A stretch of 64,000 bases of DNA, taken from positions 24,180,001 to 24,244,000 of the forward strand of contig NC_083227.1 of the NCBI RefSeq assembly GCF_032191835.1. Reading direction: 5' to 3'. The position numbers were made by a program, and so were the translations under genes. Under the pieces are notes generated by a model. The model had not been told where the DNA came from and did no database searches. It was given only the letters and a program-made list of their open reading frames with translations. Every line of letters starts with the position of its first letter. The first letter of the stretch is position 1. Below are positions 1 through 64,000 of the stretch, piece by piece. Source of the DNA: Heteronotia binoei (lineage: Eukaryota).

Positions 1-140
1 CCACCACTTTCTGAGGAAGCCTGTTCCACTGAAGAATCGCTCTAATGGTCAGGAAGTTCTTCCTAATGTTGAGTTGGAAACTTCTGATTTAATTTCAACC
101 CACTGGTTCTGGTCCTACCTTCTGGGGCCACAGAAAAAAA
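1..140 (-). mobile_element. CR1 LINE 3' fragment
   Basis: Minus strand encodes FSVAPEGRTRTNGLKL, the CR1 ORF2 C-terminal motif; same family as 32570-33032. Confidence 0.8.
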
Positions 141-288
141 TGTTGTTGGTCTCGAAGCTGCCACTGGACTCAAACTTTGATCCTCAAGCAAAGCCACTGG
201 ACACACATTTTACCACGACTGACTCTGCAATGGAAACTTTTTAATCATCTGCCGTTCCCTTTCTTTCTCAAAACTCACCATATGTACA

Positions 289-768
289 TAGGGTTGCCAT
301 GTCTGACTCAGGAAATATCTGGGGATTTTGGGGGTGAAGCCAGGAGAAAGGTTATGACAAGCACGATTGAACTCCAGTGGAGGTTCTTCTAGCCATCCCA
401 TTTAAAAGGATCACATTCCTTTTAAACGACTTCCTTCCATTGGAAATAATGGCGGATTTTGGCACCTTCTTTGGGGGCTCATAGAATTGGACCCTCTGGT
501 CCAATCTTTTTAAACTTGGGGGGAGGTTGAGGAGAAGCATCAGATGCTATGCTGAAGATTTGGTGCCTCTACCTTTAAAAAAGCCCTCCCAGAGCCCCAG
601 ATTCTGACGGATTGATTCTCCATTATACCCTATGGGGACTGGTCTCTGTAGGGTATAATAGAGTGCCCAGCAGACATTTCCTCCCCCACTCTGCTTTCGG
701 ATAACCCTGAAGTGGGGGGAGGGCCTCCAAACTAGAAGATCCTCTACCACTGGAGATTGGCAACCTTA
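289..768. mobile_element. Non-autonomous DNA transposon (MITE) with (T)AGGGTTGCC...GGCAACC termini
   Basis: Inverted termini at 289-299 and 759-768; internal sequence recurs at 5256-5780, 13861-14092, 37363-37968 and 42450-43160. Superfamily not assigned. Confidence 0.75.
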
Positions 769-992
769 TATGTACACTTTTAACAGAAATAAGAATGGCT
801 CTTTGTATTTCTTTTGATTTTTGCTTTACATAATATTCAGAGGTGGGCCATGGGGCATGAGATACTGGCCTCTGAAAAACAGGAGAAGCCAGAGCCTCAT
901 CAAGCAACCCAGACAGTCCAAAGGGAACCTTTCAGGTTTTTGAAGGAACCTGAGATATCAGGGGAGGGGCAAAGAACACAGAAAGTCCTCCG

Positions 993-1163
993 CAGGGGTG
1001 GAATTCTAGCAGGAGCTACTTTGCATATTAGGCCACACCCCTCTGATGTAGCCAGTCCTCCAAGAGCTTACAAGGCTCTTTTCGGTAAGCTCTTGGAGGA
1101 CTGGCTACATCAGGGGTGTGTGGCCTAATATGAAAAGGAGCTCCTGCTAGAATTCCACCCCTG
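993..1163. mobile_element. hAT-type MITE
   Basis: TIR CAGGGGTGGAATTCTAGCAGGAGCT at both ends; near-perfect 8 bp TSD GTCCTCCG/GTCCTCAG. Confidence 0.8.
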
Positions 1164-1584
1164 GTCCTCAGACTTTTAGCTGACCACTGTAATGGTGGGA
1201 AGCATTGTCAAGTCACAGCTGATTTATGGTGACCCTATACGGTTTGAAATGTGAGAGATGTTCAGAGGTGGTTTCCCATTGCCTGCCTCTGCATAGCGAC
1301 CCTGGACTTCCTTAGTGGTCTCCCATCCAAGTCAGCTTTCAAGATCTGGCTAGCCTGGGTTATCCAGGTGAGGGCCTGACCACTGTAGAAAAGTGTCACT
1401 GTGACTTGGCCATCTCCCAGCAGGCCTCTTGTTATGCTACCGGTACTCTTCCTAGAATATCCAGGCCTCCAAAGAATCTAAGGACAGAGAAGCCCTTGAA
1501 AAGAGAGAAGGAGCCGTAGCTGAGCTCAACCCCAGAAGGAGCTTCTTGGATTTTAAGCCCCATAAGCTCTCCCTCCTACCTTAC

Positions 1585-1696
1585 CCAGTGGGCTGGCCTC
1601 TCCAATCTCCTCTCCCTCAATAGCCATCAAAAGTTGCCTCTCAGATGGAGTCTGGCCTGCCTCAGAGGTGCTCCCAGCCTCCTCCTCCCAGGGCAC
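1585..1696 (-). CDS. SCAN-ZF gene A, linker exon (VPWEEEAGSTSEAGQTPSER...), 112 nt, phase 0 to 1
   Basis: TGTTGTAG acceptor and G|GTAAGG donor; homologous to the linker exons at 29532-29652 and 44097-44217. The ZF exon lies outside the window to the left. Confidence 0.8.
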
Positions 1697-2823
1697 CTAC
1701 AACAGAAGAGGGGGAACCTTTCAGGGCCGTGCCAGAGAGATGAAGAGGGAAGAGCTGAAGAGAGGGGAAGGTTCTGTCTCCCACCCAGAGCATAGCAGAT
1801 TCATTGGTGTGCAGTAGGGAAAAATCAGGACAGAGTTTCATGAAGGAATACTGGAAACTCTGAACTCCACATTACAAAAGAAAACCCACTTGACACAGCC
1901 TGAAGAAGAAGCCAAGAAGAGACTGTATTTATACCCTGCCCTTCACTTGGAGTCTCAGAGCAGTTTACAATCTCCTTCCCTCTCTCCCCACAACAGAAAA
2001 CCCTGTGAGGTAAGTGGGGCTGAGATAGCCCTGAGAGGTATTGGTGCGAATCACTCCAGAAGAAGGGGAGGAAAAAAAAGTAGAAAGTACCTCAAATTTC
2101 TATTCTATCTCCTTAGACTTCCTCTATAGTAGGAGACATAATTCCAGCACAGTTAGTCATTAAAACTGTCTAACAGACCACTCACAATACTTCCTCTAAG
2201 CTGTGGAGTCTTGTGAGCAAAAATTCTACTTTGTGAACTACTTCCATTAAAGTTGTGAGCGACTGCAAAAATTAATTTGCTCTGGGACCATTTTTTCCTG
2301 CGCTAAGACAAAAATGTGTGAGTTGGAGGCTAAAAACTGTGAGCTAGCACACACCAACAGCTTAGAGGGAACAACAACCCATGCCATACTTCTAAAATCA
2401 ACTTGGTCAGTGCTACTGGAAGATGTGACAGTGCGGGTGGGGAGCTGAGAAAGCACTGAGCTGTCAAGAATCACAAAAACTTCATAGAATCTTCATAGAA
2501 CTATAGAGTTGGAGGGACCATAGAGCCATCAAGTCCAACCCCCTGCTCAATACAGGATCAGTCATCCCCAGGTTTTCCTCCAGCTGTTGCTTAAAGGCTG
2601 CCAGTGAGACTGACCAAACATTTGTTCTCAGAATGAGAGAAAATTCCCCCCAATCCAAAAACTCTGGATTCAGCTGGAAACAAGGCAACAAACCTTCCCA
2701 TCACACTCTAGTATTCCCCTTCTCTCCCCCCCCCCCCCCGCCAACAATATATAGAGAGATCTCAGCCTGTCCTTCATCTCAGACATTCTGGCACCCAGGA
2801 CGCACACAGCAAAAGGACCTCAC

Positions 2824-3540
2824 CTGCTTCTCCTGCCTCAAGAACTCCTCAGCCAGGGCCACTGCCTGGGAACAGCTCTCAGGACCACTCTCCCTCACCC
2901 GGCTCTGGATCTCCGGGGGCAGGATGCTCAGCAGTTGCTCCAGGATCAAGAGCTCCAGGATCTGCTCCTTGCTGTGTTTCTCCGCTCTCAGCCACCCATG
3001 ACACATTTCCCGCAGTTGGCTGTAAGCCCCCCGGGGCCCCTCAGCCTCCTGGTAGCAGAAATGCCTGAACTGCTGACGCTGCTTCTCCTGACTCAGGGCT
3101 TCTGTTCGCAAGATGGCTGCCTTCACCTTCCCATAATCCTCTCTGTCTCTGGCATCCAGACAGTTATAGGCCTGCTCAGCTACTCCACTGAGGGCCGGCA
3201 GGAGTCGGGTCGCCCACTCTTCCTGGGGCCACTGACAGGCTTCGGCCACTTGCTCAAAGGAAGCCAAAAAAGTCTTGGCATCATTCCAGGGTGAAGGTTT
3301 CTCTGGTAAGGGGGAGATTCCCCATGGAGAGTGAGAGGACTCCAGCGTTCTGAGGAACTCCTGCCACTGGACTTCCCACTCCTCAAGAGAAACGAATCCC
3401 TCCCCTGCAAAATTCATTGGATGTCCTGTTCTCTTTTGCAGGATTTCCCTGATACTCCCAGCCTGGAGAACATGAGGGGCTACTCCTTTCCCTTCTGATA
3501 CTTCCCCTAATTTGGGACATGTGGGAGTCTCCTTCTCCAT
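2824..3540 (-). CDS. SCAN-ZF gene A, first coding exon: extended (capsid-NTD-like) SCAN domain, 239 codons
   Basis: MEKETP...[15 protein letters not shown]...[57 protein letters not shown]; acceptor at 3627-3628, CAG|GTGAGG donor at 2822-2823. Confidence 0.9.
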
Positions 3541-3902
3541 TTCTGACTCTGAACAATCACTCAGAGTTGGTGCTGCATGACTGAAAACTTTAGAATCTGT
3601 TCTCGTCTTCCACACTGAGCTTCTCCCTGGAGAAAAGGAAAATATGAGAAAGAGAGAGAATACCAGCAACTGCGTTAAACAGCACTTGTACAATACTCTA
3701 TACTCTATTTTTTTATACAATATGTCTGTTTGTTTTAGGGGTAACCAAACTGGCTTGGGAGCCACATGTGGCTCTTTCACACATATTATGTAGCTCTTAA
3801 AGCCCCCACTGCCCATCAACCAGCATGGAGAAGGCATTTGTCTCTTTAAATCACTTCTCCAAGCCAAACCAGCCAGCAGCTTAGAGAATGCATTTAAAGT
3901 TA

Positions 3903-4045
3903 NNNNNNNNNNNNNNNNNNNNNNNNNNNNNNNNNNNNNNNNNNNNNNNNNNNNNNNNNNNNNNNNNNNNNNNNNNNNNNNNNNNNNNNNNNNNNNNNNN
4001 NNNNNNNNNNNNNNNNNNNNNNNNNNNNNNNNNNNNNNNNNNNNN
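3903..4045. other. Assembly gap (run of N)
   Basis: About 143 N inside a hAT-type MITE in intron 1 of gene A. Confidence 0.95.
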
Positions 4046-5001
4046 CTGGCTCTCAAACATCTGACATTTATTCTATGTGGCTCTTATGTTAAACAAGTTT
4101 GGCCACCTCTGGTTTATACCACCTTACAGACTTATATAATTCTGTAAAAATTAACAGTACTCTTCCAGACCAACAATAAAAATTACAGGACGTCACAAGA
4201 GACTTCCCTGTGGTATTTCACTGGTACATAAAAATCCAAAAGTATAGTCCAAAGTAGTTCAAGATGAAGGTTCTGGATTTTTCAACTCTTCATTTCGGAT
4301 ATTCTTCCTCAAGTAAGGGCTGTTAATGATGGTTATACAAAATCAATTATTATTTTTTATTTATTTTATTTACTTTTTTATTTAATTATCTGTTGCTGAT
4401 GTTTGTTCCTTTACTCTGCCTTAAAAACACTCCTCCGTAGTGTCACAACCAGCTGGAGATCAGTTGTAAAAGCAGGAGATCTCCAGGCCCCACCTGGAGG
4501 CTGGCAACCCTAGGCGCCGCAGTTCAGTGGCAGAGCCTATCCTTTGCACAGAGGAGATCCTTGGGTCTGTCCTTGGCACCTGTTCCCAAACCTACCGAAA
4601 CAACATAGCTGGGAGAGACTCCCGAGAGGCATCTCAGACCGGGGCCGGGGAGGTCTCCATGCTAGGCCCATCTCCCCCCCCCCCTCCCTTCTTCAGCCAT
4701 TCCAGATTCTGCACTGATACCCACACGCATTTCCGCTGGAGCTGTCAACTAGTCCAGCCTGCCCCGCTCCTGTGCTTTTAAAAAGGGGTTGGATCTGCAG
4801 GGATCCGCGGGGGAATCCTGCGTCGGACCAGAGGGAAACTCGATCCCCCCTTGCTTCTTGCTGCAGCTCCATCCTCAGCTCCAGGGGGCGGGTCCAGAAC
4901 TTGCAGCCCACCCTGGGAGCAGAGAAGGGCGCCACCTGGACTTCCTCCTTCCTGGCCTGCCCAACCCGGGGGCGTGTTTCCCCACTTCCCGCCCCACACA
5001 C

Positions 5002-5125
5002 CTTTCCCCTTCCAGGTATCCTCTTGCAAGAAAAGCGGGTGCTCAGGAAGATGTATTCAGGGTTTCTTTCCTCCCTTTGCCCCTCTCTAGGCAACGCAGC
5101 TCTGTCGACTTCTTAACTCTTTTCT
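5002..5125 (-). promoter_or_regulatory. Putative non-coding first exon/promoter of gene A
   Basis: AAAG|GTGTGT donor at 5000-5001; GC-rich; homologous to 34843-35000 and 49302-49450. Confidence 0.55.
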
Positions 5126-5255
5126 AGCCAAGGGAGTCAAAGGAAAAAAAAACCCCTCTGTAATTTAAGGAATTAGTTTTTTTATCTTTAAATAAAGGAA
5201 CCAAATTCAACATGGCCATTTTAAACTGCAGAAAAACTTGTATGAACATATAACT

Positions 5256-5780
5256 TAGGGTTGCCAAGTCCAATTCAAGAAATATCTGGGGACTTTGGGG
5301 GTGGAGCCAGGAGACATTGGGGGTGGAGCCAGGAGACATTAGGGGTGAAGCCAAGATCAAGGCTGTGAAGCATAATTGAATTCCAAAGGGAGTTTGACCA
5401 TCACATTTAAAGGGACGGCACACCTTTTCAACGCCTTCCTTCCATAAGAAATAATGAAGGCTAGGGATACCTTCTTTTGGGGCTCATAGAATTGGACCCC
5501 TGGTCCAATCTTTTTGAGACTTGGGGGGTATTTTGGGGAGAGGCACTAGATGCTATACTGATAATTTGGTGCCTCTACCCCAAAAACAGTCCCCCCCAGA
5601 GCCCCAGATACCCGCAGATCAATTATCCATGATTTTCTATGGGAATAAATCTCCATACGGAATAACAGAGTTCCCAGCAGACATTCCCCTTCCCTCCCCC
5701 CGCTTTCTGACGACCCTGAAGCGGGGGGGAGGGTCTCCAAACCGGGGATCCCCTGCCCCCACCTGGGGATTGGCAACCCT
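5256..5780. mobile_element. AGGGTTGCC-type MITE, full length
   Basis: TAGGGTTGCCAAG...TTGGCAACCCTA termini with TA flanks; internal GGGGTGGAGCCAGGAGAC repeats. Confidence 0.8.
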
Positions 5781-6119
5781 ACAAAAATCTAAAGCATCAC
5801 GCAACATTGGCAGTGTGATGATTCCACTTCCAGGTCATCCCATCACCTCTTGGGCCAGCTGGGGGTGGGATTTCCTCCTGCTAGCCTGCTGGCCTGAAGT
5901 AGGGAAGCGCTAGGCAAAAGCAAGGTCTCCCCCACCCCTGCTGTGAGTCTGGCAGCCCTCTATGGTAGCACAGGGTGTTGCAGTCTGCAGATCCTTCTCT
6001 AACGCTGAGTACTGACAGAATATGAAGACATTAATACTTTTAAATTCCAGAAATTTAAAAAATAGTACAGTTTTATTGTTATTGATGCATGTTATGTTAC
6101 TAAATCAGTACAAGAAGTT

Positions 6120-6376
6120 TGGAAAGGAAAGGTCTCCTGTGCAAGCGCCAGTTGTTTCCGACTCTGGGGTGACGTCACATCACGACGTTTTCATAGCAGA
6201 CTTTTTACAGGGTGGTTTGCCATTGCCTTCCCCAGTCATCTACGCTTTCCCCCCAGCAAGCTGGGGACTCATTTGACAGACCTCGGAAGGATGGAAGGCT
6301 GAGTCAACCTCGAGCCAGCTACCTGAAAACCCAGCTTCCGCCAGGATTGAACTCAGGTCATGAGCAGAGTTCAGAC
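6120..6376 (-). mobile_element. Sauria SINE (Squam1-like), 5' truncated
   Basis: GGAAGGCAATGGCAAACCAC core and CCTTT-type tail on the minus strand; homologous to 46455-46680 and 50754-51027. Confidence 0.8.
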
Positions 6377-6559
6377 TAGGGTTGCCAAGTCCAATTTAAG
6401 AAATATCTGGGGACTTTGGGGGTGGAGCCAGGAGACTTTGGGGGTGGAGCCAGGAGCAAGGAAGTGACATCACTTCCAAGTCAAAGGTCAAGTGATGTCA
6501 CTTCCTGAGCTTCACTCCTCTATATCACTTCCAGCACACTGCATCAAACCCCACCTCTA

Positions 6560-7280
6560 AAACCCTTCATGGGGGTTTAGGAATCCTAATTTCTACATCA
6601 CTTAAATTGAATGCGTCCATCTAAAAAATTCAAACCCATGGGCAATGGCTATCCTCCTACACTTCAAAATGGGGTCTCTTCTAATACTAAATGTATATAT
6701 CCCTCCCCAGCAAAAATGATCAGATATAGCAAGGTGCTGTAATTAATCTGAATTTTTTATTGAAGAACTTTTATTAGATACTCCAGCACACCCGATTCTA
6801 AAGGGGGGGGGAGAGAGAGACTTTAGTGCTAGACTCAATTCAAATGATAAGATTCTAATTGACAAATTTGGATGAAAGCTTGCTAAATAATGTCACTTAA
6901 TTCAAAACAGATATGGGCTTCCCTCTTAAACAGTGGAAGCCATTCCCAACCTAGTAAGACTTAGTTACTGCTGTCTTCTCAGGTCAAACACAATTACAAG
7001 CCTAAGTAGCTCTATCATACCTCTGGTAATTCTGTGGTCAGGTATTTCTCAGTTGCATTCTCTTTGCCACAAAAAAGAATTTGTAGCTCTTTATGCTTCA
7101 GGAACTTGGCAATTTGGAAGCTTAAGATAATTCACAGCAGAGAAAATTCTTATATGCACACTAGAGCATATTATGTCCTCCTCTATGTCTAGCAATTGGG
7201 AGTGGAGGTTTGCATATATCACCCCTACCAAAAATCCTAATAAGCAGCTCTGGTTACCATCATGTAATAGAATAGCTCTA
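6560..7280 (+). mobile_element. Degenerate non-LTR retrotransposon endonuclease (APE) fragment
   Basis: Reads ILNVYIPPQ and a GDF(S)AR-like motif with stops and frameshifts. Confidence 0.5.
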
Positions 7281-10200
7281 GGGTTGCCAGGACCGGTCAC
7301 TGACCAGAGGCAGGAGTAGGGTTGCCAGCTCCAGGTTGGGGTATTCCTGGAGACTTGGAGGTGGAGCCTGGGGAGGACACGGAATTTAGTGGATTACAAT
7401 GCTCCCAAAGTCCACCCTCCAAAGCATCCATTTTCTCCAGCAGAAATTGACTTTGTAATCTGGAGATATGCCATAATTCCAGGAAATACTTTCAAGTATC
7501 AGTTATTCATCTTTTCATTTAGTGGGATTAGAAAAGAACACAATATCAAAACAATATCTGCAGTACTGCATTTAGAACACCTGAGACTCAGAAGCAATGT
7601 TCCCTCTAAACTGTGGGGTCATGTGAGCAAAAAATCTACTTTGTAAGCTATTGGCATTGAAGTCATGAACTCCTGCATAAATTAGTTTCATGTGGGGCCA
7701 TTTTTCCTGAGCTAAGACCAAAATGTGTGAGCTGGAAACTAAAAACTGAACTAGCTCACACTAACTCAGCTTAGAGGAAACATTGCTCAAAATATGTTTA
7801 AAAGTCATCTAGAACCAACATATTCATAATGCAATAAACTATATTGCTTCCTTTTCACAAAAAATACAATTCCTGTCAAACTATCTGATCTTTACCTGGA
7901 AAATCCCTCCCCCCAGTCGTTATAGGATTGGTTTGTTTGGTGTGTTTGTTGTGATAAAAAACCTGCTATATCTTAAGGGGGGGGGGAAGGAGAGCAGGAT
8001 AATTAACTCAGCTAAACAATGCTAGCAAATAAAAATAGGTTAGTTTTAACACCCATTTTCTCAAGTGAAAATGACTTCTGTAATCTGCAAATCAGTTGAA
8101 TAAGTATGCTTGCACATGAAAAATATACCTTGAATTAAACTTTGTTGGTCTTAAAGGTGCCACTGGGTTCAAAGTTTTAGCAAGGTTTTAAAAATTAAGA
8201 CAAATTTCTTCAGAATGTTCCAGACACCCGGGCCAGCATATACCAAAGTTAAGCTGAACATGGGGTAGCCAAAGGCAATAAAAGCAGAGGAGGCAATAAA
8301 TCAGATAAGACAATGAAAAAATAAACAGTCTCCACAAGAACACAAGGCTGGGACTGCGCTTAGCCAGCCCGGCTGAGAAGCACATAAAACGAAAACTTAA
8401 GCACTCTAAACCGATACCTTAAATCATTTAAAATCAAGCTTTAGAAAGCACCTTAGTCGCAGAGCAAAACAGCGTCAGAAGACTACTCCTTGCCTGCACT
8501 TCCTGTTCTGGAAGAGAGGCTTTTCTTCTTAAAGGCAAAACAACCCCAAAAGTTCTCAATAAGTATTCTACTGCAAAGTTCTGCAGAAGTTGCTGCTGAC
8601 AAGTTGAGGGCAAGGCAGTTTATCAGTTCATGCATCATTCAAAATCTCATCAAGAACACCTCATGCCTTTCTGTTCTGCAGTGAAGGCACAGGGCAGGTT
8701 TGTGTGACGAGAAAATATTTGCTAGATCTCCCTCTCTCTGTGCCTGGAAGGAATGTTTATTTACACACCAACCACCTCTACAAATCTTCCTTACTAACAG
8801 GACAGGACACACACACACACCCCCTCCCTTCCCTTCTTTTTCGGCTCTTGCTTAGCATGCCTGGGTGAGGACTGGACTTCAGTGCCGAGCCTTCGGTGGG
8901 TGCAGGGAATCAGGCAGGCTCTCTCCGGGAGAGTGGCATGAAGTTCCCCCCCCTCCCCCCCCGCTTCTGGACTTTTGGAGACCGGGGGAGGAGGCTATAA
9001 ATTCTGGAGTCCCCCGCCAGGGCGGGGGGGTTGGGAAGCCTAATATAACTTGAAATTAATTCATTAATTGCAGTACAATTCTCTGCTACCTTTCACAGCA
9101 ATTTTCCAGTGCTTCAACCAAAGAAAAGTATGAAAAATAGCTGTCGAAAGATTTAGCTTGAGGCAGGGTTCCAGTAGTAGCAGCTAAAGGAAGGGCCTAC
9201 GAAATGTGTCAGCATATTTTGAGGTAGAGCAGCTGCCAGGGCCCTGTGTGGGTGGTACACAGTGCTGGCATTCCTGATGGCAATGGTAACAGCACTCCCA
9301 ACTGCATACACTGGCCAGCGCTGTTGAGGAAGGGATGTGTAGGTGGTGCAGGAAATTGAACATGGGCATTAGGAGTGCTTGAAAGCTGGAGAAGAACACA
9401 CAAGCATATAGGTGCATGCAGGTGTGGGGGTGGAAAGAGGACCACCCACTTTCCACCCCCATTTTGGCTCAGCATGAGTTTCAGAGAAATTTTTCTGAAA
9501 ATGAATTTACTTCAGAAGAAGAGGCAGGTTTGGGGGAGTGCCCTGGAAGTGACATCACAGGAAAAGGTGGAGTTTTGGTTGTATGCCCCAGAAGTGACAT
9601 CACTTGGCCCTTGACACCACAGGAAATGACATAATTCCTGTCTCCCGGCTTCACCCCCAAAGTCTCCTGGCTCCACCCCCAAATTTTAGTGGGCCACAAA
9701 GGAGAAGTGAAAAAATAACGAGGCCACAGGAAAGAAAAGTTTGGGAAACCCTGTACTAAAGCATTAAATTCTATGGATACCTAAGTCCCCTTCTATATTA
9801 GAGGTCTCTAGCAAAAGTCTAAGTCTTGTAGTGATAGTGATACCAGTTTCTGGAGGGGAAACTTTATAAACCCTAGGATTTAGGGAGAAGTTGCTGAGAG
9901 TCAGGGGGTCTCTATGCTGGTCAAGCCATGAAATTAACTCGTTAGAGGCCTCTAATGTAGAATGGGAAAGGGTGCTGAACTGCACTAGAGACAGGAGACT
10001 GTCTCTATGCTGGTCATGCCAAAAAAATGGGACTTGGGACTTAGACTCTAACCGAGAAAATGTAGACTAACAGTGTAGCCCCTGGAATACGGACTTAGAC
10101 TTTTCATAGAATTACTGCTTTCCAACTGTATTCTGAAATTGTACTGTTATCTAATTGCTTTGCCTTTTTGCCTATATTTTAAGCCTTCTGTCTAAAGGAG

Positions 10201-11459
10201 AAGCTTGGAGTCTAATAAAGTTTATCTGTGTAGCTTTCTGAAAAACCTAATTTGTTCATATGTATGAATTTCTGAAAATTACTGGTTGTTTGGGTTACTG
10301 AGGGTACAAAAGATGTACAAAAGTAAATCCTACTTCACTGAGACTGCTAAATTGATCTATGAAATTGTTGTTGATATAAATTTGATCTTATATATATTTG
10401 AAAATATTAGTAATCATTCACAGTTTGTTTGGTTATTGTAAGCTCTTTTCCCGTGTATCTTTTTTTGCTTTGCCACCCAAAGTAAGCAGCAAAAGTGATG
10501 AGCCCCAGAATTTAGATTAAGCCCTAAATCTGAAGGATTGTACATAGAAGAGGAAGGGATCTGGGAAATGGGTGGGAAGTTGGGGACTGGGAAATTCACC
10601 TCCCACAAACCACAATGTACAGCCCCCAACCCACAGGGAGATCTGCTCTGTTTCATAAAATTAAGGTATATGTTAGGGGCTTTGGCCCCTTTGAACGTAC
10701 TCAGTTCTCGTGGTGGGGACTGGGAAGGAGTGTGCTGGACTTTCACCCCCTCCGGGTGATCACTAGCTCATAAGGACAATCCTGCAGGATCAGACCAGTA
10801 GTCCATCTAGTCCAGCATCCTGTCTCAGGTAGGGGCCAACCAGTTCCTCTGGGGGATCAGCAATAGGGCCTACAGACTGAGGCCTTCCCTGAGGTGGCTC
10901 TTGGCTCTGCGAAATAGTGTGTTGGGTGCTCTTATTGCTTAGGTGTTATGCTGGCTAGGGTTAAGGTTTATTCTCTGTGTGTGTGAGAGAGAAAGAGCCT
11001 GCAGTTCTCCGAGTGCCTCCTGCTTTTCTTCATCTATTTTTCCAAAGAAAGATTTAGACTCTGATTCTGTTTGCTGTCTGCTTTATTTCTGGGAACCTCC
11101 CCATGCCCATAGTGAAGGGCTACTATCAAATTCTGGACTGTCGGTATACAAGAGGCAAGAATCCCTAATTTAATTTTACCTGGATACACACGAGTGCACT
11201 CTGAACATGCATGGGGGATGCACCAAAAAGAGGGGTGTCATACACTACACCATTTGGGGAATAGACAATTCTTAACAATATTGCAAGCAGAGCAGGCCAG
11301 AAGGTTAGACCATAGCAATAAACTGGGGGGATGGGGCTTGGACCTTCCCTGGCTTTTGCTGGGGGAGGGGGGGTTGGTGCCTCCCCCAGGCAATCAATGC
11401 CAGTAATAGTGACAAACTCCTGTGAGTTTATGAACATCTTTTCCAATCCATTTTAGATT

Positions 11460-12035
11460 TGGAAGAAGGAGTTCAGTTCCTCTGAATGTCAGGGCTCCCC
11501 TCAGTCACCATGGCTAGTGGCCAGTGATATCCATGGAGGATAAGTCTGTCTAATCCCTCCTTAAAGCTGTTTATTCCTGTGGCCATCGCTACATCCCGTG
11601 GCAGCGAATGCCACATTTTAATCACTCTCTGAGTAAAGTAGTAGTTTCTGTTGATTTTCCTAAATCTGCTGCCCATTAGCTTCATTATATAACCCTCAAG
11701 TTCTACTGTTTGGGGAGAGAGAGAAAAAAAGTTCTCCTTATCAACTGTCTCCACATACCACACATAATTTTATAAACCTCTTATGTCGCCTCTTAGTTAT
11801 ACAAAGCAGGAGTCAAGCTGCACCTTTAAGAACAACCAAGTTTTATTAAAAACGTGTGCTCTCTAAGCACACTTCATCAGACGAGGGGATCAGGTATTGT
11901 GGTCTCCCAGTTATGTTTTCCAAACTGGTAAGACCCAGACTCCGCAGCCTTTCCTCGTACGGAAGGTGCTCTAACCCCTTAATCATTTTGGTTGCCGTCC
12001 TCTGTACTTCTTCTAGCTCTGCAATGTCATCATGA
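11460..12035 (-). mobile_element. CR1 LINE 3' fragment interrupted by a Penelope terminus
   Basis: ELEEVQRTATKMIKGLEHLPYEERL and MKLMGSRFR...FTQRVIKMWHSLPRDV CR1 ORF2 motifs. Confidence 0.8.
11805..11900 (-). mobile_element. Penelope-like pLTR terminus with a broken hammerhead motif
   Basis: Minus strand CGTCTGATGAAGTGTGCTTAGAGAGCACACG then a deletion of AAAGCTTAC; same family as 35150-35315. Confidence 0.7.
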
Positions 12036-12269
12036 GCACAGCATTCCCACATAGAGGAAACACCCACTGGTATGTTCCCTACCTTCCTGCTTTCAGGAAC
12101 ATGCAGAAAGCAGTGTCCACCGTTGTAGGGTGGGAGCATACATGTGAGTATTTGTGTAGGTGGTCCTGTATCCATTCTCCATAAGTTCAGTCAATTTGTA
12201 GAGGGATTGTGGATAGAGGGCTTTTGTGTGGATTTGTTCAGAAATGTTAAGGTATCAAAAGCTGTTCAT

Positions 12270-12530
12270 TTCAGTTTGGTGTAGTGGTTAAGTGCGCAGA
12301 CTCTTGTCTGGGAGAACCAGGTTTGATTCCCCACTCCTCCACTTGCAGCTGCTAGAATGGCCTTGGGTCAGCCATAGCTCTCTCAGGAGTTGTCCTTGAA
12401 AGGGCAGCTTCTGAGAGAGCCCCCTCAGCCCCACCCACCTCGCAAGGTGTCTGTTGTGGGGGAAGGAGATTGTAAGCCCTCTGAGACTCTGATTCAGAGA
12501 GAAGGGTGGGGTATGAATCTGCGGTCTTCT
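12270..12530 (+). mobile_element. tRNA-derived SINE (Squam3-like gecko family)
   Basis: AGTTTGGTGTAGTGG A box, GGTTTGATTCC B box, TCTTCT tail; several more copies in the window. Confidence 0.8.
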
Positions 12531-13102
12531 TCTTCATTAGGTGTCAAAAACTCTTCACAGGTTTCTTGCCTGTGGGTATCTTGGTGATGAAAAATGGATG
12601 AGCTGATCTTGAATCCTGAAGAATCCTCCTCCTTTTTCTTTTTCCTTTAATTTATTTATTTAACTTTATATTCCACCCTCCCTGCAAGTGGGCTCAGGAT
12701 GGATCACAAAACAAAATCTAAACGTATCAAAATTACAGTGCAGTTAAGTATATAAGTATAGAGCAGTTTAAAACAGCATGGATTAAAACCATTTGTCCAT
12801 GTGCACTATTAGTCCGTGCACAGAGATTTCCAGCATGAGCCGTTGGTCTCTAGATCTTCTCATTCTGGGTCACATGAAGACAGTGAGCTTCAGCAGGGGA
12901 GGCTGAAATTTTATTGACACCAGGATAGGTGCCTCGTCCAGAAAAACCTGGAGTTGTCTCTTTGATTTCAAGTAATGCTCCTACCATGGCTAAAGTTCTT
13001 TTCACACTCTGAGCATTTATACAATTTCTTCCGCGTGTGAATTTTTGATGTATACAACAAATAGACATTATTTCCACTATATGAGGAGCCTGTGGTTGTC
13101 CA

Positions 13103-13855
13103 TCATGTGTGAAATACAAGAGAAGATCTTGTCCCAGGCTGAGTAGATGTATGGTCTCTTCTCATGTGGATTCTCTGATGCTGGTGAAGGTATGCCTTCT
13201 GGCCAAATCTCTTTCCACACTCTGAGCACTGAAATGGTTTCTCCCCTGTGTGGCTTCTCTGATGATGTTCAAGCTGGGATCTCTTAAGGAAGCTCTTTCC
13301 ACACTCCATGCATTTATATTGTTTTTCTCGTGAATGAACTGTTTCATGGCTTTTAAGGTTTGAGAGAAAACAGAACCCCTTGCCACACTCTGAACATTTA
13401 TGTGGTTTCCCCCCTGAGTGCATACTTTGATGGATAACAAGGTTACCCCTTTGGCGGAAGCACTTTCCACACTCGGAACAATCATACAGCTTCTCCCCTG
13501 TGTGGATTCTTTGGTGTTTTAAGAACTCTGCTCTGCGAAGAAAGCTCCTTCCACACTCTGAGCACTCATGCGGCATTTTCCCACTGTGCGTTCCCATATG
13601 TATATTATACTGAGTTTGGTTTAATAACTTCTTTTCACATATGGAGCATTTATACGGTTCCATCTCCACATGAATCATATCACAGACATCCCCATCTTGG
13701 AAAGGAATAGAATCATTCACCTTCTCCAACATGGCTTCCCTTCTGTGTTTTGAGTCCCCCTCGATTCTTGAAGTTTCCTTTAAACTCTTCATTCTTGACT
13801 TTATCTGGTGACAGCTGACGCAGTTCCTCGTCTTCCTCATTCTCTTGATCATCCC
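13103..13855 (-). pseudogene. Orphan C2H2 zinc-finger last exon, 6 fingers, with a frameshift in the spacer
   Basis: Six CxxC...HxxxH fingers with TGEKP-like linkers. The spacer GDDQENEEDEEL matches the last exon of gene D but shifts frame near 13730. The upstream intron is replaced by a MITE. Confidence 0.8.
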
Positions 13856-13860
13856 CTGCA

Positions 13861-14092
13861 CCAAATTTTCAGTATAGCATCCAGTGCCTCTCCCCAAAAT
13901 ACTCCCCAAGTTGCAAAAATATCAGACCAGGGGGTCCAATTCTATGGAAGGAAGGCATTTAAAAAGGTGTGCAGTCCCTTTAAATATGATGGCCAGAACT
14001 CCCTTTTGAGTTAAATTATGCTTATCACACTCTTGCTCCTGGCTCCACCCCAAAGTCTTCAGGTATTTCTTGAACTGGACTTGGTAACCCTA
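13861..14092. mobile_element. Truncated AGGGTTGCC-type MITE abutting the orphan ZF acceptor
   Basis: Matches the internal sequence of the 5256-5780 element; ends GGACTTGGTAACCCTA. Confidence 0.75.
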
Positions 14093-14299
14093 TGCCTACG
14101 CCACTATCAGGTTATGTATGTGCCATGGCAGGTTTAGAGGAATAAAGGGGTGGGGGGAGGAAAGAGCCCTCCAAACCAGGAGACTCCCCCTCCCCCACAT
14201 GGGTGTGTGTGGGGGTGGCTAGTTGGCAACCTTAGGTGCAAATCACCAGCCCTGTGTTATTAATGCCCACTTTTGAAAACAAGGCTTAAAAGCCCAGTA

Positions 14300-14458
14300 G
14301 GCAGCCATGTTGGTCTGAAACAATAGAACAAAGCAGTAGACAAGTGCACCTTTAAGACCAACTAAGTTTTATTCAGAATATAAGCTTTTGTATGCATATG
14401 AAAGCTTACATTCTGAATAAAACTTAGTTGGTCTTAAAGGTACACTTGTCTATGTTCT
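14300..14458. repeat. Fold-back (inverted) Penelope-like terminus
   Basis: Near-perfect palindrome 14337-14452 centred on AAGCTTTTGTATGCATATGAAAGCTT. Confidence 0.7.
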
Positions 14459-15195
14459 AAGGCTTAAGAACATAAGAGAAACCATGTTGGATCAGGCCAA
14501 TGGCCCATCCAGTCCAACCCTGTGTCACACAGTGGCCATAAATTCCCAGGTGCCATCAAGAGGTCCACCAGTGGGGCCAGGACACTAGAAGCCCTCCCAC
14601 TAGGGTTGCCAGCTTCCAGGTGAGGCCTGGAGATCTCCTGCTTTTACAACTGATCTCCATCTGGCAGAGATCAGCTCCTTTAAAGAAAATGGCTTGGGGG
14701 GCTGTGGAGTCCATTCCATTGTACCATACTGAGGCCCCTCCCTTTCCCAGCTCCTGCCCTCTCCTGGATCCACCCCCCAAAGTCTCCAGGTATTTTCCAA
14801 CATGGGCCTGGCAACCCTACCTCCCACTGTTGCTCCCCCCAGCACCAAGAATACAGAGCATCACTTGCCCCAGACATAGAGAATATTGAGCATCACTGCC
14901 CCAGACAGAGTTCCATCATTACCCTAGCTAATAGACATTCATGGACCTCTGCTCCATATGTTTATCCAGTCCCTTCTTGAAGCTGTCTATGCTTGTAGCT
15001 GCCACAACTTCTTGTGACAGTAAATTCCATGTGTTAATTACTCTTTGGATGAAGAAGTACTTCCTTTTATCTTTTCTAAGCCTTCTGCTTCTTAATTTCA
15101 TTTGAGTGCCCACAAGTTTTTTTAATTGTTATAAAGGGAGAAAAGGGCTTCTTTCTGTATTTTAGCCCACATATAATTTGTAAACCTCTATCATG
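14459..15195 (-). mobile_element. CR1 3' end with a nested AGGGTTGCC MITE (about 14582-14820)
   Basis: AAGAACATAAGAG tail and KRKYFFIQRVINTWNLLSQEVVAATSIDSFKKGLDKHM motif. Confidence 0.75.
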
Positions 15196-16489
15196 TTTTG
15201 TTGTTCTTCAGAATGGAGGGGAAGGGGAAGATGGACTGACCGTCCTTGCTCTCCCACAAAAATCTTTCTCCAGCCCGCACATCCCACACTAACATCCTTT
15301 CAACCACAGAGCTCTTTGGAAGGAATTCTTCAGGAAAAACTCTCATATTTACAGTCCTCAGCATTTTCTAGGTCTTGAGGGAAAAGGCTGGGAACTTTTA
15401 ACAAAACCCAGAAGCCACCCTCCCCCCCCCCCAAAAAAAACCCCACTAAGTCCCCCATTTTGTACAGACAGTATCTTTGAAGGCCTTCACAAATGGCTGA
15501 GTGGATCCCCCCACCTTGTGATTCAAGTGATGGCCCTCAGCAAAAATAGTATTCAAATGTCACCCATGGCAGCCATTTTGATCCTTCCATTCCTCTCAGG
15601 CCTCTCTGCCCTTTGCATACCCATGATGCTGTTCAGTTACACTGTTTTACATCAGTAACAGAGAGCATAGATAGCCTGTTCTCCCATAGGTTTTGGAAAG
15701 CAGAACTTTCTTTTTGTCAGATGTTTTTAACCTTTTACACACTATAAGCAAATCAAATTTCAAACAATGTAGAAAAGCTTACAAAGGTTGCCGGAAGACA
15801 ATACAAAGTCATTATTAGGTTACCATAAATGTAAACCATTTGCTCCTGAAGATATTCCAAGGTGGGAAACCCACACTGCATGTGACATTTGTTGTGCAGT
15901 AAGACTTACACAGTCACTGACTCTTTTTTCACCCTCTGAATTGCATTCTTGTGTCCAAAAATTCATTTGTTCTGGACATAAATCTGCCGGGTTGGGGGAG
16001 GGGGAGAGAATCAAAGCTACTATGGGATTGATGTTAAATGTAAAACCAGAAGTGATTTTACTGAACCTTAGAACTGATTTTAAGATGACACCTTCAGGGA
16101 ATTTACGTCTCACAAACTGCGTCAGTCCCTCCCTCCATGTCTAAGGATAATCAGGGGCTCTGCCTTCTTTTTAACAGTGTCTTTCAAGGAGGGGGAAATC
16201 CTACTCATGAAGATTAGTCCTAACAAATCCTTTTTGATATTCGCAGCCAAATTAGCAATCACACACAAATGAAAATCTAATCGGGCAAGGCAGCTGCATG
16301 CCAAGAATGAGGCTGGGGAGCGTTCCAATACTGGGCTTTGTTTCCTACCTGGGTGAATGGATTGAAAGTCACCCAGGAAAGAGTGGGGAGAGCCGGGCTA
16401 TGACAGATTCCATCACCAGGGTGACCCACAGCTGTTCAGAGAAAGTGGTGTAGCTGGAATGCCTTGTACACCACAATGGGTGGCTGCTT

Positions 16490-18000
16490 AAGCAGACAAG
16501 CCGCGTCATTTTCAGAATATTTTGAAGAGGAGTCTACAAATTCAAAAGGAAGAACAAGACGAATGGAATACGGAAGGAACTCCACTGCAAATATTGCTTT
16601 ACGTGGCTGGCTGAGTTTGCTGAATTTAAAAGTGCTGCTGTGGCAAATTGCTTGGCAAAGTAAATGTGACGGACCAGAAGGATTTAAAAAAGGAATTCAA
16701 CATCCAGAACTTTCCGACTCTGGTGTTTGTTGATGCTGATCGGAGCAATCCCATTGACGGCAAAGAAGTCAGAAAGGCCTCTGCCTTGTCACATGGTAAG
16801 AAGAAGAATAGGACCATGCCCTGCACATCTTAATAGCACAGATCAGGCAAAAGCCTTAATTGACTCTGAAGAGTTGGCTGTGATTGGCTTTTTAAGAGCT
16901 CTCATGGATGGATGGGAGAGGTCTTCTGTTCCCTCTAAGCGTTCCCTCTAAGCTGAGTTAGTATGAGCTAGCTCACGGTCTTTTAGCCTCCCGCTCACAG
17001 ATTTTTGTTTTAGCTCAGGAAAAATGGCTCCAGAGCAAACTAAATCATGCAGTAGCTCGCAACTTTAATACCAGTCGCTCACAAAGTAGAACTTCTGCTC
17101 ACAAGACTCCACAGCTGAGAGGAAGCATTGCCCAGAACTCCCTTTTGGGATGACAACCAGCTATGAAGTTTTTGCATGCTTTGGCATCAGAGAGGACATG
17201 ATTGTTATCTTCCAAAAGGGAAAACCTGTTTATAACGAGGTGGTCGAAGAAGGCAAGCTGAATGACATGGAGCTGACCCAATGGATCAAAACATTTACCA
17301 CGGATTTAGTCACGGAATATAATCTGGAGACATCTGTGAAGATTTTTGATGTTCCTGTGGAAAATCACATCCTTTTATCCATCCCCAAGAGTTCAAGTGT
17401 ATTTGACAAGGCTTATGAAGATTTTAAGTCTCAGGAATTCTGAGGGAAGATCATGTTTATCTTGGTGGATACCGATGACAGCAGAAATGGTCACATGATT
17501 TAATACTTCCAGGTCATCGAGACTGAGGCCCCTGCTGTTCAAATCTTGAACCTAACCAGTGACACCAGGTACAAGATGCCTACAGAGAGGGTGACCATGA
17601 AGAATCTATGGACTTCTGCCAGAGCTACTTGGAAGGGACAGCTAAGTGTCATCTGTCCAGTAAGGAAATCCAAGAAGGCTGGGACCAGAAGCCAGGAAGA
17701 ACTTTGATCGGTCAGAAGCCTGCCAGAAAGTGCTCCCAATTTGGGATGAACTGGGCAAGAAAAATGTCTTCATTGCAAACAATGTCCAGCTACTTAATGT
17801 GGAACACTACCCATTCTTCAGATACTTCTCTGCTGGATCTGCAAACCTGGTTGACCCATACAAAGGAGAACAAACTCTTGAAGCTTCCACTAAATTCTTG
17901 GAAGAAAAAATTAAGACAGAAAAGAAGGCATCATCAAAGGCCAAGAAAAAAAGATTTGAAGAAAGAGGAAATCATCACAAAAAAGGAAGAATTTTAGTGG
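16490..18000 (+). pseudogene. PDILT: Processed pseudogene of protein disulfide isomerase-like, testis (PDILT)
   Basis: Intronless run of PDILT-like peptides: GKVNVTDQKDLKKEF, IMFILVDTDDSRNG, QILNLTSDTRYKMP, SEAC (SxxC), YPFFRYFSAGS, YKGEQTL and C-terminal KEEF*. In-frame stops near 17441 and 17500, frameshifts, deletions and a MITE insertion. The 5' boundary is approximate. Confidence 0.85.
16930..17125. mobile_element. TTCCCTCTAAGCT...AGCTTAGAGGGAA MITE inside the PDILT retrocopy
   Basis: Same family at 2190-2372, 7600-7785, 34160-34355 and 48050-48400. Confidence 0.75.
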
Positions 18001-18627
18001 GTCTCCCCCCCCCCCCCCGCTGCCCCCACCTCAGCAAAGATGACAAGGAAGTGTTGAGGATCGCTTTGATCTGATTGTGGGGAAGTCAGGAAGGCCTTAA
18101 GAAAATAAAACAACCTGTGTTGTGTGGGGGGGGGGGGGGAGGAAATCTGATGTGGCTCCTACTTTGAATTTATGGCGCTCTAATTATATTTTTGTATACA
18201 ATGGCTAAATTAACGAATACGTATAAAGTAGATGATGGAAATGAATATAGTGATTTCATCACAAAGCAGAAATATTTTCACCTGTTTCCAACAAGGCAAA
18301 AAGAGCAGTTCGTTAAGGTTCTGCAGAGTTCCACACAGAAAAGGGGGCAACCACTAAAAAGGTCCTTGATAACCAAGGCAATCAAAGCAGTAGCTCATCA
18401 TACAGCATAAACATACCACATGGGTTTTAACAGAAAAACTTTTGCCACAAACCAAGCCACTATGTAGTTTTTGGCATATGGATTTGTTGATGATGCCAAA
18501 GGTGTAAAGGCTGAGTATACTTTTTTCTGCACTTCAAACACTGATATAGTTTCCCCCCTGTGTGCATCTGTAGATGCTTTTAAACATAGGAACTGAAACC
18601 AATTCTCTTTCTGCACTCTGAACACTT

Positions 18628-19568
18628 CTAAGAGTTCTCCCCTGTGTGGACTGTTTGATGCTTCTGCAGTTGTGCTGTCCGAGTAAACTTCAGTCCGCAT
18701 TGTGAGCATTTGTAAGGCCTCTCCCCTGTGTGCACTCTTTGATGCACAGTGAAGCTAATGCGGTGACGGAAGGCCTTCCCACACGCTGAGCACTCGTAAG
18801 GCTTCTCTCCCGTGTGGATTGTTTGATGCTGCCGCAGGGTTGACACCCGAGTAAACTTCTTCCCACACTCTGAGCACTGATATGGTTTCTCCCCGGTGTG
18901 GATTGTCCGATGCTGCTGAAGGTGTGCCAGCCGCCTGAACCTCCTTCCACACTCTGAACATTTATAAGGCCTCTCCGCTGCATGTGGTGTTTGTTGCATG
19001 GGAAGACTTACACAGTCACTGATGCTCTTTTCACTTTCTGCGCCCAGAGATGGTTTCTCTCCTGTGGGAATCATCTGATGCTCTTTGGAGCCTGGCTGCC
19101 CACTGTAGCTGTTTTCATACTCTGGAATTTTTTGAGGTTCTTCCCCATTGTGAATTCTTTGATGCCACGTAAGACTTGTCCTCCAACTGAAGCTTTCTCC
19201 ACACTCCGAGCAATGATATGGTTTCTCTGGTGAAGAAACCTGTTGGTGTGAAATAAGAGAGGTGCTCTGTCCGAAGCTCTGTCCAAACTCCGCACATGCA
19301 TTTTGTTTTTTCTTGACATGGAGTCTTCCATAAGCACTGTGGCCTCCATTCTTCCTCTTTTGGGTTGCCTTTCCCTCTCGGACAAGGATTTCCTGGAATC
19401 CCCCAGCTTGGCAAGGAATGGGATTATCCCTGCCCTCCACTGTGTGGCTTCCCTCCAGCCGCTTTTGTCCCTCTTGATTCCCAAAGGTTCCTTTCCAGTC
19501 CCCATTCTTGACTTTGTCCAGTGTGAATGCCCGGAGTCCCCCATCCTTTTCACTCTCCTGCACTTCAC
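18628..19568 (-). CDS. SCAN-ZF gene B, last exon: spacer + 5 intact C2H2 fingers
   Basis: TTCAAACAG acceptor (19569-19570), phase 1. Exons 720+121+938 nt give 593 codons, then TAG at 18628-18630. Confidence 0.88.
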
Positions 19569-20884
19569 CTGTTTGAAGAAAGGCAGAGCAACCCAGTTAC
19601 CACCGTGAAAAGAAGTCAAGTCTCAAATCATTCCCTCCATAGCTGATCTGTGCGCATTTTGTATCTTTTGCCAGAACTTTCTCCTGCTTCAGTCGTGCAG
19701 TTGGTCATACCTCTTGCCTAGCCAGGCCCACCCAAGGAGCAAGTTCTATTTGTTTCCTTCCTCTCCTCAAATGGGGACCACATACAGGGCTCTTTTTTTG
19801 GTTAAAACAATTTTATTTGGTAACATATGGTAACAGATTATATTTCTTGCATCATTAATAACTTCTTTTATCTATCCCATATACAGGGCTCTTTTTTGTA
19901 GCAGGAACTCCTTTGCATATTAGGCCACACACCCCTGATGTAGCCAACCCTTCAAGCAGGACTTTTTTTGAGCAGGAACGCACAGGAACGCAGTTCTGGC
20001 AGGCTTAAGAACATAAGAGAAGCCATGTTGGATCAGGCCAGTGGCCCATCCAGTCCAACACTCTGTGTCACACAGTGGCCAAAAAAACCCCAAGTGCCAT
20101 CAGGAAGTCCACCAGTGGGGCCAAGACACTAGAAGCCCTCCTACTGTGCCCCCCCACCCAAGCACCAAGAATACAGAGCATCACTGCCCCAGGTTTGGTG
20201 TCAGGGTGTGTGACCTAATGTGCAAATGAGTTCCTGCTGGGGTTTTTTCTGCAAAAAAAGCCCTGTGTGATGTCAGGAGGTGTGGCCTAATATGCAGACG
20301 AGTTCCTACAAAAAAAGCCCTGCCTCCACGAGCTTACAGGACTCTCAGTACAGGGCCTACTGCATGCTCCAGGAGGATTATTTGCAAAGGTGTTCCTGCT
20401 ACAAAAAGGCCCTGCTCCTATTTATTTGAAAGAGGTGGGGAGGAGGGATTCAGACACTTCCCCTCCACACCTGGGATGCCACACATGGTTTCGTTCTTTG
20501 ATATTCATGATTCAACATGAAGCATTATTGTAAATTGCAGACCCATCAAAGCCTGCTGTTACACATAAAACTGCAGCAAATTTTGGACCCAAATCAAGCA
20601 TTCTTTTGCTTTCAATTAACAAGTGTGGAAGGAGTTCAGTTCCTCTGAATGTCGGGGTTCCCCTCAGTCACCATGGCTAGTGGCCAGTGATATCCATGGA
20701 GGATAAGTCTGTCTAATCCCTCCTTAAAGCTGTTTATTCCTGTGGCCATCGCTACATCCCCTGGCAGCAAATGCCACATTTTAATCACTCTCTGTGTAAA
20801 GTAGTAGTTTCTTAAACTGGCTCTTAAATGCTATTCATATCAAATGTTATTCATATCAAATGTTATTAATATCAGGCCCAATGC

Positions 20885-21155
20885 CAGTTTGGTGTAGTGG
20901 TTAAGTGTGCGGACTCGTATCTGGGAGAACCGGGTTTGATTCCCCACTCCTCCACTTGCACCTGCTAGCATGGCCTTGGGTCAGCCATAGCTCTGGCAGA
21001 GGTTGTCCTTGAAAGGGCAGCTGCTGTGAGAGTCCTCTCAGCCCCACCCACCTCACAGGGTGTCTGTTGTGGGGGAGGAAGGTAAAGGAGATTGTGAGCC
21101 GCTCTGAGACTCTTCGGAGTGGAGGGCAGGATATAAATCCAATATCATCATTCCC
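20885..21155 (+). mobile_element. tRNA-derived SINE (Squam3-like)
   Basis: Near-identical to 12270-12530. Confidence 0.8.
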
Positions 21156-22349
21156 ATAGAATGTTCTCCAACATTCCAACTTCAACAGAGAATGCTCAGG
21201 CTCAAGCTTCATTATGGGAGCTCAGGAACAACTTGTAAAATGGGCTGCCTCCCACCAACATTTTTTTATTTTACCACAATCCCAGCCAAAAAATGAGTCA
21301 TGAAATAATAGTTACTACATTAGTATAACCTCATAGATTTCTTTTTAAGTTCTAATGCACCAGCTGCCATTTTTATCAACAGACCATTTCCTTTAAGAGC
21401 TTTGTTCTCTTCTGGCCCTTTCGATTGCAAAATTAATAATGGATTCCACAAAGAGCTAGTGTGGGGTAGTGAATGAGGATGCCAGACTAAAATCTTGGAG
21501 ATCCAGGTTTGAATCCCACTTCACTACGGAAAGCTTGTTTACAAGTTCATTTCTGGCCAAACTTTTAAGGTACTGGTTTTGATTATGAGTTGGGCCTTTT
21601 CTGTGGTAGCCTCAAAGTAATGGAATGAGCAGAGCTGAAAAGTAAGTTTATATTACTCAGTTTTTCATTGTTGCTTTCCTGTAGTTTTGGGGGGGGGGGG
21701 TATTTTAAGCATTTATTAGTTTTATGGCGCTCAAGACAGCTTACAACTTAGATAAAATACAAAATACATTAAAAGCATAAAACCCAAAATTTAAAATCAC
21801 AGCTCAGGAATGTTATTAAACAAATGAGGTCATAAAAAAAAGTTTCCAACAGCCTCTCAAAGATCAAAAGTGAGGAGGCCAAACACATCTCCCTGGGGCA
21901 GTTGTTCCTTAATTGTGGGGCTTCCATTGTACCTCTCTCCAGCACCATTTCCCCCAGTCTGTTTCTTATCACAAGTTTTTCTCCACTCCCTCCACCCTGT
22001 TTTCTTCTCCCTCCCTGGCTTTTCTCTCCCCTCCCACCATTTTTTACACTCTCTATCCATTTGCACATGAGTTATTTGACTCGGGTTTGGTGCTGTCGGG
22101 AAGAAGGTTTTTCCCCTTACATCATGGTGGATCTGTGCTCCTCAGCTTTCCTCCAATCTGTCTCAAACCTGCTTTGCTAAAAAGATTTGGGAAGGAGCTA
22201 CAGCAAAGCCTGGATGGCTGCTGTGGGATAGAAATGTTCAGCTTTCCCACACAGCACCTGTCTCCTCCCTTCCCCCCCTCAACTTTTGTGTTTTTTAAAT
22301 GACATCAGAATATAAATCGAATAGGTTCTCTGAATTCCTAGCATTCGTT

Positions 22350-22833
22350 TGTCAGAACTCAAGAACTTCAAACGGATCCCATACTTAGTTACAAAGCTAG
22401 GATTTTATTGAGGAGAACTAGGTGCTGGAAAAGGCAAGATAACAGTAATGGCGAGAGCCAGCATCAGCTTGATTTTATACACGTAAAGCAAACATCTCAC
22501 AAAGCCACAATTCACATTGTAGGGCGCAGCTGTCTTCTCACCATCACTATCAGTAGAGAGGATGCCTCCCTACTCCGAAGGCCATGCTGTTCGGCTTCAA
22601 AGGGTCCCAGTGTGAGAATGTGCAGAGACAAGACATAATTCATTCTACAGCCCCAAATATTTTGGATACCAGTGGGGCAAGGTTAATTACTATTCAGGCA
22701 CTCTGGGTTAAGCAGAGGTTACAACATGGAGTCAGTTTGGTTCAGTAACAATACAGCTCCAAGCCACAATAAAACTACCATACAGCATTGGTCACATTAT
22801 AGAGGACCAGCAGCAAAGATACAAGTTCTGACA
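22350..22833 (-). repeat. 3' LTR
   Basis: 484 bp; no mismatch to 27934-28417 found by eye. Confidence 0.95.
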
Positions 22834-22850
22834 TACTGCCCCCCCTAAGC
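22834..22850 (-). promoter_or_regulatory. Polypurine tract (TTAGGGGGGGCAGTA)
   Basis: Purine run immediately before the 3' LTR on the sense strand. Confidence 0.85.
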
Positions 22851-25800
22851 GCCCCCTCCCGCGGGGCCGACCTTGGGCTTGTGCGGGTACAGTAGGTGAA
22901 ACTTTTTCAGCAGTTGCGGTGCCACTACATTCTGAGACTCGACCCACTCGTCACAGCTCGGGGGGAAGTGTTTCCACCTGATCAAATAATACAGTTTCCC
23001 CCGTTTGACTCTGGAGTCCAGGATCTCCTGGACTTCATGGTGACTCTGACCCCTCACTGTCGTCGGAGGGGGCGGTGGGGCCCTGGGATGGAAGGACGTA
23101 GCACCAGGGTCTTTCCGAAGCAAGCTGCAATGAAAAACAGGATGGATCTTACTTAGTGATTTGGGTAGTTCGAGTTCTACCGTTACTTTATTTATCACCC
23201 TTTTGATTTTGAAAGGTCCTAGGAACTTCAGTGCAAGTTTGCGGCAGGACTGGGGAAGGGGAAGGTTCTTTGTCGACAGGAAAACTGTATCCCCCACCTT
23301 CAGATCCCACTCCGGAGAGTGTTTTTTGTCAAACTGTTTTTTGTAGGCTTTTTTCGCTTCCTCCAGGTTTTCCTGAATTCCCTTCCAGCCTTCACGAAGT
23401 CCCTCCCACCATTGTTGGCATGATGTTGGCTGGGATGGGCTGGCTGGGAGGGCGAGCGTAGGGAACGGCTTGCCCTCGTAACCATTGATGATTTGAAAAG
23501 GGGAGGTTTTGGTTGAGCTATGGAGGCTATTGTTGTAGCCGTATTCTGCAAAAGGGAGGAGATCCACCCAGTTGGACTGTTGGAAATTAATGAAACAGCG
23601 GAGGTATTGTTCTAGAAGGCCATTAACCCTCTCCGTCTGTCCGTCCGACTGGGGGTGGTAGGCAGAACTCAGTCCTTGCTCAATGCCAGCTAGTTTGCAG
23701 AACTCCCGCCAGAAGTTGGCAACGAACTGCGTTCCGCGGTCACTAATGACCTTGTCTGGGAATGAGTGTAGGCGTACAATGTGAGTGAAAAAGAGCTGGG
23801 CAAGTTTTTTGGCTGTAGGTAACTGTTTGCAAGGAATGAAGTGAGCCTGCTTCGAAAAGGTGTCGACTACGACCAAGATGACTGTTTTGCCCTGTGAGGG
23901 CGGGAGCTCTACAATGAAGTCCATGGAGACTACCGACCAAGGTCGGGTGGCTGTAGGGAGGGGAACCAGGTGGCCCGGAGGTTTGCCCCCCCTTCGTTTT
24001 GCCATGAGGCAAGTGGGACATGAGAGTACAAATTCTGAAACATCTTTTTTCATTTTCGGCCACCAAAATTGGCGGGTGAGCAAGTTGAGTGTTTTGACAT
24101 AACCAAAGTGGCCGGCCAAGCGGCTTGAGTGGCAGCGTTCCAAAACCTCCTTCCTGAGGGGATCGGGCACATAGATTTTTTCGTTATGTAACCAGAGCCC
24201 GTTCTCGGCCTTGACCAAGTTGGGGGGGCGGTCAGTTTCTTGTTTGTACTCTGAGAGGAACCGAGAAAGTAACTCTAAGTCCGGTGGATTGGTCTGTTTA
24301 CCGGAGCGGGTGGTGACCCCCCCCGCGATGGCTGAGGGGGAAATTAGTGAGTCCACCACCTCCTCCCTGAGACTGTCGTGTTGGGGCAGGCGGGAAAGGG
24401 CGTCCGCTAAAAAGTTTTTTGAGCCCGGAATGTGTTTCAACACAAAATCAAACTTAGCAAAGAAGCCTGCCCACCGGATCTGTTTTGCAGTCATTTTGCG
24501 ACGCCCCGTGAGGGCTTCCAGGTTTTTGTGATCGGTCCAGATTTCGAAGGGGACTCTCGCTCCTTCAAGCCAGGAGCGCCAGGTTTTTAAGGCAAACATG
24601 ACTGCAAATGCCTCTTTGTCCCAGACCGACCAGTTTCTTTGTTCATTGGAAAATTTCCTGGAAATATAGGCACAGGGTCGGAGCACCCCATTTTCTCCCC
24701 TCTGCATTAATATGGCTCCTACAGCGGCGTCGGAGGCGTCGCATTGGACCACAAAGGGCTTAAGTTCGTCAGGATGAGCCAGCACGGGTTCGGAGGTGAA
24801 GAGGCGTTTTAGCTCAGTGAAAGCTTTTTGACAGTCAGGCGTCCACGTTAGGCGTGCGCCGGGTTTTTTAGCCTCGTCGCCCTTCCCTTTCGTTTTGAGG
24901 AGTTCTGTAAGAGGGAGCATGACCGTGGCGAACCCCTTTATGAAGTCGCGGTAAAAGTTAGCGAACCCGATAAAACTTTGTAACTGCTTGCGGGTTCGAG
25001 GGGGTTCCCAGTCTAACACCGCTTGGACCTTTGCGGGGTCCATGGACAATCCCTCCCCCGACACCCGGAAGCCCAAGTAATCCAGTTCGGTCTTGTGGAA
25101 TTCACATTTTGACAATTTGGCATACAGTTTGTGTTTACAAAGGGTGCTTAACACTTTTCTGACCAAAGGCACATGAGACTTTAGATCTTGTGAATAGATA
25201 ATGATGTCATCAAGGTACACCACCACCCCCTTGAACAGGAAGTCCCGCAGCACTTCATTAATAAAGTTCATAAAAACACCCGGGGCTCCCTGTAGCCCAA
25301 ACGGCATGACAAGGTACTCAAATTGTCCCAGTGGGGTGTTGAAGGCTGTCTTCCACTCGTCCCCCTCTTTGATGCGGACGCGGAAGTAAGCGTCTCGGAG
25401 GTCGAGTTTGGTAAATACTTTCCCCTTTGCTACGGTGTTTAATAAGTCCTTTATCAACGGGATCGGGTAGGCGTTGGACATGGAAATCCCGTTTATCGCA
25501 CGAAAATCTGTGCAAAGCCTAAGCGACCCGTCCTTCTTCTTTCGGAACAGGACAGGGGCGGCATGGGGAGCTGTGGCGGGTCGAATAAAGCCACGCTTTA
25601 GATTTTTGTCCAAAAACTTTCGGAGTTCAGCTTTCTCCGCCCAACCCATGGAGTACAGTTTCGCTTTGGGAAGCTGCTGCCCTGGGATTAGCTCAATGGC
25701 ACAGTCTGTAGGGCGGTGGGGCGGTAGCTCATCCGCTTCCTTCTCGCTAAATGCCAGCTTTAAGTCTCGGTACTCCTTGGGGATGGAGGCGACTTCCTCG

Positions 25801-26306
25801 AGTGTGAGGCACGCCCGCATGTTTTGGGGGGGAGCGTGCGGCCCCCACTCGGGGCGCCAGTGGTGATGCTCGCACCTCCAATCCGGGAACCGGACGAGCT
25901 GTTCCTCCCACCTTATGTCGGGTTGGTGGCGGGCGAGCCAAGCTGAGCCTACTACCACGTCGAAAGAGCAGGAGGGGGCGATTACGAAAGTCTCAATTCC
26001 CCAATGCTCCTCAGTCCCTACCGGGACCGCCTGAGTTTCTAAAGTACATGGTTCCCCTCTCATGGGCCCCCCGTCCATTTGCTGGAACTGCATCGGTTGC
26101 GGCAGGGGCGAAGTGGCTAATCCCAGCGCCTCAACTAGGCGGGGGGTGATCAAGTCCCTGTTACACCCTGAGTCGATTAGCGCTCGGGCGTGCATGAATC
26201 TCTTAAGGTTCGGGTTAAGGAGGGTGACGGCCATAAAAAGTAAACCCCCAGTTGCTCTCACCGTGAGGAGTGCCGGCTGTTGTTGGACCTGCTTTGCGGC
26301 ACCCAT
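22845..26306 (-). CDS. pol: Pol polyprotein: protease, RT, RNase H, integrase, chromodomain (reached by -1 frameshift)
   Basis: LIDSG protease; MPFGL and YLDD RT; CDAS/TDH/ADALSR RNase H; H-H-C-C, MDFI/SDRG/GQTE integrase; GPF motif; EVQEILDSR...YLIRWKHF...EW chromodomain. 1153 codons open. Confidence 0.95.
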   Translation of the reverse strand: MGAAKQVQQQPALLTVRATGGLLFMAVTLLNPNLKRFMHARALIDSGCNRDLITPRLVEALGLATSPLPQPMQFQQMDGGPMRGEPCTLETQAVPVGTEEHWGIETFVIAPSCSFDVVVGSAWLARHQPDIRWEEQLVRFPDWRCEHHHWRPEWGPHAPPQNMRACLTLEEVASIPKEYRDLKLAFSEKEADELPPHRPTDCAIELIPGQQLPKAKLYSMGWAEKAELRKFLDKNLKRGFIRPATAPHAAPVLFRKKKDGSLRLCTDFRAINGISMSNAYPIPLIKDLLNTVAKGKVFTKLDLRDAYFRVRIKEGDEWKTAFNTPLGQFEYLVMPFGLQGAPGVFMNFINEVLRDFLFKGVVVYLDDIIIYSQDLKSHVPLVRKVLSTLCKHKLYAKLSKCEFHKTELDYLGFRVSGEGLSMDPAKVQAVLDWEPPRTRKQLQSFIGFANFYRDFIKGFATVMLPLTELLKTKGKGDEAKKPGARLTWTPDCQKAFTELKRLFTSEPVLAHPDELKPFVVQCDASDAAVGAILMQRGENGVLRPCAYISRKFSNEQRNWSVWDKEAFAVMFALKTWRSWLEGARVPFEIWTDHKNLEALTGRRKMTAKQIRWAGFFAKFDFVLKHIPGSKNFLADALSRLPQHDSLREEVVDSLISPSAIAGGVTTRSGKQTNPPDLELLSRFLSEYKQETDRPPNLVKAENGLWLHNEKIYVPDPLRKEVLERCHSSRLAGHFGYVKTLNLLTRQFWWPKMKKDVSEFVLSCPTCLMAKRRGGKPPGHLVPLPTATRPWSVVSMDFIVELPPSQGKTVILVVVDTFSKQAHFIPCKQLPTAKKLAQLFFTHIVRLHSFPDKVISDRGTQFVANFWREFCKLAGIEQGLSSAYHPQSDGQTERVNGLLEQYLRCFINFQQSNWVDLLPFAEYGYNNSLHSSTKTSPFQIINGYEGKPFPTLALPASPSQPTSCQQWWEGLREGWKGIQENLEEAKKAYKKQFDKKHSPEWDLKVGDTVFLSTKNLPLPQSCRKLALKFLGPFKIKRVINKVTVELELPKSLSKIHPVFHCSLLRKDPGATSFHPRAPPPPPTTVRGQSHHEVQEILDSRVKRGKLYYLIRWKHFPPSCDEWVESQNVVAPQLLKKFHLLYPHKPKVGPAGGGA

Positions 26307-26330
26307 TAAAGCAGGTCGCTGTCGTTTCCC
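26268..26330 (-). promoter_or_regulatory. -1 ribosomal frameshift signal: G GGA AAC slippery site + H-type pseudoknot
   Basis: Slippery heptamer 26330-26324, 6 nt spacer, stem 1 GACCTGCTTT/AAAGCAGGTC, stem 2 GGGTGCCG/CGGCACTC. Confidence 0.88.
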
Positions 26331-27880
26331 GCCGACTCGGTATCGTCCGACTCCTCGGTCGATTCTTCGACTGCCGCCAGGCTGGTGGTAAAATCCTCGT
26401 CAGTCGCCAAGGAAGTGGCGACGGAGCCCCGACTGGGCTCCTTCGATCGGCTGCTCTTCTTCTTCTTCGGGCCCGGGGTGGTTGGCCGCGCCGTGGGTGG
26501 TGTGGATCCCGCTTTCCCAGGGCAGTTAGCAGCAAGATGATTTGGGTCCCCGCATTGGAAGCACTTGCGGGCGGGAGACGGGGTGGAGGTCGTCGGAGCC
26601 TTCTTCCCTTCGGATTTAGTTGGGGTGTGTTTGGCTCCCTTCCTCGCTAGTTGCTGTCTCCTCATCCCCACGTGTTGGAGGTTGGTCTCCACTTCCCCGG
26701 CCAGTTGGATCCAGCCGACCAGCGTGTCGGGCCTTCCCTGACTGTAACAGCGGTCGAGGATGCTCGGATTCAACCCGTTGATGAACGCGGTGTATTTCAT
26801 GACCTCGTTCCATCCCCTCGCTGCCGCACAGTACCCCAGGAATTCGGTGGCGTACTCGCGGGTGGAGCGGTTGCCCTGTTCGATGCGTTGGAGGGCAGCG
26901 ACCGCCTTCTCCTCCCGCAAGGGATCTCCATACTGGCGGAGCATCGCGTGCAGGAACCCTGCCACGGTAGCTAATTCGGGCTTTCTTCCCATGAAAAGCC
27001 CCACATACCATTTGCGGGCCGCCCCTCTCAGTCGAGACGCGATGTGGTACACTCGGCTGGCCTCGGTAGGGTAGTCGGCGCCCCAGTGGGTGAAAAACGT
27101 GTCGCACTGAATAGTAAAGTATTCCACGTCCTCCGGATTCCCATCGAACGTAATCTTCAGCTCTCTTCCCCGTCCCTCGGCCCCTCCTGGCGCTCGCGGC
27201 GCCCCAGGCGGCGGTGCTGGGCCCGGTAGGGCCGGCGGGATCGGACCGGGTAGTGCAGGCGGCGCCGGGGCGGCCGGGGCCCCTGGTGCGGGCGGCGCCG
27301 GCGGTGCCGGGGCGGCCGGAGCCGGCGGAGCCGGAGGTGCCGGGGCCGCTGGGGCCGCTGGGGCCGGCGGCGCCGGGGCAGCTGGAGCCTGCGGGGCGGG
27401 GGCCGGCGGGGCGACAGGCGGTTGCCCCAGTGGCAACACTCCATACGGTATCCCCAGGACCGCGGTTTGCAAAGTGCGGAGCTGGTCGTGGATAGCGCCC
27501 AGGTTCTGCTGCATCTCCTCGGCCATCGTCACGCGGGAACGGTGCACATCGCCGTGGATTTCCCGCACCCAATCGAATAGTTCGTTGCGGAGGGTCCGGA
27601 TCGGGTCTTCCCCCCCTCGGGGCTCCGTGCCCTCCGCCTGGCCCTCGTCGTCGTCTCCTGCCCCTCCTTCGCCCAACATGCTTCGATACCGCTGCTCCGC
27701 GGCGTCGATTGCTGCCGTGGACTTCCGCGGGCTCCAGGTTCGCGGGGCCGGGAAGGCGGCGTCGACCGAGAAGGGCGCTGGAACCTTAATTTTGCGTCGG
27801 ACCCCCGTCACGTTTGGGTCGAGCGGCGGGTCCTCCGATGGGGTGGTGGGCTCTCCGTCGTCTGGTACTTTTGCCGCCAT
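26306..27880 (-). CDS. gag: Gag: Pro/Ala hinge, capsid domain, CCHC zinc knuckle
   Basis: Likely ATG at 27880 (MAAKVPDD). FDGNPE...LRGAARKWY...QGNRSTREYATEF capsid motifs; CFQCGDPNHLAANC knuckle; TAA at 26306-26308. Confidence 0.93.
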   Translation of the reverse strand: MAAKVPDDGEPTTPSEDPPLDPNVTGVRRKIKVPAPFSVDAAFPAPRTWSPRKSTAAIDAAEQRYRSMLGEGGAGDDDEGQAEGTEPRGGEDPIRTLRNELFDWVREIHGDVHRSRVTMAEEMQQNLGAIHDQLRTLQTAVLGIPYGVLPLGQPPVAPPAPAPQAPAAPAPPAPAAPAAPAPPAPPAPAAPAPPAPPAPGAPAAPAPPALPGPIPPALPGPAPPPGAPRAPGGAEGRGRELKITFDGNPEDVEYFTIQCDTFFTHWGADYPTEASRVYHIASRLRGAARKWYVGLFMGRKPELATVAGFLHAMLRQYGDPLREEKAVAALQRIEQGNRSTREYATEFLGYCAAARGWNEVMKYTAFINGLNPSILDRCYSQGRPDTLVGWIQLAGEVETNLQHVGMRRQQLARKGAKHTPTKSEGKKAPTTSTPSPARKCFQCGDPNHLAANCPGKAGSTPPTARPTTPGPKKKKSSRSKEPSRGSVATSLATDEDFTTSLAAVEESTEESDDTESAGNDSDLL

Positions 27881-27920
27881 CGAGCCAAGCCTCCAGTACA
27901 GATAAGCCACGAACAATGGG

Positions 27921-27931
27921 ATTACTGTTAT
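27921..27931 (-). promoter_or_regulatory. Self-priming primer binding site (ATAACAGTAAT)
   Basis: 2 nt downstream of the 5' LTR; no TGG start; perfectly complementary to 11 nt at 28033-28023 in the LTR. Confidence 0.8.
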
Positions 27932-27933
27932 AA

Positions 27934-28417
27934 TGTCAGAACTCAAGAACTTCAAACGGATCCCATACTTAGTTACAAAGCTAGGATTTTATTGAGGAGA
28001 ACTAGGTGCTGGAAAAGGCAAGATAACAGTAATGGCGAGAGCCAGCATCAGCTTGATTTTATACACGTAAAGCAAACATCTCACAAAGCCACAATTCACA
28101 TTGTAGGGCGCAGCTGTCTTCTCACCATCACTATCAGTAGAGAGGATGCCTCCCTACTCCGAAGGCCATGCTGTTCGGCTTCAAAGGGTCCCAGTGTGAG
28201 AATGTGCAGAGACAAGACATAATTCATTCTACAGCCCCAAATATTTTGGATACCAGTGGGGCAAGGTTAATTACTATTCAGGCACTCTGGGTTAAGCAGA
28301 GGTTACAACATGGAGTCAGTTTGGTTCAGTAACAATACAGCTCCAAGCCACAATAAAACTACCATACAGCATTGGTCACATTATAGAGGACCAGCAGCAA
28401 AGATACAAGTTCTGACA
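27934..28417 (-). repeat. 5' LTR with TATA box (28063-28057), predicted TSS 28033 and AATAAA (27993-27988)
   Basis: TATAAAA lies 30 nt upstream of a CA+1 initiator-like site; poly(A) hexamer 40 nt downstream of it. Confidence 0.93.
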
Positions 28418-29531
28418 TCGTTTTTGTTTGTTTTTTAAAGAAAATCTCTAGCAACTTTTGTTGTGGAGATATAAGAGGCGAAAGCACATCTCCACAAACA
28501 AAAGGGGCTGGAGACTTACCTAAAAAAAAAAGCTGGGAATTCAGAGAACCTGTTAATTGTCTGAATGTTACAGCAATGTAACCAATATTCTGTGTTTACC
28601 TGGAGAAAATGGCCATTTTGGAAGGTGGACTCTATGGCATTGATGTCCCGTCCCGTCCCATCCCTCCCCTCCCCAAACCCCACCCTCCACAGACTTCACC
28701 CCCAAAATCTTGAGGTATCTGCCAGCCTGGAGAAGGCAAAGAAGAATAGGAAAGAAAAGAAAAAGAGGAGGAGGAGAGATCTGCACATGTTAATGATGTG
28801 GGAACCTGTCATGTGGAAGCCCCATCGCTCTAGCCCTGGATTGGCAGCCACAGGACCAAGAGGGCAACTAGAGATGCCATGTGGAAAACTCTGTCTCCCT
28901 CACCTTTTATCTACTTTGCCCTGTCCATCAATTTGGGTTCCAGACACCACTGCCAGGACTCCCTAGGCTGAGTAAGGAGTGCCTTGGTTGCAGTGCTGGA
29001 TTAAACCCTGTGGAGGCCCCTAGGCAGTTGAAATCTTGGGGGGCCCCCCTCACAAATTATCTGAGTCGGAGCGCCCTCCCCACCGTCCACAGCCCCTGCT
29101 GCAGCCTGCGGGCACCTTCTCAAAAGCCCCTTTGACAAAGGTGTGGGGGAGAGGCGGAGAGAGGCAAACTTGGCGACAACACCACCAGCAGCCGCACCAA
29201 ACAAGTTGGGCAAAGAGCAGCTCAGTTGCTGCCTGCATGTGCAGGCTGGGAGGGCTGCAAGCAGGGGGAAAACTAGGGCGGGGAAGCTGGTCCAGGGCTC
29301 CTAAAGGTATGCGGCCCATAGACCAGAGCCTACTTGGCCTAATTGTTAATCCGGCTCCGTTTGGTTGCTAGGCAACCTCCCTGTAATCTGGTGAGATTTT
29401 GCAAGATCTCAGTTTGCATTGTCTAATTAAGGGAAATTTCACCCCAAACCATCTTTTAAAAAGTTTTTGTAATTGTCTTCAGACCTGCCTCAAGCCCCAG
29501 AAGGAGCTGCCAGGCCTCCCTCCTTCCTTAC

Positions 29532-29652
29532 CCAACAAGCTGGCCTCTCCGTCCTCCACTTCCTTGATCTCTATCCAAGGATGCCTCTGCTCACTCTCAG
29601 ATGGAGCTTGGCCTGCCTCGGAGATATTCCCAGCCGCTGCTTCCAAGAACAC
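29532..29652 (-). CDS. SCAN-ZF gene B, linker exon (VFLEAAAGNISEAGQAPSE...), 121 nt
   Basis: TGTTGTAG acceptor, G|GTAAGG donor, phase 0 to 1. Confidence 0.85.
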
Positions 29653-30209
29653 CTACAACAGCACAGAGGGAACCTTTCAGGGCAGACACACAGAGTGAAA
29701 TATTCGGTCGCCCACCCCGAGCTGAATAGCTCCGTTGCTGCATAACAGAGAGAAATTCAAGATGGGGTTTCCATAATTAATGGAACTTACCAAGAACACC
29801 ACTTGGGACAAGAACTGTAAAACAAAATGAAGGATAAGAAACAAAATGAAAGATAAGAGGGGACTGGATGAACATATGGAGCAGAGGTCCATCAGTGGCT
29901 TATTAGCCACAGCTTATCGTTGGAGCTCTCTGTCTGGGGTAAGTGATGCTCTGTATTCTTGGTGCTTGGGTGGGGCAACAGTGGGAGGGCTTCTAGTGTC
30001 CTGGCCCCACTGATGGACCTCCTGATGGCACCTGGAGTTTTTTTTGCCACTGTGTGACACAGAGTGTTGGACTGGATGGGCCATGGGCCTGATCCAACAT
30101 GGCTTCTCTTATGTTCTTATAAGAACCCACTGAGATGGAGAGAGGTCTCAGCCCCTGTTCTATCCCAGACCCTCCTGCACTGAGGGCCCACAGAACAAAA
30201 AGGCCTCAC

Positions 30210-30929
30210 CTGCTTCTCCTGCCTCAAGAGGAACTCCTCGGCCAGGGCCACTGCCTGAGAACAGCTCTCGGGGCCGCTTTCCCTCACACAGCTCTGGATC
30301 TCCGAGGGCAGGATGCTCAGCAGTTGCTCCAGGATCAAGAGCTCCAGGATCTGCTCCTTGTTGTGATTCTCCACTCTCAGCCAACTGTGGCAGATTTCCC
30401 GGAGTTGGGTGTAAGCCCCCCGGGGCCCCTCAGCCTCCTTGTAGCTGAAACACCGGAACTGCTGGCGCTGCTTCTCTCGGTTCAGGGCATCCCTTCTCAA
30501 GATGGCTGCCTTCACCTTCCCATAATCCTGTTTGTCTTTGGCATCAAGACTCTTAAAGGCTTTTGCAGCTTCTCCACTGAGGGCTGGCAGGAGTCGGATC
30601 GCCCACTCGTCTCTGGGCCACCAACAGGCTTCGGCCACTTGCTCAAAGGAGGCCAGGAAGGCCTTGGCATCCTCCCAGGGGGAAGGCTTCTTTGGCAAGA
30701 GGGGGATTCCCCATCTAGAGTGTGGTGACTCCAGTGTCTTTAGGAATTCCTGCCACTGGGCTTCCCACTGTATGAGGGAAAGGGATCCCTCCCCAGCTCG
30801 CTGATCCATCAGATCTCCCGGTGTCTTTTGTAGTAATTCCCTAATACTCCCAGCCTGGAGGACGTGAGGGGATTTTCCTGTTCCCTCGGATACTTCCCCT
30901 ATTGTGGTACCTTGCCCCTCCATTTTCAT
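30210..30929 (-). CDS. SCAN-ZF gene B, extended SCAN exon, 240 codons
   Basis: MKMEGQ...[31 protein letters not shown]...[18 protein letters not shown]; CAG|GTGAGG donor. Confidence 0.9.
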
Positions 30930-31639
30930 ATCAGGTGCTCACTGAGGTGTTCATATAGAAAACTATCAAAACAAATTACAGTATTGTTGACTGGGCTTCT
31001 CCCTAGAGAAAAAAAGACAGAAACAGAAAAGAGAGAGAATGGATAAAAGTGGTATCGTACCCTCTATTTTGGATTTTACTGGTCATACAAAGAAAATTAC
31101 AACTAAAGCTATGTCAGTAAAGGACTATAATTTTTTTAAAAATAAAATATATTATTTATATTTAAAAGTTTAGGGTTTGTTTTATGGGTTGGAATCAGAC
31201 CGTTCCACCCAGTCTGTCCTGTCAAATGATGTTATTTGGGTTGGCTGCGGACAGAGGTGCCTGGGATCGAACCTGCTGCATGCAAGGCATGTTCTTAACC
31301 ACTATAACTATGGCACGGCTTCACTTCCACCCCACTGACCTGAGAGCAGAAGTTCTCTTACAAAAAAATTTCAAAGGGAGATTAGAGAGACTGCTGAATT
31401 GCAACTGATCATGAAGCTCAAGACAATGCATCCTCCAGGACTGAACTGAGATCCAGGTTTCCTATCTCATTACCAATGGTGATTTCTCCACATGAACTAC
31501 CCCTCTGCATATCACACCTAATCCAATCACACTTGCTACTGTCATTCACCTGTCATTTGGCATCTGAAATCACTCTGCTGTCCAATTATAAGGATAGAGT
31601 CACATTCTAGATGTATCTGAAGAAATGACTAGTGACTCA

Positions 31640-31985
31640 CAGTTTGGTTAGTGGTTAAGTATGCAGACTCTTATCTGGGAGAACAAGGTTTGATTCCCTA
31701 CTCCTCCATTTGTACCTGCTGGAATGGCCTTGGGTCAGTCACAGCTCTGGCAGAAGTTGTCCTTGAAAGGGCAGCTGCTCTGAACAGAGGGAAAAAAATC
31801 CCCCTTACTAGAGGGCAGCAGCACTGTCTTCCAGCCAAACAGGAAGAGGGCAGCTGCTGTGAGAGCCCTCTCAACCCCACCCACCTCACAGGGTGTCTGT
31901 TGTGGGGGAGGAAGATAAAGGAGATTGTGAGCCACTCTGAGATTTGGAGTGAAAGGCGGGATATAAATCCAACATCATCATCATC
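31640..31985 (+). mobile_element. tRNA-derived SINE (Squam3-like) with an internal insertion/duplication
   Basis: Head and tail match 12270-12530; AGGGCAGCTGCT occurs twice. Confidence 0.75.
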
Positions 31986-32149
31986 AAAAGCCAAACATTT
32001 TGTTAGTCTTTTAGGTGCTCCTGGACTCTTGCTTTTTCCTACTGCTACAGACAGACTAACCCATCTCAATCTATCTTCCACCCCACAGAAATCCTTTCAT
32101 CAGCTACAGAGAACAGCACTTGAGGAGGCACTACACGGAGTCCTGTTGT

Positions 32150-32565
32150 AGTTCAAGGCAGTATATTTCTACATGCGACTCTCACCATCCTCTTATCTTT
32201 TGGACATTACTCGAGACACAGATGGGCTTTTTCAAAAGTCTGCTTTAATGCCTTTCCTTCTGCCGTTCTAAGCGGTAGATTTTCCAACTTGCCTACCCAA
32301 CAGCACTGTTGCCCTTGTTCGAGTAATGCAATTGAGGCTCTCGCACACATACTTTTACACTGTACCCTCTATCAGGATGAGAGATGTCAAATACTTATCC
32401 CACTACTCTCTACATTTAAACCTTTGCAAGACTATATTGACCTCAGACCTGAAATATTGCAGACATTCTTGTTAAGGGATAGCCAGCAACGGGTAACATG
32501 TGTGGTAGCAAAATTCTGTGTATTAGCTCTTAGGAGAAGGAATTGTGTGATTAAGGGAATGTAAT
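32150..32565 (+). mobile_element. Non-LTR retrotransposon ORF2 C-terminal fragment with a CCHC motif
   Basis: AVLSGRFSNLP...CPCSSNAIEALAHILLHCTLY; clade not assigned. Confidence 0.6.
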
Positions 32566-32569
32566 TAGA

Positions 32570-33032
32570 TTCACAGAGTTGAAGGGGAGCTCCAGGGTCA
32601 TCTAGTCCAAACCCCTGCACAATGCAGGAAACTCACAAATACCTTCCCCTAAATTCATAGGATCTTCATTGCTGTCAGATGGCCATCCAGCCTCTGTTTA
32701 AAAACCTCCAAGGAAGGAGAGCCCACCACCTCCCAAGGAAGCCTGTTCCACTGAGGAATTGCTCTAACGGTCAGGAAGTTCTTCCTAATGTTGAGACGGA
32801 AACTCTTTTGATTTAATTTCAACCGATTGGTTCTGGTCCTACCTTCCGGGGCCACAGAAAACAATTCCACACCGTCCTCTATATGACAGCCCTTCAAATA
32901 CTTGAAGATAGTGAGCATATCACCTGTCAGTTGCCTCCTCTCCAGGCTAAACATCCCCAGCTACTTCAATCTTTCCTCACAGGACTTGGTCTCCAGACCC
33001 CTCACCATCTTCGTCGCCCTCCTCTGGACCCA
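32570..33032 (-). mobile_element. CR1 LINE 3' end
   Basis: MLTIFKYLKGCHIEDGVELFSVAPEGRTRTNRLKL...WNRLPWEVVGSPSLEVFKQRLD. Confidence 0.85.
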
Positions 33033-34842
33033 AGTAGAATTTATTTTTATGTACATTTACAAATCTGTTATTTGCTTCAAACTGGCTGGTCCTTGGACCG
33101 CAATAAAGAATTGATTGATAGACTGACACATGACTCTATATGCATAGAGAATGAGTGAGCATCAATGGGCTGGCTCTGTCCTTCACCTCCACTGATTCAT
33201 CAGCACAGCATCTATGCACATAGCATGTATGAACAGAGCTTCTATCCCTGAAACTGGAAGCTCTGCTTGTTTAATATTCTCAATTGTAGAGAGGGACAAT
33301 CATGCCTAGTTGCCCGCTGGCAGATCCCTGGGGCGGAGCCCAGTGAGGATAGCAGGAATGCCTTTTGGCAGGGTATAAAGTACACCAAAGATCAGTTGTA
33401 ATTCCAAGAGATCTCCATCCCCCCACCTGGAGATTGGTAACCCAGATATGCTTACCACCCGGCAATTGTGCATAAATGGGAGAGGGGCCAGTGCACTCAT
33501 GCTCCCTCCCTCTTGGGAGCACATTACTCTGATGCTCAAAGGATCATTCACAGAGGACTAAGAATGGCTCAAATCAGTGAGTCCATCTGCTAGGCTCACA
33601 GGCAACCAATCAGGATACACATGAAATCAAGTTCTGCTGGGGCAATGAATCCGCCTTCTGGGGCAGGAATCCTTCCAAAGCACACAATATCCTCCAGCTA
33701 TCCACAACTTAGTTCCACTGTTGGGACTCCAAGGTAGGGATGCCAACCTCCAGGTAGGAAATATTCACTCAGCACAGAACTTGCACTTGTTGTTTGTGGA
33801 GTCTGTATTTGTATGATTGTGGATTGATTTGGATACTGTGCTTATGGAATGTTTGGATTACCGTGGTGTTTGTGAACAGTATTATGTGCAAATTCTGTAC
33901 TGAGTGAATATACAAAAATAATTAATGCTATAGTGAATTTTCTGGAGAATTTTTTTTCCAACTGAGGCTGTGTTCCCTGTGTTTTGCTTGCCAAACCTCC
34001 AGGTAGGGCCTGTAGATTTCCCAGAATTACAGGTGACCTCCGGACTAAAGAGTTCAGTTCCTCTGGAGAATTTGAAGAGTGGACTCTATGGCACTGAAGG
34101 CCCTCCCACCCCTGGCCAAACCCCACCTTCTCCAAGGTCCATCTCCAATTCTCCGATTAGTGCTCCCTCTAAACTGAGTTAGTGTAAGCTAGCTCACGTT
34201 TTTAGCCTCCAGTTCGCACATTTTTTGTTCTCGCTCAGGAATGATTACCCCAGAGCACACTAATTTCTGCAGTAGCTCGCAACTTTAATATCAATAGCTC
34301 ACTCACAAAGTAGAATTTTTGCTCACAAGACTCTGCAGCTTAGAGGGAACATTGGTCTCAACCTGGAGTTAGTAACTCCTACCCGAGGGGCAGTCAACTT
34401 GCCTTTATCACAGAATGGAGAGGAGCAGACAGGAAATTGCCCCTCAGGTGTTTTTTTTATGGGGGGGGGGGCGGCATGGGGCCAGCTCGACTCCCATCCC
34501 CAGCCACACCAAAATCTCCAGTGATGCCCACGCGCCTCTGCCTTCCCGTTGCCAACTGGCCAGGAGAAATTCCAGTCTGCCCTGTTCTTGAGCTTTTAGC
34601 GGGGGTTTGGTTTGCAAAAACAAAGCTCTACGTGGGAATCTGCTCCCAGCTCTGAGAGATCCCTCCTCAGCTCAAGGGACCACATCCAGAACTAGCAGCC
34701 TTCGCTGGGAACAGGGAAGGGGCCGGCCTGACCTCGTCCTTCCTCGCCCTGCACCTGGGATTCAGAGAGAACGCCCCCCCCCCCTTTACAGATTGCTCAG
34801 CCCCGGGGATTTGCTCCCCACCCCCGCCAGGCACGTCTTTAC

Positions 34843-35000
34843 CTTTCCAAGTACCCCCCAACCCGGCTCCAGCTGAGATTCTCCAACTGTGTTGCAAGAA
34901 AAGTCGGTAGAAAAGGAGGAAATTGGAGGACTTTAATAGTTCTGGCCTCCCCCTTGCTTCCCGTCTAGGAAATGCATCTCTGTCACTTTAACCCTTTCCT
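34843..35000 (-). promoter_or_regulatory. Putative non-coding first exon/promoter of gene B
   Basis: GGAAAG|GTAAAG donor at 34841-34842; paralogous to the gene A and C regions. Confidence 0.55.
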
Positions 35001-35149
35001 ACTCAGATCAAAGGTTTGCTCAATTTGTTAACTTTACTATTCTGTCATTGACGATAAATTTGTACCATTTGGCATTCTAACCCACTCCCTACCAGATACT
35101 GTCATTGAATCTTAAATTTGTACCAGTTTGCATTCTGAGCCACTGACTA

Positions 35150-35315
35150 CCAGCTGTGTGTGGCTTTGCTCACTGTGCCGGATTCCTCGTCTGATGAAGT
35201 GTGCTTAGAGAGCACACGAAAGCTTACGTTCCAAATAAAACTAAGTTAGTCTTAAAGATGCAGCTTAACTCCTATTTTGTTCTACTACTTCAGACCAACA
35301 CGGCTGACTACTTGG
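35150..35315 (+). mobile_element. Penelope-like pLTR terminus
   Basis: CTGATGAAG...GAAAGCTTAC...AATAAAAC...GTCTTAAAG...TTCAGACCAACACGGCT, as in reptile Penelope/Neptune ends. Confidence 0.7.
35188..35228 (+). ncRNA. Minimal type I hammerhead ribozyme motif
   Basis: CGU-CUGAUGA-A-GUGUGC/GCACAC stem II-GAAA-GC-UU^ACG; palindromic AAGCUU in place of stem III. Confidence 0.7.
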
Positions 35316-36080
35316 ACCTTTCCTATCCTTGTAGGCAATACCCCCTTCGTTTAAGTCAGGGATGACCAAATTTGCTTAAGGTAAGAGCCACATAGAATAA
35401 ACGTCAGATGTTTGAGAGCTGGAAGGGAGGTGTTTTTGTTTAAAAGGAAGTTTGAAAATCGGTGCCTTTCTATTCGACCCCACCAGGACTTCTGCTCTTT
35501 AATCCCAGAGGTTAAAGGATGAGCGGTAGTTACTCAGCCCTGGTGCCAACGGCACTCTATTTATGCACAGAGGCACAGTTGCAAAGGTGGCAGAAAGAAG
35601 GCATCTCTGGTTGGAGCAATATCAGCTGTTGCACAAGTCTGGTATCTAACACTGTTCCCCACGCTTAGGATTGCCAGGTCTGTGTTGGAAAATACCTGGA
35701 GACTTTGGGGGTGGATTGGGGAGACGGATGGGGAGAGGCCTCTGCAAGGTCCAGTGCCATAGAGTCCACCCTCCAAAGCAGCCATTTTTCTCCAGGGGAG
35801 CTGATCTCTGCCAGCTGGAGATCCGTTGGAAAAGCAGATCTCCAGGCCCCACCAGGAGGCTGGCAACCCTACCGCACCTGATCATATGACTCAAATTGGT
35901 TCCTTATCAATGAATCCAGTCTTAAAATCTGGAAATATGTAATAGCAGCTCTCTGCCCCTAAATAAGCTGAGGGCCTCTACTGGCTGCCACCACTCTGGT
36001 ACAGGGCAATCTGGGAGGGCCCAGAGTAACCACCCAACCCCTCTCTTCTTTCTCTGCATGTACCTTTTATCTGTGAGAGG

Positions 36081-36518
36081 TGTACAGACCTAGGCAGTAT
36101 AACAATAATAGGTTTATTGTAAGTGCTCAAAACAAGTGGTTTTAATTATTAGTGTGACAGTGAACGTGAAAAACAGTAAAGGTGGTGCAAAGCAAAATAA
36201 AAACCCTGATGCGACTAACTACACATTCCCTTCCTCTTAATTCCAACTGACTCGCCACTCTTTGGATAAGGGATCCGTCTCCTGACCACAGCCTTCCTCC
36301 AGCCCAGCCTTTCCAAGGAGAACACTCCTTCTCTAGCTAGTCCTTTTGTTTCTTCCCAGGTTCCATCATCTTTTCTTCACTGGGCAAGTTTTCCCTTCAA
36401 AACTTCTGCCCACTCAATCAGAGAGACAGAAGGGATACTGGGAAATGTAGGCCTGCTTGCTACTCTAACACAGATTTCCCTGGAGTCTGAAGGCCACACC
36501 AGGCCTAGGACCATGACA
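36081..36518 (-). mobile_element. Candidate solo LTR
   Basis: TG...CA ends with a short imperfect IR (CCTAGG), AATAAA on the minus strand and a ZNF143-like motif at 36437-36451; no TSD found. Confidence 0.35.
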
Positions 36519-37362
36519 TAAGCTTTGGGTCAGTGATGCTCTGCCTTCTTGGTGCTTTGGAGGGGGGGGCAACAGTGTAAGGGCTTTTGGTCCCACTGAT
36601 GGACCTCCTGATAGCACCTGGTTTTTGGCCACTGTGTGACACAGAATGTTGGACTGAATGAACCCTTGGCCAGATCCAACATGGCTTCTCTTATGTTCTC
36701 ACCAACATATCAGACACCCCCACATTCAGAGGACCAAGTCCTTGTTTTTGGTAAAAATGCGTCAGGTCCAGTGAGAAAATTTAAACAAAACACACGCAGA
36801 ACACATTTGCACTAGAATAATCCTTTGTGCACTTGATTAACACTGATTTTTAAACACAATCTACATGAAACCTGGTTGAATTTAGTTGGGCAGCATAATA
36901 GGCTAACAAATCACTTCCCTTCCTTCTCTCAGAATTTACTGGACAGGGGAATTCGCATTCCTTCCAAGATAATACCACTGAAGTTTGTTCTCCCACAAAA
37001 TTGTTCTCTAACCTCAGGCACTTCCAGAGTAGTGTAGGGCACCCACAGAACTCTTCAAAAGGAATCCTTCTGGAAAACCTCTTATTCTCTGTCACAACCT
37101 CAAAAGTTTTCAGATCACATGTTGAAAATAAATGTATCCCAGCCAAAGTTACTTCCACTGTATTACATAGACAGTATTTTAAAATTCTTTTGTGTAATGA
37201 AGAGCGTGTTGCAGAGAAATATTTTCTACTTTATATTATATATATTTTCCAACCTATGTTCTTATTTTACTTCTGCCAAAAGTAGCAGCAAATATGCCAT
37301 ATTGAGTATTGCAGCAATGGTGAAACTAAGAAATTAATTTAGAAATAGATTTGTGATGAAAT

Positions 37363-37968
37363 TAGGCTTGCCAATCCCCAGGTCCCGGCACCTCTGGAGG
37401 CTTCAGTCTCCGATTGAAAGGCTTCCTCTTGGAATGAGGGGTCTGAAGAAGTTCGTGAGTAGAGCAGCAATTCGTGAGTAGAGAGGCCAATCCCTCGCTT
37501 CAGTTGCCAGAAACGGGGGAGGGGGGGAGAGGGAGGGAAACGCCTGCTGAGCACTTCATTATTTCCTATGTGGAGATCGATTCTCATAGGGTGTAATGGG
37601 GAATTGATCTGGAGGTTTTGGGGGCTCTGGGGGAGCTGTTTTTTGAGGTAGAGGGACCAAATTTTCAGGATAGTATCTAGTGCCTCTCCCCAAATTACCC
37701 GCAAGGTTCAAAACGATTGGACCAGGGGGTCCAATTCTATGAGCCCCAAAAGAAGGCGCCCCTATCCTTCATTATTTCCTATGGAAGGAAGACATTTAAA
37801 AAGGTGTGATGTCCCTTTAAATGTGATGGCCAGAACTCCCTTTGAGTTCAATTATGCTTGTCACACCCTTGTTCCTGGCCCCGCCCCCAATGTCTCCTGG
37901 CTTCGCCCCCAATGTCTCCTGACTCCACCCCCAAAGTCCCCAGATATTTCTTGGACTTGGCAACCCTA
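37363..37968. mobile_element. AGGGTTGCC-type MITE with TA TSD
   Basis: Termini TAGGCTTGCCAA / TTGGCAACCCTA; an empty-site paralog is visible near 38735. Confidence 0.8.
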
Positions 37969-39299
37969 GATGAAATGTAAAATGCTGAATATAAACGTAT
38001 CCCAACAGAGGTCATTCTTATTGCTCCAAAAACCTTCTAACGTAATGTGGTGGATAGAAATATTTGTTTTTTTATCGTTTTTTTGTTCATGATATATAAT
38101 CACTTCTTTTTTTGCATTTTCTTTATATTATCTGTTTGGTTTCCTATACTCTTAAGGGAATGTTTCTTCAGGGTTTCATCCACTTTTTCCCTTTCTGGTC
38201 TGAAAACTGTGTTATGTGTAAAAAGCTTTCAGAGCCCAAAGGAAAAAGTAAAGGAAACCCAGCAGAAACATTCAGAGCTTTATTTTCAGAAGAATTATGC
38301 CTGCCACAGACAATAACAGCTTTCAATGCAAAACAAACAGGGAAATGGAAGGTTCTGGGGATTTTGTAGGCTAGAATGTTTTGATTACTTTAATGTTTGA
38401 CAGTGTAACTCCCATGATCATATGGAAGCCACTTGCCAGTTTTGAGTCTCTTCACTTTATTTTCTGAGGAGTTATGTATGCCACAGATGCAGAGGTGGAC
38501 AGACAGACAAGATGCTTTCATTTATATAGATGACATCTGATTTTATTTTTTCTAATTTTTGTGATCCTGGTCCTCTTTCATTGTTCTTTGGATGTCTCAT
38601 GTTATATACACATATATGTATTTTCCTATCTGTATTCTTGTTATATTACCTCTGCCAAAAGTAACAGCAAGTATGCCATACTGAGTACTGCAGCGAGGGT
38701 GAAACTAATAAATTATTTTAGAAATAGATTTATGATAAAATTTGAAATGTAAAATGTTGAATATTGACGGCATTGTCTTGCCCTATGGAATCGGCTTCAA
38801 ATCCCAGTGAAACAGGTCAGCTATAAATAAAGTACAGAAATAAATCAATGAGGGGCCATCTGCTTGGCATGCTGAAGGTCCCAGGTTCAATCCCTGGCAT
38901 CTCCAGTTTAAAAGATTTGGTAGGAGGTGATGAGAAAGACCCCTACCTGAGACTTTGGAAAGCTGTTGCCAGTCTGAGTAGACAAGACATCGATGGACCA
39001 GTGATTTGAGTCAGTATAAGGCAGCATATGTTCAGATATGTAATATGCACTGAGATTTATTAAATCAGAGAAGCTTGTTCTACACTCAGAGCATTTTTAC
39101 AGTTTCTCTTGTCTGAGTTCTTTGATGGTTAAAAACAGCCAAGATGTTTTTTCCCACGGGGGTGATATTTACATGCCTCTTCTCAAGAATGAATTTGGTG
39201 TTTTGTAAGGTGATAGCACAAGATGGGTAGGCATGTTACTCTGTCCGTAGCCATAGGAAAAAGCAAGAGACCAGTAGCACCTTAAAGATTAGTAACATT

Positions 39300-39580
39300 T
39301 GTGAGTTTTTGTGATGATAATATTGGATTTATATCCCACCCTATACTCTGAATCTCAGAATGGTCACAATCTCCTTTACCTCTCTCCCCCCCCCAACAAC
39401 AGATACCCTGTGAGGTAGGTGGGGCTAAGGGAGCTCTGACAGAAACTGCCCTTTCAAGGACAACTCCTATGAGATCTATAGCTAACCCAAGGCCATTCCA
39501 GCAACTACAAGTGGAGGAGTGGGGAATCAAACCCGGTTCTCCCAGATAAGAGTCCGCACACTTAACCACTACAACAAACT
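39300..39580 (-). mobile_element. tRNA-derived SINE (Squam3-like) in the 3' region of gene C
   Basis: Reverse complement of the 12270 family. Confidence 0.8.
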
Positions 39581-39788
39581 GCTCACTCTTCATAATGTTT
39601 ATTTGGCAGGAAAAGCTTTTGCCACAAACTGAGCAGCAATATGGTTTTCGATCTGTGGATTCCTCAATGCCACTGAAGGCCTGACATCTCACTGTTTCTC
39701 ATTCTAGGTTCTGAACACTGATGTGGTTTCTCCCTGTGTGGATCCTCTGGTGCCACAAAGGTCAGGCTGAGGAACTGAATTTCTTTCA

Positions 39789-41065
39789 TCACTCAGGAGA
39801 TTTCTCCTCCATGTGGATTCTTTGATGCTTCCTCAGGGATGATATCCAATTAAACTTCTTTCCACATTCAGAGCATTGGAACAGTTTCTCCCCAGTGTGG
39901 GTCATCTGATGTACCGTGAGGCTAATGCAGTGGCTGAAGCTCCTTTCGCACTCTGAACATTTATACGGTTTCTCCCCTGTGTGGATCCTCTCGTGCTGCT
40001 GAAGGTGGAATGGGGAAATGAATCTCTTTCCACACTCTGAGCACTCATAGGGCTTCTCCCCCGTATGGATGATTTGATGCTGTTGCAGGTGTGATGTGCG
40101 ACTAAAACTACTTTCACACTCAGAGCATTTGTAAGGTTTCTCCCCTGTGTGCGCTCTTTCATGCACCTTGCGGCTTAAGCGGTGACGGAAGGCCTTCCCA
40201 CATTCTGAGCATTTATATGGTTTCTCTCCAGTGTGGATCCTTTCATGGCGTTGAAGGAGGGAACTGAAACTGAATTTCTGCCCACACTCTGAGCATTCAT
40301 AAGGCTTCTCACCAGTGTGGATTCTCTGATGCTGCCGCAGGGTTGACACCCGAGTAAACTTCTTCCCACACTCTGAGCACTGATACGGTTTCTCCCCTGT
40401 GTGGAGTGTCTGATGCTGCTGCAGATGTGATGCCCACCGAAATGTCTTTCCACACTCCAAGCATTTATAAGGTCTCTCTGCTGTGTGTGTTCTTTGTTGC
40501 TCAGTCAGGCTTATGTGGTCACTGACACTCTTCTCAACCTCTGAGCACTGAGACTGTTTCTCTCCTGTTGGGATCACCTGATACTCTTCGTGGTGTGGTT
40601 GCCCACTGTGGCAGTTTTCACTCTCTGGAATTTGGGAGAGATCTTCCCCCTTGTGAATTCTTTCATGCCAAGTAAGAGCTGTCCTCCAACTGAAACTCTC
40701 TCCGCACACTGAGCAATTGTATGGTTTATCTACTGAGTGAATTTCTTGATGTGAAATAAGATTCAAGTTCTGACTTTTCCCAAGCACCACAGTTTCATTT
40801 TTATTTTCCGCTATGTAGATTCTCAGGTGAGTTGTGAGACCTTTATTCCTTCTATTTTGAGTTGCCTTTTCTTCTTGGATTGGAATTTTCTGGAATCCCC
40901 CACCTTGGCAAGGAATGGTTTTATCATTTCTCTCAACATTACCATTTCCATCTTGCCTCTCTAGTCCACCATGATTCCCAAAGTTTCCTTCCAAATCTTC
41001 ATTGTGGACCTTGTCCAATGATAACACCTGGAGTCCTCCATCATTTTCATTCTCCTGTACATCAC
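39789..41065 (-). CDS. SCAN-ZF gene C, last exon: spacer + 9 intact C2H2 fingers
   Basis: TTTCAAGCAG acceptor (41066-41067), phase 1. Exons 711+121+1274 nt give 702 codons; TGEKPY linkers. Confidence 0.9.
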
Positions 41066-41633
41066 CTGCTTGAAACAAAGGCAGAGAGATCTAGTTACCA
41101 CCCTGGCAAGAAGCCAAGTCTCAAAGCTGGCTGTACATTTTATTCCTTTGGGTGGACTTTAAAGAACTTTAAAAGGCCTTCCCTCTTGCCTAGACGCAAG
41201 GAATTCTGGGACTTGTAGTTCTTGAGAACTTGTCACTTCTCCTGGTGCTATATTTTTAGTCTGTCAACATTTTTAAAAAATTTATTAGATTTTTAGTCGC
41301 TTCTCACCCAAAGGGTCTCATGGCAACTAAAAATCCAATAAATAAAAAAATGAAATGATGACAGACTGAAAATGTAGCAAACCAAAGGGCCTCACTGATC
41401 AGAATGTTGTGCGTTCTGATCTCACCCTGCTTCTTACTGGCACTTGCAAATCTCACAAGATTGGACACCCCCTTCTAAGATACCTATCTCTCCATCCCCA
41501 ATGGTAAAGGGGTTGCAACTTGGGCCAACCAGTCCTCCTGGATGCTTGGGCTCCATAGTAAAGTTTACCCACACACAAAGCTATGCTATACTGAATCAGA
41601 CCCTTGATCCATCAAGGTCAGAACTGTCTATCC

Positions 41634-42133
41634 CAGGGGTGTCAAACATGTGGCCTGGGGGCCAAGTCGGGCCCCCAGAGGGTTCCTATCAGGCCTGCAA
41701 GCAAGTCTGCCTCCTTCTCCCTCTCTCCTGCTTCCTTCTGCATCTGAGCTTGCTTTTCCAGGCTTGCTCAATCGCACAGAAGCTACAGAGCAAAGCCTCT
41801 ATTTTCTCCATTGGATGAGGCTCCTCCCTTGAGGAGGAAGAGCTTGCTTTGCCTGGCTCTCTCAATCGCACAGCAGAGCTGAGCCAAGCCTATTTCCTTG
41901 TACTGGCTGAGGCTCCACCCCTCCTCATCCCCTGGGGAGGGAAGGAAAGAGCCAGAGCTTCCTTTACGCAGTTCTCTCGATCACACGGGAGAGATACAAA
42001 AACTTTAATTGTGTTTGTCTGTGTTCATGTGTCTGCTACCTGGCATTACATTTTATGACACACATGGCCCGGCCCGACAAGGTCTCATTTATGTCAGATC
42101 TGGCCCTCAAAACAAATGAGTTTGATACCCCTG
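41634..42133. mobile_element. hAT-type MITE (CAGGGGTGTCAAA termini)
   Basis: TIRs and a near-perfect 8 bp TSD GTCTATCC/GTCTATTC; relatives near 55840-56340 and 58671-59157. Confidence 0.8.
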
Positions 42134-42676
42134 GTCTATTCAGGTTGGCAGCCCCTCTCCAAGGTCTCAGGCAGAGGTCTTTCACATCAACTACTGCCCA
42201 GTCCTTTTAATTGGACATGCCAGGGATTGAACCTGGAATATTCTGCAAGCAAAGCAGAGGGTCTTCCCCTGAGCCACAGCCCCTTCCTTCTTAGGGCCTG
42301 AGTTTTTCAAACCAGGAAGTCACTAAGAAAAAGGCACATCTGGCAGGAAGAGGAATTTACAGAACTTCTGTTCTTGGCTATTGACCTTCATGTCTTCATG
42401 GAACCTCCACGTTCAGGGACAGAATGACAAACAAATGCCAGACAGAGTGGGCTACAGTTGCCAATCCCCAGGTGGGGGCATGAGATCCCCCGGTTTGGAG
42501 GCCCTCCCCCCGCTTCAGAATCATCAGAAAGTGGGGGAGTGGGGAGGGAAATGTCTGCTGGGCACACCATTATTCCCTATGGAGACTGATTCCCATAGAG
42601 TATAATGGAGGATTGATCTGTGGATAACTGGGGCTCCTGGAGGGGCTGTGTTTTGAGGTAGAAGCACAACACGTCC

Positions 42677-42890
42677 CTGGGGAGGGACGGTGGCTCAGTG
42701 GTAGAGCATCTGCTTGGGAAGCAGAAGGTCCCAGGTTCAATCCCTGGCATCTCCAAAAAAGGGTCCAGGCAAATAGGTGTTAAAAACCTCAGCTTGAGAC
42801 CCTGGAGAGCCGCTGCCAGTCTGAGAAGACAATACTGACTTTGATGGACCAAAGGTCTGATTCAGTATAAGGCAGCTTCATATGTTCAAC
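42677..42890 (+). mobile_element. tRNA-derived SINE (Squam2-like)
   Basis: GTGGCTCAGTGGTAGAGC A box, GGTTCAATCCC B box, non-tRNA body ending ATATGTTCA; copies at 38850-39035 and 58395-58600. Confidence 0.75.
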
Positions 42891-43479
42891 ATTTGTAGCA
42901 TAGCATCCAGTGCCTCTCCCCAAAATACCCTCCAAGTTTCAAAAGGATTGGGCAAGGGAATTCAATTCTATGAGCCCCAAAAGTAGGTGCCCCTAGCCTT
43001 CATTATTTTCAATGGAGGGAAGGCATTTAAAAGGTGTGTGGTCCTTTTAAATGTGATGGCCAGAACTCCCTTTGGAGTTCAATTATGCTTGCCACAACCT
43101 TGCTGCTACCTCCACCCCCAAAGTCACCTGGCTCTACCCCCAAAGTCCCCAGATATTTCTTGAATTGGACTTGGCAACCCTAGAGTGGGCAGCAGAAAAT
43201 TACAAACAAAAAAAAAAAAGGCCAGAAGGACTGTGGCCTTCTAGCCCAGCTTGACTTGATGTGAAAGATCTCAGCCCATGACCCTGGAGAGCCGCTGCCA
43301 GTCTGAGTAGACAATAATGACTTTGAGGGAGCAAGAGCCTGATTCGGTATAAGGAAGTTTTATGCGTTCATTCGAGGGCTTACGGGGAGTATCTTGTTGA
43401 CCATTGTAGGAAAGAGGATGAGGGGCTGGGTAGGCCTTAGCGGGGCTCTTCTGCACACCTTAACTTTATTTTGTTTTTA

Positions 43480-43870
43480 TTTATGTATTTATTTACTTTC
43501 CATTTATATCCCACCCGCTCAGGGCGGCTAACAATCAAAATAAAACTAACATCTCAGTTTCTGATATAAAACGATAAGACATAATCATTTACAATTTAAA
43601 ACAAAATATTGGTGCTTCACAACATTTTTAAAAGCTTAGGCGGCTCAGATTGTACTAAACTTTCCATTTATCTGTTGGTGGTCCTTCTGGTGGAGTTGCC
43701 CAGCAGGATAAGAGTGGCAGCCTTCTCCCCTAGTTGTTATATACTTGTTTAAAAAGTTCGGTTTTACAAGCCCTGCAGAATTGGGAGAGATCCTGCAGGG
43801 CTCTTATGGCCTTGGGGAGAGCATTCCACAGCATTGGTGCTGCCACTGAGAAGGCCCTGGCCAATATAGA
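43480..43870 (-). mobile_element. L2 LINE 3' fragment
   Basis: RAFSVAAPMLWNALPKAIRALQDLSQFCRACKTELF, homologous to 59331-59852. Confidence 0.75.
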
Positions 43871-44096
43871 GCCCAGTGGCCTCCCTTGGTCTGGGAACGG
43901 ACAGTAGATTTGGCAGGGTTCCTGCATTTAACTTTCCACTCTGGGCCCTTTCCCCGGAATATCAAACACACTGCGGAATCTAAGGACAGGGTGGCTCCTT
44001 GAAGGGAGGCAAAGAGTCTCTGCTGAGCTCAACCCCAGAAGGAGCTTCCGAGCATCTTGGATCTCAGGCCACAGAAGGCCTCCCCTCCCTCCTTAC

Positions 44097-44217
44097 CCAT
44101 CAGGACAGCCTCTCCATCCTCCTCTTCCTTAATAGGTATTGAAAACTGTTTCTGCTTGCCCTCAGAAGGAGCCTGGCCTGTCTCAGAGATGCTCCCAGAG
44201 GCCTCCTCCAAGGTTAC
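44097..44217 (-). CDS. SCAN-ZF gene C, linker exon (VTLEEASGSISETGQAPSE...), 121 nt
   Basis: GTTGCAG acceptor, G|GTAAGG donor, phase 0 to 1. Confidence 0.85.
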
Positions 44218-45477
44218 CTGCAACAGAAGAGAGGGACCCTTTCAGGATAGAGTGACGGATCTGGGAAGGCGGGTACAGGCTGAAGGATTCTATTCCCTGC
44301 CCCAAGTGTAGCAGGGAAGAAGACCATAGATTTATACCCCACCCTTCTCCCTGAATCAAAGTCCCAGAATGCCTTACATCTCCATTACCTCCCCCCCCCA
44401 CAACAGATACCCTGTGAGGTAGGTGGGCCTGAGAGAGCTCTCCCAGAAGCTCTCCTTTCAAGGACAACTCTTGCAAGAGTTATGGCTGACCCAAGGCCAT
44501 TCCAGCAGCTGCAAGTGGAAGAGTAGGGAATCAAATTCGGTTCTCCCAGATAAGAGCCTGCAAACTTAACTATTACATCAAACTGGGTCTCTCAGAACGG
44601 AGCTTCTTAAATAAATACAGGCATCTTTTGTGGCCTGAATTATAACACAACCAGACTGGTGCAAAAGCAGGTGACCCACATAGAGGAGCGATTTGGCAGA
44701 CAAATAGCCACAGGTTGCCAGTCCCAAATTGGGAGATTACAGAAGATTTGGAGTTGGAACCTGAGGAGGGCAGGGTGAGGGGAAAGGAAGGGCCTCAGCA
44801 GGACCTCCAGTGCTGTCATATTCTCCGGGGGAACTGATCTCCAGTCTGGAGAGGAGTTGTAATTCGGGGAGATCTCCAGGTCCCACTTAGAGGTTGGCAA
44901 CACAAAAACCAGTCATAGATGCTGTGATGATCTAATTGCCAGTTTAGTTAATTGAGATCCATTTTTCCAGACCTCCTGCTAACTCTAAATGTAAATCCAA
45001 CACAAAAATGGATTTTTGAGGATGTGCTCTTTCAGGAAGTGGTGGGGGACCCCATCCACACATCCCTAAACCAAGGGATAAAAGTTGCCAAGTCCTTCCG
45101 CTGGGAATTTCACGCTGAAGATGCTCTAGGACTCATGATAAAACTCTATGGTACCAAAGAGTTTTTACCATGAGTCCCAGAGCATCCCTGGCATGACATC
45201 CCAGGCACGATAACATCACTTCCAGGTAACATCATCGCATTGGGGCTCTTCGGGGGCGGGAGGCCCTCCAGACCCGGGGAATCCCCCACCCCTGGTGGGA
45301 GCTTGGCAGTCCTATGAGAGATAGTGGTCCCAACCCAAACATTCAATATTATCCGAGTTGAATAATGGAGCCAACTGATTAGACAATCATCCCAAAGTGT
45401 TCCCCTTTGACGTTCTCAGGCCCAGCTGCACTCCAGGCCCTCTCGCACTCAAGGCCCACACAGCAGAAGGACCTCAC

Positions 45478-46188
45478 CTGCTTCTTCTGCCTTAAGAGGA
45501 ACTCCTCGGCCAGGGCCACTGCTTGGGAGCAGTTCTCAGGGCCACTCTCCCTCACCCGGCTCTGAATCTCTGAGGGCAGGACGTTCAGCAATTGCTCCAG
45601 GACCAAGAGCTCCAGAATCTGCTCCTTGCTGTGTTTCTCCACTCTCAGCCACCCACGGCACATTTCCCACAGTTGGCTGTAAGCCCCTCGTGGCCCCTCA
45701 GCCTCCTGGTAGCAGAAATGACGGAACTCTTCACGCTGCTTCTCCCGGTTCAGGGCTTCCTCTCTCAAGATGGCTGTCTTCACCTTCCCATAATCCTCTC
45801 TGTCTTTGACATCCAGAATGTTGAAGGCCTTCTCTGCTTCTCCACTGAAGGCTGGCAGGAGTCGGGTCACCCACTCTTCCTTGGGCCAGCAGCAGGCTTC
45901 AGCCACTTGCTCAAAGGAGGCCAGAAAGGCCTTGGCATCCTTCCAGGGTGAAGGTTTCTTTGGCCACAGTGGAATTGTCCAGTGTGGCTGAGGGGACTCT
46001 ACTGTCCTGAGGAACTGCTGCCACTGGGTTTCCCATTGCTGCAATAAACTCTCACTAGGTTCCTCTTTAATTACTCCTGGCCTCCTTTGGAGGAATTCTC
46101 TGATACTCCCAGCCTGGAGTACATGGGGGTTTTTTGCTATCCCCTCTTGCATCTCCCCTATCGTGGTGTCTTGACCCTCCATCTTCAT
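45478..46188 (-). CDS. SCAN-ZF gene C, extended SCAN exon, 237 codons
   Basis: MKMEGQ...[31 protein letters not shown]...[18 protein letters not shown]; CAG|GTGAGG donor. Confidence 0.9.
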
Positions 46189-46454
46189 ATTGGGTGATTG
46201 CTCAGTGATATTTTTCCTATAGAAAACCATGGGAATAAATTACAACTTTCTTGACTAGACCTCTCCCTGGAAGAAAGAAGACAGAAGTAGAAAGAGATTA
46301 AAAAGGATAACTGGTTTTGAGTCCTCTATTTTTCGTATGTAATGGTCATAGTATATTAATTACAGATTTTTCTATATAGGCAACAGAGCTGCACTGTATT
46401 AAATGATTCACAACATTACATGGATAATTATTATGACTGTGGTATAACTTGCTA

Positions 46455-46680
46455 GAACCGAGCCCTATGGCTAAGCCACAGTACTGCAGTCCAAGCCCTG
46501 CTCATGACCTGAGTTCAATCCCAGCAGGACCTAGGTTCAGGTATCCGGCTCACAGTTGACTCAGCCTTCCATCCTGCCGAGGTTGATAAAATGAGTACCC
46601 AGCTTGCTGAGGAGAAAGTGTAGATGGCTGGCGAAGGCAATGGCAAACCACCCTGTAAAAGGTCTGCCGGCGAATGCGTC
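46455..46680 (+). mobile_element. Sauria SINE fragment
   Basis: TGACTCAGCCTTCCATCC and GAAGGCAATGGCAAACCACC cores. Confidence 0.75.
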
Positions 46681-47130
46681 TTTCTGGAAGGCATCCACAG
46701 CTCCCACTGTTACCACCTGGCTCCCGAAGCTGTGGGAGCATTTCATTATGGAAAAAAATCCAATCTAACTTACAACACTCTAATCCCTCTAACTTTTCTG
46801 CCAAATGGTTTCCTTTTGTCGATTATGTTACTTCTCAAGAAATTCCTCCTTAGATCTCTTCACAAATATCTATGGTCTACTTTTAATTGTCTTTGCCCTG
46901 CTTTTGTTTCTTACTCTTCTTTCTTGACACAGGAGTGGATATTACTGTTTAGCTGTGGTTTCTGTTTCCTTTATTTGCCTTATTCCTACTGTATGCTCAC
47001 TGTTTCCCTCCCCCCTCCTTTCCCCCCTTCTTCACAGCCCGTTAGTCTCTGCAATTCTTGTTGCCTATTTATTTGCATATTTTTACATAGAAGTTTTGAT
47101 TTTTCTATATTAACACAAAGTCCCGCCAAC
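46680..47130 (+). mobile_element. L1-like LINE 3' fragment
   Basis: FWKASTAPTVTTWLPKLWEHFIMEK...KWFPFVDY, similar to the 57500 fragment. Confidence 0.55.
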
Positions 47131-47147
47131 TGGTTTTAAAGACAAGT

Positions 47148-47253
47148 AAGTGCACCTTTAAAACCAACTAAGTTTTATTCAGAATACGAAAGCTTACATT
47201 CTGAATAAAACTTAGTTGGTCTTAAAGGTACACTTGTCTACTGCTTTGTTCTA
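47148..47253. repeat. Fold-back Penelope-like terminus
   Basis: Inverted arms around ACGAAAGCTTAC; shares about 50 identical nt with 14401-14452. Confidence 0.7.
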
Positions 47254-48399
47254 AGACTAGGGACTGTTAAGTCTAGTTGCGTTAGGGACTTTATGTTTAT
47301 TTTCCTTCACCCACATCACTCTAGTGTTTAAAGCACCTTATCTGTTCACTTGCCCTTTACTGATTTTTCTGTCTAAAATAAACCTTTTTGTTGTTGCTAC
47401 TCTGCCTAGTCTACGCGCCTGTTTTTTTGGCCAAAGCAAGGGAGATCTGAAGGGCTTGGGAGGGCACTCCGGGCCTTCCCAAGGGACCCTAATTCCAGAG
47501 TGGTGGCAGCATCAGGTGGCACCCCCATCTGGGTCATGACAAGAGCCCACAGGGTCCCAGGCCCAAACATGGGGGCCGGGGTCGGCCCCGCCACTTACAG
47601 CTGCTATGGCACACTGCCGGCCCTGAAGTACATCTCCTGCTGCTGGGTGCCCTGTAACCCACCTTGCTTCTGCCATCCCACCAGCGGCCCAGAGCTGCAC
47701 ATCAGCAGGCCAGGCCAAAGTGGCATTCCTTCACTCACCCACCTCTTTCTCAAAGAACTTGCTCGGGTGCTGCATGGCAAAAGGTGGGCTGGGAGGAACA
47801 GGCAGCGGGGTAGAAGAAGAAAAAGAAGATGACTGCAGATTTATATCCCACTCTTCTCTCTGAATCAGAGACTCAGAGCAGCTTACAATCTCCTATATCT
47901 TCTCCCCCCACAACAGACACCCTGTGAGGGGGGTGGGGCTGAGAGAGCACTCACGGCAGCTGCCCTTTCAAGGACAACTCCTATGAGAGCTATGGCTGAC
48001 CCAAGGCCATTCCAGCAGCTGCAAGTGGAGGAGTGAGAAATCAAACCCTTCTCTCTAAGCTGTGGAGTCTTGTGAGCAAAAATTCTACTTTGTGAGTTAC
48101 TGCCATTAAAGCTGTGAGCTGCTGCGTAAATTAGTTTGCTCTAGGGCCATTTTTCCTGAGCTGAGACAAAAATGTGTGAGCTGGAGGCTAAAAAATTGTG
48201 AGCGAGTTCACACGAACTCAGCTTGGAGGGAACACTGCTTGTAAGGAAAAATTCTACTTTTGTGAGCTACTCTGGCATTAAAGTTGTTAGCTGCAGCATA
48301 AATTAGCTTGCTCCTGGGGCCCTCTCTCTGGAGCTAAGACAAAAAAGGTGTGAGCCAAAGGCTTAAAAAACTCTGAACTAGCTCGACTTAGAGGGAACA

Positions 48400-48985
48400 T
48401 AAGTGAAGCCATGTTGGATCAGGCCAATGGCCCATCCAGTCCAACCCTCTGTGTCACACAATGGCAAAAAATACCAAGTGCCATCAGGAGGTCCACCAGT
48501 GGGGCTAGAAGCCCTCCCACAGTGCCCCCCAAGCACCAAGAATACAGAGCATCACTGCCCCACACAGAAAGTTCCAACAATACGTTGTGGCTAGTAGCCA
48601 CTAGTGAACCTCTGCTCCGTATGTTTATCCAATCTCCTCTTGAAGCTGGCTAAGCTTGCAGCCGCCGCTGCCCCTTCCTGTGGCAGTGAATTCCATGTGT
48701 TAATCACCCTTTAGGTGAAGAAGTACTTCCTTTTATCAGTTCTAACTCGACTGCTCTGCAATTTCATTGGATGTTCACGAGTTCTGGTATTGTGAGAAAG
48801 GGAGAAAAGGACTTCCTTCTCTACCTTCTCTATCCCGTGCATAATCTTGCAAACCTCTATCATGTCACTCCGCTATCGACGTTTCTCCAAGCTAAAGAGC
48901 CCCAAGCGTTTTAACCTTTCTTCATAGGGAAAGTGTTCCGACCCTTTAATCATTCTAGTTGCCCTTTTCTGCACTTTTTCCAATG
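48400..48985 (-). mobile_element. CR1 LINE 3' fragment
   Basis: Same 3' UTR as 14459-14600 plus ORF2 C-terminal remnants. Confidence 0.75.
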
Positions 48986-49301
48986 CTTCAGGGAACACTC
49001 CCACCAGCCCGGTTTCTGTGCTTTTTTAAAACAGCAGGATCGTTTTGCAGGGCTCAGTGGCAGAATCTGATCTCGGCCTTGGGGATGTGGCGGACCTGAC
49101 ACCCCCCTCCCCCCATTCCTTGCTGCAGATCCCGCGCCAGTTCCAAGATCTGGATCCAGAGCTAGCAGCAAAGGAGCCAGCCTGACCTCCTCCAACCAGG
49201 CCCTGCTCTGCACGTGGAGGACCCAAAGAGGGAATCCCCGCCCCACAGGGCTGACCACCCCGGGGACGCTTCTTCCCCTTCCCTCTCCCACGGCGCTTTA
49301 C

Positions 49302-49450
49302 CTTTCCAGGCGTTGTCCCCACGCTTGCTGCAAGCAAAGCCAGACCCCCGATGGAGGAAGTTGGCGGATTTCAGTGACTTCTCGCCTCCCGCCCCCCTTT
49401 GTAGCCTCTCTAGGAACCGCGTCTCTTTCTGCTTCTTAACCTTTTGCTGT
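49302..49450 (-). promoter_or_regulatory. Putative non-coding first exon/promoter of gene C
   Basis: CCTGGAAAG|GTAAAG donor at 49300-49301; CpG-rich; paralogous motif block. Confidence 0.55.
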
Positions 49451-50159
49451 CTCTTATGGGCAGGGGAGGGCGAATATGACTCTAATGGCTTTTTTCCTTT
49501 GCAAATTAATTATTTAAGGAAAAGATGAAACGAGCCTTTTAAGACCCGCTCCTGGCCAAGAAAATCTGCTCTCATCAAATCCCCAAAGCGGAAAGTCTGG
49601 CTGTGGCTTTACAGAGAGCTGGCAAGGCTCTCTGTTCATGCTCAGAGGCACTGTCAGCCAATAGAAAACTAAGCTGAAACCGAGTGGCGGGGAAAAAAAC
49701 ACTCGGTCAGGAAAGATTCACTCAGTGCTGACAAAACAGGGGTGTCGAATTCATTTGTTCTGAGGGCGAGATCTGACATAGAATCATAGAGTTGGAAGGG
49801 ACCTCTAGGGTCATCTAGTCCAACCCCCTGCACAATGCAGAAAACTCACAAACACCTCCCCCTAAATTCATAGGATCTTCATTGCTGTCAGATGGCCATC
49901 TAGCCTCTGTTTAAAAACCTCCAAGGAAGGATAACCCACCACCAAAGTCTTGAGGGTGTATCTACTGAATATTGCTTTGGGGATGATTTCAGAAAGCTGA
50001 ACAAGTTAACTGTTGTGGAATCCACCTCATCCCCAGGACTGAGAGCTTAATTGAGGACCTGGCTGGTGCTGTGTATATCAGTACTACTGATTTGGCTTCT
50101 GGTTACTGGCAGGCAGGGCTGTAACTAGGTACCAGTGTGTGAGGGGGGTGCCCCCTCCC

Positions 50160-50435
50160 AAGAAGAAGACTGCAGATTTATACCCCGCCCTTCTCTCTGA
50201 ATCAGAGACTCAGAGCGGCTTACAATCTCCTATATCTTCTCCCCCACAACAGACACCCTGTGAGATGGGTGGGGCTGTGAGGGCTCTCACAGCAGCTGCC
50301 CTTTCAAGGACAACTCCTGCGATAGCTATGGCTGACCCAAGGCCATTCCAGCAGGTGGAAGTGGAGGAGTGGGGAATCAAACCCGGTTCTCCCAGATAGA
50401 GTCTGCACATTTAACCACTACACCAAACTGGCTCT
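50160..50435 (-). mobile_element. tRNA-derived SINE (Squam3-like)
   Basis: Reverse complement of the 12270 family, full length. Confidence 0.8.
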
Positions 50436-50753
50436 CCAGACATAACCTGCCAGACATAACCTCTCCTGGTCCCAGCCCCCCTCTCCTATTGTTTATGCTT
50501 CACTTATTAAATTAGCATTCCCCCCTCCCAGCACCCCCTCCAGAAAAAAATCCTAGATTCAGGCCTGCTGACAGAGGTCCTCCTTTCCAGGGCCAGGGTG
50601 GCCAACAATGTTCCTTCTAAGCTGCAGAGTCTTGTGAGCAAAAATTCTGCTTTGTGAGCTACTGATATTAAGATTGTGAGCTACTGGCATTAAAGTTGTG
50701 AGGTACCGCATAAATTAAGTGGCCCCATGGCGCAGAGTGGCAAAGCTGCAGTA

Positions 50754-51027
50754 GGAAAAGGAAAGGTCCCCTATGCAAGGACCAGTCATTTCCGACTCCG
50801 GGGTGATGTTGCTTTCACAACGTTTTCACGCAGACGGGGTGGTTTGCCATTGCCTTCCCCAGTCATCTACACTCCCCCGCCCCCCAGCAAGCTGAGTACT
50901 CATTTTACCGACCTCGGAAGGATGGAAGACTGAGTCAACCTCGAGTCGGCTACCTGAAAACCCAGCTACCGCCAGGGATTGAACTCAGGTGGTGAGCAGA
51001 GCTTAGGACTACAGTACTGCAGCTTTA
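50754..51027 (-). mobile_element. Sauria SINE, 5' truncated
   Basis: Homologous to 6120-6376. Confidence 0.8.
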
Positions 51028-51399
51028 GTTTGGTGTAGTGGTTAAGTGTGCGGACTCTTATCTGGGAGAACCGGGTTTGATCCCCCACTCCTCCACTTGC
51101 ACCTGCTAGCATGGCCTTGGGTCAGCCATAGCTCTGGCAGAGATTTGAACCAGCGGGGGCTTGCTGTAGGTTGGGGAAGCGGAAATTTGGATCTTGCTTC
51201 CCATATATTCTCGTGTCCCCGGGAAGCTCAGTCTTAAAGACTCCAATGAGCCAAGCCAGAACTAGTACACCGACACCCATGCAAAGTATCACATAGGTAA
51301 CTTCACTGCAGGGCTTTTTTATTTTGTAGGAAAAAAACCCTGGGGGAACTCGTTTGCATATTGGGTCACACCCCCTGACATCACCATTGTTTCACTACA

Positions 51400-51760
51400 G
51401 GAACAGGCAGGCTTGCAGTGCAATCCTAGAACCGCTTTCCCGGGAGCAAGCAAGCCCCTCTGTCGAGGAGGATCAGGGGTCTCTCCGCCCCCCCCACCCC
51501 GCTTTGGACTTTTTAGGTGAGCGAGCTTCAGCGTGCCTTAGTTTTCTCAGTTCCCCCCCTTTTCCCCCCGGGAGGGAGCCGAGTTACTCCGCAGCAGCCC
51601 CATCGAGCTGCATCGGACGCCACTGAGGTCAGCCTGGCTGAAATCCGGTTTGGCTCCGGGCGCCTTTTTCATTTTTCTGCAGCGCTGCAAGCGTTAAAGA
51701 GGCAGAGCAGCTCGCTGGAGAGGCGCCGGGCTTGGAAAGGAGGTCACCTGATTTCCGGGG
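51400..51760 (+). promoter_or_regulatory. CpG-rich region, putative promoter/first exon of gene D
   Basis: Locally high CpG density, no repeat similarity, 2 kb upstream of the gene D SCAN exon. Confidence 0.45.
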
Positions 51761-53779
51761 GGGGGGGCGGATTTAGCAATTGAATTGTGGGAGAGAGCGG
51801 AGGGGTGTGTGTGTGTGCTTTAGATATGCAACAGCAGGGAAGGGAAAGCTTTGCGGCCGGATCCTGGAAAAGTCTGCTCGCAAGTAAGACGGGGAATAAG
51901 CTTTGAAATCTTAGAAGGGAGAGAGGACTGCTCTAGTCGTCTGCGTTCTAGTTTGCAGTCGCCATGCATGCTTTGCAAACTTGTTTTTCCTTATGCCTGT
52001 TTTAATTCGGTGAGCAGCCTTGGTGGCCCTTGCGGGATTTTGGATTTTTTTTTTTTAAATCCATCTGGATTTTGGAAATAAAAAATAGATAAACGTGACT
52101 TCTCAGCTGTGGGGTGGTAGGGAGGCGAAGAAAGGAGTCCCAGATATGATCGTAGGAGAGGAATCATTTACGCCGATCGGCTGCCCTTTATGCCTGCGTT
52201 TTGGCAACGTGCCCCCCCCCTCCATCTCCCTGAGTATTCACTGCCTCCCCGGCTCCTGTTCATCCCAGCGGCCTACTTTTCCCCACCTGGAGAAGCTGGA
52301 GGCCTCTCTGGTCCTTCCCTTCTGCAGAAAAATAAAATAAACGTCGGATCTACGTGGATTCGCTGGTAGTTATTTTTTAAAGGTCCTCAAATCTGGTGCC
52401 AAACCAGGTCAGATCTAATACGTGGACTGAATTGGGGGGGGGTGTGTGTTTGAAACATACATCTAGTAGAACAAAGCAGGAGTCAAGTTGCACCTTTAAG
52501 ACCAACCAATTTTTATTTAGAACTTAAGCAGACTTCATCAGACAGGAATCCAGCACAGTACTTTGTGGAACAGCAGCTGCTTCCCCTGAAGGTCTCTTCC
52601 CTTTCCGCCCCCAAGGGTACAACTTCCCCCTCCTTTCTCTACCTTGCTCTGTTTGCCTTACCTGTTTTTCCACCTCCAGTTTCACCTTTTCTATCCCACC
52701 CCATTTTATCTACTTTTTCTATCCCATCCCATCTTGTTTCCCTTGCCTTTTTGGCTTCTTGCTTGCATGCGGGGCCTTGCTGGCCCTTGACAGTGTTGGG
52801 CTTTTATGCTCACTGGACTGAATATTTTTCTTTTCAGAACAGACTTGTGTGGGTGTTGCTTGTCAGAGCTCGATTCAGTATTTTGCTCGGTTGCTCTGTG
52901 TTCTGTGGGTTTCATCGGCAACTTGTGGTCTTGTTGCTTCTGACCTTCTCAGCTCTCCAGTGGAAGTTGCCCGGCGTTTGCTTGCTTGGGTCTGGGTGTT
53001 TGGCTGTTGTATTGCATAGGGCCTATCATAATTTTGGGCAAGCGCAATGAACATTTGGTTGTTTTTTTCTGTGGGATTGTCTTAATTGCCTTTCTAGCCA
53101 GTGTCATTTTTTTAAACTCAGCTTCACCTGTCTATGTTTTTGTTTCATTTCATGCCATTAAAGGTTTTGAAAATTGAATGGAATACAGCAAAAACATGAA
53201 TCGAAGATCCAGATCCTTGTGAATTTGTATGATTTTTGCATCAAAAAAGGGGGGGTTGTAGCAGGAACTCCTTTGCATACTAGGCCACACACCTCTGATG
53301 TAGCCAATCCTCCAAGAGCTTACAGTAGACCCTGTAAGAAGAGCTCTGTAAGCTTTTAGAGGATTGGCTACAGAAGAGGGTTGTGGCCTGATATGCAAAG
53401 GAGTTCTTGCTACAAAAAAAGCCCTGCATCAAAACAAAATAAAAACACTGCCATATTGTAGATTGCAGCCTAGTCTATGGGCAGCACCATCGTGGGGATG
53501 GCAAGATGCAAAAATGTAGTTCTAAAGTATGGATCCTCATGATTTTTGTCCTGGGTCACCCCAAACTCACCATCTAATTATATCTCCCAATGACCTCTCC
53601 CAGCAGCTTTGTACAGATGTCATATAGCATGTGGCATGCCTTGGGTCAGTGACAGAGCACAAATCCTTCAATACTTTTTTCTTTCTGCTTTTTTGATATA
53701 TTTTTCTCTCCCTCTCCATAGCCACGTGAGAAAGAGCATCTTTCTACAGTCAGAGGTACCCCAAGAAAAGGGAACGGAA

Positions 53780-54202
53780 ATGGCAGAGCAGGATCCAGAA
53801 GGACCTGGAACTAGCAAAGGAACAAAGAAAAGCCTCCGTCCTATCCAGGCTCAGAGTGGTGCTGAATTCTGGGAAAGAGCTGCCCCAGAGATCCTGACTC
53901 AGGAAACGATGATCCCAAGTGTGCGTTGCCAACGCTTCCGGCAGTTCCGTTATCATGAGGCTGCTGGGCCCCAAGAGGTTTGCAGCCAGCTCCATGAGCT
54001 TTGCAACCGCTGGCTGAAGCCGGAGAAGCACAACAAGAAGCAGATCCTGGACCTGGTGATCCTGGAGCAGTTCCTGGCCATCCTGCCCCCGGAGATGGCA
54101 AGCTGGGTCAGAGGGTGCGGGCCAGATACCAGTTCCCAGGCAGTGGCCCTGGCCAAAGGTTTCCTCCTGAGCCAGGCAGAGAAGAAGAGGCAGGCAGAGC
54201 AG
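53780..54202 (+). CDS. Gene D (SCAN-KRAB-ZF-hAT fusion), SCAN exon, 141 codons
   Basis: MAEQDPEG...RCQRFRQFRYHEAAGPQEVCSQLHELCNRWLKPEKHNKKQILDLVILEQFLAILPPEM; CAG|GTGAGG donor. Confidence 0.9.
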
Positions 54203-54445
54203 GTGAGGGGGTTTCCTTTGCTTACTTCAAGCAACGACCTCATCCTAAGGATTCCCTCCCAAATACTTCTACCTCTGGAAAAATCACTATGCTTCGAAGA
54301 AAGCTCAACCCTAATTCTTGACCCTGTGGTTGAAGCAGCTCTGCTGGTCGATGCAGGAGCGTGAAAGAGCATTGGAGTGGGCAGGATCCATCTCCTTGGC
54401 CTGTTTTATTTCTTCTCTCACCCATCTCTCTTGCTGCTGTTTCAG

Positions 54446-54560
54446 ATGTGGGGACCATCCGTGAATATGGAAGCTGAGTGCTCTGAGGCAGAAGGAGCTC
54501 CACTGGAGGAACAGCAGAGGACGCAGGCCCAGGAGTGTGCCCAAGATGCCGTCTCACATG
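54446..54560 (+). CDS. Gene D linker exon, 115 nt
   Basis: TTTCAG acceptor, G|GTAAGG donor, phase 0 to 1. Confidence 0.8.
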
Positions 54561-55085
54561 GTAAGGGTGCCTTGAGCCTGGATGGGATTACGGCACCCCA
54601 TGAAACTGATGGGTAGAAGGGTTCAGGTCGGTAAGGAAGGAAAATAATTTTGCGCACAGCAAGAGAAACCATACTTCTGTGACATCATTTCCACATACTC
54701 TCCTTTCTTCCCAGAAGCCCGGACACAATGGGGGGTTGGAGAGGGAGCTACTGGTAGGAGAAAGGCATGTCTCAGCCTTTGATCTGCTCTAACAGGGATG
54801 CTGTCCTATTTTTGAGCCCTGGAGTTCACAGAGCACATTTCAAGTCGCACAGAAGTCTGAAAGACATTGACAGCATTTATAACCCCTTGAGACTCATGAA
54901 TACCTGCCGCTTCTCTTCCACCTCTCTTGCAGTTTACTAAAAATCATTGTAATATTTTTTTTGGCATGTAGATAGGGTTTTCCTGCCTGCAATTCTGCTT
55001 TGCAAGAAGCAGTATTCAGACAAGCAAACGAAACAGGAAGTCAAGGCTAGTGATACCTCCTCTTCCACTTTTCTTTCCCTTACAG

Positions 55086-55156
55086 ACAGTGGAGAGATGC
55101 TGTTGAGCCGTTGTCGTTGCAGAGGTGTGGAAATGACTTCCGTGCGTCCAATCCGG
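55086..55156 (+). CDS. Gene D short linker exon, 71 nt
   Basis: TTCCCTTACAG acceptor, CGG|GTAGG donor, phase 1 to 0; restores frame into KRAB-A. Confidence 0.65.
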
Positions 55157-55581
55157 GTAGGAGAGATTAGCAGGGGACAGCCTGGGTCCCCCTCTTTTCT
55201 CCAGGGACTGTTTTCCTGCAGTTGATGCTAAGAAGTCTGCATGAGAGGAGATGTGAACACCCCTCCCTTTCCCCAGGCCAAACTCTAAACCAGAGGTGGC
55301 CAAACTGTGGCTCAGGAGCTACAAAGCCCTCACTGCCCCATCAACCGGCTTGGAGAAGGCATTTATCTATTTAAATTACTTCTCCAAGCCAGCCAGCAGT
55401 TTAGAGAATGCATTTAAAGTTAAAGCTGCTTTCTTTCCGCCTCTCCTTCCTACCTACCTACCTACCTCTGATGTTCATGTCTTGTGGCGCTCAACCATCT
55501 GTTGTTTATTCTGTCTGGCTGTTACGTTAGGCAAGTTTGGCCACCTCTGCTCTAAACCCTCGTAGAATGCTCCATTCCTGA

Positions 55582-55785
<204 letters not shown>

Positions 55786-56689
55786 TGATACATGAATCGA
55801 ACTCTTATGTCATTTTGAGGTCCACCAAGGTATCCTCAGCCCAGTTGGAGGCCTCCAGGAGTTGACAAGGCACTCTTGCTTCCTTCTGCATCACAGCTTG
55901 CTTTGCCAGGCTTGCTCAATTGTCCAGGAGCTACAGACCTCCTGAGCGAAACCTCTATTTTCAGCATTGGCTGAGGCTCCTCTCTTGGGGAGGAGGGGTG
56001 GGGGAGAGCTTGCTTTGCCAGGATCTCTCGCCCGCCTCCTGGTCCCCTGGGGAAGGAAGGAAAGAGCCAGAGCTTCCTTTGCCCAGTTTCCTGGATCCCA
56101 TGGGAGAAATACAACAGAAGCACCTTGAAGACCAATGAGTGCTAACGTTTTAAGCATGTTTTATTTTAAGGGTATTTTCCCCATCTTTAATTGTGTTTGT
56201 CTGTGTTCTTTATAAAGTTTATATCTCTGCTACCTAATCTCAAATAAGTACACCTATGATTCGGACTGACATGACCTTGCCTGACAAGTTCTCATGTATG
56301 TCAGATCTGACCCTCCTAACAGATGAGTTTGACACCCCTGGCTTAAAGGGAATGCTGGCTGGGACCATAATCCAAGCAAAGGAAGGTGTTACGACCTGAG
56401 GTCGAAGATGGGAAAGCTGTCTTCAAGATGACGGACTCTGGAAGACTGAAACGGTACTCTTAAACAACGCTGAGGCCCCTCGCTCAATGATCGTTTCAAC
56501 ACAAAATAAGTGCCTTTTTCATGGGCTGGACTTCTTCCTCAATATTAATTTACATGGAACGGTAAGCCTTCAAAAATGTATTCTGTGGACACAACAGGAC
56601 CTGCATGTTCAAACACCTCCTCAATATTAATTACCACTTAAATTAATATTGAGGAAGAAGTCCAGCCCTTGAAAAAGGCACTTGAACCC

Positions 56690-57105
56690 CAGAGAGCACT
56701 GAGGTCAGCAGGGAAGAACCTGCTGACTATTCCCGGGCCGAAGGAAGCAAAACTGCAGAGTACCCGTACCCAGGCTTTCTCCGTTGTAGCTCCACACCTA
56801 TGGAACCAGCTCCCGGAAGAAGTGGCAGGCCCTGCGGGACTTTGAACAGTTCCACAGGGCCTGCAAGACCATCCTCTTTGGTGAAACCTTCACCGACTAA
56901 AAGACTGAGAGACTGCTTAAATGATTCTTGTCACCTGCTGGAATAGCACCAAGATGTTAATTTTATTGTTTTTAGAATTTTAATTGTTAGCTATTGTTTA
57001 AATCATTGTATAACTCACTGTATTGACTGATGTTGTTAGCCGCCCTGAGCCTGCCTCGGCGGGGAGGGCGGGATATACAGTAAATAAAATGATTGATTGA
57101 TTATT
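56690..57105 (+). mobile_element. L2 LINE 3' fragment
   Basis: AFSVVAPHLWNQLPEEV motif and AGCCGCCCTGAGCCTGCC 3' end with a (GATT)n tail. Confidence 0.8.
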
Positions 57106-57299
57106 CCATGTTGAAACGATCATTATGCGAGGGACCTCGGCATAATTTGAGTCTTCCAGAGTCTGTCATTTTGGAGAGAGCTTTCCCATCTTTCACCTGC
57201 CAATTTTCTTTGGTACTCTGTTTGAAAGACTTTTTTTTGTCGCTGAGTGGTTTGAGTTGCATGGATTTGTTAGCGTCTTTCTGTAATTTTGCTATACGC

Positions 57300-57790
57300 A
57301 TTCAATAGTTTTTTAGTCTTCCTGTATTTTCAGATATATATATATTTTAAATAAATGAAAAGTGTTTTTATCATTTGCCAGTAATAAATACAAAATGTCT
57401 ACACTGGTATAATCATCACAATTTGAAATTAGCATACAATATGTCAGACATATGAAAATAACATTAAACAAAAACACATCAAAAATAGATCAACTTTTTC
57501 TAGAGTGAGTTATTAGGTACAATCTCATGCTCAGTTAAATACGATACTAGAGGAAACCAAACTGCTACCACACAATGTTCATATTGCTCAATAGAAAGAT
57601 CAACAGACTTATATGCGATTTTATTTAGAACAAATAATTCCCACAATCTATTAATCCATTGTTCCAATAAGGGTGGAGAAGAATTTACCCAGTTTGAAGC
57701 TATCGTTAGTCTGGCTGCTGCAATTAAAATATTTATTAACTCCATATCGCTTTTGGATTGTAAATATTACTAGTCTTATGAATTCTTCCC
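57300..57790 (-). mobile_element. L1-like LINE 3' fragment
   Basis: ILIAAARLTIASNW...WINRLWELFVLNKIAY...WFPLVSYL. Confidence 0.6.
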
Positions 57791-58126
57791 ATGTTTCCTG
57801 CCATTTCTTTGTCTTATAAACGGGTGCCCATTGAGCCTTTCTGTTCTATGACCTGTGGTCAAGGCAGGGCTGAGAGGGCCACAGAAAGACTCTGAAAGGA
57901 GCCAGACCCTAATTTCTCAGTTGCCAACCTTTCTAACAAGCCCCTCCCCCTGGCTGGATAGGACTACCATCATCCACTCTGACTGTGCTCTGGAATGGGT
58001 CTGTTTCCTTTCTGCTGTTCAAGACTGTGGGCTTTGGTCCTGACCATGTTTCCATCCTTCTGGAAATTCCTCTTCCTGGAATTTCTTTCCTTCCCAGTCT
58101 AAGAACAATCTCTTTCTCTCCTGAAG

Positions 58127-58333
58127 AAACCAGTAATGTGAGAGACACTGCAGTGGGGATAGACAGAGAGAGGTCTTGTGTCCCAAGGAGGGCCGGTAGT
58201 TTCTCAAGAGAATCGCGAGAGAGTCTTCCTTCACCAAGTGATCTGGCCAAGAGTAGATATCCACCATGGTTATGTCAAGGGAGTGGGCAAAAAAACAGCC
58301 ATGGGAGATTTCTACTTAGCAACTCTTGGCTTG
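58127..58333 (+). CDS. Candidate gene D internal exon, 207 nt, phase 1 to 1
   Basis: Pyrimidine-rich TCTTTCTCTCCTGAAG acceptor, open frame, TTG|GTAGAA donor; no domain homology recognised. Confidence 0.35.
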
Positions 58334-58670
58334 GTAGAATTGTCAAGCACACTGGGAAAAGAGGGAGGAAGGCCTTCTGAGACCTGAGATGAATATATAT
58401 GAACATATGAAGCTGCCTTCTACTGAATCAGACCCTTGGTCCATCAAAGTCAGTATTGTCTACTCAGACTGGCAGCGGCTCTCCAGGGTCTCAAGCTGAG
58501 GTTTTTCACACCTATTTGCCTGGACCCTTTTAATTGGAGATGCTGGGGATTGAACCTGGGACCTTCTGCTTACCAAGCAGATGCTCTACCACTGAGCCAC
58601 CGTCTGATCTGCAAAGCTCGGAAACGACTTCTGGGGCTGAGCAAAGCTTTGGCTCTCAATCCCTTTAGAG

Positions 58671-59157
58671 CAGGGGTGTTGAATTCGTTTGTTATAAGGG
58701 CCAAATCTGACATAAATGAGACCTTGTCAGGCCAGGCCATGTGTATTTAAGATTAGGTAGCAGAGATATAAACTTTTTAAAGGACATAGACAAACACAAC
58801 TAAAGATTTTTATTTATTTATTTTTTTTAAAAAGCTTATAACATTAGGGCTTGTTGGTCTTAAATGTAATTCTTTGTACTTCTCCCATGGGATCTAGAGA
58901 GCTGGGCAAAGGAAGCTCTGGCTCTTTTCCTCCCTCCCCAGGGGACCAGGAGGGGGAGGAGCCTCAACCAATGTAGAAAATCGAGGTTTTGCTCTATAGC
59001 TCCTGTGCGATGGAATGAGCCTTGCAAAGCAAGCTGAAATGCAGAAGGAAGCAAGAGAGAGGGAGCAGGAAGCAGATAAGAGCCAGTTGCTCAGGGGTTT
59101 GATAGGCGCCCCCCAGGGGCCTGATTCGGCCCCCAAGCTGCATGTTTGACACCCCTG
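58671..59157. mobile_element. hAT-type MITE with a perfect 8 bp TSD CTTTAGAG
   Basis: CAGGGGTGT...ACACCCCTG termini; TSD at 58663-58670 and 59158-59165. Confidence 0.88.
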
Positions 59158-59163
59158 CTTTAG

Positions 59164-59313
59164 AGGTATCCTTAAATTCTGGATATTCCAGAGAAAGAAG
59201 GAATGTTTCCCAGGAACAAATTCCCTTAGGAGAGAAACTATGTAATTGCTTAGATTGTGAAAAGACCTTCAGTTGGAAAATGGCCCTTAGTTCAAATCAA
59301 AGGATTCCCTCAG
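59164..59313 (+). CDS. Candidate gene D internal exon, 150 nt, with one degenerate zinc finger
   Basis: GEKLCNCLDCEKTFSWKMALSSNQRIPSG; CTTTAG acceptor and CAG|GTGAGG donor, phase 1 to 1. Confidence 0.45.
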
Positions 59314-59324
59314 GTGAGGAGTGA

Positions 59325-60077
59325 TAGCAGTTGGCCCCCTTCCTGGAGCGCCGTGACCTAGCAATGGTGATCCATGCTACGGTCACCTCGAGACTGGATT
59401 ACTGCAACGCCCTCTACATGGGGCTGCCCTTGAGCCGAACTCGGCGGCTGCAGCTGGTGCAGAACGCGGTGGCTAGGCTGTTGTTGGGGCTCCCAAGGTG
59501 GGAGCACATACAGCCAGGGCTACGCGGACTGCACTGGCTGCCAGTGGTATACAGAGTTCATTACAAAGTGCTGGTTATCACCTTTAAAGCCCTATATGGT
59601 CGAGGACCTGCCTACCTGAGGGACCGTCTCTCCCCATATGAGCCCCTGAGAGCGCTGAGGTCAGCTGGAAAAAACCAGCTGAATATCCCTGGGCCAAGGG
59701 AGGCCAGATTGAAGGCCACCCGGGATCGGGCCTTCTCTATTGCAGCTCCACTGCTGTGGAATCAACTCCCAGAGGAGGTACGGGCCCTACGATGCTTAGA
59801 TCAATTCCGTAGGGCCTGTAAGACCCACCTCTTCAAAATAGCCTTCAACTAACGACAAGCTAGGAAGTGCCGTTGAAAATGCTTTTAGTTACTGAATTCT
59901 ATTGAAGATCTAATGTTTATAGCACCATATTGTTAATGTTAATTTTAATATAATCTGTAATTTGTTTTAACCATGATTTTATAAGTATAACTCGATGTAT
60001 AATGTATTTTTATGCTGTGAGCCGCCCTGAGCCTGCCTTGGCAGGGAGGGCGGGATAGAAATATAAAGTTGTTGTTG

Positions 60078-60159
<82 letters not shown>
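59325..60159 (+). mobile_element. 5'-truncated L2 LINE with a (GTT)n(ATT)n tail
   Basis: Open 173 aa ORF2 C-terminus (TSRLDYCNALY...LQLVQNAVAR...LHWLPV...RAFSIAAPLLWNQLP). Confidence 0.9.
60068..60159. repeat. (GTT)n(ATT)n microsatellite
   Basis: Direct reading; tail of the L2 copy. Confidence 0.95.
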
Positions 60160-60160
<1 letters not shown>

Positions 60161-60341
60161 GAAATCATCAGTGTGCAAAGCAAGCCTCTCTGATGCAGCA
60201 GGATTTTCAATTGTCCATTTTCGGTACACTTCAAAGTGCAGCAAAAAGAAACTCTAGAAATGTTACAAATGTGAATAGATATTCAAGCGCAGATCAGACC
60301 TCCTTGTGTGGGAGCTAATAGGATCTTTGTCTTTATTCCAG

Positions 60342-63037
60342 CAGGGGATGATCAAGGGAATGAGGACGACGAGGAACTGCGTCATCTGTTGCCAGGTGAA
60401 ATCAGATATGAAGACGTGAAAAGAAGCCTCAGGAATCAAGATGGATCCAAGAGGCAGAAAAGGAGCCACGTGGTTGAGAAGAGTGGCAAAACCATTCCTT
60501 GCCCAAGGGGGGTTTTCTGTGAAGCAATTCACATGATGGAGGAAACATACAAATGCTTGGAGTGTGGAATGAACTTCTCAGATCAGTCCCAATATCACGT
60601 GCATTTGACAATACATCCTGAAAAGAAGACCCATCATTGCTTGGAGTGTGGAAAGAAGTTCAGGTACAGATCGCAGCTCCTTAAGCATCAAAGAACCCAC
60701 ACGGGGGAGAAACCTTTTGAATGCACAGTATGCAGAAAGAGCTTCAGTTGGAGCGGCAATCTTCACCAGCATGAAAGAACCCACACAGGACAGAAACCAG
60801 ATAGCTGCTTAGACCACGGCCAGAGCCTCCCACAGAAATCAGGCCTTTGTCAACACCAAAGGATTCACTCAGGAGAGACGCCGTTTATTTGCTCAGAGAA
60901 TGGATCGACACTCTCAACAGGTAACGAGAATACAGATTTGAGCTCACAGACTGAAACAAGTGAGTCTGGGACTTCTGCTGCAGCCTCTGAAGTCACGGAA
61001 AGCTCATGGCCCAGTTGCTGGACTGTGGAACAGAAAGATAGATTTTTGGAAAAAAACAATTGGTTGTTTTTTTGTGACGCCAAGTTGGGTTGCTCCGTGT
61101 GCAAAAAGATGAGAGGTTTAGAAGGAAAGAAAACTGGAGCGATACGGCTTTCCAGAGAATGGGTAAAATGTTCGGTAACACCATATGGTGACAGCAGGAA
61201 GCAGCAATTAACATCTCTGAGGAAAAAGATTTTTGAACACAGAGAAAGCGGTAATCATAAAGCTGCAGTTAAAATACTTGAAAAGGGGAAAAAACAAAGG
61301 CCCGTAAAAGCAGGTCATCCGTCACTAGAAAGTGAGGAAGAAATCACCAGTAAAGTGTTCCGTACTGTATATAAGTTGGCAAAAAGCAACCAGCCATTTA
61401 ATGATTTTGAAAGTGAAATTGATTTACAAGAATTAAATGGCGTCGACATGGGGACAATGTGGCATTCAGCTAATGCGTGTATAAATATTTTAAATCACAT
61501 TGGCCGTGAAATGAGACGTCTGGTGATCGGAAAGATTATCGACTCAAGGAGTAAAATCTCACTGATAATTGAGGAATCCACTACTGTGAGTCAGGAATCT
61601 GTACTGTTAGTGTACATTCGTACCTACATGAAGGAAATAGGCATGCCAGCCCCTGCAAATCTCTTCATCGCCTTGATGGAGCTGGAAGATGTGACGGCAA
61701 ATGGAATATTCAGCACTTTGATGTCTCAGCTTGAGTCGCTAGGGTTCACTGAAGATTTTCTTAAGGAAAACTTAGTTTCGTTGACCAGTGATGGTGCCGC
61801 AGTGTTGCTGGGATCCCGCGGAGGGGTTTTGAGACTTCTCAAAGATAGATTCCCTGCCGTTGTTTTATGGCATTGTGCCAGCCATCGGCTGGAATTATCA
61901 GTACATGATGTTGTGAGAGAGGTTTCTGGCATCAATAGAGTGCGAGATTTTTTGGACAAATTGTACGTTGTGTATCATACGTCTCTGAAACACGCAAGGG
62001 AGCTCAACTCATGTGCAGCTGCACTCGAGACGGAGATTTTAAAAATAGGAAGGGTTCTTTCCACCAGTTGGGTTGCATCCAGCTACAGGACCGTTTTGGC
62101 CGTCTGGCAGGATTACAAAGCCTTAGTGCTTCATTTGGGAAAAGGCAGATCACAAGGAGGGAGAGGCGGAAAGGGGGAAAGCACGTACGAGGGTCTTCAT
62201 AGAATGATGACGTCGGTTGATTTTATTTTGGAACTTGGGTTGTTTTGTGACACTTTGCAAGAGCTGTCGGAACTGAGTTTAGATTTGCAGGAGAGAAACA
62301 TCGATATGTACAAGGCCCACTGCAAGATTGAGTGTGTTCTTGATGTTTGTAGGCTGAGAAGCACCGCTCCAGGTCCTTATTACAAGGAAGCACTTGAAGC
62401 GGCAGAAAGTCTTCAGTTTAAGGGTGTCCCATTGCGTAAAAATAATAGAGCCGACAACCCACCAATCTCCCCAGTTGTATTCTACGATCAACTTAAAATT
62501 TCTCTTCAGAAAAGACTGCTTTCGGAAGAAGATGTAAACCTGTCAAAGTGTGCGAGAGTCCTGGATTCTGAGACTTGGCCGACAAGCATTAGGGACAACC
62601 CTCTCTTCGGAGAAGAAGAAATACGGACGTTGGCAGGAAGATTTCGGCTCGGTGAAAGAGAAGCCGTTAGAGCCTTCAGGGGCCATCTGAAATTGAGAAA
62701 AGGAGTGCCCAAGGAACTGGCTCAGATTCAGCACACTCTCAATACAATAGCCATTTCCTCCAGCGAGTGTGCAAGGGGATTTTCCCAGATGAACCTGATT
62801 GCCACCCCAGAAAGGTCCTCCTTGTCGATCGAAACACTGCAGAATTTATTATTTATCAGAATGGTCGGACCTCCCTTAACGGGCTTCAACCCAACGTACT
62901 ATGTTAGAAAGTGGTTGCTTCAAGGTCATCAGCCTGCCTTATCGACCCAAAGCGAGGACCAGAAAAGAACAGAAGTAACGGGTGACCTGTCACCATTTTG
63001 GGAACTTTTGGAGGGATTGTCCTCATCAAATGATTGA
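60342..63037 (+). CDS. Gene D last exon: spacer, 3 intact C2H2 fingers + 1 degenerate finger, in frame with a KIAA1586-like hAT transposase-derived region
   Basis: TTATTCCAG|CAG acceptor, phase 1. WPSCWT...WLF...LGCSVC...H...H TTF-type Zn module; IIEEST, TSDGA, HCASHRLEL, STSWVASS and SSECARGFS hAT motifs; 2.7 kb without a stop. Confidence 0.9.
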
Positions 63038-63154
63038 GGTTGTTAAATAATCCAATTTAGATTTAAAGACTTGTCTCACTATTTCAGTATAGTTTTCCAA
63101 AGTTCCAGAGTGCTTATTGAGATATTTGTTTGTTACTGTTAGTGTTACTTTTAA

Positions 63155-63160
63155 AATAAA
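63155..63160 (+). terminator. Candidate poly(A) signal of gene D
   Basis: AATAAA about 120 nt after the stop, in an AT-rich 3' UTR. Confidence 0.45.
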
Positions 63161-63259
63161 TATAATATTAAAAGTTTGGAAACTTGCCACTTTCACCACT
63201 GAATTCATCATTCTTTTGGTGGGATGCCTCTGTGTTAGAGTATTTTGCACGCAGCAAAA

Positions 63260-63830
63260 GAGCTGAAGGAGAGGGACAGGCAAAACACAGGAATTAATAG
63301 ACAAGAGAAACAGCTGTATTCAATGGTAGATATATTTACCAGGATAGTATCCAATATTCAGAGTCGTTGCCAGGCCAAGGTCATACACAGTAATCAGTAC
63401 ACACTTCAGTAGATAACAGTATACAGCAGTAAGTATACACAGCACGATCCAAGCACAGTAGCCTAGGATCCAACACCAGCAGTGTTCGCTGCCACCCAGA
63501 CAGTGGGCCTCACAGTACCCACAATCCTTACAGGCAGACTGAGCAGGCTCACTGAGCTTCCCTAAGTACACGTACCAATCATGCAAGGTTGCATCAGCTC
63601 TGTGAGTCAGCACAAAGCCTAATTACAGGTGAGGTCATCCCACCTTACCTCAGTAACAGGTAACAGCTGGATCATGATGCAGCATGACTCAGCATGACAT
63701 TGCAGAAACAACATTACTATTACTAAGATAGAGTCAGTCAGCCATTTTAGGACTGAGTTCCAACACTCTGTAGTATAATCGACCAGATCCAGTACCAGTT
63801 CTCTGCCAGCATCGTTTCTAGACATTTCTT
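63260..63830. mobile_element. Candidate LTR-like repeat fragment
   Basis: CAGT/ACAG-rich low-complexity block of the kind seen in reptile Gypsy LTRs; ends and TSD not resolved. Confidence 0.25.
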
Positions 63831-64000
63831 CTGGTCACCCAACTCTGTGGTAAACCAGGGGTCCGGGTTCTGCCCCAAGCGTGGGAGTGGTCAATGAGGG
63901 CAAACCTTATAGATAGCTTCAAGAAGCTTTGTGTTTCATGCTTCCCCTTAGGGTTGCTAGCTCCCTCCTGGCAACTAGCAGAGTATGGGGGAGGAGTTAC

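Follow-up and report, generated by a model that had tools for sequence, protein, structure and literature searches.

A structurally intact, probably young chromovirus in a predicted SCAN-zinc-finger intron of Heteronotia binoei

Introduction

Does a 64-kb stretch of the Heteronotia binoei genome (here called the window) hold a chromovirus that might still move, and would such an element tell us about the elements that gave rise to the PEG10/RTL genes? To our knowledge, mammals have lost active Metaviridae. Intact reptile copies are therefore the nearest living view of the PEG10/RTL source elements. A direct demonstration of amniote chromovirus mobility was not found in the open-licence literature searched by title listing.

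The original prediction, which was made from the letters of the window, placed an intact and very recent chromovirus inside a zinc-finger gene. The analysis described here leaves us rather confident that the locus holds a Ty3/gypsy chromovirus, structurally intact and with identical LTRs, in a predicted intron of a SCAN-zinc-finger gene, and that this chromovirus is likely of the Tf1/sushi type, with an insertion that likely dates from the last few million years.

Structure and age of the element

The element occupies positions 22350-28417 on the minus strand. Its boundaries and terminal signals are as follows.

22345..22349, no strand: left copy of the TSD, 5 bp, identical to 28418-28422
22350..22833, minus strand: 3' LTR, 484 bp, with TG...CA ends and a 10-bp terminal inverted repeat
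22409-22404, minus strand: AATAAA in the 3' LTR
22836..22846, minus strand: G-rich core of the PPT, 2 nt before the 3' LTR and overlapping the pol stop codon
27934..28417, minus strand: 5' LTR, 484 bp
27993-27988, minus strand: AATAAA in the 5' LTR
28418..28422, no strand: right copy of the TSD, 5 bp, identical to 22345-22349

The LTRs had been judged identical by eye, and an exact comparison finds 0 mismatches between them over 484/484 bp. The TSD, as had been said, is perfect at 5 bp; extension to 6 bp fails. The PPT that had been called intact is a G-rich tract directly ahead of the 3' LTR. Beyond the two LTRs, no further copies of the element were found in the window.

Identical LTRs of 484 bp bound the age of the insertion. 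Here, the bound is less than 0.31% divergence per lineage, which corresponds to 0.6-5.2 million years over the assumed range of rates. Independently of the LTRs, frames that stay open for 5034 coding bases limit the divergence to less than 0.6-1.7%. In the flanks, the ratio of observed to expected CpG is 0.20-0.24; gag reaches 1.0 and pol 0.72. Thus, the insertion was rightly called young, but "very recent" means only less than about 0.3% divergence, or up to a few million years.

One might suppose that the identity of the LTRs and the cleanness of the frames are partly products of assembly, where the reads of similar copies were collapsed between true flanks. The window contains one 143-base N gap (3903-4045), and the assembly is therefore scaffolded; further, the family has many related copies. 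However, the gap lies away from the element, with none in or near it, the TSD copies agree fully, and the two junctions are clean. A collapse would itself require several near-identical young copies. We consider it unlikely.

Gag, Pol and the chromodomain

The coding features of the element are these.

26306..27880, minus strand: gag, ATG at 27880, stop at 26306, 524 aa
22845..26324, minus strand: pol after the predicted frameshift, from ORF, Pfam and residue check
22896..23036, minus strand: chromodomain, passing the curated cut-off of Pfam Chromo at E 2.5e-9

Both frames are open, as the original prediction had them, and its claim of catalytic motifs is borne out by the catalytic and zinc-binding residues, where 14/14 of those checked are present. 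Gag is built, in order, of an N-terminal region, a Pro/Ala-rich repeat, a capsid, and a single CCHC knuckle, with Pfam recognizing the capsid and the zinc knuckle. The pol frame, -1 relative to gag, is open from 26399 to 22845, and Pfam finds in it a protease, RT, RNase H, integrase, SH3, and chromodomain. The best solved-structure relative of Pol is the Gag-Pol of Ty3 (PDB match over residues 230-1130, E 2.7e-128). The pol stop lies 11 nt before the 3' LTR, which leaves no space for env. The TG...CA LTRs, TSD, gag, PR-RT-RH-IN order, and lack of env are those of Ty3/gypsy elements (Metaviridae), and the chromodomain at the integrase's C-terminal end is that of a chromovirus.

The chromodomain aligns to CBX5/HP1, and its matches are to CBX/HP1 proteins. 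A Type I chromodomain has three aromatic cage residues (PMC6317226). Here, the aromatic-cage positions hold His, Trp, and Phe, with His at the first position, and the domain is thus not of Type I. His stands at this first cage column also in 5 of the homologues that cover it. Further, the His codon falls within a zero-difference 62-nt piece of RNA run X2 and is common to related copies (the transcript data are two RNA runs of one study, taken as contigs, share 0.08 and 0.06).

Pol deviates at 14 of the 226 columns that are at least 90% conserved among homologues; the median is 4 such deviations among 113 well-covered homologues, and the range within the squamate clade is 6-15. Competence is therefore not assured.

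Primer binding and probable self-priming

The original prediction reported an intact PBS. A PBS is present, but its type had to be corrected.

27921..27931, minus strand: PBS, 11 nt, 2 nt after the 5' LTR, complementing the element's own LTR, with no TGG start
28023..28033, minus strand: predicted self-primer, the predicted first 11 nt of the transcript, a perfect complement of the PBS
28058..28063, minus strand: TATA box in U3, the sole TATA[AT]A match in the LTR

Two features of the site speak against a tRNA-type PBS, which was rejected on them: TGG is absent, and the LTR contains a perfect partner. Instead, the PBS complements the predicted 5' end of the element's own transcript, as in Tf1/sushi elements. 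The complement extends over 11/11 nt, and the primer begins 30 nt after the TATA box. Such an 11-nt match arises in 29 of 20000 shuffles of the LTR.

Folding gives a mixed picture. The LTR/PBS duplex has pair probabilities of 0.62-1.0 in four of the six leader lengths folded, falling to 0.42-0.67 at the whole 154-nt length, where the duplex is missing from the minimum-energy fold and present in the centroid. Taken whole, the 154-nt leader does not fold better than its shuffles do (z 0.15), which gives no support for self-priming. The central duplex of the Tf1 "pretzel" is predicted; the two flanking ones are not evident when the fold is constrained. Run X2 carries a variant at primer position 3 (22447) in 3/3 contigs covering the position, and one X2 contig has the matching change at PBS position 9, the pairing partner of primer position 3; this compensatory evidence is one pair, with its two sides in different contigs.

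Self-priming and -1 frameshifting have both been described as common features of Tf1/sushi elements (10.1101/2022.12.06.519325; PMC6317226; PMC4600332). From the complementarity and a predicted start site, it is likely that the element primes its own copying as yeast Tf1 does. RNA polymerase II would start 30 nt after the TATA box, at 28033. The first 11 nt of the RNA would then pair back with the PBS, from where RNase H of the element would cleave them off to give the minus-strand primer, as shown for Tf1. Plus-strand synthesis would proceed from the PPT, and the integrase would insert the cDNA with a 5-bp staggered cut.

The predicted gag-pol frameshift signal

Frameshift signals had been called intact as well. 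In agreement with this, a GGGAAAC stands in the frame required and is followed by two stems that cross.

26324..26330, minus strand: slippery heptamer G GGA AAC, in frame with gag and 18 nt short of its end
26268..26317, minus strand: predicted H-type pseudoknot, 6 nt after the slippery site, from a stem search

The predicted stem 1 has 10 bp (26317-26308 with 26295-26286), and the predicted stem 2 has 8 bp (26304-26297 with 26275-26268). The pattern occurs in 2 of 980 sampled interior windows, one of which is the gag-pol junction itself. G_GGA_AAC ranks with the most shift-prone heptamers (PMC5009743), and GGGAAAC is also the heptamer of PEG10 (PMC13622457). A minority of ribosomes, stalled by the pseudoknot, would shift by -1 at GGGAAAC to make Gag-Pol. 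The frames, the heptamer, and the crossing stems are those of a Tf1/sushi -1 frameshift, with the shift itself predicted.

The host gene

The claim that the element sits in a zinc-finger gene holds on exon prediction, which places it in an intron of a SCAN-zinc-finger gene.

30210..30929, minus strand: predicted host SCAN exon with 720 coding nt, a GT donor and phase 0, Pfam SCAN E 1.4e-35
29532..29652, minus strand: predicted host exon 2, 121 nt, phase 0 to 1, AG/GT boundaries
18628..19568, minus strand: predicted host C2H2 zinc-finger exon, running 941 nt to the stop and encoding 5 canonical fingers (Pfam)

The frame is continuous over these predicted exons, giving 593 aa. Exon 2 is conserved (74-76%) in two paralogues in the window, and a contig from an RNA run departs from the genome at 19569, the predicted acceptor of the zinc-finger exon. 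Comparison with the paralogues gave no additional conserved host exon. A KRAB exon was sought and rejected, as 0 of the 38 flank ORFs of at least 35 aa match KRAB at E 0.01.

The element lies within predicted intron 2, between the 121-nt exon and the zinc-finger exon, on the same strand as the host gene. With it, that intron grows from 3890 to 9963 bp and gains three AATAAA signals. As these are on the host's strand, they may lead some of the host transcript to be polyadenylated early. If polymorphic, an insertion of this kind, which carries poly(A) signals on the gene's strand into a SCAN-zinc-finger intron, could be a minor natural mutation of the host gene.

Might the element instead be a domesticated or host-maintained gag-pol gene, kept by selection? 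Both frames are intact within an expressed gene cluster. Domesticated genes, however, lose their LTRs and integrase. Here, the LTRs are identical, the TSD is present, the integrase is intact, and CpG is high, all of which indicate youth. Domestication is hardly credible.

Mammalian KRAB-ZFP clusters carry H3K9me3 and HP1 (PMC4592553). The chromodomain may steer integration to chromatin, but the His at its first cage position makes methyl-lysine reading doubtful. Targeting of the zinc-finger cluster by the chromodomain was set aside as a conclusion, one insertion and an incomplete cage being insufficient for it.

Relatives and family history

The nearest relatives of Pol are squamate elements (50-57% identity), with which it forms a clade of 13 rows (support 1.0) in a tree of 117 rows drawn from fish, amphibians, fungi, and squamates, with no named Tf1/sushi reference and no plant outgroup. 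Identity to the fish, amphibian, and fungal relatives is 41-46%. No full-length Pol above 57% identity was found. The nearest Gag pieces, 82-90% identical, are fragments inside Heteronotia binoei gene models. A word-index search with a Gag profile gave 9 squamate proteins and no PEG10. Judged without Repbase or Dfam, the element's family may be unnamed. Rfam returned a single chance match (E 0.38).

The two RNA runs hold the host exon almost unchanged, together with relatives of the element, the longest pieces of which are 85-88% identical. The copy belongs to a long-resident family in which older copies are numerous. At 94% likeness, neither run covered the flank adjoining the 3' LTR (21784-22295), stretches of the LTR itself were also uncovered, and the runs yielded no junction; from this, nothing follows about polymorphism or the absence of the young subfamily.

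These data bear on whether the copy, although young, is fixed and effectively dead or silenced, in that it has stopped moving or is without a functional partner family. Zero LTR differences fit the whole of the age range given above, the count of deviating Pol columns is at the upper end for the clade, and the longest element pieces in the RNA come from relatives rather than from the present copy. Set against these are coding bases with no stop or frameshift, a full set of the residues checked, and the presence of all cis signals; some of the deviations, such as the His codon of the chromodomain, are family traits. We put the chance that the copy is dead at somewhat short of even.

PEG10 and the RTL genes

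The original prediction held that an active element of this type would be a living model for the lineage that gave rise to PEG10/RTL genes. The frameshift signal is indeed shared with PEG10; the claim of a model is weakened by the capsid, and full-length reptile chromoviruses have already been published (PMC3670739, PMC11011659).

The element's capsid is 29% identical to six PEG10 rows, ranking 115 of 146, versus 47% for the Gags of Podarcis and Varanus, 54% for one unnamed Gag, and a mean of 33% for fish. The path that leads to it from wombat PEG10 has a length of 3.76 (rank 39 of 43), and a branch with 100/100 support parts its clade from all rows near PEG10. By these measures, the capsid neither groups with PEG10 nor counts among its nearest relatives. 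Squamate families of the Podarcis/Varanus type are closer.

It can still be argued that the element belongs to the source lineage of PEG10, and that it is a better living proxy than Gypsy-15_Ano since the frameshift is kept; the published proxy is without it (PMC11011659), and the element has the same heptamer and H-type pseudoknot as PEG10. In an AU test, holding the element's 19-row clade with PEG10 costs 0.20 log-likelihood units (p 0.50), so that a sister position is not rejected. A profile of 38 related Gags, which included Gags closer to PEG10 than the element, has the PEG10 capsid as its best solved-structure match (E 4.9e-25). The Gag of the element by itself, however, matches that capsid at E 0.7. 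Further, -1 frameshifting is usual in Tf1/sushi elements outside yeast (10.1101/2022.12.06.519325) and is therefore no mark of special kinship. Together with the capsid distances, these points make membership in the source lineage improbable. By its sequence, the element is only a distant cousin of PEG10. As for RTL1, the search hits contained no sequence identified as such.

Implications

What the copy supplies is a set of precise positions at which self-priming and a PEG10-type frameshift can be tested in an element from an amniote. The most ambitious reading would have a still-mobile, self-priming chromovirus segregating in living lizards, carrying a PEG10-type frameshift signal absent from the published proxy, belonging to a fast-evolving sister clade of PEG10, and landing, with its His-cage chromodomain, in H3K9me3 zinc-finger clusters. 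We give this whole a very small chance. If it were true, a segregating mobile copy would offer an amniote in which to watch self-priming, gag-pol recoding, and chromatin targeting.

Comparison with known systems

The likely assignment to the Tf1/sushi type (fission-yeast Tf1 and Tj1, fugu sushi-ichi) agrees with the LTR-complementary PBS, the -1 frameshift layout, and the chromodomain. The element shares with this group PR-RT-RH-IN followed by a C-terminal chromodomain, a CCHC Gag, a PBS complementary to its own LTR, a predicted -1 gag-pol frameshift, and AATAAA close to the LTR's 3' end. The start of its LTR fits the Sushi motif TGTYANR (PMC3601003), and the LTR 3' end fits at 6 of 7 letters. 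It differs in that the flanking pretzel duplexes are not evident and in that the first cage residue of the chromodomain is His. Further, Tf1 and Tj1 have demonstrated activity, whereas the present element is known from sequence.

Squamate chromoviruses (from Anolis, Crotalus, Podarcis, and gecko; gene models P0003-P0011 and P0121-P0126) form one clade with the element, with support of 1.0 in Pol and 100/100 in the capsid. Several Gags in this clade end in Gly-Asn or Glu-Asn 4-6 residues before the stop, as is expected from a shared frameshift site.

Ty3 of Saccharomyces, the best PDB match for Pol, is primed by a tRNA, shifts frame by +1, and is not known to carry a canonical chromodomain.

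PEG10, a therian domesticated gag-protease gene, shares GGGAAAC with an H-type pseudoknot (predicted here), a capsid, one CCHC knuckle, a protease after a -1 shift, and a Gag that ends in Gly-Asn a few residues before its stop. It differs from the element in having no LTRs, RT, integrase, or chromodomain.

Structure and age of the element

The element is a Ty3/gypsy chromovirus that occupies 22350-28417 on the minus strand. Its parts are these:

27934-28417, minus strand: 5' LTR, 484 bp
22350-22833, minus strand: 3' LTR, 484 bp, 0 mismatches to the 5' LTR
ATG at 27880 to 26306, minus strand: gag, open frame of 524 aa
26399 to 22845, minus strand: pol, open, in the -1 frame
26330-26324, minus strand: slippery G GGA AAC, in the gag frame

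The original prediction had judged the LTRs identical by eye over 484 bp, and exact comparison agrees. The LTRs have a 10-bp terminal inverted repeat, and the perfect 5 bp TSD is present on both sides. Both frames are open and the catalytic motifs are present, as had been claimed; a check of 14 catalytic and zinc-binding residues found every one in place. By Pfam, Gag contains a capsid and a zinc knuckle, and Pol contains protease, RT, RNase H, integrase, SH3 and chromodomain units. The earlier description of the structure is correct.

The LTRs, with 0 differences in 484 bp, have diverged by less than 0.31% per lineage (95%), a bound of 0.6-5.2 million years if rates between 5 and 0.6 x 10^-9 substitutions per site per year are assumed. 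The open frames, over 5034 bases, give a separate divergence bound of 0.6-1.7%, set by the indel rate assumed. CpG stands at 1.0 in gag, 0.72 in pol, 0.26 in the LTR and 0.20-0.24 in the flanks. The claim of youth holds on these two bounds and on the undepleted CpG of gag and pol. CpG is also undepleted in a degenerate, GC-rich tandem array within gag (27258-27412), which codes for a long Pro/Ala tract ahead of the capsid.

Pol deviates at 14 of the 226 columns that are at least 90% conserved among homologues; the median is 4 in 113 well-covered homologues, and the 12 rows of the squamate clade deviate at 6-15. These 14 columns weigh against assured competence. Further, the chromodomain has His as its first aromatic-cage residue (23037-23039), a departure from the type I definition (PMC6317226). 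Because this codon lies inside a zero-difference piece of X2, one of two RNA runs from one study used as contigs, the His appears to be a family trait.

Predicted priming and frameshifting

No TGG opens the sequence past the 5' LTR, and this is therefore not the usual tRNA site. Here, 11 nt (27931-27921) are the exact complement of an LTR stretch (28033-28023) that begins 30 nt past the LTR's only TATA box; in 20000 shuffles of the LTR, a match of this kind arose 29 times. The arrangement is that of Tf1 self-priming, which three sources call common among Tf1/sushi elements (10.1101/2022.12.06.519325; PMC4600332; PMC6317226).

Predicted folding backs self-priming in part. For the primer/PBS pairs, four of six leader lengths give probabilities of 0.62-1.0; the values are 0.54-0.87 with a 180-nt leader and 0.42-0.67 with one of 154 nt. 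The 154-nt leader is about as stable as its shuffles (z 0.15), and its primer/PBS duplex is absent from the minimum-energy fold and present in the centroid. A constrained fold did not bring out the pair of duplexes that flank the central one in the "pretzel". In X2, all three contigs that cover primer position 3 of related copies carry a variant there, and at PBS position 9, with which it pairs, one X2 contig has the corresponding change; this compensatory change is a single pair, with its halves in different contigs.

The frameshift signal that had been claimed is also found. Six nt beyond GGGAAAC, said in PMC5009743 to be among the most shift-prone heptamers known, a 10-bp stem is predicted, crossed by a second stem of 8 bp. 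Of 980 interior windows of 63 nt that were sampled, only 2 show this two-stem pattern: the site itself and another within gag, where gag is GC-rich. The self-priming layout, the predicted -1 signal and the chromodomain in Pol uphold the assignment to the Tf1/sushi type. The element is a real, clean, young chromovirus, likely of the Tf1/sushi type, and both its self-priming site and its frameshift signal are well defined.

The host gene and its neighbors

SCAN and C2H2 zinc-finger genes are clustered in the window, which has these features:

30929-30210, minus strand: predicted SCAN exon of the host gene
29652-29532, minus strand: predicted 121-nt exon, 74-76% conserved in two paralogues
19568-18628, minus strand: predicted zinc-finger exon of the host gene
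2779-4083, 30117-30938 and 45379-46239, with 13103-13921, 18628-19596 and 39789-41090, minus strand: tandem paralogous SCAN-ZF genes

The element sits between the first two exons and the third. Exon prediction supports the claim that it lies inside a ZF gene. The three exons are in matching phase and read through as one frame of 593 aa, uninterrupted by stops. A Pfam search of flank ORFs found no KRAB exon in the host gene. In one RNA contig the match to the zinc-finger exon ends at 19569 and 147 non-matching letters follow, as expected of splicing at the predicted acceptor; this evidence covers that acceptor, and splicing across the element is a prediction. The host exon is almost unchanged in the two RNA runs, with differences of 0/332, 11/570, 0/248 and 3/468.

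Element and host gene share a strand. The intron is 9963 bp with the element, against 3890 without it, and gains three AATAAA signals. The insertion may in this way affect the host transcript.

Several neighboring features deserve mention. The tandem paralogues are 74-82% identical and share the small middle exon, with no KRAB match in the gene examined. High-copy short interspersed repeats lie in the host gene at 19880-21151 and 29855-30119, and among them is an inverted pair (20006-20192 / 29934-30119, 92%) that brackets the element. A 920-aa open frame (60275-63037, plus strand) joins C2H2 zinc fingers to a long hAT-transposase-like region (Dimer_Tnp_hAT only at E 0.034); considered with the SCAN exon at 53594-54364 (plus strand), it may, judged from sequence, be a SCAN-ZF-transposase fusion gene. 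Three ARAGORN tRNA calls (42212-42283, 42683-42755, 58536-58605) are possibly heads of tRNA-derived SINEs. The 174-aa frame at 59328-59852 (plus strand), which we take to resemble the end of a LINE reverse transcriptase, has no Pfam match. A 143-base N gap (3903-4045) adjoins a SCAN exon.

Relatives of the element

Relatives cover the whole element in both RNA runs, their longest pieces 85-88% identical, and for this reason the family is old and multi-copy in its host. At 94% likeness the runs yield only short pieces, about 40-110 nt (51 and 76 records listed). The closest Gag pieces (82-90%) lie inside Heteronotia binoei gene models, a hint that the host is a gecko. Four Heteronotia models (proteins P0121, P0122, P0123 and P0168) splice element-family pieces into unrelated host genes, and are likely annotation artefacts of intronic copies.

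Among the best 120 of 2099 Pol hits, squamate elements come first (50-57%, Crotalus and Anolis among them), followed by fish, amphibian and fungal elements (41-47%). An RT-RH-IN tree was built from 117 rows, after 6 hits with short cover had been left out. Within a 13-row clade (support 1.0), whose named members are Anolis and Crotalus, the element branches first.

The element and PEG10

The original prediction held that such an element, if active, would be a living model for the lineage behind the PEG10/RTL genes. A profile-free capsid search gave 150 proteins, including named marsupial PEG10 and one PEG10-like protein; removing rows with less than 85% capsid cover and five redundant PEG10s left a set of 152 rows. 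Against six PEG10 rows, the capsid of the element shows 29% identity, which puts it at rank 115 of 146, and Podarcis and Varanus Gags reach 47%, with one further Gag at 54%. This comparison weakens the PEG10 part of the claim. A subset of 44 rows analysed with IQ-TREE places the 19-row clade of the element and all rows near PEG10 on opposite sides of a 100/100 branch. Measured along this tree from wombat PEG10, the element lies 3.76 changes per site away (rank 39 of 43).

Two results count against reading the element as a distant cousin. An AU test that forces its clade next to PEG10 does not reject that position (p 0.50), since 158 columns are too few to settle where a long branch belongs. 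A profile of related Gags also finds its best PDB match in the PEG10 capsid. The element is a PEG10 cousin that shares its recoding signal without being, by sequence, its nearest proxy.

Seven Gags from the protein searches (P0220, P0194, P0152, P0254 from Varanus komodoensis, P0207 from Podarcis muralis, P0200 and P0236) are 41-54% identical to the PEG10 capsid. They group with PEG10 at 0.96 in a fast tree, a grouping that the careful tree does not resolve. They are better candidates than the element for living PEG10 proxies.

Comparison with known systems

Full-length Metaviridae, chromoviruses included, are reported from tuatara, squamates, turtles and crocodiles in PMC3670739, and recent activity is apparent for most anole element families in PMC5381603. 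Sushi LTR motifs have their source in PMC3601003. A search of literature listings, mostly outside subscription journals, found neither the element's family nor an experiment that tests directly whether an amniote chromovirus can move. The kind is already known, and the element is a further Tf1/sushi-type chromovirus.

A 2024 study counts 310 metaviral capsid ORFs in anole and puts forward Gypsy-15_Ano, described there as without frameshift, as a PEG10 proxy (PMC11011659); the element, in contrast, carries a predicted frameshift signal. PEG10 uses a GGGAAAC heptamer and an H-type pseudoknot, according to PMC13622457, and the element has the identical heptamer with two predicted crossing stems behind it. 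Since -1 frameshifting is given as the rule for Tf1/sushi elements outside fission yeasts (10.1101/2022.12.06.519325), this feature alone is no tie to PEG10. The link between the two is general, not special.

Follow-up and report, generated by a model that had tools for sequence, protein, structure and literature searches.

SCAN has been reported as a dimerisation domain, and the zinc-finger proteins that carry it (SZFPs) form a large class of transcription factors that is still poorly understood and has been studied almost only for the C-terminal half of the capsid from which the domain derives. The recent preprint on SZFPs also covers the C-terminal capsid half only (bioRxiv 10.1101/2025.03.03.638093). 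Human SCAN zinc-finger proteins act on chromatin and bind transposon-derived chromatin. According to the summary of their work in PMC3406341, Emerson and Thomas (2011, J Virol 85:12043) described an extended version of the domain, ESCAN, which was exapted from a full-length Gmr1-like capsid gene near the root of the tetrapods and which, in Anolis, is found linked to zinc fingers. Lizard SCAN zinc-finger proteins were also predicted by Emerson and Thomas to bind Gmr1-like elements, as cited in PMC4592553. The N-terminal lobe of the extended module (the N-lobe) is known but neglected in the literature.

Here, three genes of this kind, designated A, B and C, are analysed in a window of 64,000 nucleotides from the gecko Heteronotia binoei (NC_083227.1, positions 24,180,001 to 24,244,000). 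They are further members of the known ESCAN family and not carriers of a new domain, and the extended SCAN of Anolis to which a preliminary description of this DNA referred is the ESCAN summarised in PMC3406341. As ESCAN was published in 2011, existing knowledge of the module is left unchanged. Added here are a fold prediction for the N-lobe, its Arc-N-lobe-like structural neighbours, estimates of selection and a census of the family.

Exon anatomy of genes A, B and C

Three minus-strand open reading frames in the window are paralogous exons of genes A, B and C (Table 1), and their products are 70–75% identical to one another in pairwise alignment. All three have the same layout: a disordered tail, a conserved segment of approximately 100 aa and a Pfam SCAN domain. 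PF02023 is matched only at aa ~152–239 of each exon (E 1e-35 to 3e-38), and Pfam returned no match in the ~150 aa that precede SCAN in exons A–C. The preliminary description had claimed an open, conserved segment of about 90 aa upstream of SCAN, and this is borne out. Conservation begins at W55 and extends to about aa 150 (some 96 aa), and the motif ending ...DYGKVK.AILR is present in the translations of all three exons. When a profile of the upstream part (gene B aa 50–150) was compared to the six-frame translation of the window, only A, B and C were matched, with E-values of 4e-50 to 5e-51. As the first 300 nt of intron past each splice donor are saturated and essentially unalignable between the three genes (p about 0.5), the conservation of the upstream segment is not due to chance.

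Each exon opens with an ATG and closes, at the same codon, with an identical canonical splice donor, AAGCAG/GTGAGG. The start of gene A was taken as the ATG at 3540; a run of N (3903–4045) lies just upstream of this exon and is crossed by the mechanical open reading frame. The zinc-finger exons of genes B and C are found on the same strand, downstream of the ESCAN exons with their conserved donors. The ESCAN exon of gene A is near the left end of the window, and its zinc-finger exon would fall beyond that end. The exons were searched one by one and, in this window, we infer the joins between ESCAN and finger exons. Apart from an unrelated inserted element, no nucleocapsid zinc knuckle, protease or pol was found near exons A–C, which end at the splice donor.

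For KRAB boxes, every open frame of 25 aa or more in the window was searched with a single sequence (phmmer), and sensitivity is limited to those frames. Within this search, no KRAB-like open frame was found near A–C on the minus strand; the sole match in the window belongs to gene D. Genes A–C thus appear to be KRAB-less, as had been proposed.

Another C2H2 exon, with six fingers, was found at 13106–13921 (minus strand); neither a SCAN nor an ESCAN exon that could belong to it separates it from the finger exon of gene B. In its N-terminal part it is more like the finger exon of gene D than the finger exons of genes B and C, and it may represent a remnant, an orphan gene or an alternative last exon.

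Table 1. Coordinates of the ESCAN genes and the comparator gene in the window
Feature	Position	Strand	Evidence
Gene B, first coding exon, 240 codons: tail, N-lobe and SCAN (ESCAN)	30210..30929	-	ORF; ATG and CAG/GTGAGG donor; Pfam SCAN aa 152-239, E 1.4e-35; AF2 model
Gene B, N-lobe, aa 50-150, derived by homology from capsid N-terminal domain	30480..30782	-	AF2 pLDDT 86.5; Arc N-lobe PDB neighbours; hhalign 98.4% to Gmr1-like Gag; dN/dS 0.30-0.39
Gene B, SCAN lobe, aa 151-240, derived from capsid C-terminal domain	30210..30479	-	PF02023; PDB SCAN 3lhr, 1y7q, 2fi2, 4bhx, E 5e-34 to 1e-27
Gene A, ESCAN exon	2824..3540 (N-lobe 3091-3393)	-	ORF, Pfam, alignment, profile, donor
Gene C, ESCAN exon	45478..46188 (N-lobe 45748-46044)	-	ORF, Pfam, alignment, profile, donor
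Gene B, presumed last exon, 5 C2H2 fingers	18631..19596	-	Pfam; finger count; N-terminal part paralogous to 39.8-41.1 kb exon
Gene C, presumed last exon, 9 C2H2 fingers	39792..41090	-	Pfam; finger count; N-terminal part paralogous to gene B finger exon
Gene D, exon with short classical SCAN, no N-lobe (comparator)	53780..54202	+	Pfam SCAN E 4.5e-38; profile match only from position 138 onward; BLASTP vs gene B
Gene D, KRAB box exon, open frame	55582..55785	+	phmmer; PF01352 E 1.5e-22

Gene D and the inserted retroelement

In gene D, a tail of 47 aa runs directly into SCAN, and neither the N-lobe profile nor BLASTP against gene B revealed a trace of the upstream lobe, in agreement with the earlier view that this gene has the short SCAN only. 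Together with its KRAB exon, this makes gene D, as judged from its domains, a SCAN-KRAB-ZF gene. Its region at 60275–63034 (plus strand) encodes three C2H2 fingers followed by an open C-terminal extension of ~690 aa. The extension gave only a faint match to the hAT dimerisation domain (E 0.032), and recalls the SCAND3/ZBED-like hAT transposase fusions.

The presumed intron of gene B contains a complete LTR retrotransposon of the Ty3/gypsy chromovirus type, inserted in the same orientation as the gene (22350–28417, minus strand). Its 484 bp LTRs (22350–22833 and 27934–28417) are 100% identical, have TG..CA ends and are flanked by a 5-bp target duplication, TCGTT; the element is very young. Its gag is open (Retrotrans_gag, Ty3_capsid, CCHC) as is its pol, where protease, RT, RNase H, integrase and chromodomain follow one another in the standard order and not in the Gmr1 order. 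The ESCAN profile has no similarity to the Gag of this element, the only retroelement of the window (hhalign probability 1.5%).

Origin of the N-lobe

One gene-model match of the N-lobe profile search led to a locus in the teleost Coilia grayii (L001:12560–15561). At this locus, two ORFs encode a SCAN-like domain and, after it, an aspartic protease, and the next ORF encodes the integrase C-terminal SH3 domain and then reverse transcriptase. An integrase placed before RT is the order of Gmr1-like elements (bioRxiv 10.1101/2025.03.03.638093), and since the integrase part precedes RT here, the Coilia element is Gmr1-like. Residues 86–234 of gene B align with aa 181–329 of its Gag ORF over 149 aa, without a gap and with 39% identity (BLASTP, E 2e-33). 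The N-lobe profile alone matches the same Gag with an hhalign probability of 98.4% (E 7e-15). Taken together, the gapless alignment and the profile match indicate that the N-lobe corresponds to the stretch of a Gmr1-like capsid ahead of the C-terminal domain. By sequence comparison, then, the upstream segment of ESCAN is homologous to the Gag region directly before the SCAN-like capsid C-terminal domain, and the resemblance to the N-terminal lobe of the Gmr1 capsid noticed in the preliminary description reflects this relationship. The alignment with the fish Gag does not extend to helix 52–66 or to the N-terminal tail.

In the wider family, tuatara homologues pass the Pfam Retrotrans_gag threshold with a match that extends across the junction of N-lobe and SCAN. 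Among 48 family members, the N-lobe gave only a marginal Retrotrans_gag match in 2 and an Arc_capsid_dom match in one. Retroelements, namely the LTR element of the window and the fish Gmr1-like copies, were left out of the alignments used for profiles and folding. A sequence search of the PDB with the N-lobe profile returned only InvE (E 0.09), which was judged to be spurious.

Predicted structure

Structure was predicted with AlphaFold2 (AF2) for the whole exon, from an alignment of 48 sequences, and for the N-lobe alone, from 118 sequences. In the whole-exon model, the tail (aa 1–49) and a loop (aa 66–81) are disordered and helices are confident from 88 to 239, with helix 52–66 and loop 66–81 being the lower-confidence parts. 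The N-lobe modelled alone reached a pLDDT of 86.5, with 95–98 in the core. In the PDB, the structures nearest to this model are crystal structures of the N-lobe of human Arc, with TM-scores of 0.64–0.73 (target-normalised) and an rmsd of 2.2–2.6 Å over 63–66 of 65–70 residues. These are followed by PEG10 and retroviral capsid C-terminal domains, which share with the Arc N-lobe a common core known as the 'CA fold' (PMC6525542). The Foldseek E-values of the isolated N-lobe are about 1 and not significant. As such values are expected for a helical bundle of 65 residues, the fold match is supportive and not decisive. The model thus supports, without settling it, the view that the N-lobe folds like a CA-type capsid N-terminal domain with the four-helix CA core, and the homology to Gag at the sequence level carries more weight than the fold match. 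A Foldseek comparison of the N-lobe to the library of viral structures, BFVD, gave no credible capsid match.

When the whole-exon model was compared to the PDB, SCAN dimers ranked first, and the SCAN lobe is 42–52% identical to solved SCAN dimers. Two-lobed capsids came next, with aligned columns that far exceed the length of SCAN: 152–164 for the Arc capsid domain, 187 for PNMA2, 211–237 for MLV and 158 for Ty3 (E 6e-3 to 0.16). From SCAN itself and from these matches over 152–237 columns, the C-terminal lobe corresponds to the C-terminal domain of CA and includes its major homology region. The capsid matches have TM-scores of only 0.3–0.5 and an rmsd of about 10 Å, which means that the lobes match and that their mutual arrangement in the monomer model is not capsid-like. 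In its structural and evolutionary part, the preliminary description of a whole two-lobed capsid holds: of the two outcomes named there as refuting it, lack of a structural match to the CA N-terminal domain and neutral evolution of the upstream segment, neither was obtained.

Selection and conservation

In comparisons between the three genes, the N-lobe has a dN/dS of 0.30–0.39 (Nei-Gojobori); the bootstrap 95% intervals span 0.16–0.69, and Fisher tests give p of 5e-5 to 1e-3. The corresponding dN/dS values of SCAN are 0.21–0.25. As the intervals lie below 1, neutral evolution of the N-lobe is excluded. Consistent with this, the mean pairwise identity among 48 lepidosaur proteins is 0.71 in the N-lobe core and 0.69 in SCAN, falling to 0.61 in helix 52–66, 0.35 in the loop and 0.32 in the tail. 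The N-lobe is under purifying selection and is conserved as much as SCAN.

Synonymous divergence is uneven along exons A–C: dS is 0.25–0.36 in the N-lobe core, 0.28–0.46 in SCAN and 0.8–1.7 in helix 52–66 with the loop. This could be due to gene conversion between paralogues, to constraint on synonymous sites or to small-sample noise.

Family census

A word search with the gene B exon returned 441 proteins at E <= 1e-3. The best 120 of these are nearly all from squamates or tuatara, and both lobes are covered in 114; the closest among the matches listed are geckos (Euleptes europaea with 80% identity, Eublepharis and Heteronotia). A profile search with the N-lobe only reached 4136 protein-cluster representatives at E <= 1e-3, of which 660 pass 1e-10 and 170 pass 1e-30. 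The best 150 of the 4136 are all host ESCAN genes. Among 126 newly returned representatives, SCAN follows directly after the N-lobe in 105, at least two C2H2 fingers are present in 78 and KRAB in 9. Where adjacency is considered, the N-lobe lies immediately next to SCAN in 105 of 106. Long members of the family consist of ESCAN and very large finger arrays, and turtles carry the domain too.

Some family members depart from this layout. In a protein of 1430 aa from Sceloporus undulatus (P0179), ESCAN is followed by a BED zinc finger and a hAT dimerisation domain in place of a C2H2 array, so that the two-lobed module has also been joined to transposase-derived partners. In a turtle cluster (P0232; Chelydra, Terrapene, Chrysemys and Platysternon), a single SCAN and the fingers are preceded by ~8 tandem copies of the second half of the N-lobe (RLTPTLSSEAY...DYGK).

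SCAN is absent from 20 of the 126 new representatives, and those examined end at or near DYGK (e.g. P0126, P0129, P0130 and P0170). At this point the exons contain a look-alike of a splice donor, AAG/GTGAAG, which is made up of the conserved K-V-K codons (window 30516–30521, with equivalents in A and C). Ten SCAN-less representatives were looked up and are mostly ab initio annotations from Gekko kuhli, Sphaerodactylus and Naja. Because of this origin and the coincidence with the pseudo-donor inside the exon, the proteins are probably prediction artefacts rather than N-lobe-only isoforms.

Proposed function and alternatives

The reading that we consider probable is that genes A–C are ESCAN zinc-finger (ESCAN-ZF) genes, in which a two-lobed module from a Gmr1-like Ty3/gypsy CA is spliced, without KRAB, to a C2H2 array, with a SCAN lobe that dimerises and an N-lobe that offers a second surface. 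It builds on the homology to Gag, on the fold prediction, on purifying selection and on annotated homologues in which ESCAN is followed by zinc fingers. The first coding exon supplies a two-lobed module that goes back to a complete capsid, where aa ~85–150, along with the conserved helix 52–66, corresponds to the CA N-terminal domain, and SCAN (aa 151–240) to the CA C-terminal domain with its major homology region. Spliced to this exon without an intervening KRAB box, the fingers may recognise specific DNA sites, which would probably derive from transposons, like those of human SCAN zinc-finger proteins. Judging from solved SCAN structures, the SCAN lobe would form domain-swapped homo- and heterodimers among the many paralogues. 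The N-lobe would provide a second, independently constrained protein-binding surface and, by analogy to the Arc N-lobe, might recruit a partner through a short peptide or make contacts with other N-lobes.

Alternatively, the N-lobe could be without a partner of its own and be kept to stabilise the SCAN dimer or to tune its selectivity, the two lobes forming one larger dimerisation domain. The model agrees with this in that the last helix of the N-lobe continues into helix 1 of SCAN (helix 136–159), as does the nearly constant position of the N-lobe next to SCAN (105/106), and short-SCAN genes such as D work without it. However, AF2 folds the N-lobe confidently on its own, the lobe is conserved as strongly as SCAN, and the roughly eightfold amplification of half the lobe in a turtle gene would be odd for a mere packing element, so that this explanation is given a minor share of the probability. 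It is far less credible still that the exons are decaying Gag fragments of Gmr1-like retrotransposons and not host genes. They are homologous to Gmr1-like Gag, but they lead into neither protease, integrase nor RT; they end at shared canonical splice donors, zinc-finger exons lie downstream, their dN/dS is well below 1 and there are hundreds of annotated ESCAN-ZF homologues. On these grounds, an identity as transposon fragments was rejected.

The preliminary description went further and suggested that the proteins build lattices on DNA as capsids do, or enter assemblies of retroelement Gag and poison the particles in an Fv1-like or dominant-negative manner. This is unlikely, even though ESCAN has kept, under constraint, both lobes with which capsids build lattices, shares 39% identity with Gmr1-like Gag, and has among its structural neighbours two domesticated capsids, Arc and PNMA2, that do assemble. 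Solved SCAN domains, as the titles of their PDB entries indicate, are domain-swapped dimers and not CTD dimers of the lattice type; moreover, the nucleocapsid and protease parts are gone, and human SCAN zinc-finger proteins act on chromatin. Co-assembly is also mildly disfavoured by the Gag of the window's only retroelement, which is without detectable similarity to ESCAN, and by the reported depletion of Gmr1-like elements in reptilian genomes (bioRxiv 10.1101/2025.03.03.638093), although another study finds full-length Gmr1 elements in reptiles. More doubtful again are higher-order, capsid-like assemblies in which arrays nucleate on repeated DNA targets, or mix with Gmr1-like Gag, and trap or poison particles. 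If they did form, ESCAN-ZF proteins would be sequence-guided, capsid-mimicking restriction factors. A similar idea of capsid targeting is already in the literature: Emerson and Thomas reportedly speculated in 2011 that SCAN first targeted zinc-finger proteins to the capsids of retroelements.

Returning to the reading of A–C as ESCAN-ZF genes with a second surface, the N-terminal half of the module in sauropsids combines conservation at the level of SCAN with a predicted Arc-N-lobe-like fold of its own, and it is found in thousands of protein clusters. These properties make it a constrained, candidate partner-binding domain in a very large gene family of squamates.

Comparison with known systems

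The closest described system is ESCAN-ZF of Anolis. As summarised in PMC3406341, it has the same full-length homology to the Gmr1-like capsid N-terminal to tandem C2H2 fingers, is likewise from a squamate and clusters alongside short-SCAN genes; the difference is that the host there is an anole and here a gecko. The mammalian-type SZFPs and SKZFPs (e.g. ZNF24, ZNF174, MZF1 and PEG3) also have an N-terminal SCAN and C-terminal fingers, and the SCAN lobe of ESCAN is 42–52% identical to solved SCAN. They lack the N-lobe, however, starting ~45 aa before SCAN, and many have KRAB, like gene D.

Among retroelements, the Gmr1-like Gag of Coilia grayii has a colinear N-lobe and SCAN-like C-terminal domain, 39% identical over 149 aa without gaps. 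In the element, Gag is followed by protease, integrase and RT, whereas the host genes have an intron and zinc fingers instead, and the fish Gag has no match to ESCAN helix 52–66 or to the N-terminal tail. The capsids of Arc, PNMA2, PEG10 and Ty3 share the two helical lobes, and the ESCAN N-lobe superimposes on that of Arc with an rmsd of about 2.3 Å. Here the identity is only 14–19%, and these capsids are free-standing and belong to other Ty3/gypsy lineages. Arc, PNMA2 and Ty3 form capsids, whereas ESCAN is fused to a DNA-binding array and has a C-lobe of the domain-swapped SCAN type. Fv1 of the mouse is a conceptual parallel only, as another host protein derived from Gag; unlike ESCAN-ZF, it comes from an ERV-L-like retroviral gag, is without zinc fingers and binds incoming capsid lattices.

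What the first reader, a model, noticed from the sequence alone, without database searches (positions are those of the whole stretch)
61571..62773. Targeted loss of catalytic residues in an otherwise intact transposase
Seen: the first catalytic Asp position reads IIEEST (GAG at 61571), the RW motif reads STSW (AGT at 62066) and the catalytic Glu position reads ECARGFS (GCA at 62771). The second Asp (SDG, 61790) and CxxH (HCASH, 61874-61885) are intact. Each change is one nucleotide from the expected codon. Known: Hermes uses D180, D248, E572 with R318/W319 and C265xxH268; the family consensus as I recall it is DES, TRW and ECERGFS. Inference: nuclease activity was lost while the fold was kept, a signature of domestication as a DNA-binding or scaffold protein. 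SUMO-ligase activity, reported for KIAA1586, is a further possibility.
Basis: partly seen in the sequence, partly recalled or inferred. Interest (0 to 1): 0.75.

Follow-up and report, generated by a model that had tools for sequence, protein, structure and literature searches.

The report
Gecko transposase-fusion gene with dead active site
A gecko gene joins ordinary gene-regulator parts (SCAN, KRAB, zinc fingers) to a former hAT "jumping gene" enzyme; evolution has kept its fold intact but changed three cutting-site residues, a well-supported but fairly ordinary case of transposase domestication.

Summary
In the 909-codon ORF 60308-63037 (+), codon 61571 is GAG (Glu at the first catalytic Asp). 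Codon 62066 is AGT (Ser at the Arg of the RW motif). Codon 62771 is GCA (Ala at the catalytic Glu). The second Asp and CxxH are intact. Each change is one nucleotide from the codon in three gecko relatives.

The ORF is the last exon of Heteronotia binoei XP_060093811.1. Its architecture is SCAN, KRAB, three C2H2 fingers, then a KIAA1586-like hAT transposase.

- **Uniqueness:** none of 46 close relatives and only one or a few of 61 wider representatives carry any of these substitutions. None has all three.
- **Catalytic Glu:** the family CER Glu aligns with Hermes E572, and E572A is reported dead.
- **Fold:** the predicted structure matches only Hermes strongly.
- **Selection:** lineage dN/dS is about 0.31 in every domain, and variants seen in RNA are mostly synonymous.
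- **Expression:** RNA contigs cover the exon, begin at its splice acceptor and confirm the codons.
- **Mobility:** I found no terminal inverted repeats.

The core reading, a domesticated and catalytically disabled module, is supported. "Targeted" need only mean relaxed constraint at those sites. The SUMO-ligase idea is not supported.

The scan has noted other dead hAT genes elsewhere in this genome. This is a new member of a known kind.

The parts
53723..54211 (+). SCAN-domain coding exon of the fusion gene (P0001 residues 7-169)
   Evidence: tblastn of P0001 on the window gives 99% identity. Pfam SCAN scores 127 bits on P0001 residues 73-159.
54443..54580 (+). Internal coding exon (P0001 residues about 166-211)
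   Evidence: tblastn.
55085..55156 (+). Internal coding exon (P0001 residues about 205-228)
   Evidence: tblastn, 100% identity.
55639..55765 (+). KRAB A-box exon, with acceptor AG at 55637-55638 and donor GT at 55766-55767
   Evidence: Sequence, tblastn, and Pfam KRAB at 72 bits on P0001 residues 230-270.
60342..63037 (+). Terminal coding exon carrying the zinc fingers plus the whole hAT-derived module and the stop TGA at 63035-63037. It has tandem acceptors, with AG at 60340-60341 and at 60343-60344.
   Evidence: ORF and sequence. RNA contigs begin at 60341 and 60344 and carry 389 and 227 further letters that lie elsewhere. Other contigs tile 60344-63120.
60548..60799 (+). Three intact C2H2 zinc fingers from the host
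   Evidence: Pfam zf-C2H2 and zf-H2C2_2 and matches to solved zinc-finger chains. Coordinates.
60800..60931 (+). Two decayed fingers and the junction between host and transposase sequence. Homology to relatives' transposases starts at about 60914-60952.
   Evidence: Zinc ligands are missing in the translation. DNA homology to Eublepharis starts at 60952 and to Gekko at 60983. Protein alignment A4.
61007..61258 (+). The transposase's own N-terminal Cys-Cys...His-His finger region (WPSCWT, KLGCSVC, EHRESGNH). All four ligands are kept.
   Evidence: Nearly invariant columns C521, C524, H570 and H576 of A1 and the gecko alignment. This region has the lowest dN/dS, 0.21.
61571..61573 (+). GAG, Glu in place of the first catalytic Asp (strand beta-1 of the model)
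   Evidence: The column is Asp in 46 of 46 close relatives and 58 of 59 wider representatives. It lies in model strand 188-198.
61790..61792 (+). GAT, the second catalytic Asp, retained
61874..61885 (+). CxxH motif (Cys-Ala-Ser-His), retained
62066..62071 (+). AGT TGG, Ser-Trp in place of the Arg-Trp motif
   Evidence: The position is Arg in 93% of close relatives and 55 of 60 wider representatives.
62771..62773 (+). GCA, Ala in place of the catalytic Glu (the position equivalent to Hermes E572)
   Evidence: The profile alignment to Hermes puts the family CER Glu on E572. RNA reads at depth of about 7-12 and two contigs show no difference here.

Best explanation
This is the transposase-derived module of a lineage-specific host-transposase fusion gene of the gecko Heteronotia binoei.

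**Architecture.** The gene encodes SCAN, KRAB, three C2H2 fingers and a KIAA1586-like (Buster-type) hAT transposase.

**Shown.** The module is immobile and lacks the first 40 or so transposase residues. It is spliced to host exons and expressed. It has evolved under purifying selection over its whole length. Three of the residues needed for DNA cleavage are replaced: Asp to Glu, Arg to Ser in the RW motif, and Glu to Ala.

**Inferred.** The protein no longer cuts DNA. It is kept for what the rest of the fold still does: DNA binding through the intact N-terminal Cys2His2 finger and the RNase H-like and insertion domains, and self-association through the hAT C-terminal region. The host parts add three C2H2 fingers, SCAN oligomerisation and a KRAB effector. 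The most likely role is therefore a sequence-specific chromatin or transcription regulator.

The catalytic changes are most simply the result of lost constraint on catalysis alone, after the protein took on a non-enzymatic role.
For: - **Identity and architecture:**
- **Substitutions unique to this protein:** 46 close relatives and 61 wider representatives.
- **Catalytic Glu:** the family Glu aligns with Hermes E572, and E572A is dead in Hermes (PMC2533014). D180, D248, R318, W319 and E572 are the five key residues (PMC6027215).
- **Fold:** the model has pLDDT 86 and its strand and helix order places the three sites as in an RNase H-like transposase. Hermes chains are the only strong structural matches, with E of 3e-10 to 7e-8.
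- **Selection on the lineage:** dS 0.37, dN 0.116, ratio 0.31, and 0.21-0.36 in each of four domains.
- **Open frame:** a neutral 2-kb ORF stays open with probability only 2% after 0.05 substitutions per site.
- **Recent variation:** 12 of 21 variants seen in RNA are synonymous against 6.5 expected (P = 0.011).
- **Expression:** RNA contigs start at the splice acceptor and run unbroken from the fingers into the transposase part, 60685-61172.
- **Mobility:** no inverted repeats flank the module.
Against: - Loss of nuclease activity is inferred from homology, not measured. Asp to Glu is conservative, and the second Asp, CxxH and Trp are kept.
- No ortholog from another gekkonid could be examined, so the age of the fusion and of the three changes is unknown.
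- Part of the low dN/dS may date from the time when the element was still a selected, active transposase.
- RNA depth is low.
- Which upstream exon the spliced contigs carry was not seen.
- The AlphaFold model rests on the family alignment and cannot show that this variant folds.
- KRAB domains of SCAN-containing zinc-finger proteins often do not bind KAP1 (PMC6745500), so repression is not assured.
Confidence: 0.8

Rival explanations
1. The catalytic residues were removed by positive selection. A KRAB- and zinc-finger-tethered nuclease would be genotoxic, so mutations that kill it were favoured. This is "targeted" loss in the strict sense.
For: The departures are enriched at active-site columns (P of about 0.01-0.02). 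All three are single transversions on a background that is otherwise conserved. R318-equivalent losses recur in other apparently immobile copies: Gekko P0003, the Leptobrachium KRAB fusion and Latimeria.
Against: Three of seven active-site residues changed over a branch with dS of about 0.37. Neutral drift at newly unconstrained sites would give about that. The Eublepharis KRAB-hAT relative keeps D, D, CxxH, RW and E with a branch dN/dS of 0.25, so a KRAB fusion does not force inactivation. The enrichment test is post hoc.
Confidence: 0.2
2. It is a recently immobilised transposon copy that is drifting towards a pseudogene. The gene model is an annotation artefact and the substitutions are the first random hits.
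For: There is no closer ortholog than 68% identity in the protein collections. RNA depth is low. The terminal branch is about three times longer than that of Eublepharis.
Against: The lineage dN/dS is 0.31 over dS 0.37, with every domain below 0.4. The 909-codon frame is open, although 0.05 neutral substitutions per site leave only a 2% chance of that. There is an excess of synonymous variants among individuals. Transcripts are spliced. The nearest DNA relative is only 78% identical, so the copy is not young.
Confidence: 0.07
3. It is still an active transposase, using Glu in place of the first Asp and another carboxylate in place of the missing Glu.
For: Asp to Glu keeps a carboxylate. A Glu two residues upstream (SSSE-C-A) is present. 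The second Asp, CxxH and Trp are kept.
Against: E572A and E572C leave Hermes unable to carry out any step. The upstream Glu position is variable in the family (E, D, A or Q) and aligns with a Hermes Ala. There are no terminal inverted repeats around the module. The first 40 or so transposase residues are replaced by host fingers.
Confidence: 0.03
4. It is a SUMO E3 ligase like human KIAA1586.
For: Only the database name, "E3 SUMO-protein ligase KIAA1586-like".
Against: The ligase activity of the ZNF451 family, including primate-specific KIAA1586, lies in a shared N-terminal tandem-SIM region, and the C-terminal parts differ (PMC8952880). The gecko N-terminus is SCAN plus KRAB. The name is carried over from the transposase-derived part.
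Confidence: 0.02

Closest known systems
Host-transposase fusion genes of tetrapods (Cosby et al., bioRxiv 10.1101/2020.05.07.082677), for example the bat gene KRABINER (KRAB plus mariner)
   Same: A DNA-transposase ORF is joined to host exons. KRAB is the commonest host partner, with 32 independent events, and SCAN is also listed. The transposase part is under purifying selection.
   Different: Most described fusions keep mainly the transposase DNA-binding domain and arise by splicing into the transposon. Here almost the whole transposase is kept. It follows the host zinc fingers in the same exon, with the transposase N-terminus replaced. "Gecko" does not occur in that paper's main text.
Human KIAA1586, and the FAM200/ZBED5 (Buster-type) domesticated hAT genes, Pfam PF27073
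   Same: The transposase-derived family is the same: PF27073 is precomputed for this protein and its relatives, and the database names are KIAA1586-like.
   Different: The host part of KIAA1586 is the ZNF451 tandem-SIM N-terminus, which gives SUMO ligase activity. The gecko gene has SCAN, KRAB and C2H2 fingers instead. I did not compare residues with the human proteins.
Hermes hAT transposase (PDB 2BW3, 4D1Q, 6DWW, 8EDG)
   Same: It is the only strong structural match to the model. The C-terminal motif aligns residue by residue, with the family CER on Hermes S-E572-R. The order of motifs is the same: Asp on beta-1, Asp after beta-4, CxxH, RW, an all-helical insertion domain, then Glu on a late helix.
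   Different: Sequence identity is only 12-14%. The gecko protein has Glu, Ser and Ala at the D180, R318 and E572 equivalents. The first two equivalences rest on motif order and model topology, not on a residue-level superposition.
Eublepharis macularius KRAB-hAT gene (XP_054834514/5) and the Leptobrachium KRAB-hAT protein
   Same: Both are KRAB fused to the same hAT family. Eublepharis is the nearest relative, at 68% amino-acid and 78% nucleotide identity. Both have intact ORFs.
   Different: Eublepharis keeps all catalytic residues, has no SCAN and no fingers before the transposase, and has decayed fingers downstream of it. Leptobrachium is an independent fusion in another clade, with Cys to Ser in CxxH and Arg to Tyr in RW.
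ZNF862, PGBD1 and ZBED9/SCAND3 (from my own knowledge, not tested here)
   Same: These are mammalian genes that join KRAB or SCAN domains to hAT- or piggyBac-derived transposase domains.
   Different: They are different transposon lineages and different, much older capture events. None combines SCAN, KRAB, C2H2 and hAT in this order, as far as I recall.

Membership tests
hAT superfamily transposase (active enzyme) | RNase H-like catalytic fold interrupted by an all-helical insertion domain | tested here: met
   AlphaFold model with pLDDT 86 and pTM 0.73. Hermes chains are the only strong Foldseek matches, with probability 1.00 and E down to 3e-10.
hAT superfamily transposase (active enzyme) | Asp-Asp-Glu catalytic triad (Hermes D180, D248, E572) | tested here: not met
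   The protein has Glu, Asp and Ala. The Glu position is fixed by the profile alignment to Hermes.
hAT superfamily transposase (active enzyme) | RW motif (Hermes R318, W319) and CxxH | tested here: not met
   It reads Ser-Trp, so Arg is lost. CxxH is kept.
hAT superfamily transposase (active enzyme) | C-terminal hAT dimerisation region | tested here: inconclusive
   Pfam Dimer_Tnp_hAT scores 14 bits, below its 21.4-bit cut-off. The family profile does align to the Hermes C-terminus at E 1e-6.
hAT superfamily transposase (active enzyme) | Terminal inverted repeats and 8-bp target-site duplication around the element | tested here: not met
   No flanking inverted repeat beyond AT-rich chance pairs. 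The 5' end of the element is replaced by host fingers.
Host-transposase fusion gene (domesticated) | Transposase ORF joined to host-domain exons in one transcript | tested here: met
   The NCBI model maps as SCAN, KRAB and terminal exons with canonical splice sites. RNA contigs begin at the acceptor with 227-389 more letters from elsewhere, and one contig bridges fingers to transposase. Which upstream exon they carry was not seen.
Host-transposase fusion gene (domesticated) | Purifying selection on the transposase part | tested here: met
   Branch dN/dS is 0.31 overall and 0.21-0.36 per domain. There is an excess of synonymous variants.
Host-transposase fusion gene (domesticated) | Orthologs with the same architecture in species separated by more than 50 million years | tested here: inconclusive
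   Eublepharis is the sister with SH-aLRT 90, but its architecture differs. A Heteronotia plus Gekko clade is not rejected (p-AU 0.069). No other gekkonid ortholog was found.
SCAN-KRAB C2H2 zinc-finger protein | SCAN box, KRAB A-box and C2H2 fingers | tested here: met
   Pfam SCAN 127 bits and KRAB 72 bits. zf-C2H2 and zf-H2C2_2 are above their cut-offs, with three intact fingers.
SCAN-KRAB C2H2 zinc-finger protein | KAP1/TRIM28 recruitment by the KRAB domain | not testable with these tools
   KRAB domains of SCAN-containing proteins often fail to bind KAP1 (PMC6745500).
ZNF451/KIAA1586 SUMO E3 ligases | N-terminal tandem SUMO-interaction motifs shared with ZNF451 | not tested
   I made no direct comparison with ZNF451. 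The N-terminal 300 residues are accounted for by SCAN and KRAB. The literature places the activity in the ZNF451-type N-terminus.

The most novel reading that the evidence does not exclude
The Heteronotia and Eublepharis genes are two states of one old gecko capture of a hAT transposase by a KRAB zinc-finger gene. In Eublepharis the KRAB-tethered transposase is still catalytically competent. In Heteronotia it has been disarmed and rebuilt, with SCAN and three fingers placed in front. The disarmed protein now recognises the many short hAT-derived elements in the genome whose ends carry CAGGGCTTTTTTT, one of which lies about 300 bp upstream of the gene's own SCAN exon. This would give a natural before-and-after pair for studying how a transposase becomes a regulator of its own relics.
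Probability: 0.12. Interest if true: 0.6.

Novelty: new member of a known kind. Interest (0 to 1): 0.36.

Why it matters
It adds a clean, lineage-specific example to the known pattern in which vertebrates turn DNA transposases into regulators by fusing them to KRAB or SCAN zinc-finger genes. Three features make it useful rather than surprising.

- Nearly the whole transposase fold is conserved under selection, not just the DNA-binding part. The catalytic scaffold therefore seems to have a non-catalytic use.
- The nearest relative in another gecko family is also KRAB-fused but keeps every catalytic residue. That offers a natural comparison of armed and disarmed versions.
- The database name "E3 SUMO-protein ligase" for this and dozens of related transposase proteins is a misleading annotation transfer.

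Tried and rejected
- **SUMO ligase reading:** rejected on the literature and the domain architecture.
- **Assembly error:** rejected, because RNA contigs and reads from two other studies agree at the sites.
- **Residue-level alignment of the N-terminal catalytic part to Hermes:** the sequence profile aligned only the C-terminal 60-95 residues. The D180 and R318 equivalences rest on motif order and model topology.
- **Pfam on the hAT part alone:** no hit, because the local Pfam copy lacks PF27073.
- **Synteny or flank homology with Eublepharis and Gekko:** no alignable DNA outside the ORF, which is uninformative at this divergence.
- **KRAB or SCAN exons within 10 kb upstream of the two Gekko copies:** none.
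- **Orthology test by tree:** inconclusive (SH-aLRT 90 for Heteronotia plus Eublepharis; p-AU 0.069 for the alternative).
- **Closer orthologs among short fragments in the 1.8-billion representative set:** the best, P0127, is nearer to Eublepharis and keeps the Asp.
- **Look-up of the Eublepharis X2 isoform by exact sequence:** failed; the X1 isoform worked.
- **Earlier scan findings by sequence:** blank, which means nothing.
Full report
**Observation.** The window holds a 909-codon ORF at 60308-63037 on the + strand.
- IIEEST has GAG at 61571.
- SDGAA has GAT at 61790.
- HCASH has Cys at 61874 and His at 61883.
- STSW has AGT at 62066.
- ECARGFS has GCA at 62771.

All are in frame.

**What the locus is.**
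- The ORF is identical to residues 267-1168 of XP_060093811.1 of the gecko Heteronotia binoei (P0001, 1168 aa).
- The rest of that protein maps to upstream exons in the window: a SCAN exon at 53723-54211, two small exons, and a KRAB A-box exon at 55639-55765. Splice sites are canonical, and Pfam confirms SCAN at 127 bits and KRAB at 72 bits.
- The terminal exon starts at 60342, with a tandem alternative acceptor three bases later.
- It encodes three intact C2H2 fingers (60548-60799), two decayed fingers, and then, with no intron, a nearly complete hAT transposase.
- Homology to relatives' transposases begins at about 60914-60952, so the first 40 or so transposase residues have been replaced by host finger sequence.
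- Other SCAN exons lie on the minus strand of the window, so the gene sits in a SCAN zinc-finger cluster.

**Expression.**
- RNA contigs from one study (X1, X2) tile 60344-63120.
- Two of them begin exactly at the acceptor (60341 and 60344, one shared base) and carry 389 and 227 further letters that do not lie on 57401-63300. This is what splicing from exons further upstream would give.
- One contig runs unbroken from the third finger into the transposase part (60685-61172).
- One 1602-nt contig spans 61453-63054 with 14 differences and no gaps. 13 of the 14 are listed and none is at the three codons.
- Raw reads of a second study cover the exon thinly, with about 7-12 reads at 62771 and no difference listed.
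- The codons are therefore real, and they are shared by at least one other individual about 0.9% diverged.

**Family comparison.**
- A search of 5.8 billion protein clusters found 58 relatives, named KIAA1586-like and carrying Pfam PF27073, the FAM200/ZBED5 RNase-like domain.
- In an alignment of 47 (A1) the consensus reads IDEST, CDGA, WHCxxHRLEL, STRW and SSSECERGFS.
- The Heteronotia protein alone has Glu at the first Asp and Ala at the Glu. Both columns are invariant in the other 46. It has Ser at the Arg, which is 93% conserved.
- A search of 1.84 billion representatives found 6353 family members. In 61 further near-full-length ones the first Asp is Asp in 58 of 59, the Arg is Arg in 55 of 60 and the Glu is Glu in 52 of 58. 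None combines the three changes.
- Multi-copy relatives keep all residues. One example is P0005, found identical on 15 contigs that end at perfect 13-nt inverted repeats.

**Are these the catalytic positions?**
- A profile of A1 aligns to Hermes transposase at E 1e-6. Counting along the 612-residue chain puts the family C-E-R on Hermes S571-E572-R573.
- An AlphaFold model of the hAT part has mean pLDDT 86 and pTM 0.73.
  - It puts the Glu-for-Asp on the first strand of a five-stranded sheet.
  - The kept Asp lies just after the fourth strand.
  - CxxH follows the fifth strand.
  - Ser-Trp lies at the start of a long helical insertion.
  - The Ala lies on a late helix.
- This is the Hermes layout, and Hermes chains are the only strong structural matches.
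- The literature names D180, D248, R318, W319 and E572 as the five key residues (PMC6027215). It reports that E572A and E572C abolish every step of transposition (PMC2533014).
- Loss of nuclease activity is thus a strong inference, not a measurement.

**More than chance?**
- Of 33 columns invariant in all relatives, the protein departs at three, two of them catalytic (hypergeometric P = 0.017).
- Of 140 columns conserved at 90% or more it departs at 11, three of them among seven active-site columns (P = 0.011).
- These tests are post hoc. They still show that the hits are concentrated on the active site while the scaffold is kept.
- Each change is one transversion from the gecko relatives' codons: GAT to GAG, AGA to AGT, and GAA to GCA.

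**Selection.**
- I made codon alignments with the Eublepharis and two Gekko genes, using DNA fetched.
- Pairwise dN/dS is 0.27-0.32.
- Assigning changes to branches by parsimony gives dS 0.37, dN 0.116 and ratio 0.31 for the Heteronotia branch. The Eublepharis branch gives dS 0.24 and ratio 0.25.
- All four regions are constrained on the Heteronotia branch:
  - N-terminal finger region, 0.21
  - RNase H-like core, 0.36
  - insertion domain, 0.35
  - C-terminal region, 0.34
- In simulation a neutral copy of this 2-kb ORF stays free of stops with probability 0.17 after 0.02 substitutions per site, and 0.02 after 0.05.
- Among 21 variants seen in the RNA data, 12 are synonymous against 6.5 expected (P = 0.011). 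This points to constraint in the recent past, in lineages that already carry the substitutions. The caveats are that these are contig-level calls at low depth and that the tool showed only the best-supported rows.

**Relatives and history.**
- The tree gives ((Heteronotia, Eublepharis), (Gekko3, Gekko4)). SH-aLRT is 100 for the gecko clade and 90 for the first pair. The Heteronotia end branch is nearly three times that of Eublepharis.
- The alternative (Heteronotia, Gekko) is not rejected (p-AU 0.069).
- The Eublepharis gene is also a KRAB fusion, but it is built differently.
  - KRAB exons are spliced to an exon that begins just upstream of the old transposase start.
  - There is no SCAN and there are no fingers in front.
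  - Decayed fingers lie downstream of the stop.
  - It keeps Asp, Asp, CxxH, RW and Glu.
- The Gekko copies stand alone, with no KRAB or SCAN exon within 10 kb.
- I cannot tell whether the Heteronotia and Eublepharis genes descend from one capture that was later rearranged, or from two captures.
- A frog (Leptobrachium) KRAB fusion in a distant clade has lost the Cys of CxxH and the Arg of RW. Fusion to KRAB and erosion of the active site therefore recur in this family.

**Mobility.**
- No inverted repeats flank the module.
- In passing, the 13-nt end of the autonomous-looking P0005 element (CAGGGCTTTTTTT) occurs 18 times in the window at up to two mismatches, against 5.3 expected.
- It marks short inverted-repeat elements at 19785-20414 and a solo end at 53403-53426, about 300 bp upstream of the SCAN exon.
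- These could be cognate DNA for the domesticated protein. That is an untested lead.

**SUMO ligase.** The activity reported for KIAA1586 lies in an N-terminal tandem-SIM region shared with ZNF451, and the family's C-terminal parts differ (PMC8952880). The gecko N-terminus is SCAN and KRAB. The database name is an annotation transfer through the transposase part.

**Mechanism.**
- Shown: an immobile, spliced, expressed and selectively maintained fusion protein whose transposase part has lost three of the five key catalytic residues.
- Inferred: the transposase part serves as a DNA-binding and oligomerising scaffold, since its own Cys2His2 finger is the most constrained part. It works together with three host fingers, SCAN and KRAB as a chromatin or transcription regulator.
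- The catalytic changes reflect lost constraint on catalysis. Active selection against a tethered nuclease is possible but is not needed to explain three changes in seven sites over dS 0.37. The intact Eublepharis relative argues against any necessity.
- KRAB domains of SCAN-containing proteins often do not bind KAP1 (PMC6745500), so the effector arm is uncertain.

**Comparison and novelty.**
- Host-transposase fusions are a described class, with KRAB the commonest partner (32 independent events) and purifying selection on the transposase part (bioRxiv 10.1101/2020.05.07.082677).
- Loss of catalytic residues in domesticated transposases is familiar.
- This gene is a new, gecko-specific member. 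Its less usual features are retention of almost the whole fold and an in-exon junction behind host fingers.
- Earlier notes of this scan report other catalytically dead hAT genes elsewhere on this chromosome (s1-341864, s1-335889) and the same chimera as a fusion candidate (s1-340635). I did not test the former.

**Limits.**
- I made no enzymatic measurement.
- I found no gekkonid ortholog.
- The upstream part of the spliced contigs was not seen.
- The D180 and R318 equivalences come from motif order and topology, not from superposition.

Noticed in passing
window 19785-20414; 51309-51342; 53403-53426: Short inverted-repeat elements end in CAGGGCTTTTTTT(G)TAGCAGGAAC... The same 13-mer forms the perfect terminal repeats of an autonomous-looking hAT element (L004 763-3538, ORF P0005). 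There are 18 matches in the window against 5.3 expected. One solo end lies about 300 bp upstream of the fusion gene's SCAN exon. These may be cognate sites for the domesticated protein.
   Followed up: partly
L001 32508-42630 (Eublepharis macularius): The nearest relative is a KRAB-hAT fusion of different build. KRAB exons are spliced to an exon that starts just before the old transposase start. All catalytic residues are intact, and decayed C2H2 fingers lie downstream of the stop (42314-42630). A second annotated product ends in those fingers.
   Followed up: partly
P0020 (Leptobrachium leishanense, 918 aa): This is an independent KRAB-hAT fusion in a frog, in a different clade of the same family. 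It has Cys to Ser in CxxH and Arg to Tyr in RW but an intact Asp-Asp-Glu triad.
   Followed up: partly
L002 10001-12217 and L003 10001-12220 (Gekko japonicus): Two stand-alone intact ORFs of the same gecko clade have dS 0.41 between them and dN/dS 0.32. Both read WPC instead of WHC before CxxH, and one has Gly at the RW Arg. There are no KRAB or SCAN exons within 10 kb. They are possibly further domesticated copies.
   Followed up: partly
P0007 (Biomphalaria pfeifferi): A snail protein of this family, in a cluster of 20 members, nests among tetrapod sequences at 54% identity to the gecko protein. It is a candidate for horizontal transfer of the transposon, or for contamination.
   Followed up: no
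window 58386-58780: An intronic repeat has enormous depth in all four RNA runs (word depth about 2.8e5 in contigs) and many "goes back" joints. It is a highly expressed or very abundant repeat family, not part of the gene's exons.
   Followed up: no
window 60340-60345: There is a tandem (NAGNAG) splice acceptor. One RNA contig begins at 60341 and another at 60344. The two forms differ by one Ala codon.
   Followed up: partly
window 60918-60926: A near-consensus splice-donor sequence (CAG|GTAACG) sits exactly at the junction of host finger sequence and transposase sequence. An RNA contig (60685-61172) reads through it.
   Followed up: no
window 62021 region, codon at P0001 residue 804 (ORF residue 545): This is the third departure from a family-invariant column: Phe to Val (TTT to GTG, two changes) in the helix after CxxH (NRF to NRV). 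Its role is unknown.
   Followed up: no
window 60055-60170: A long ATT/AAT microsatellite lies just upstream of the terminal exon. The read tool skipped it as a repeat.
   Followed up: no
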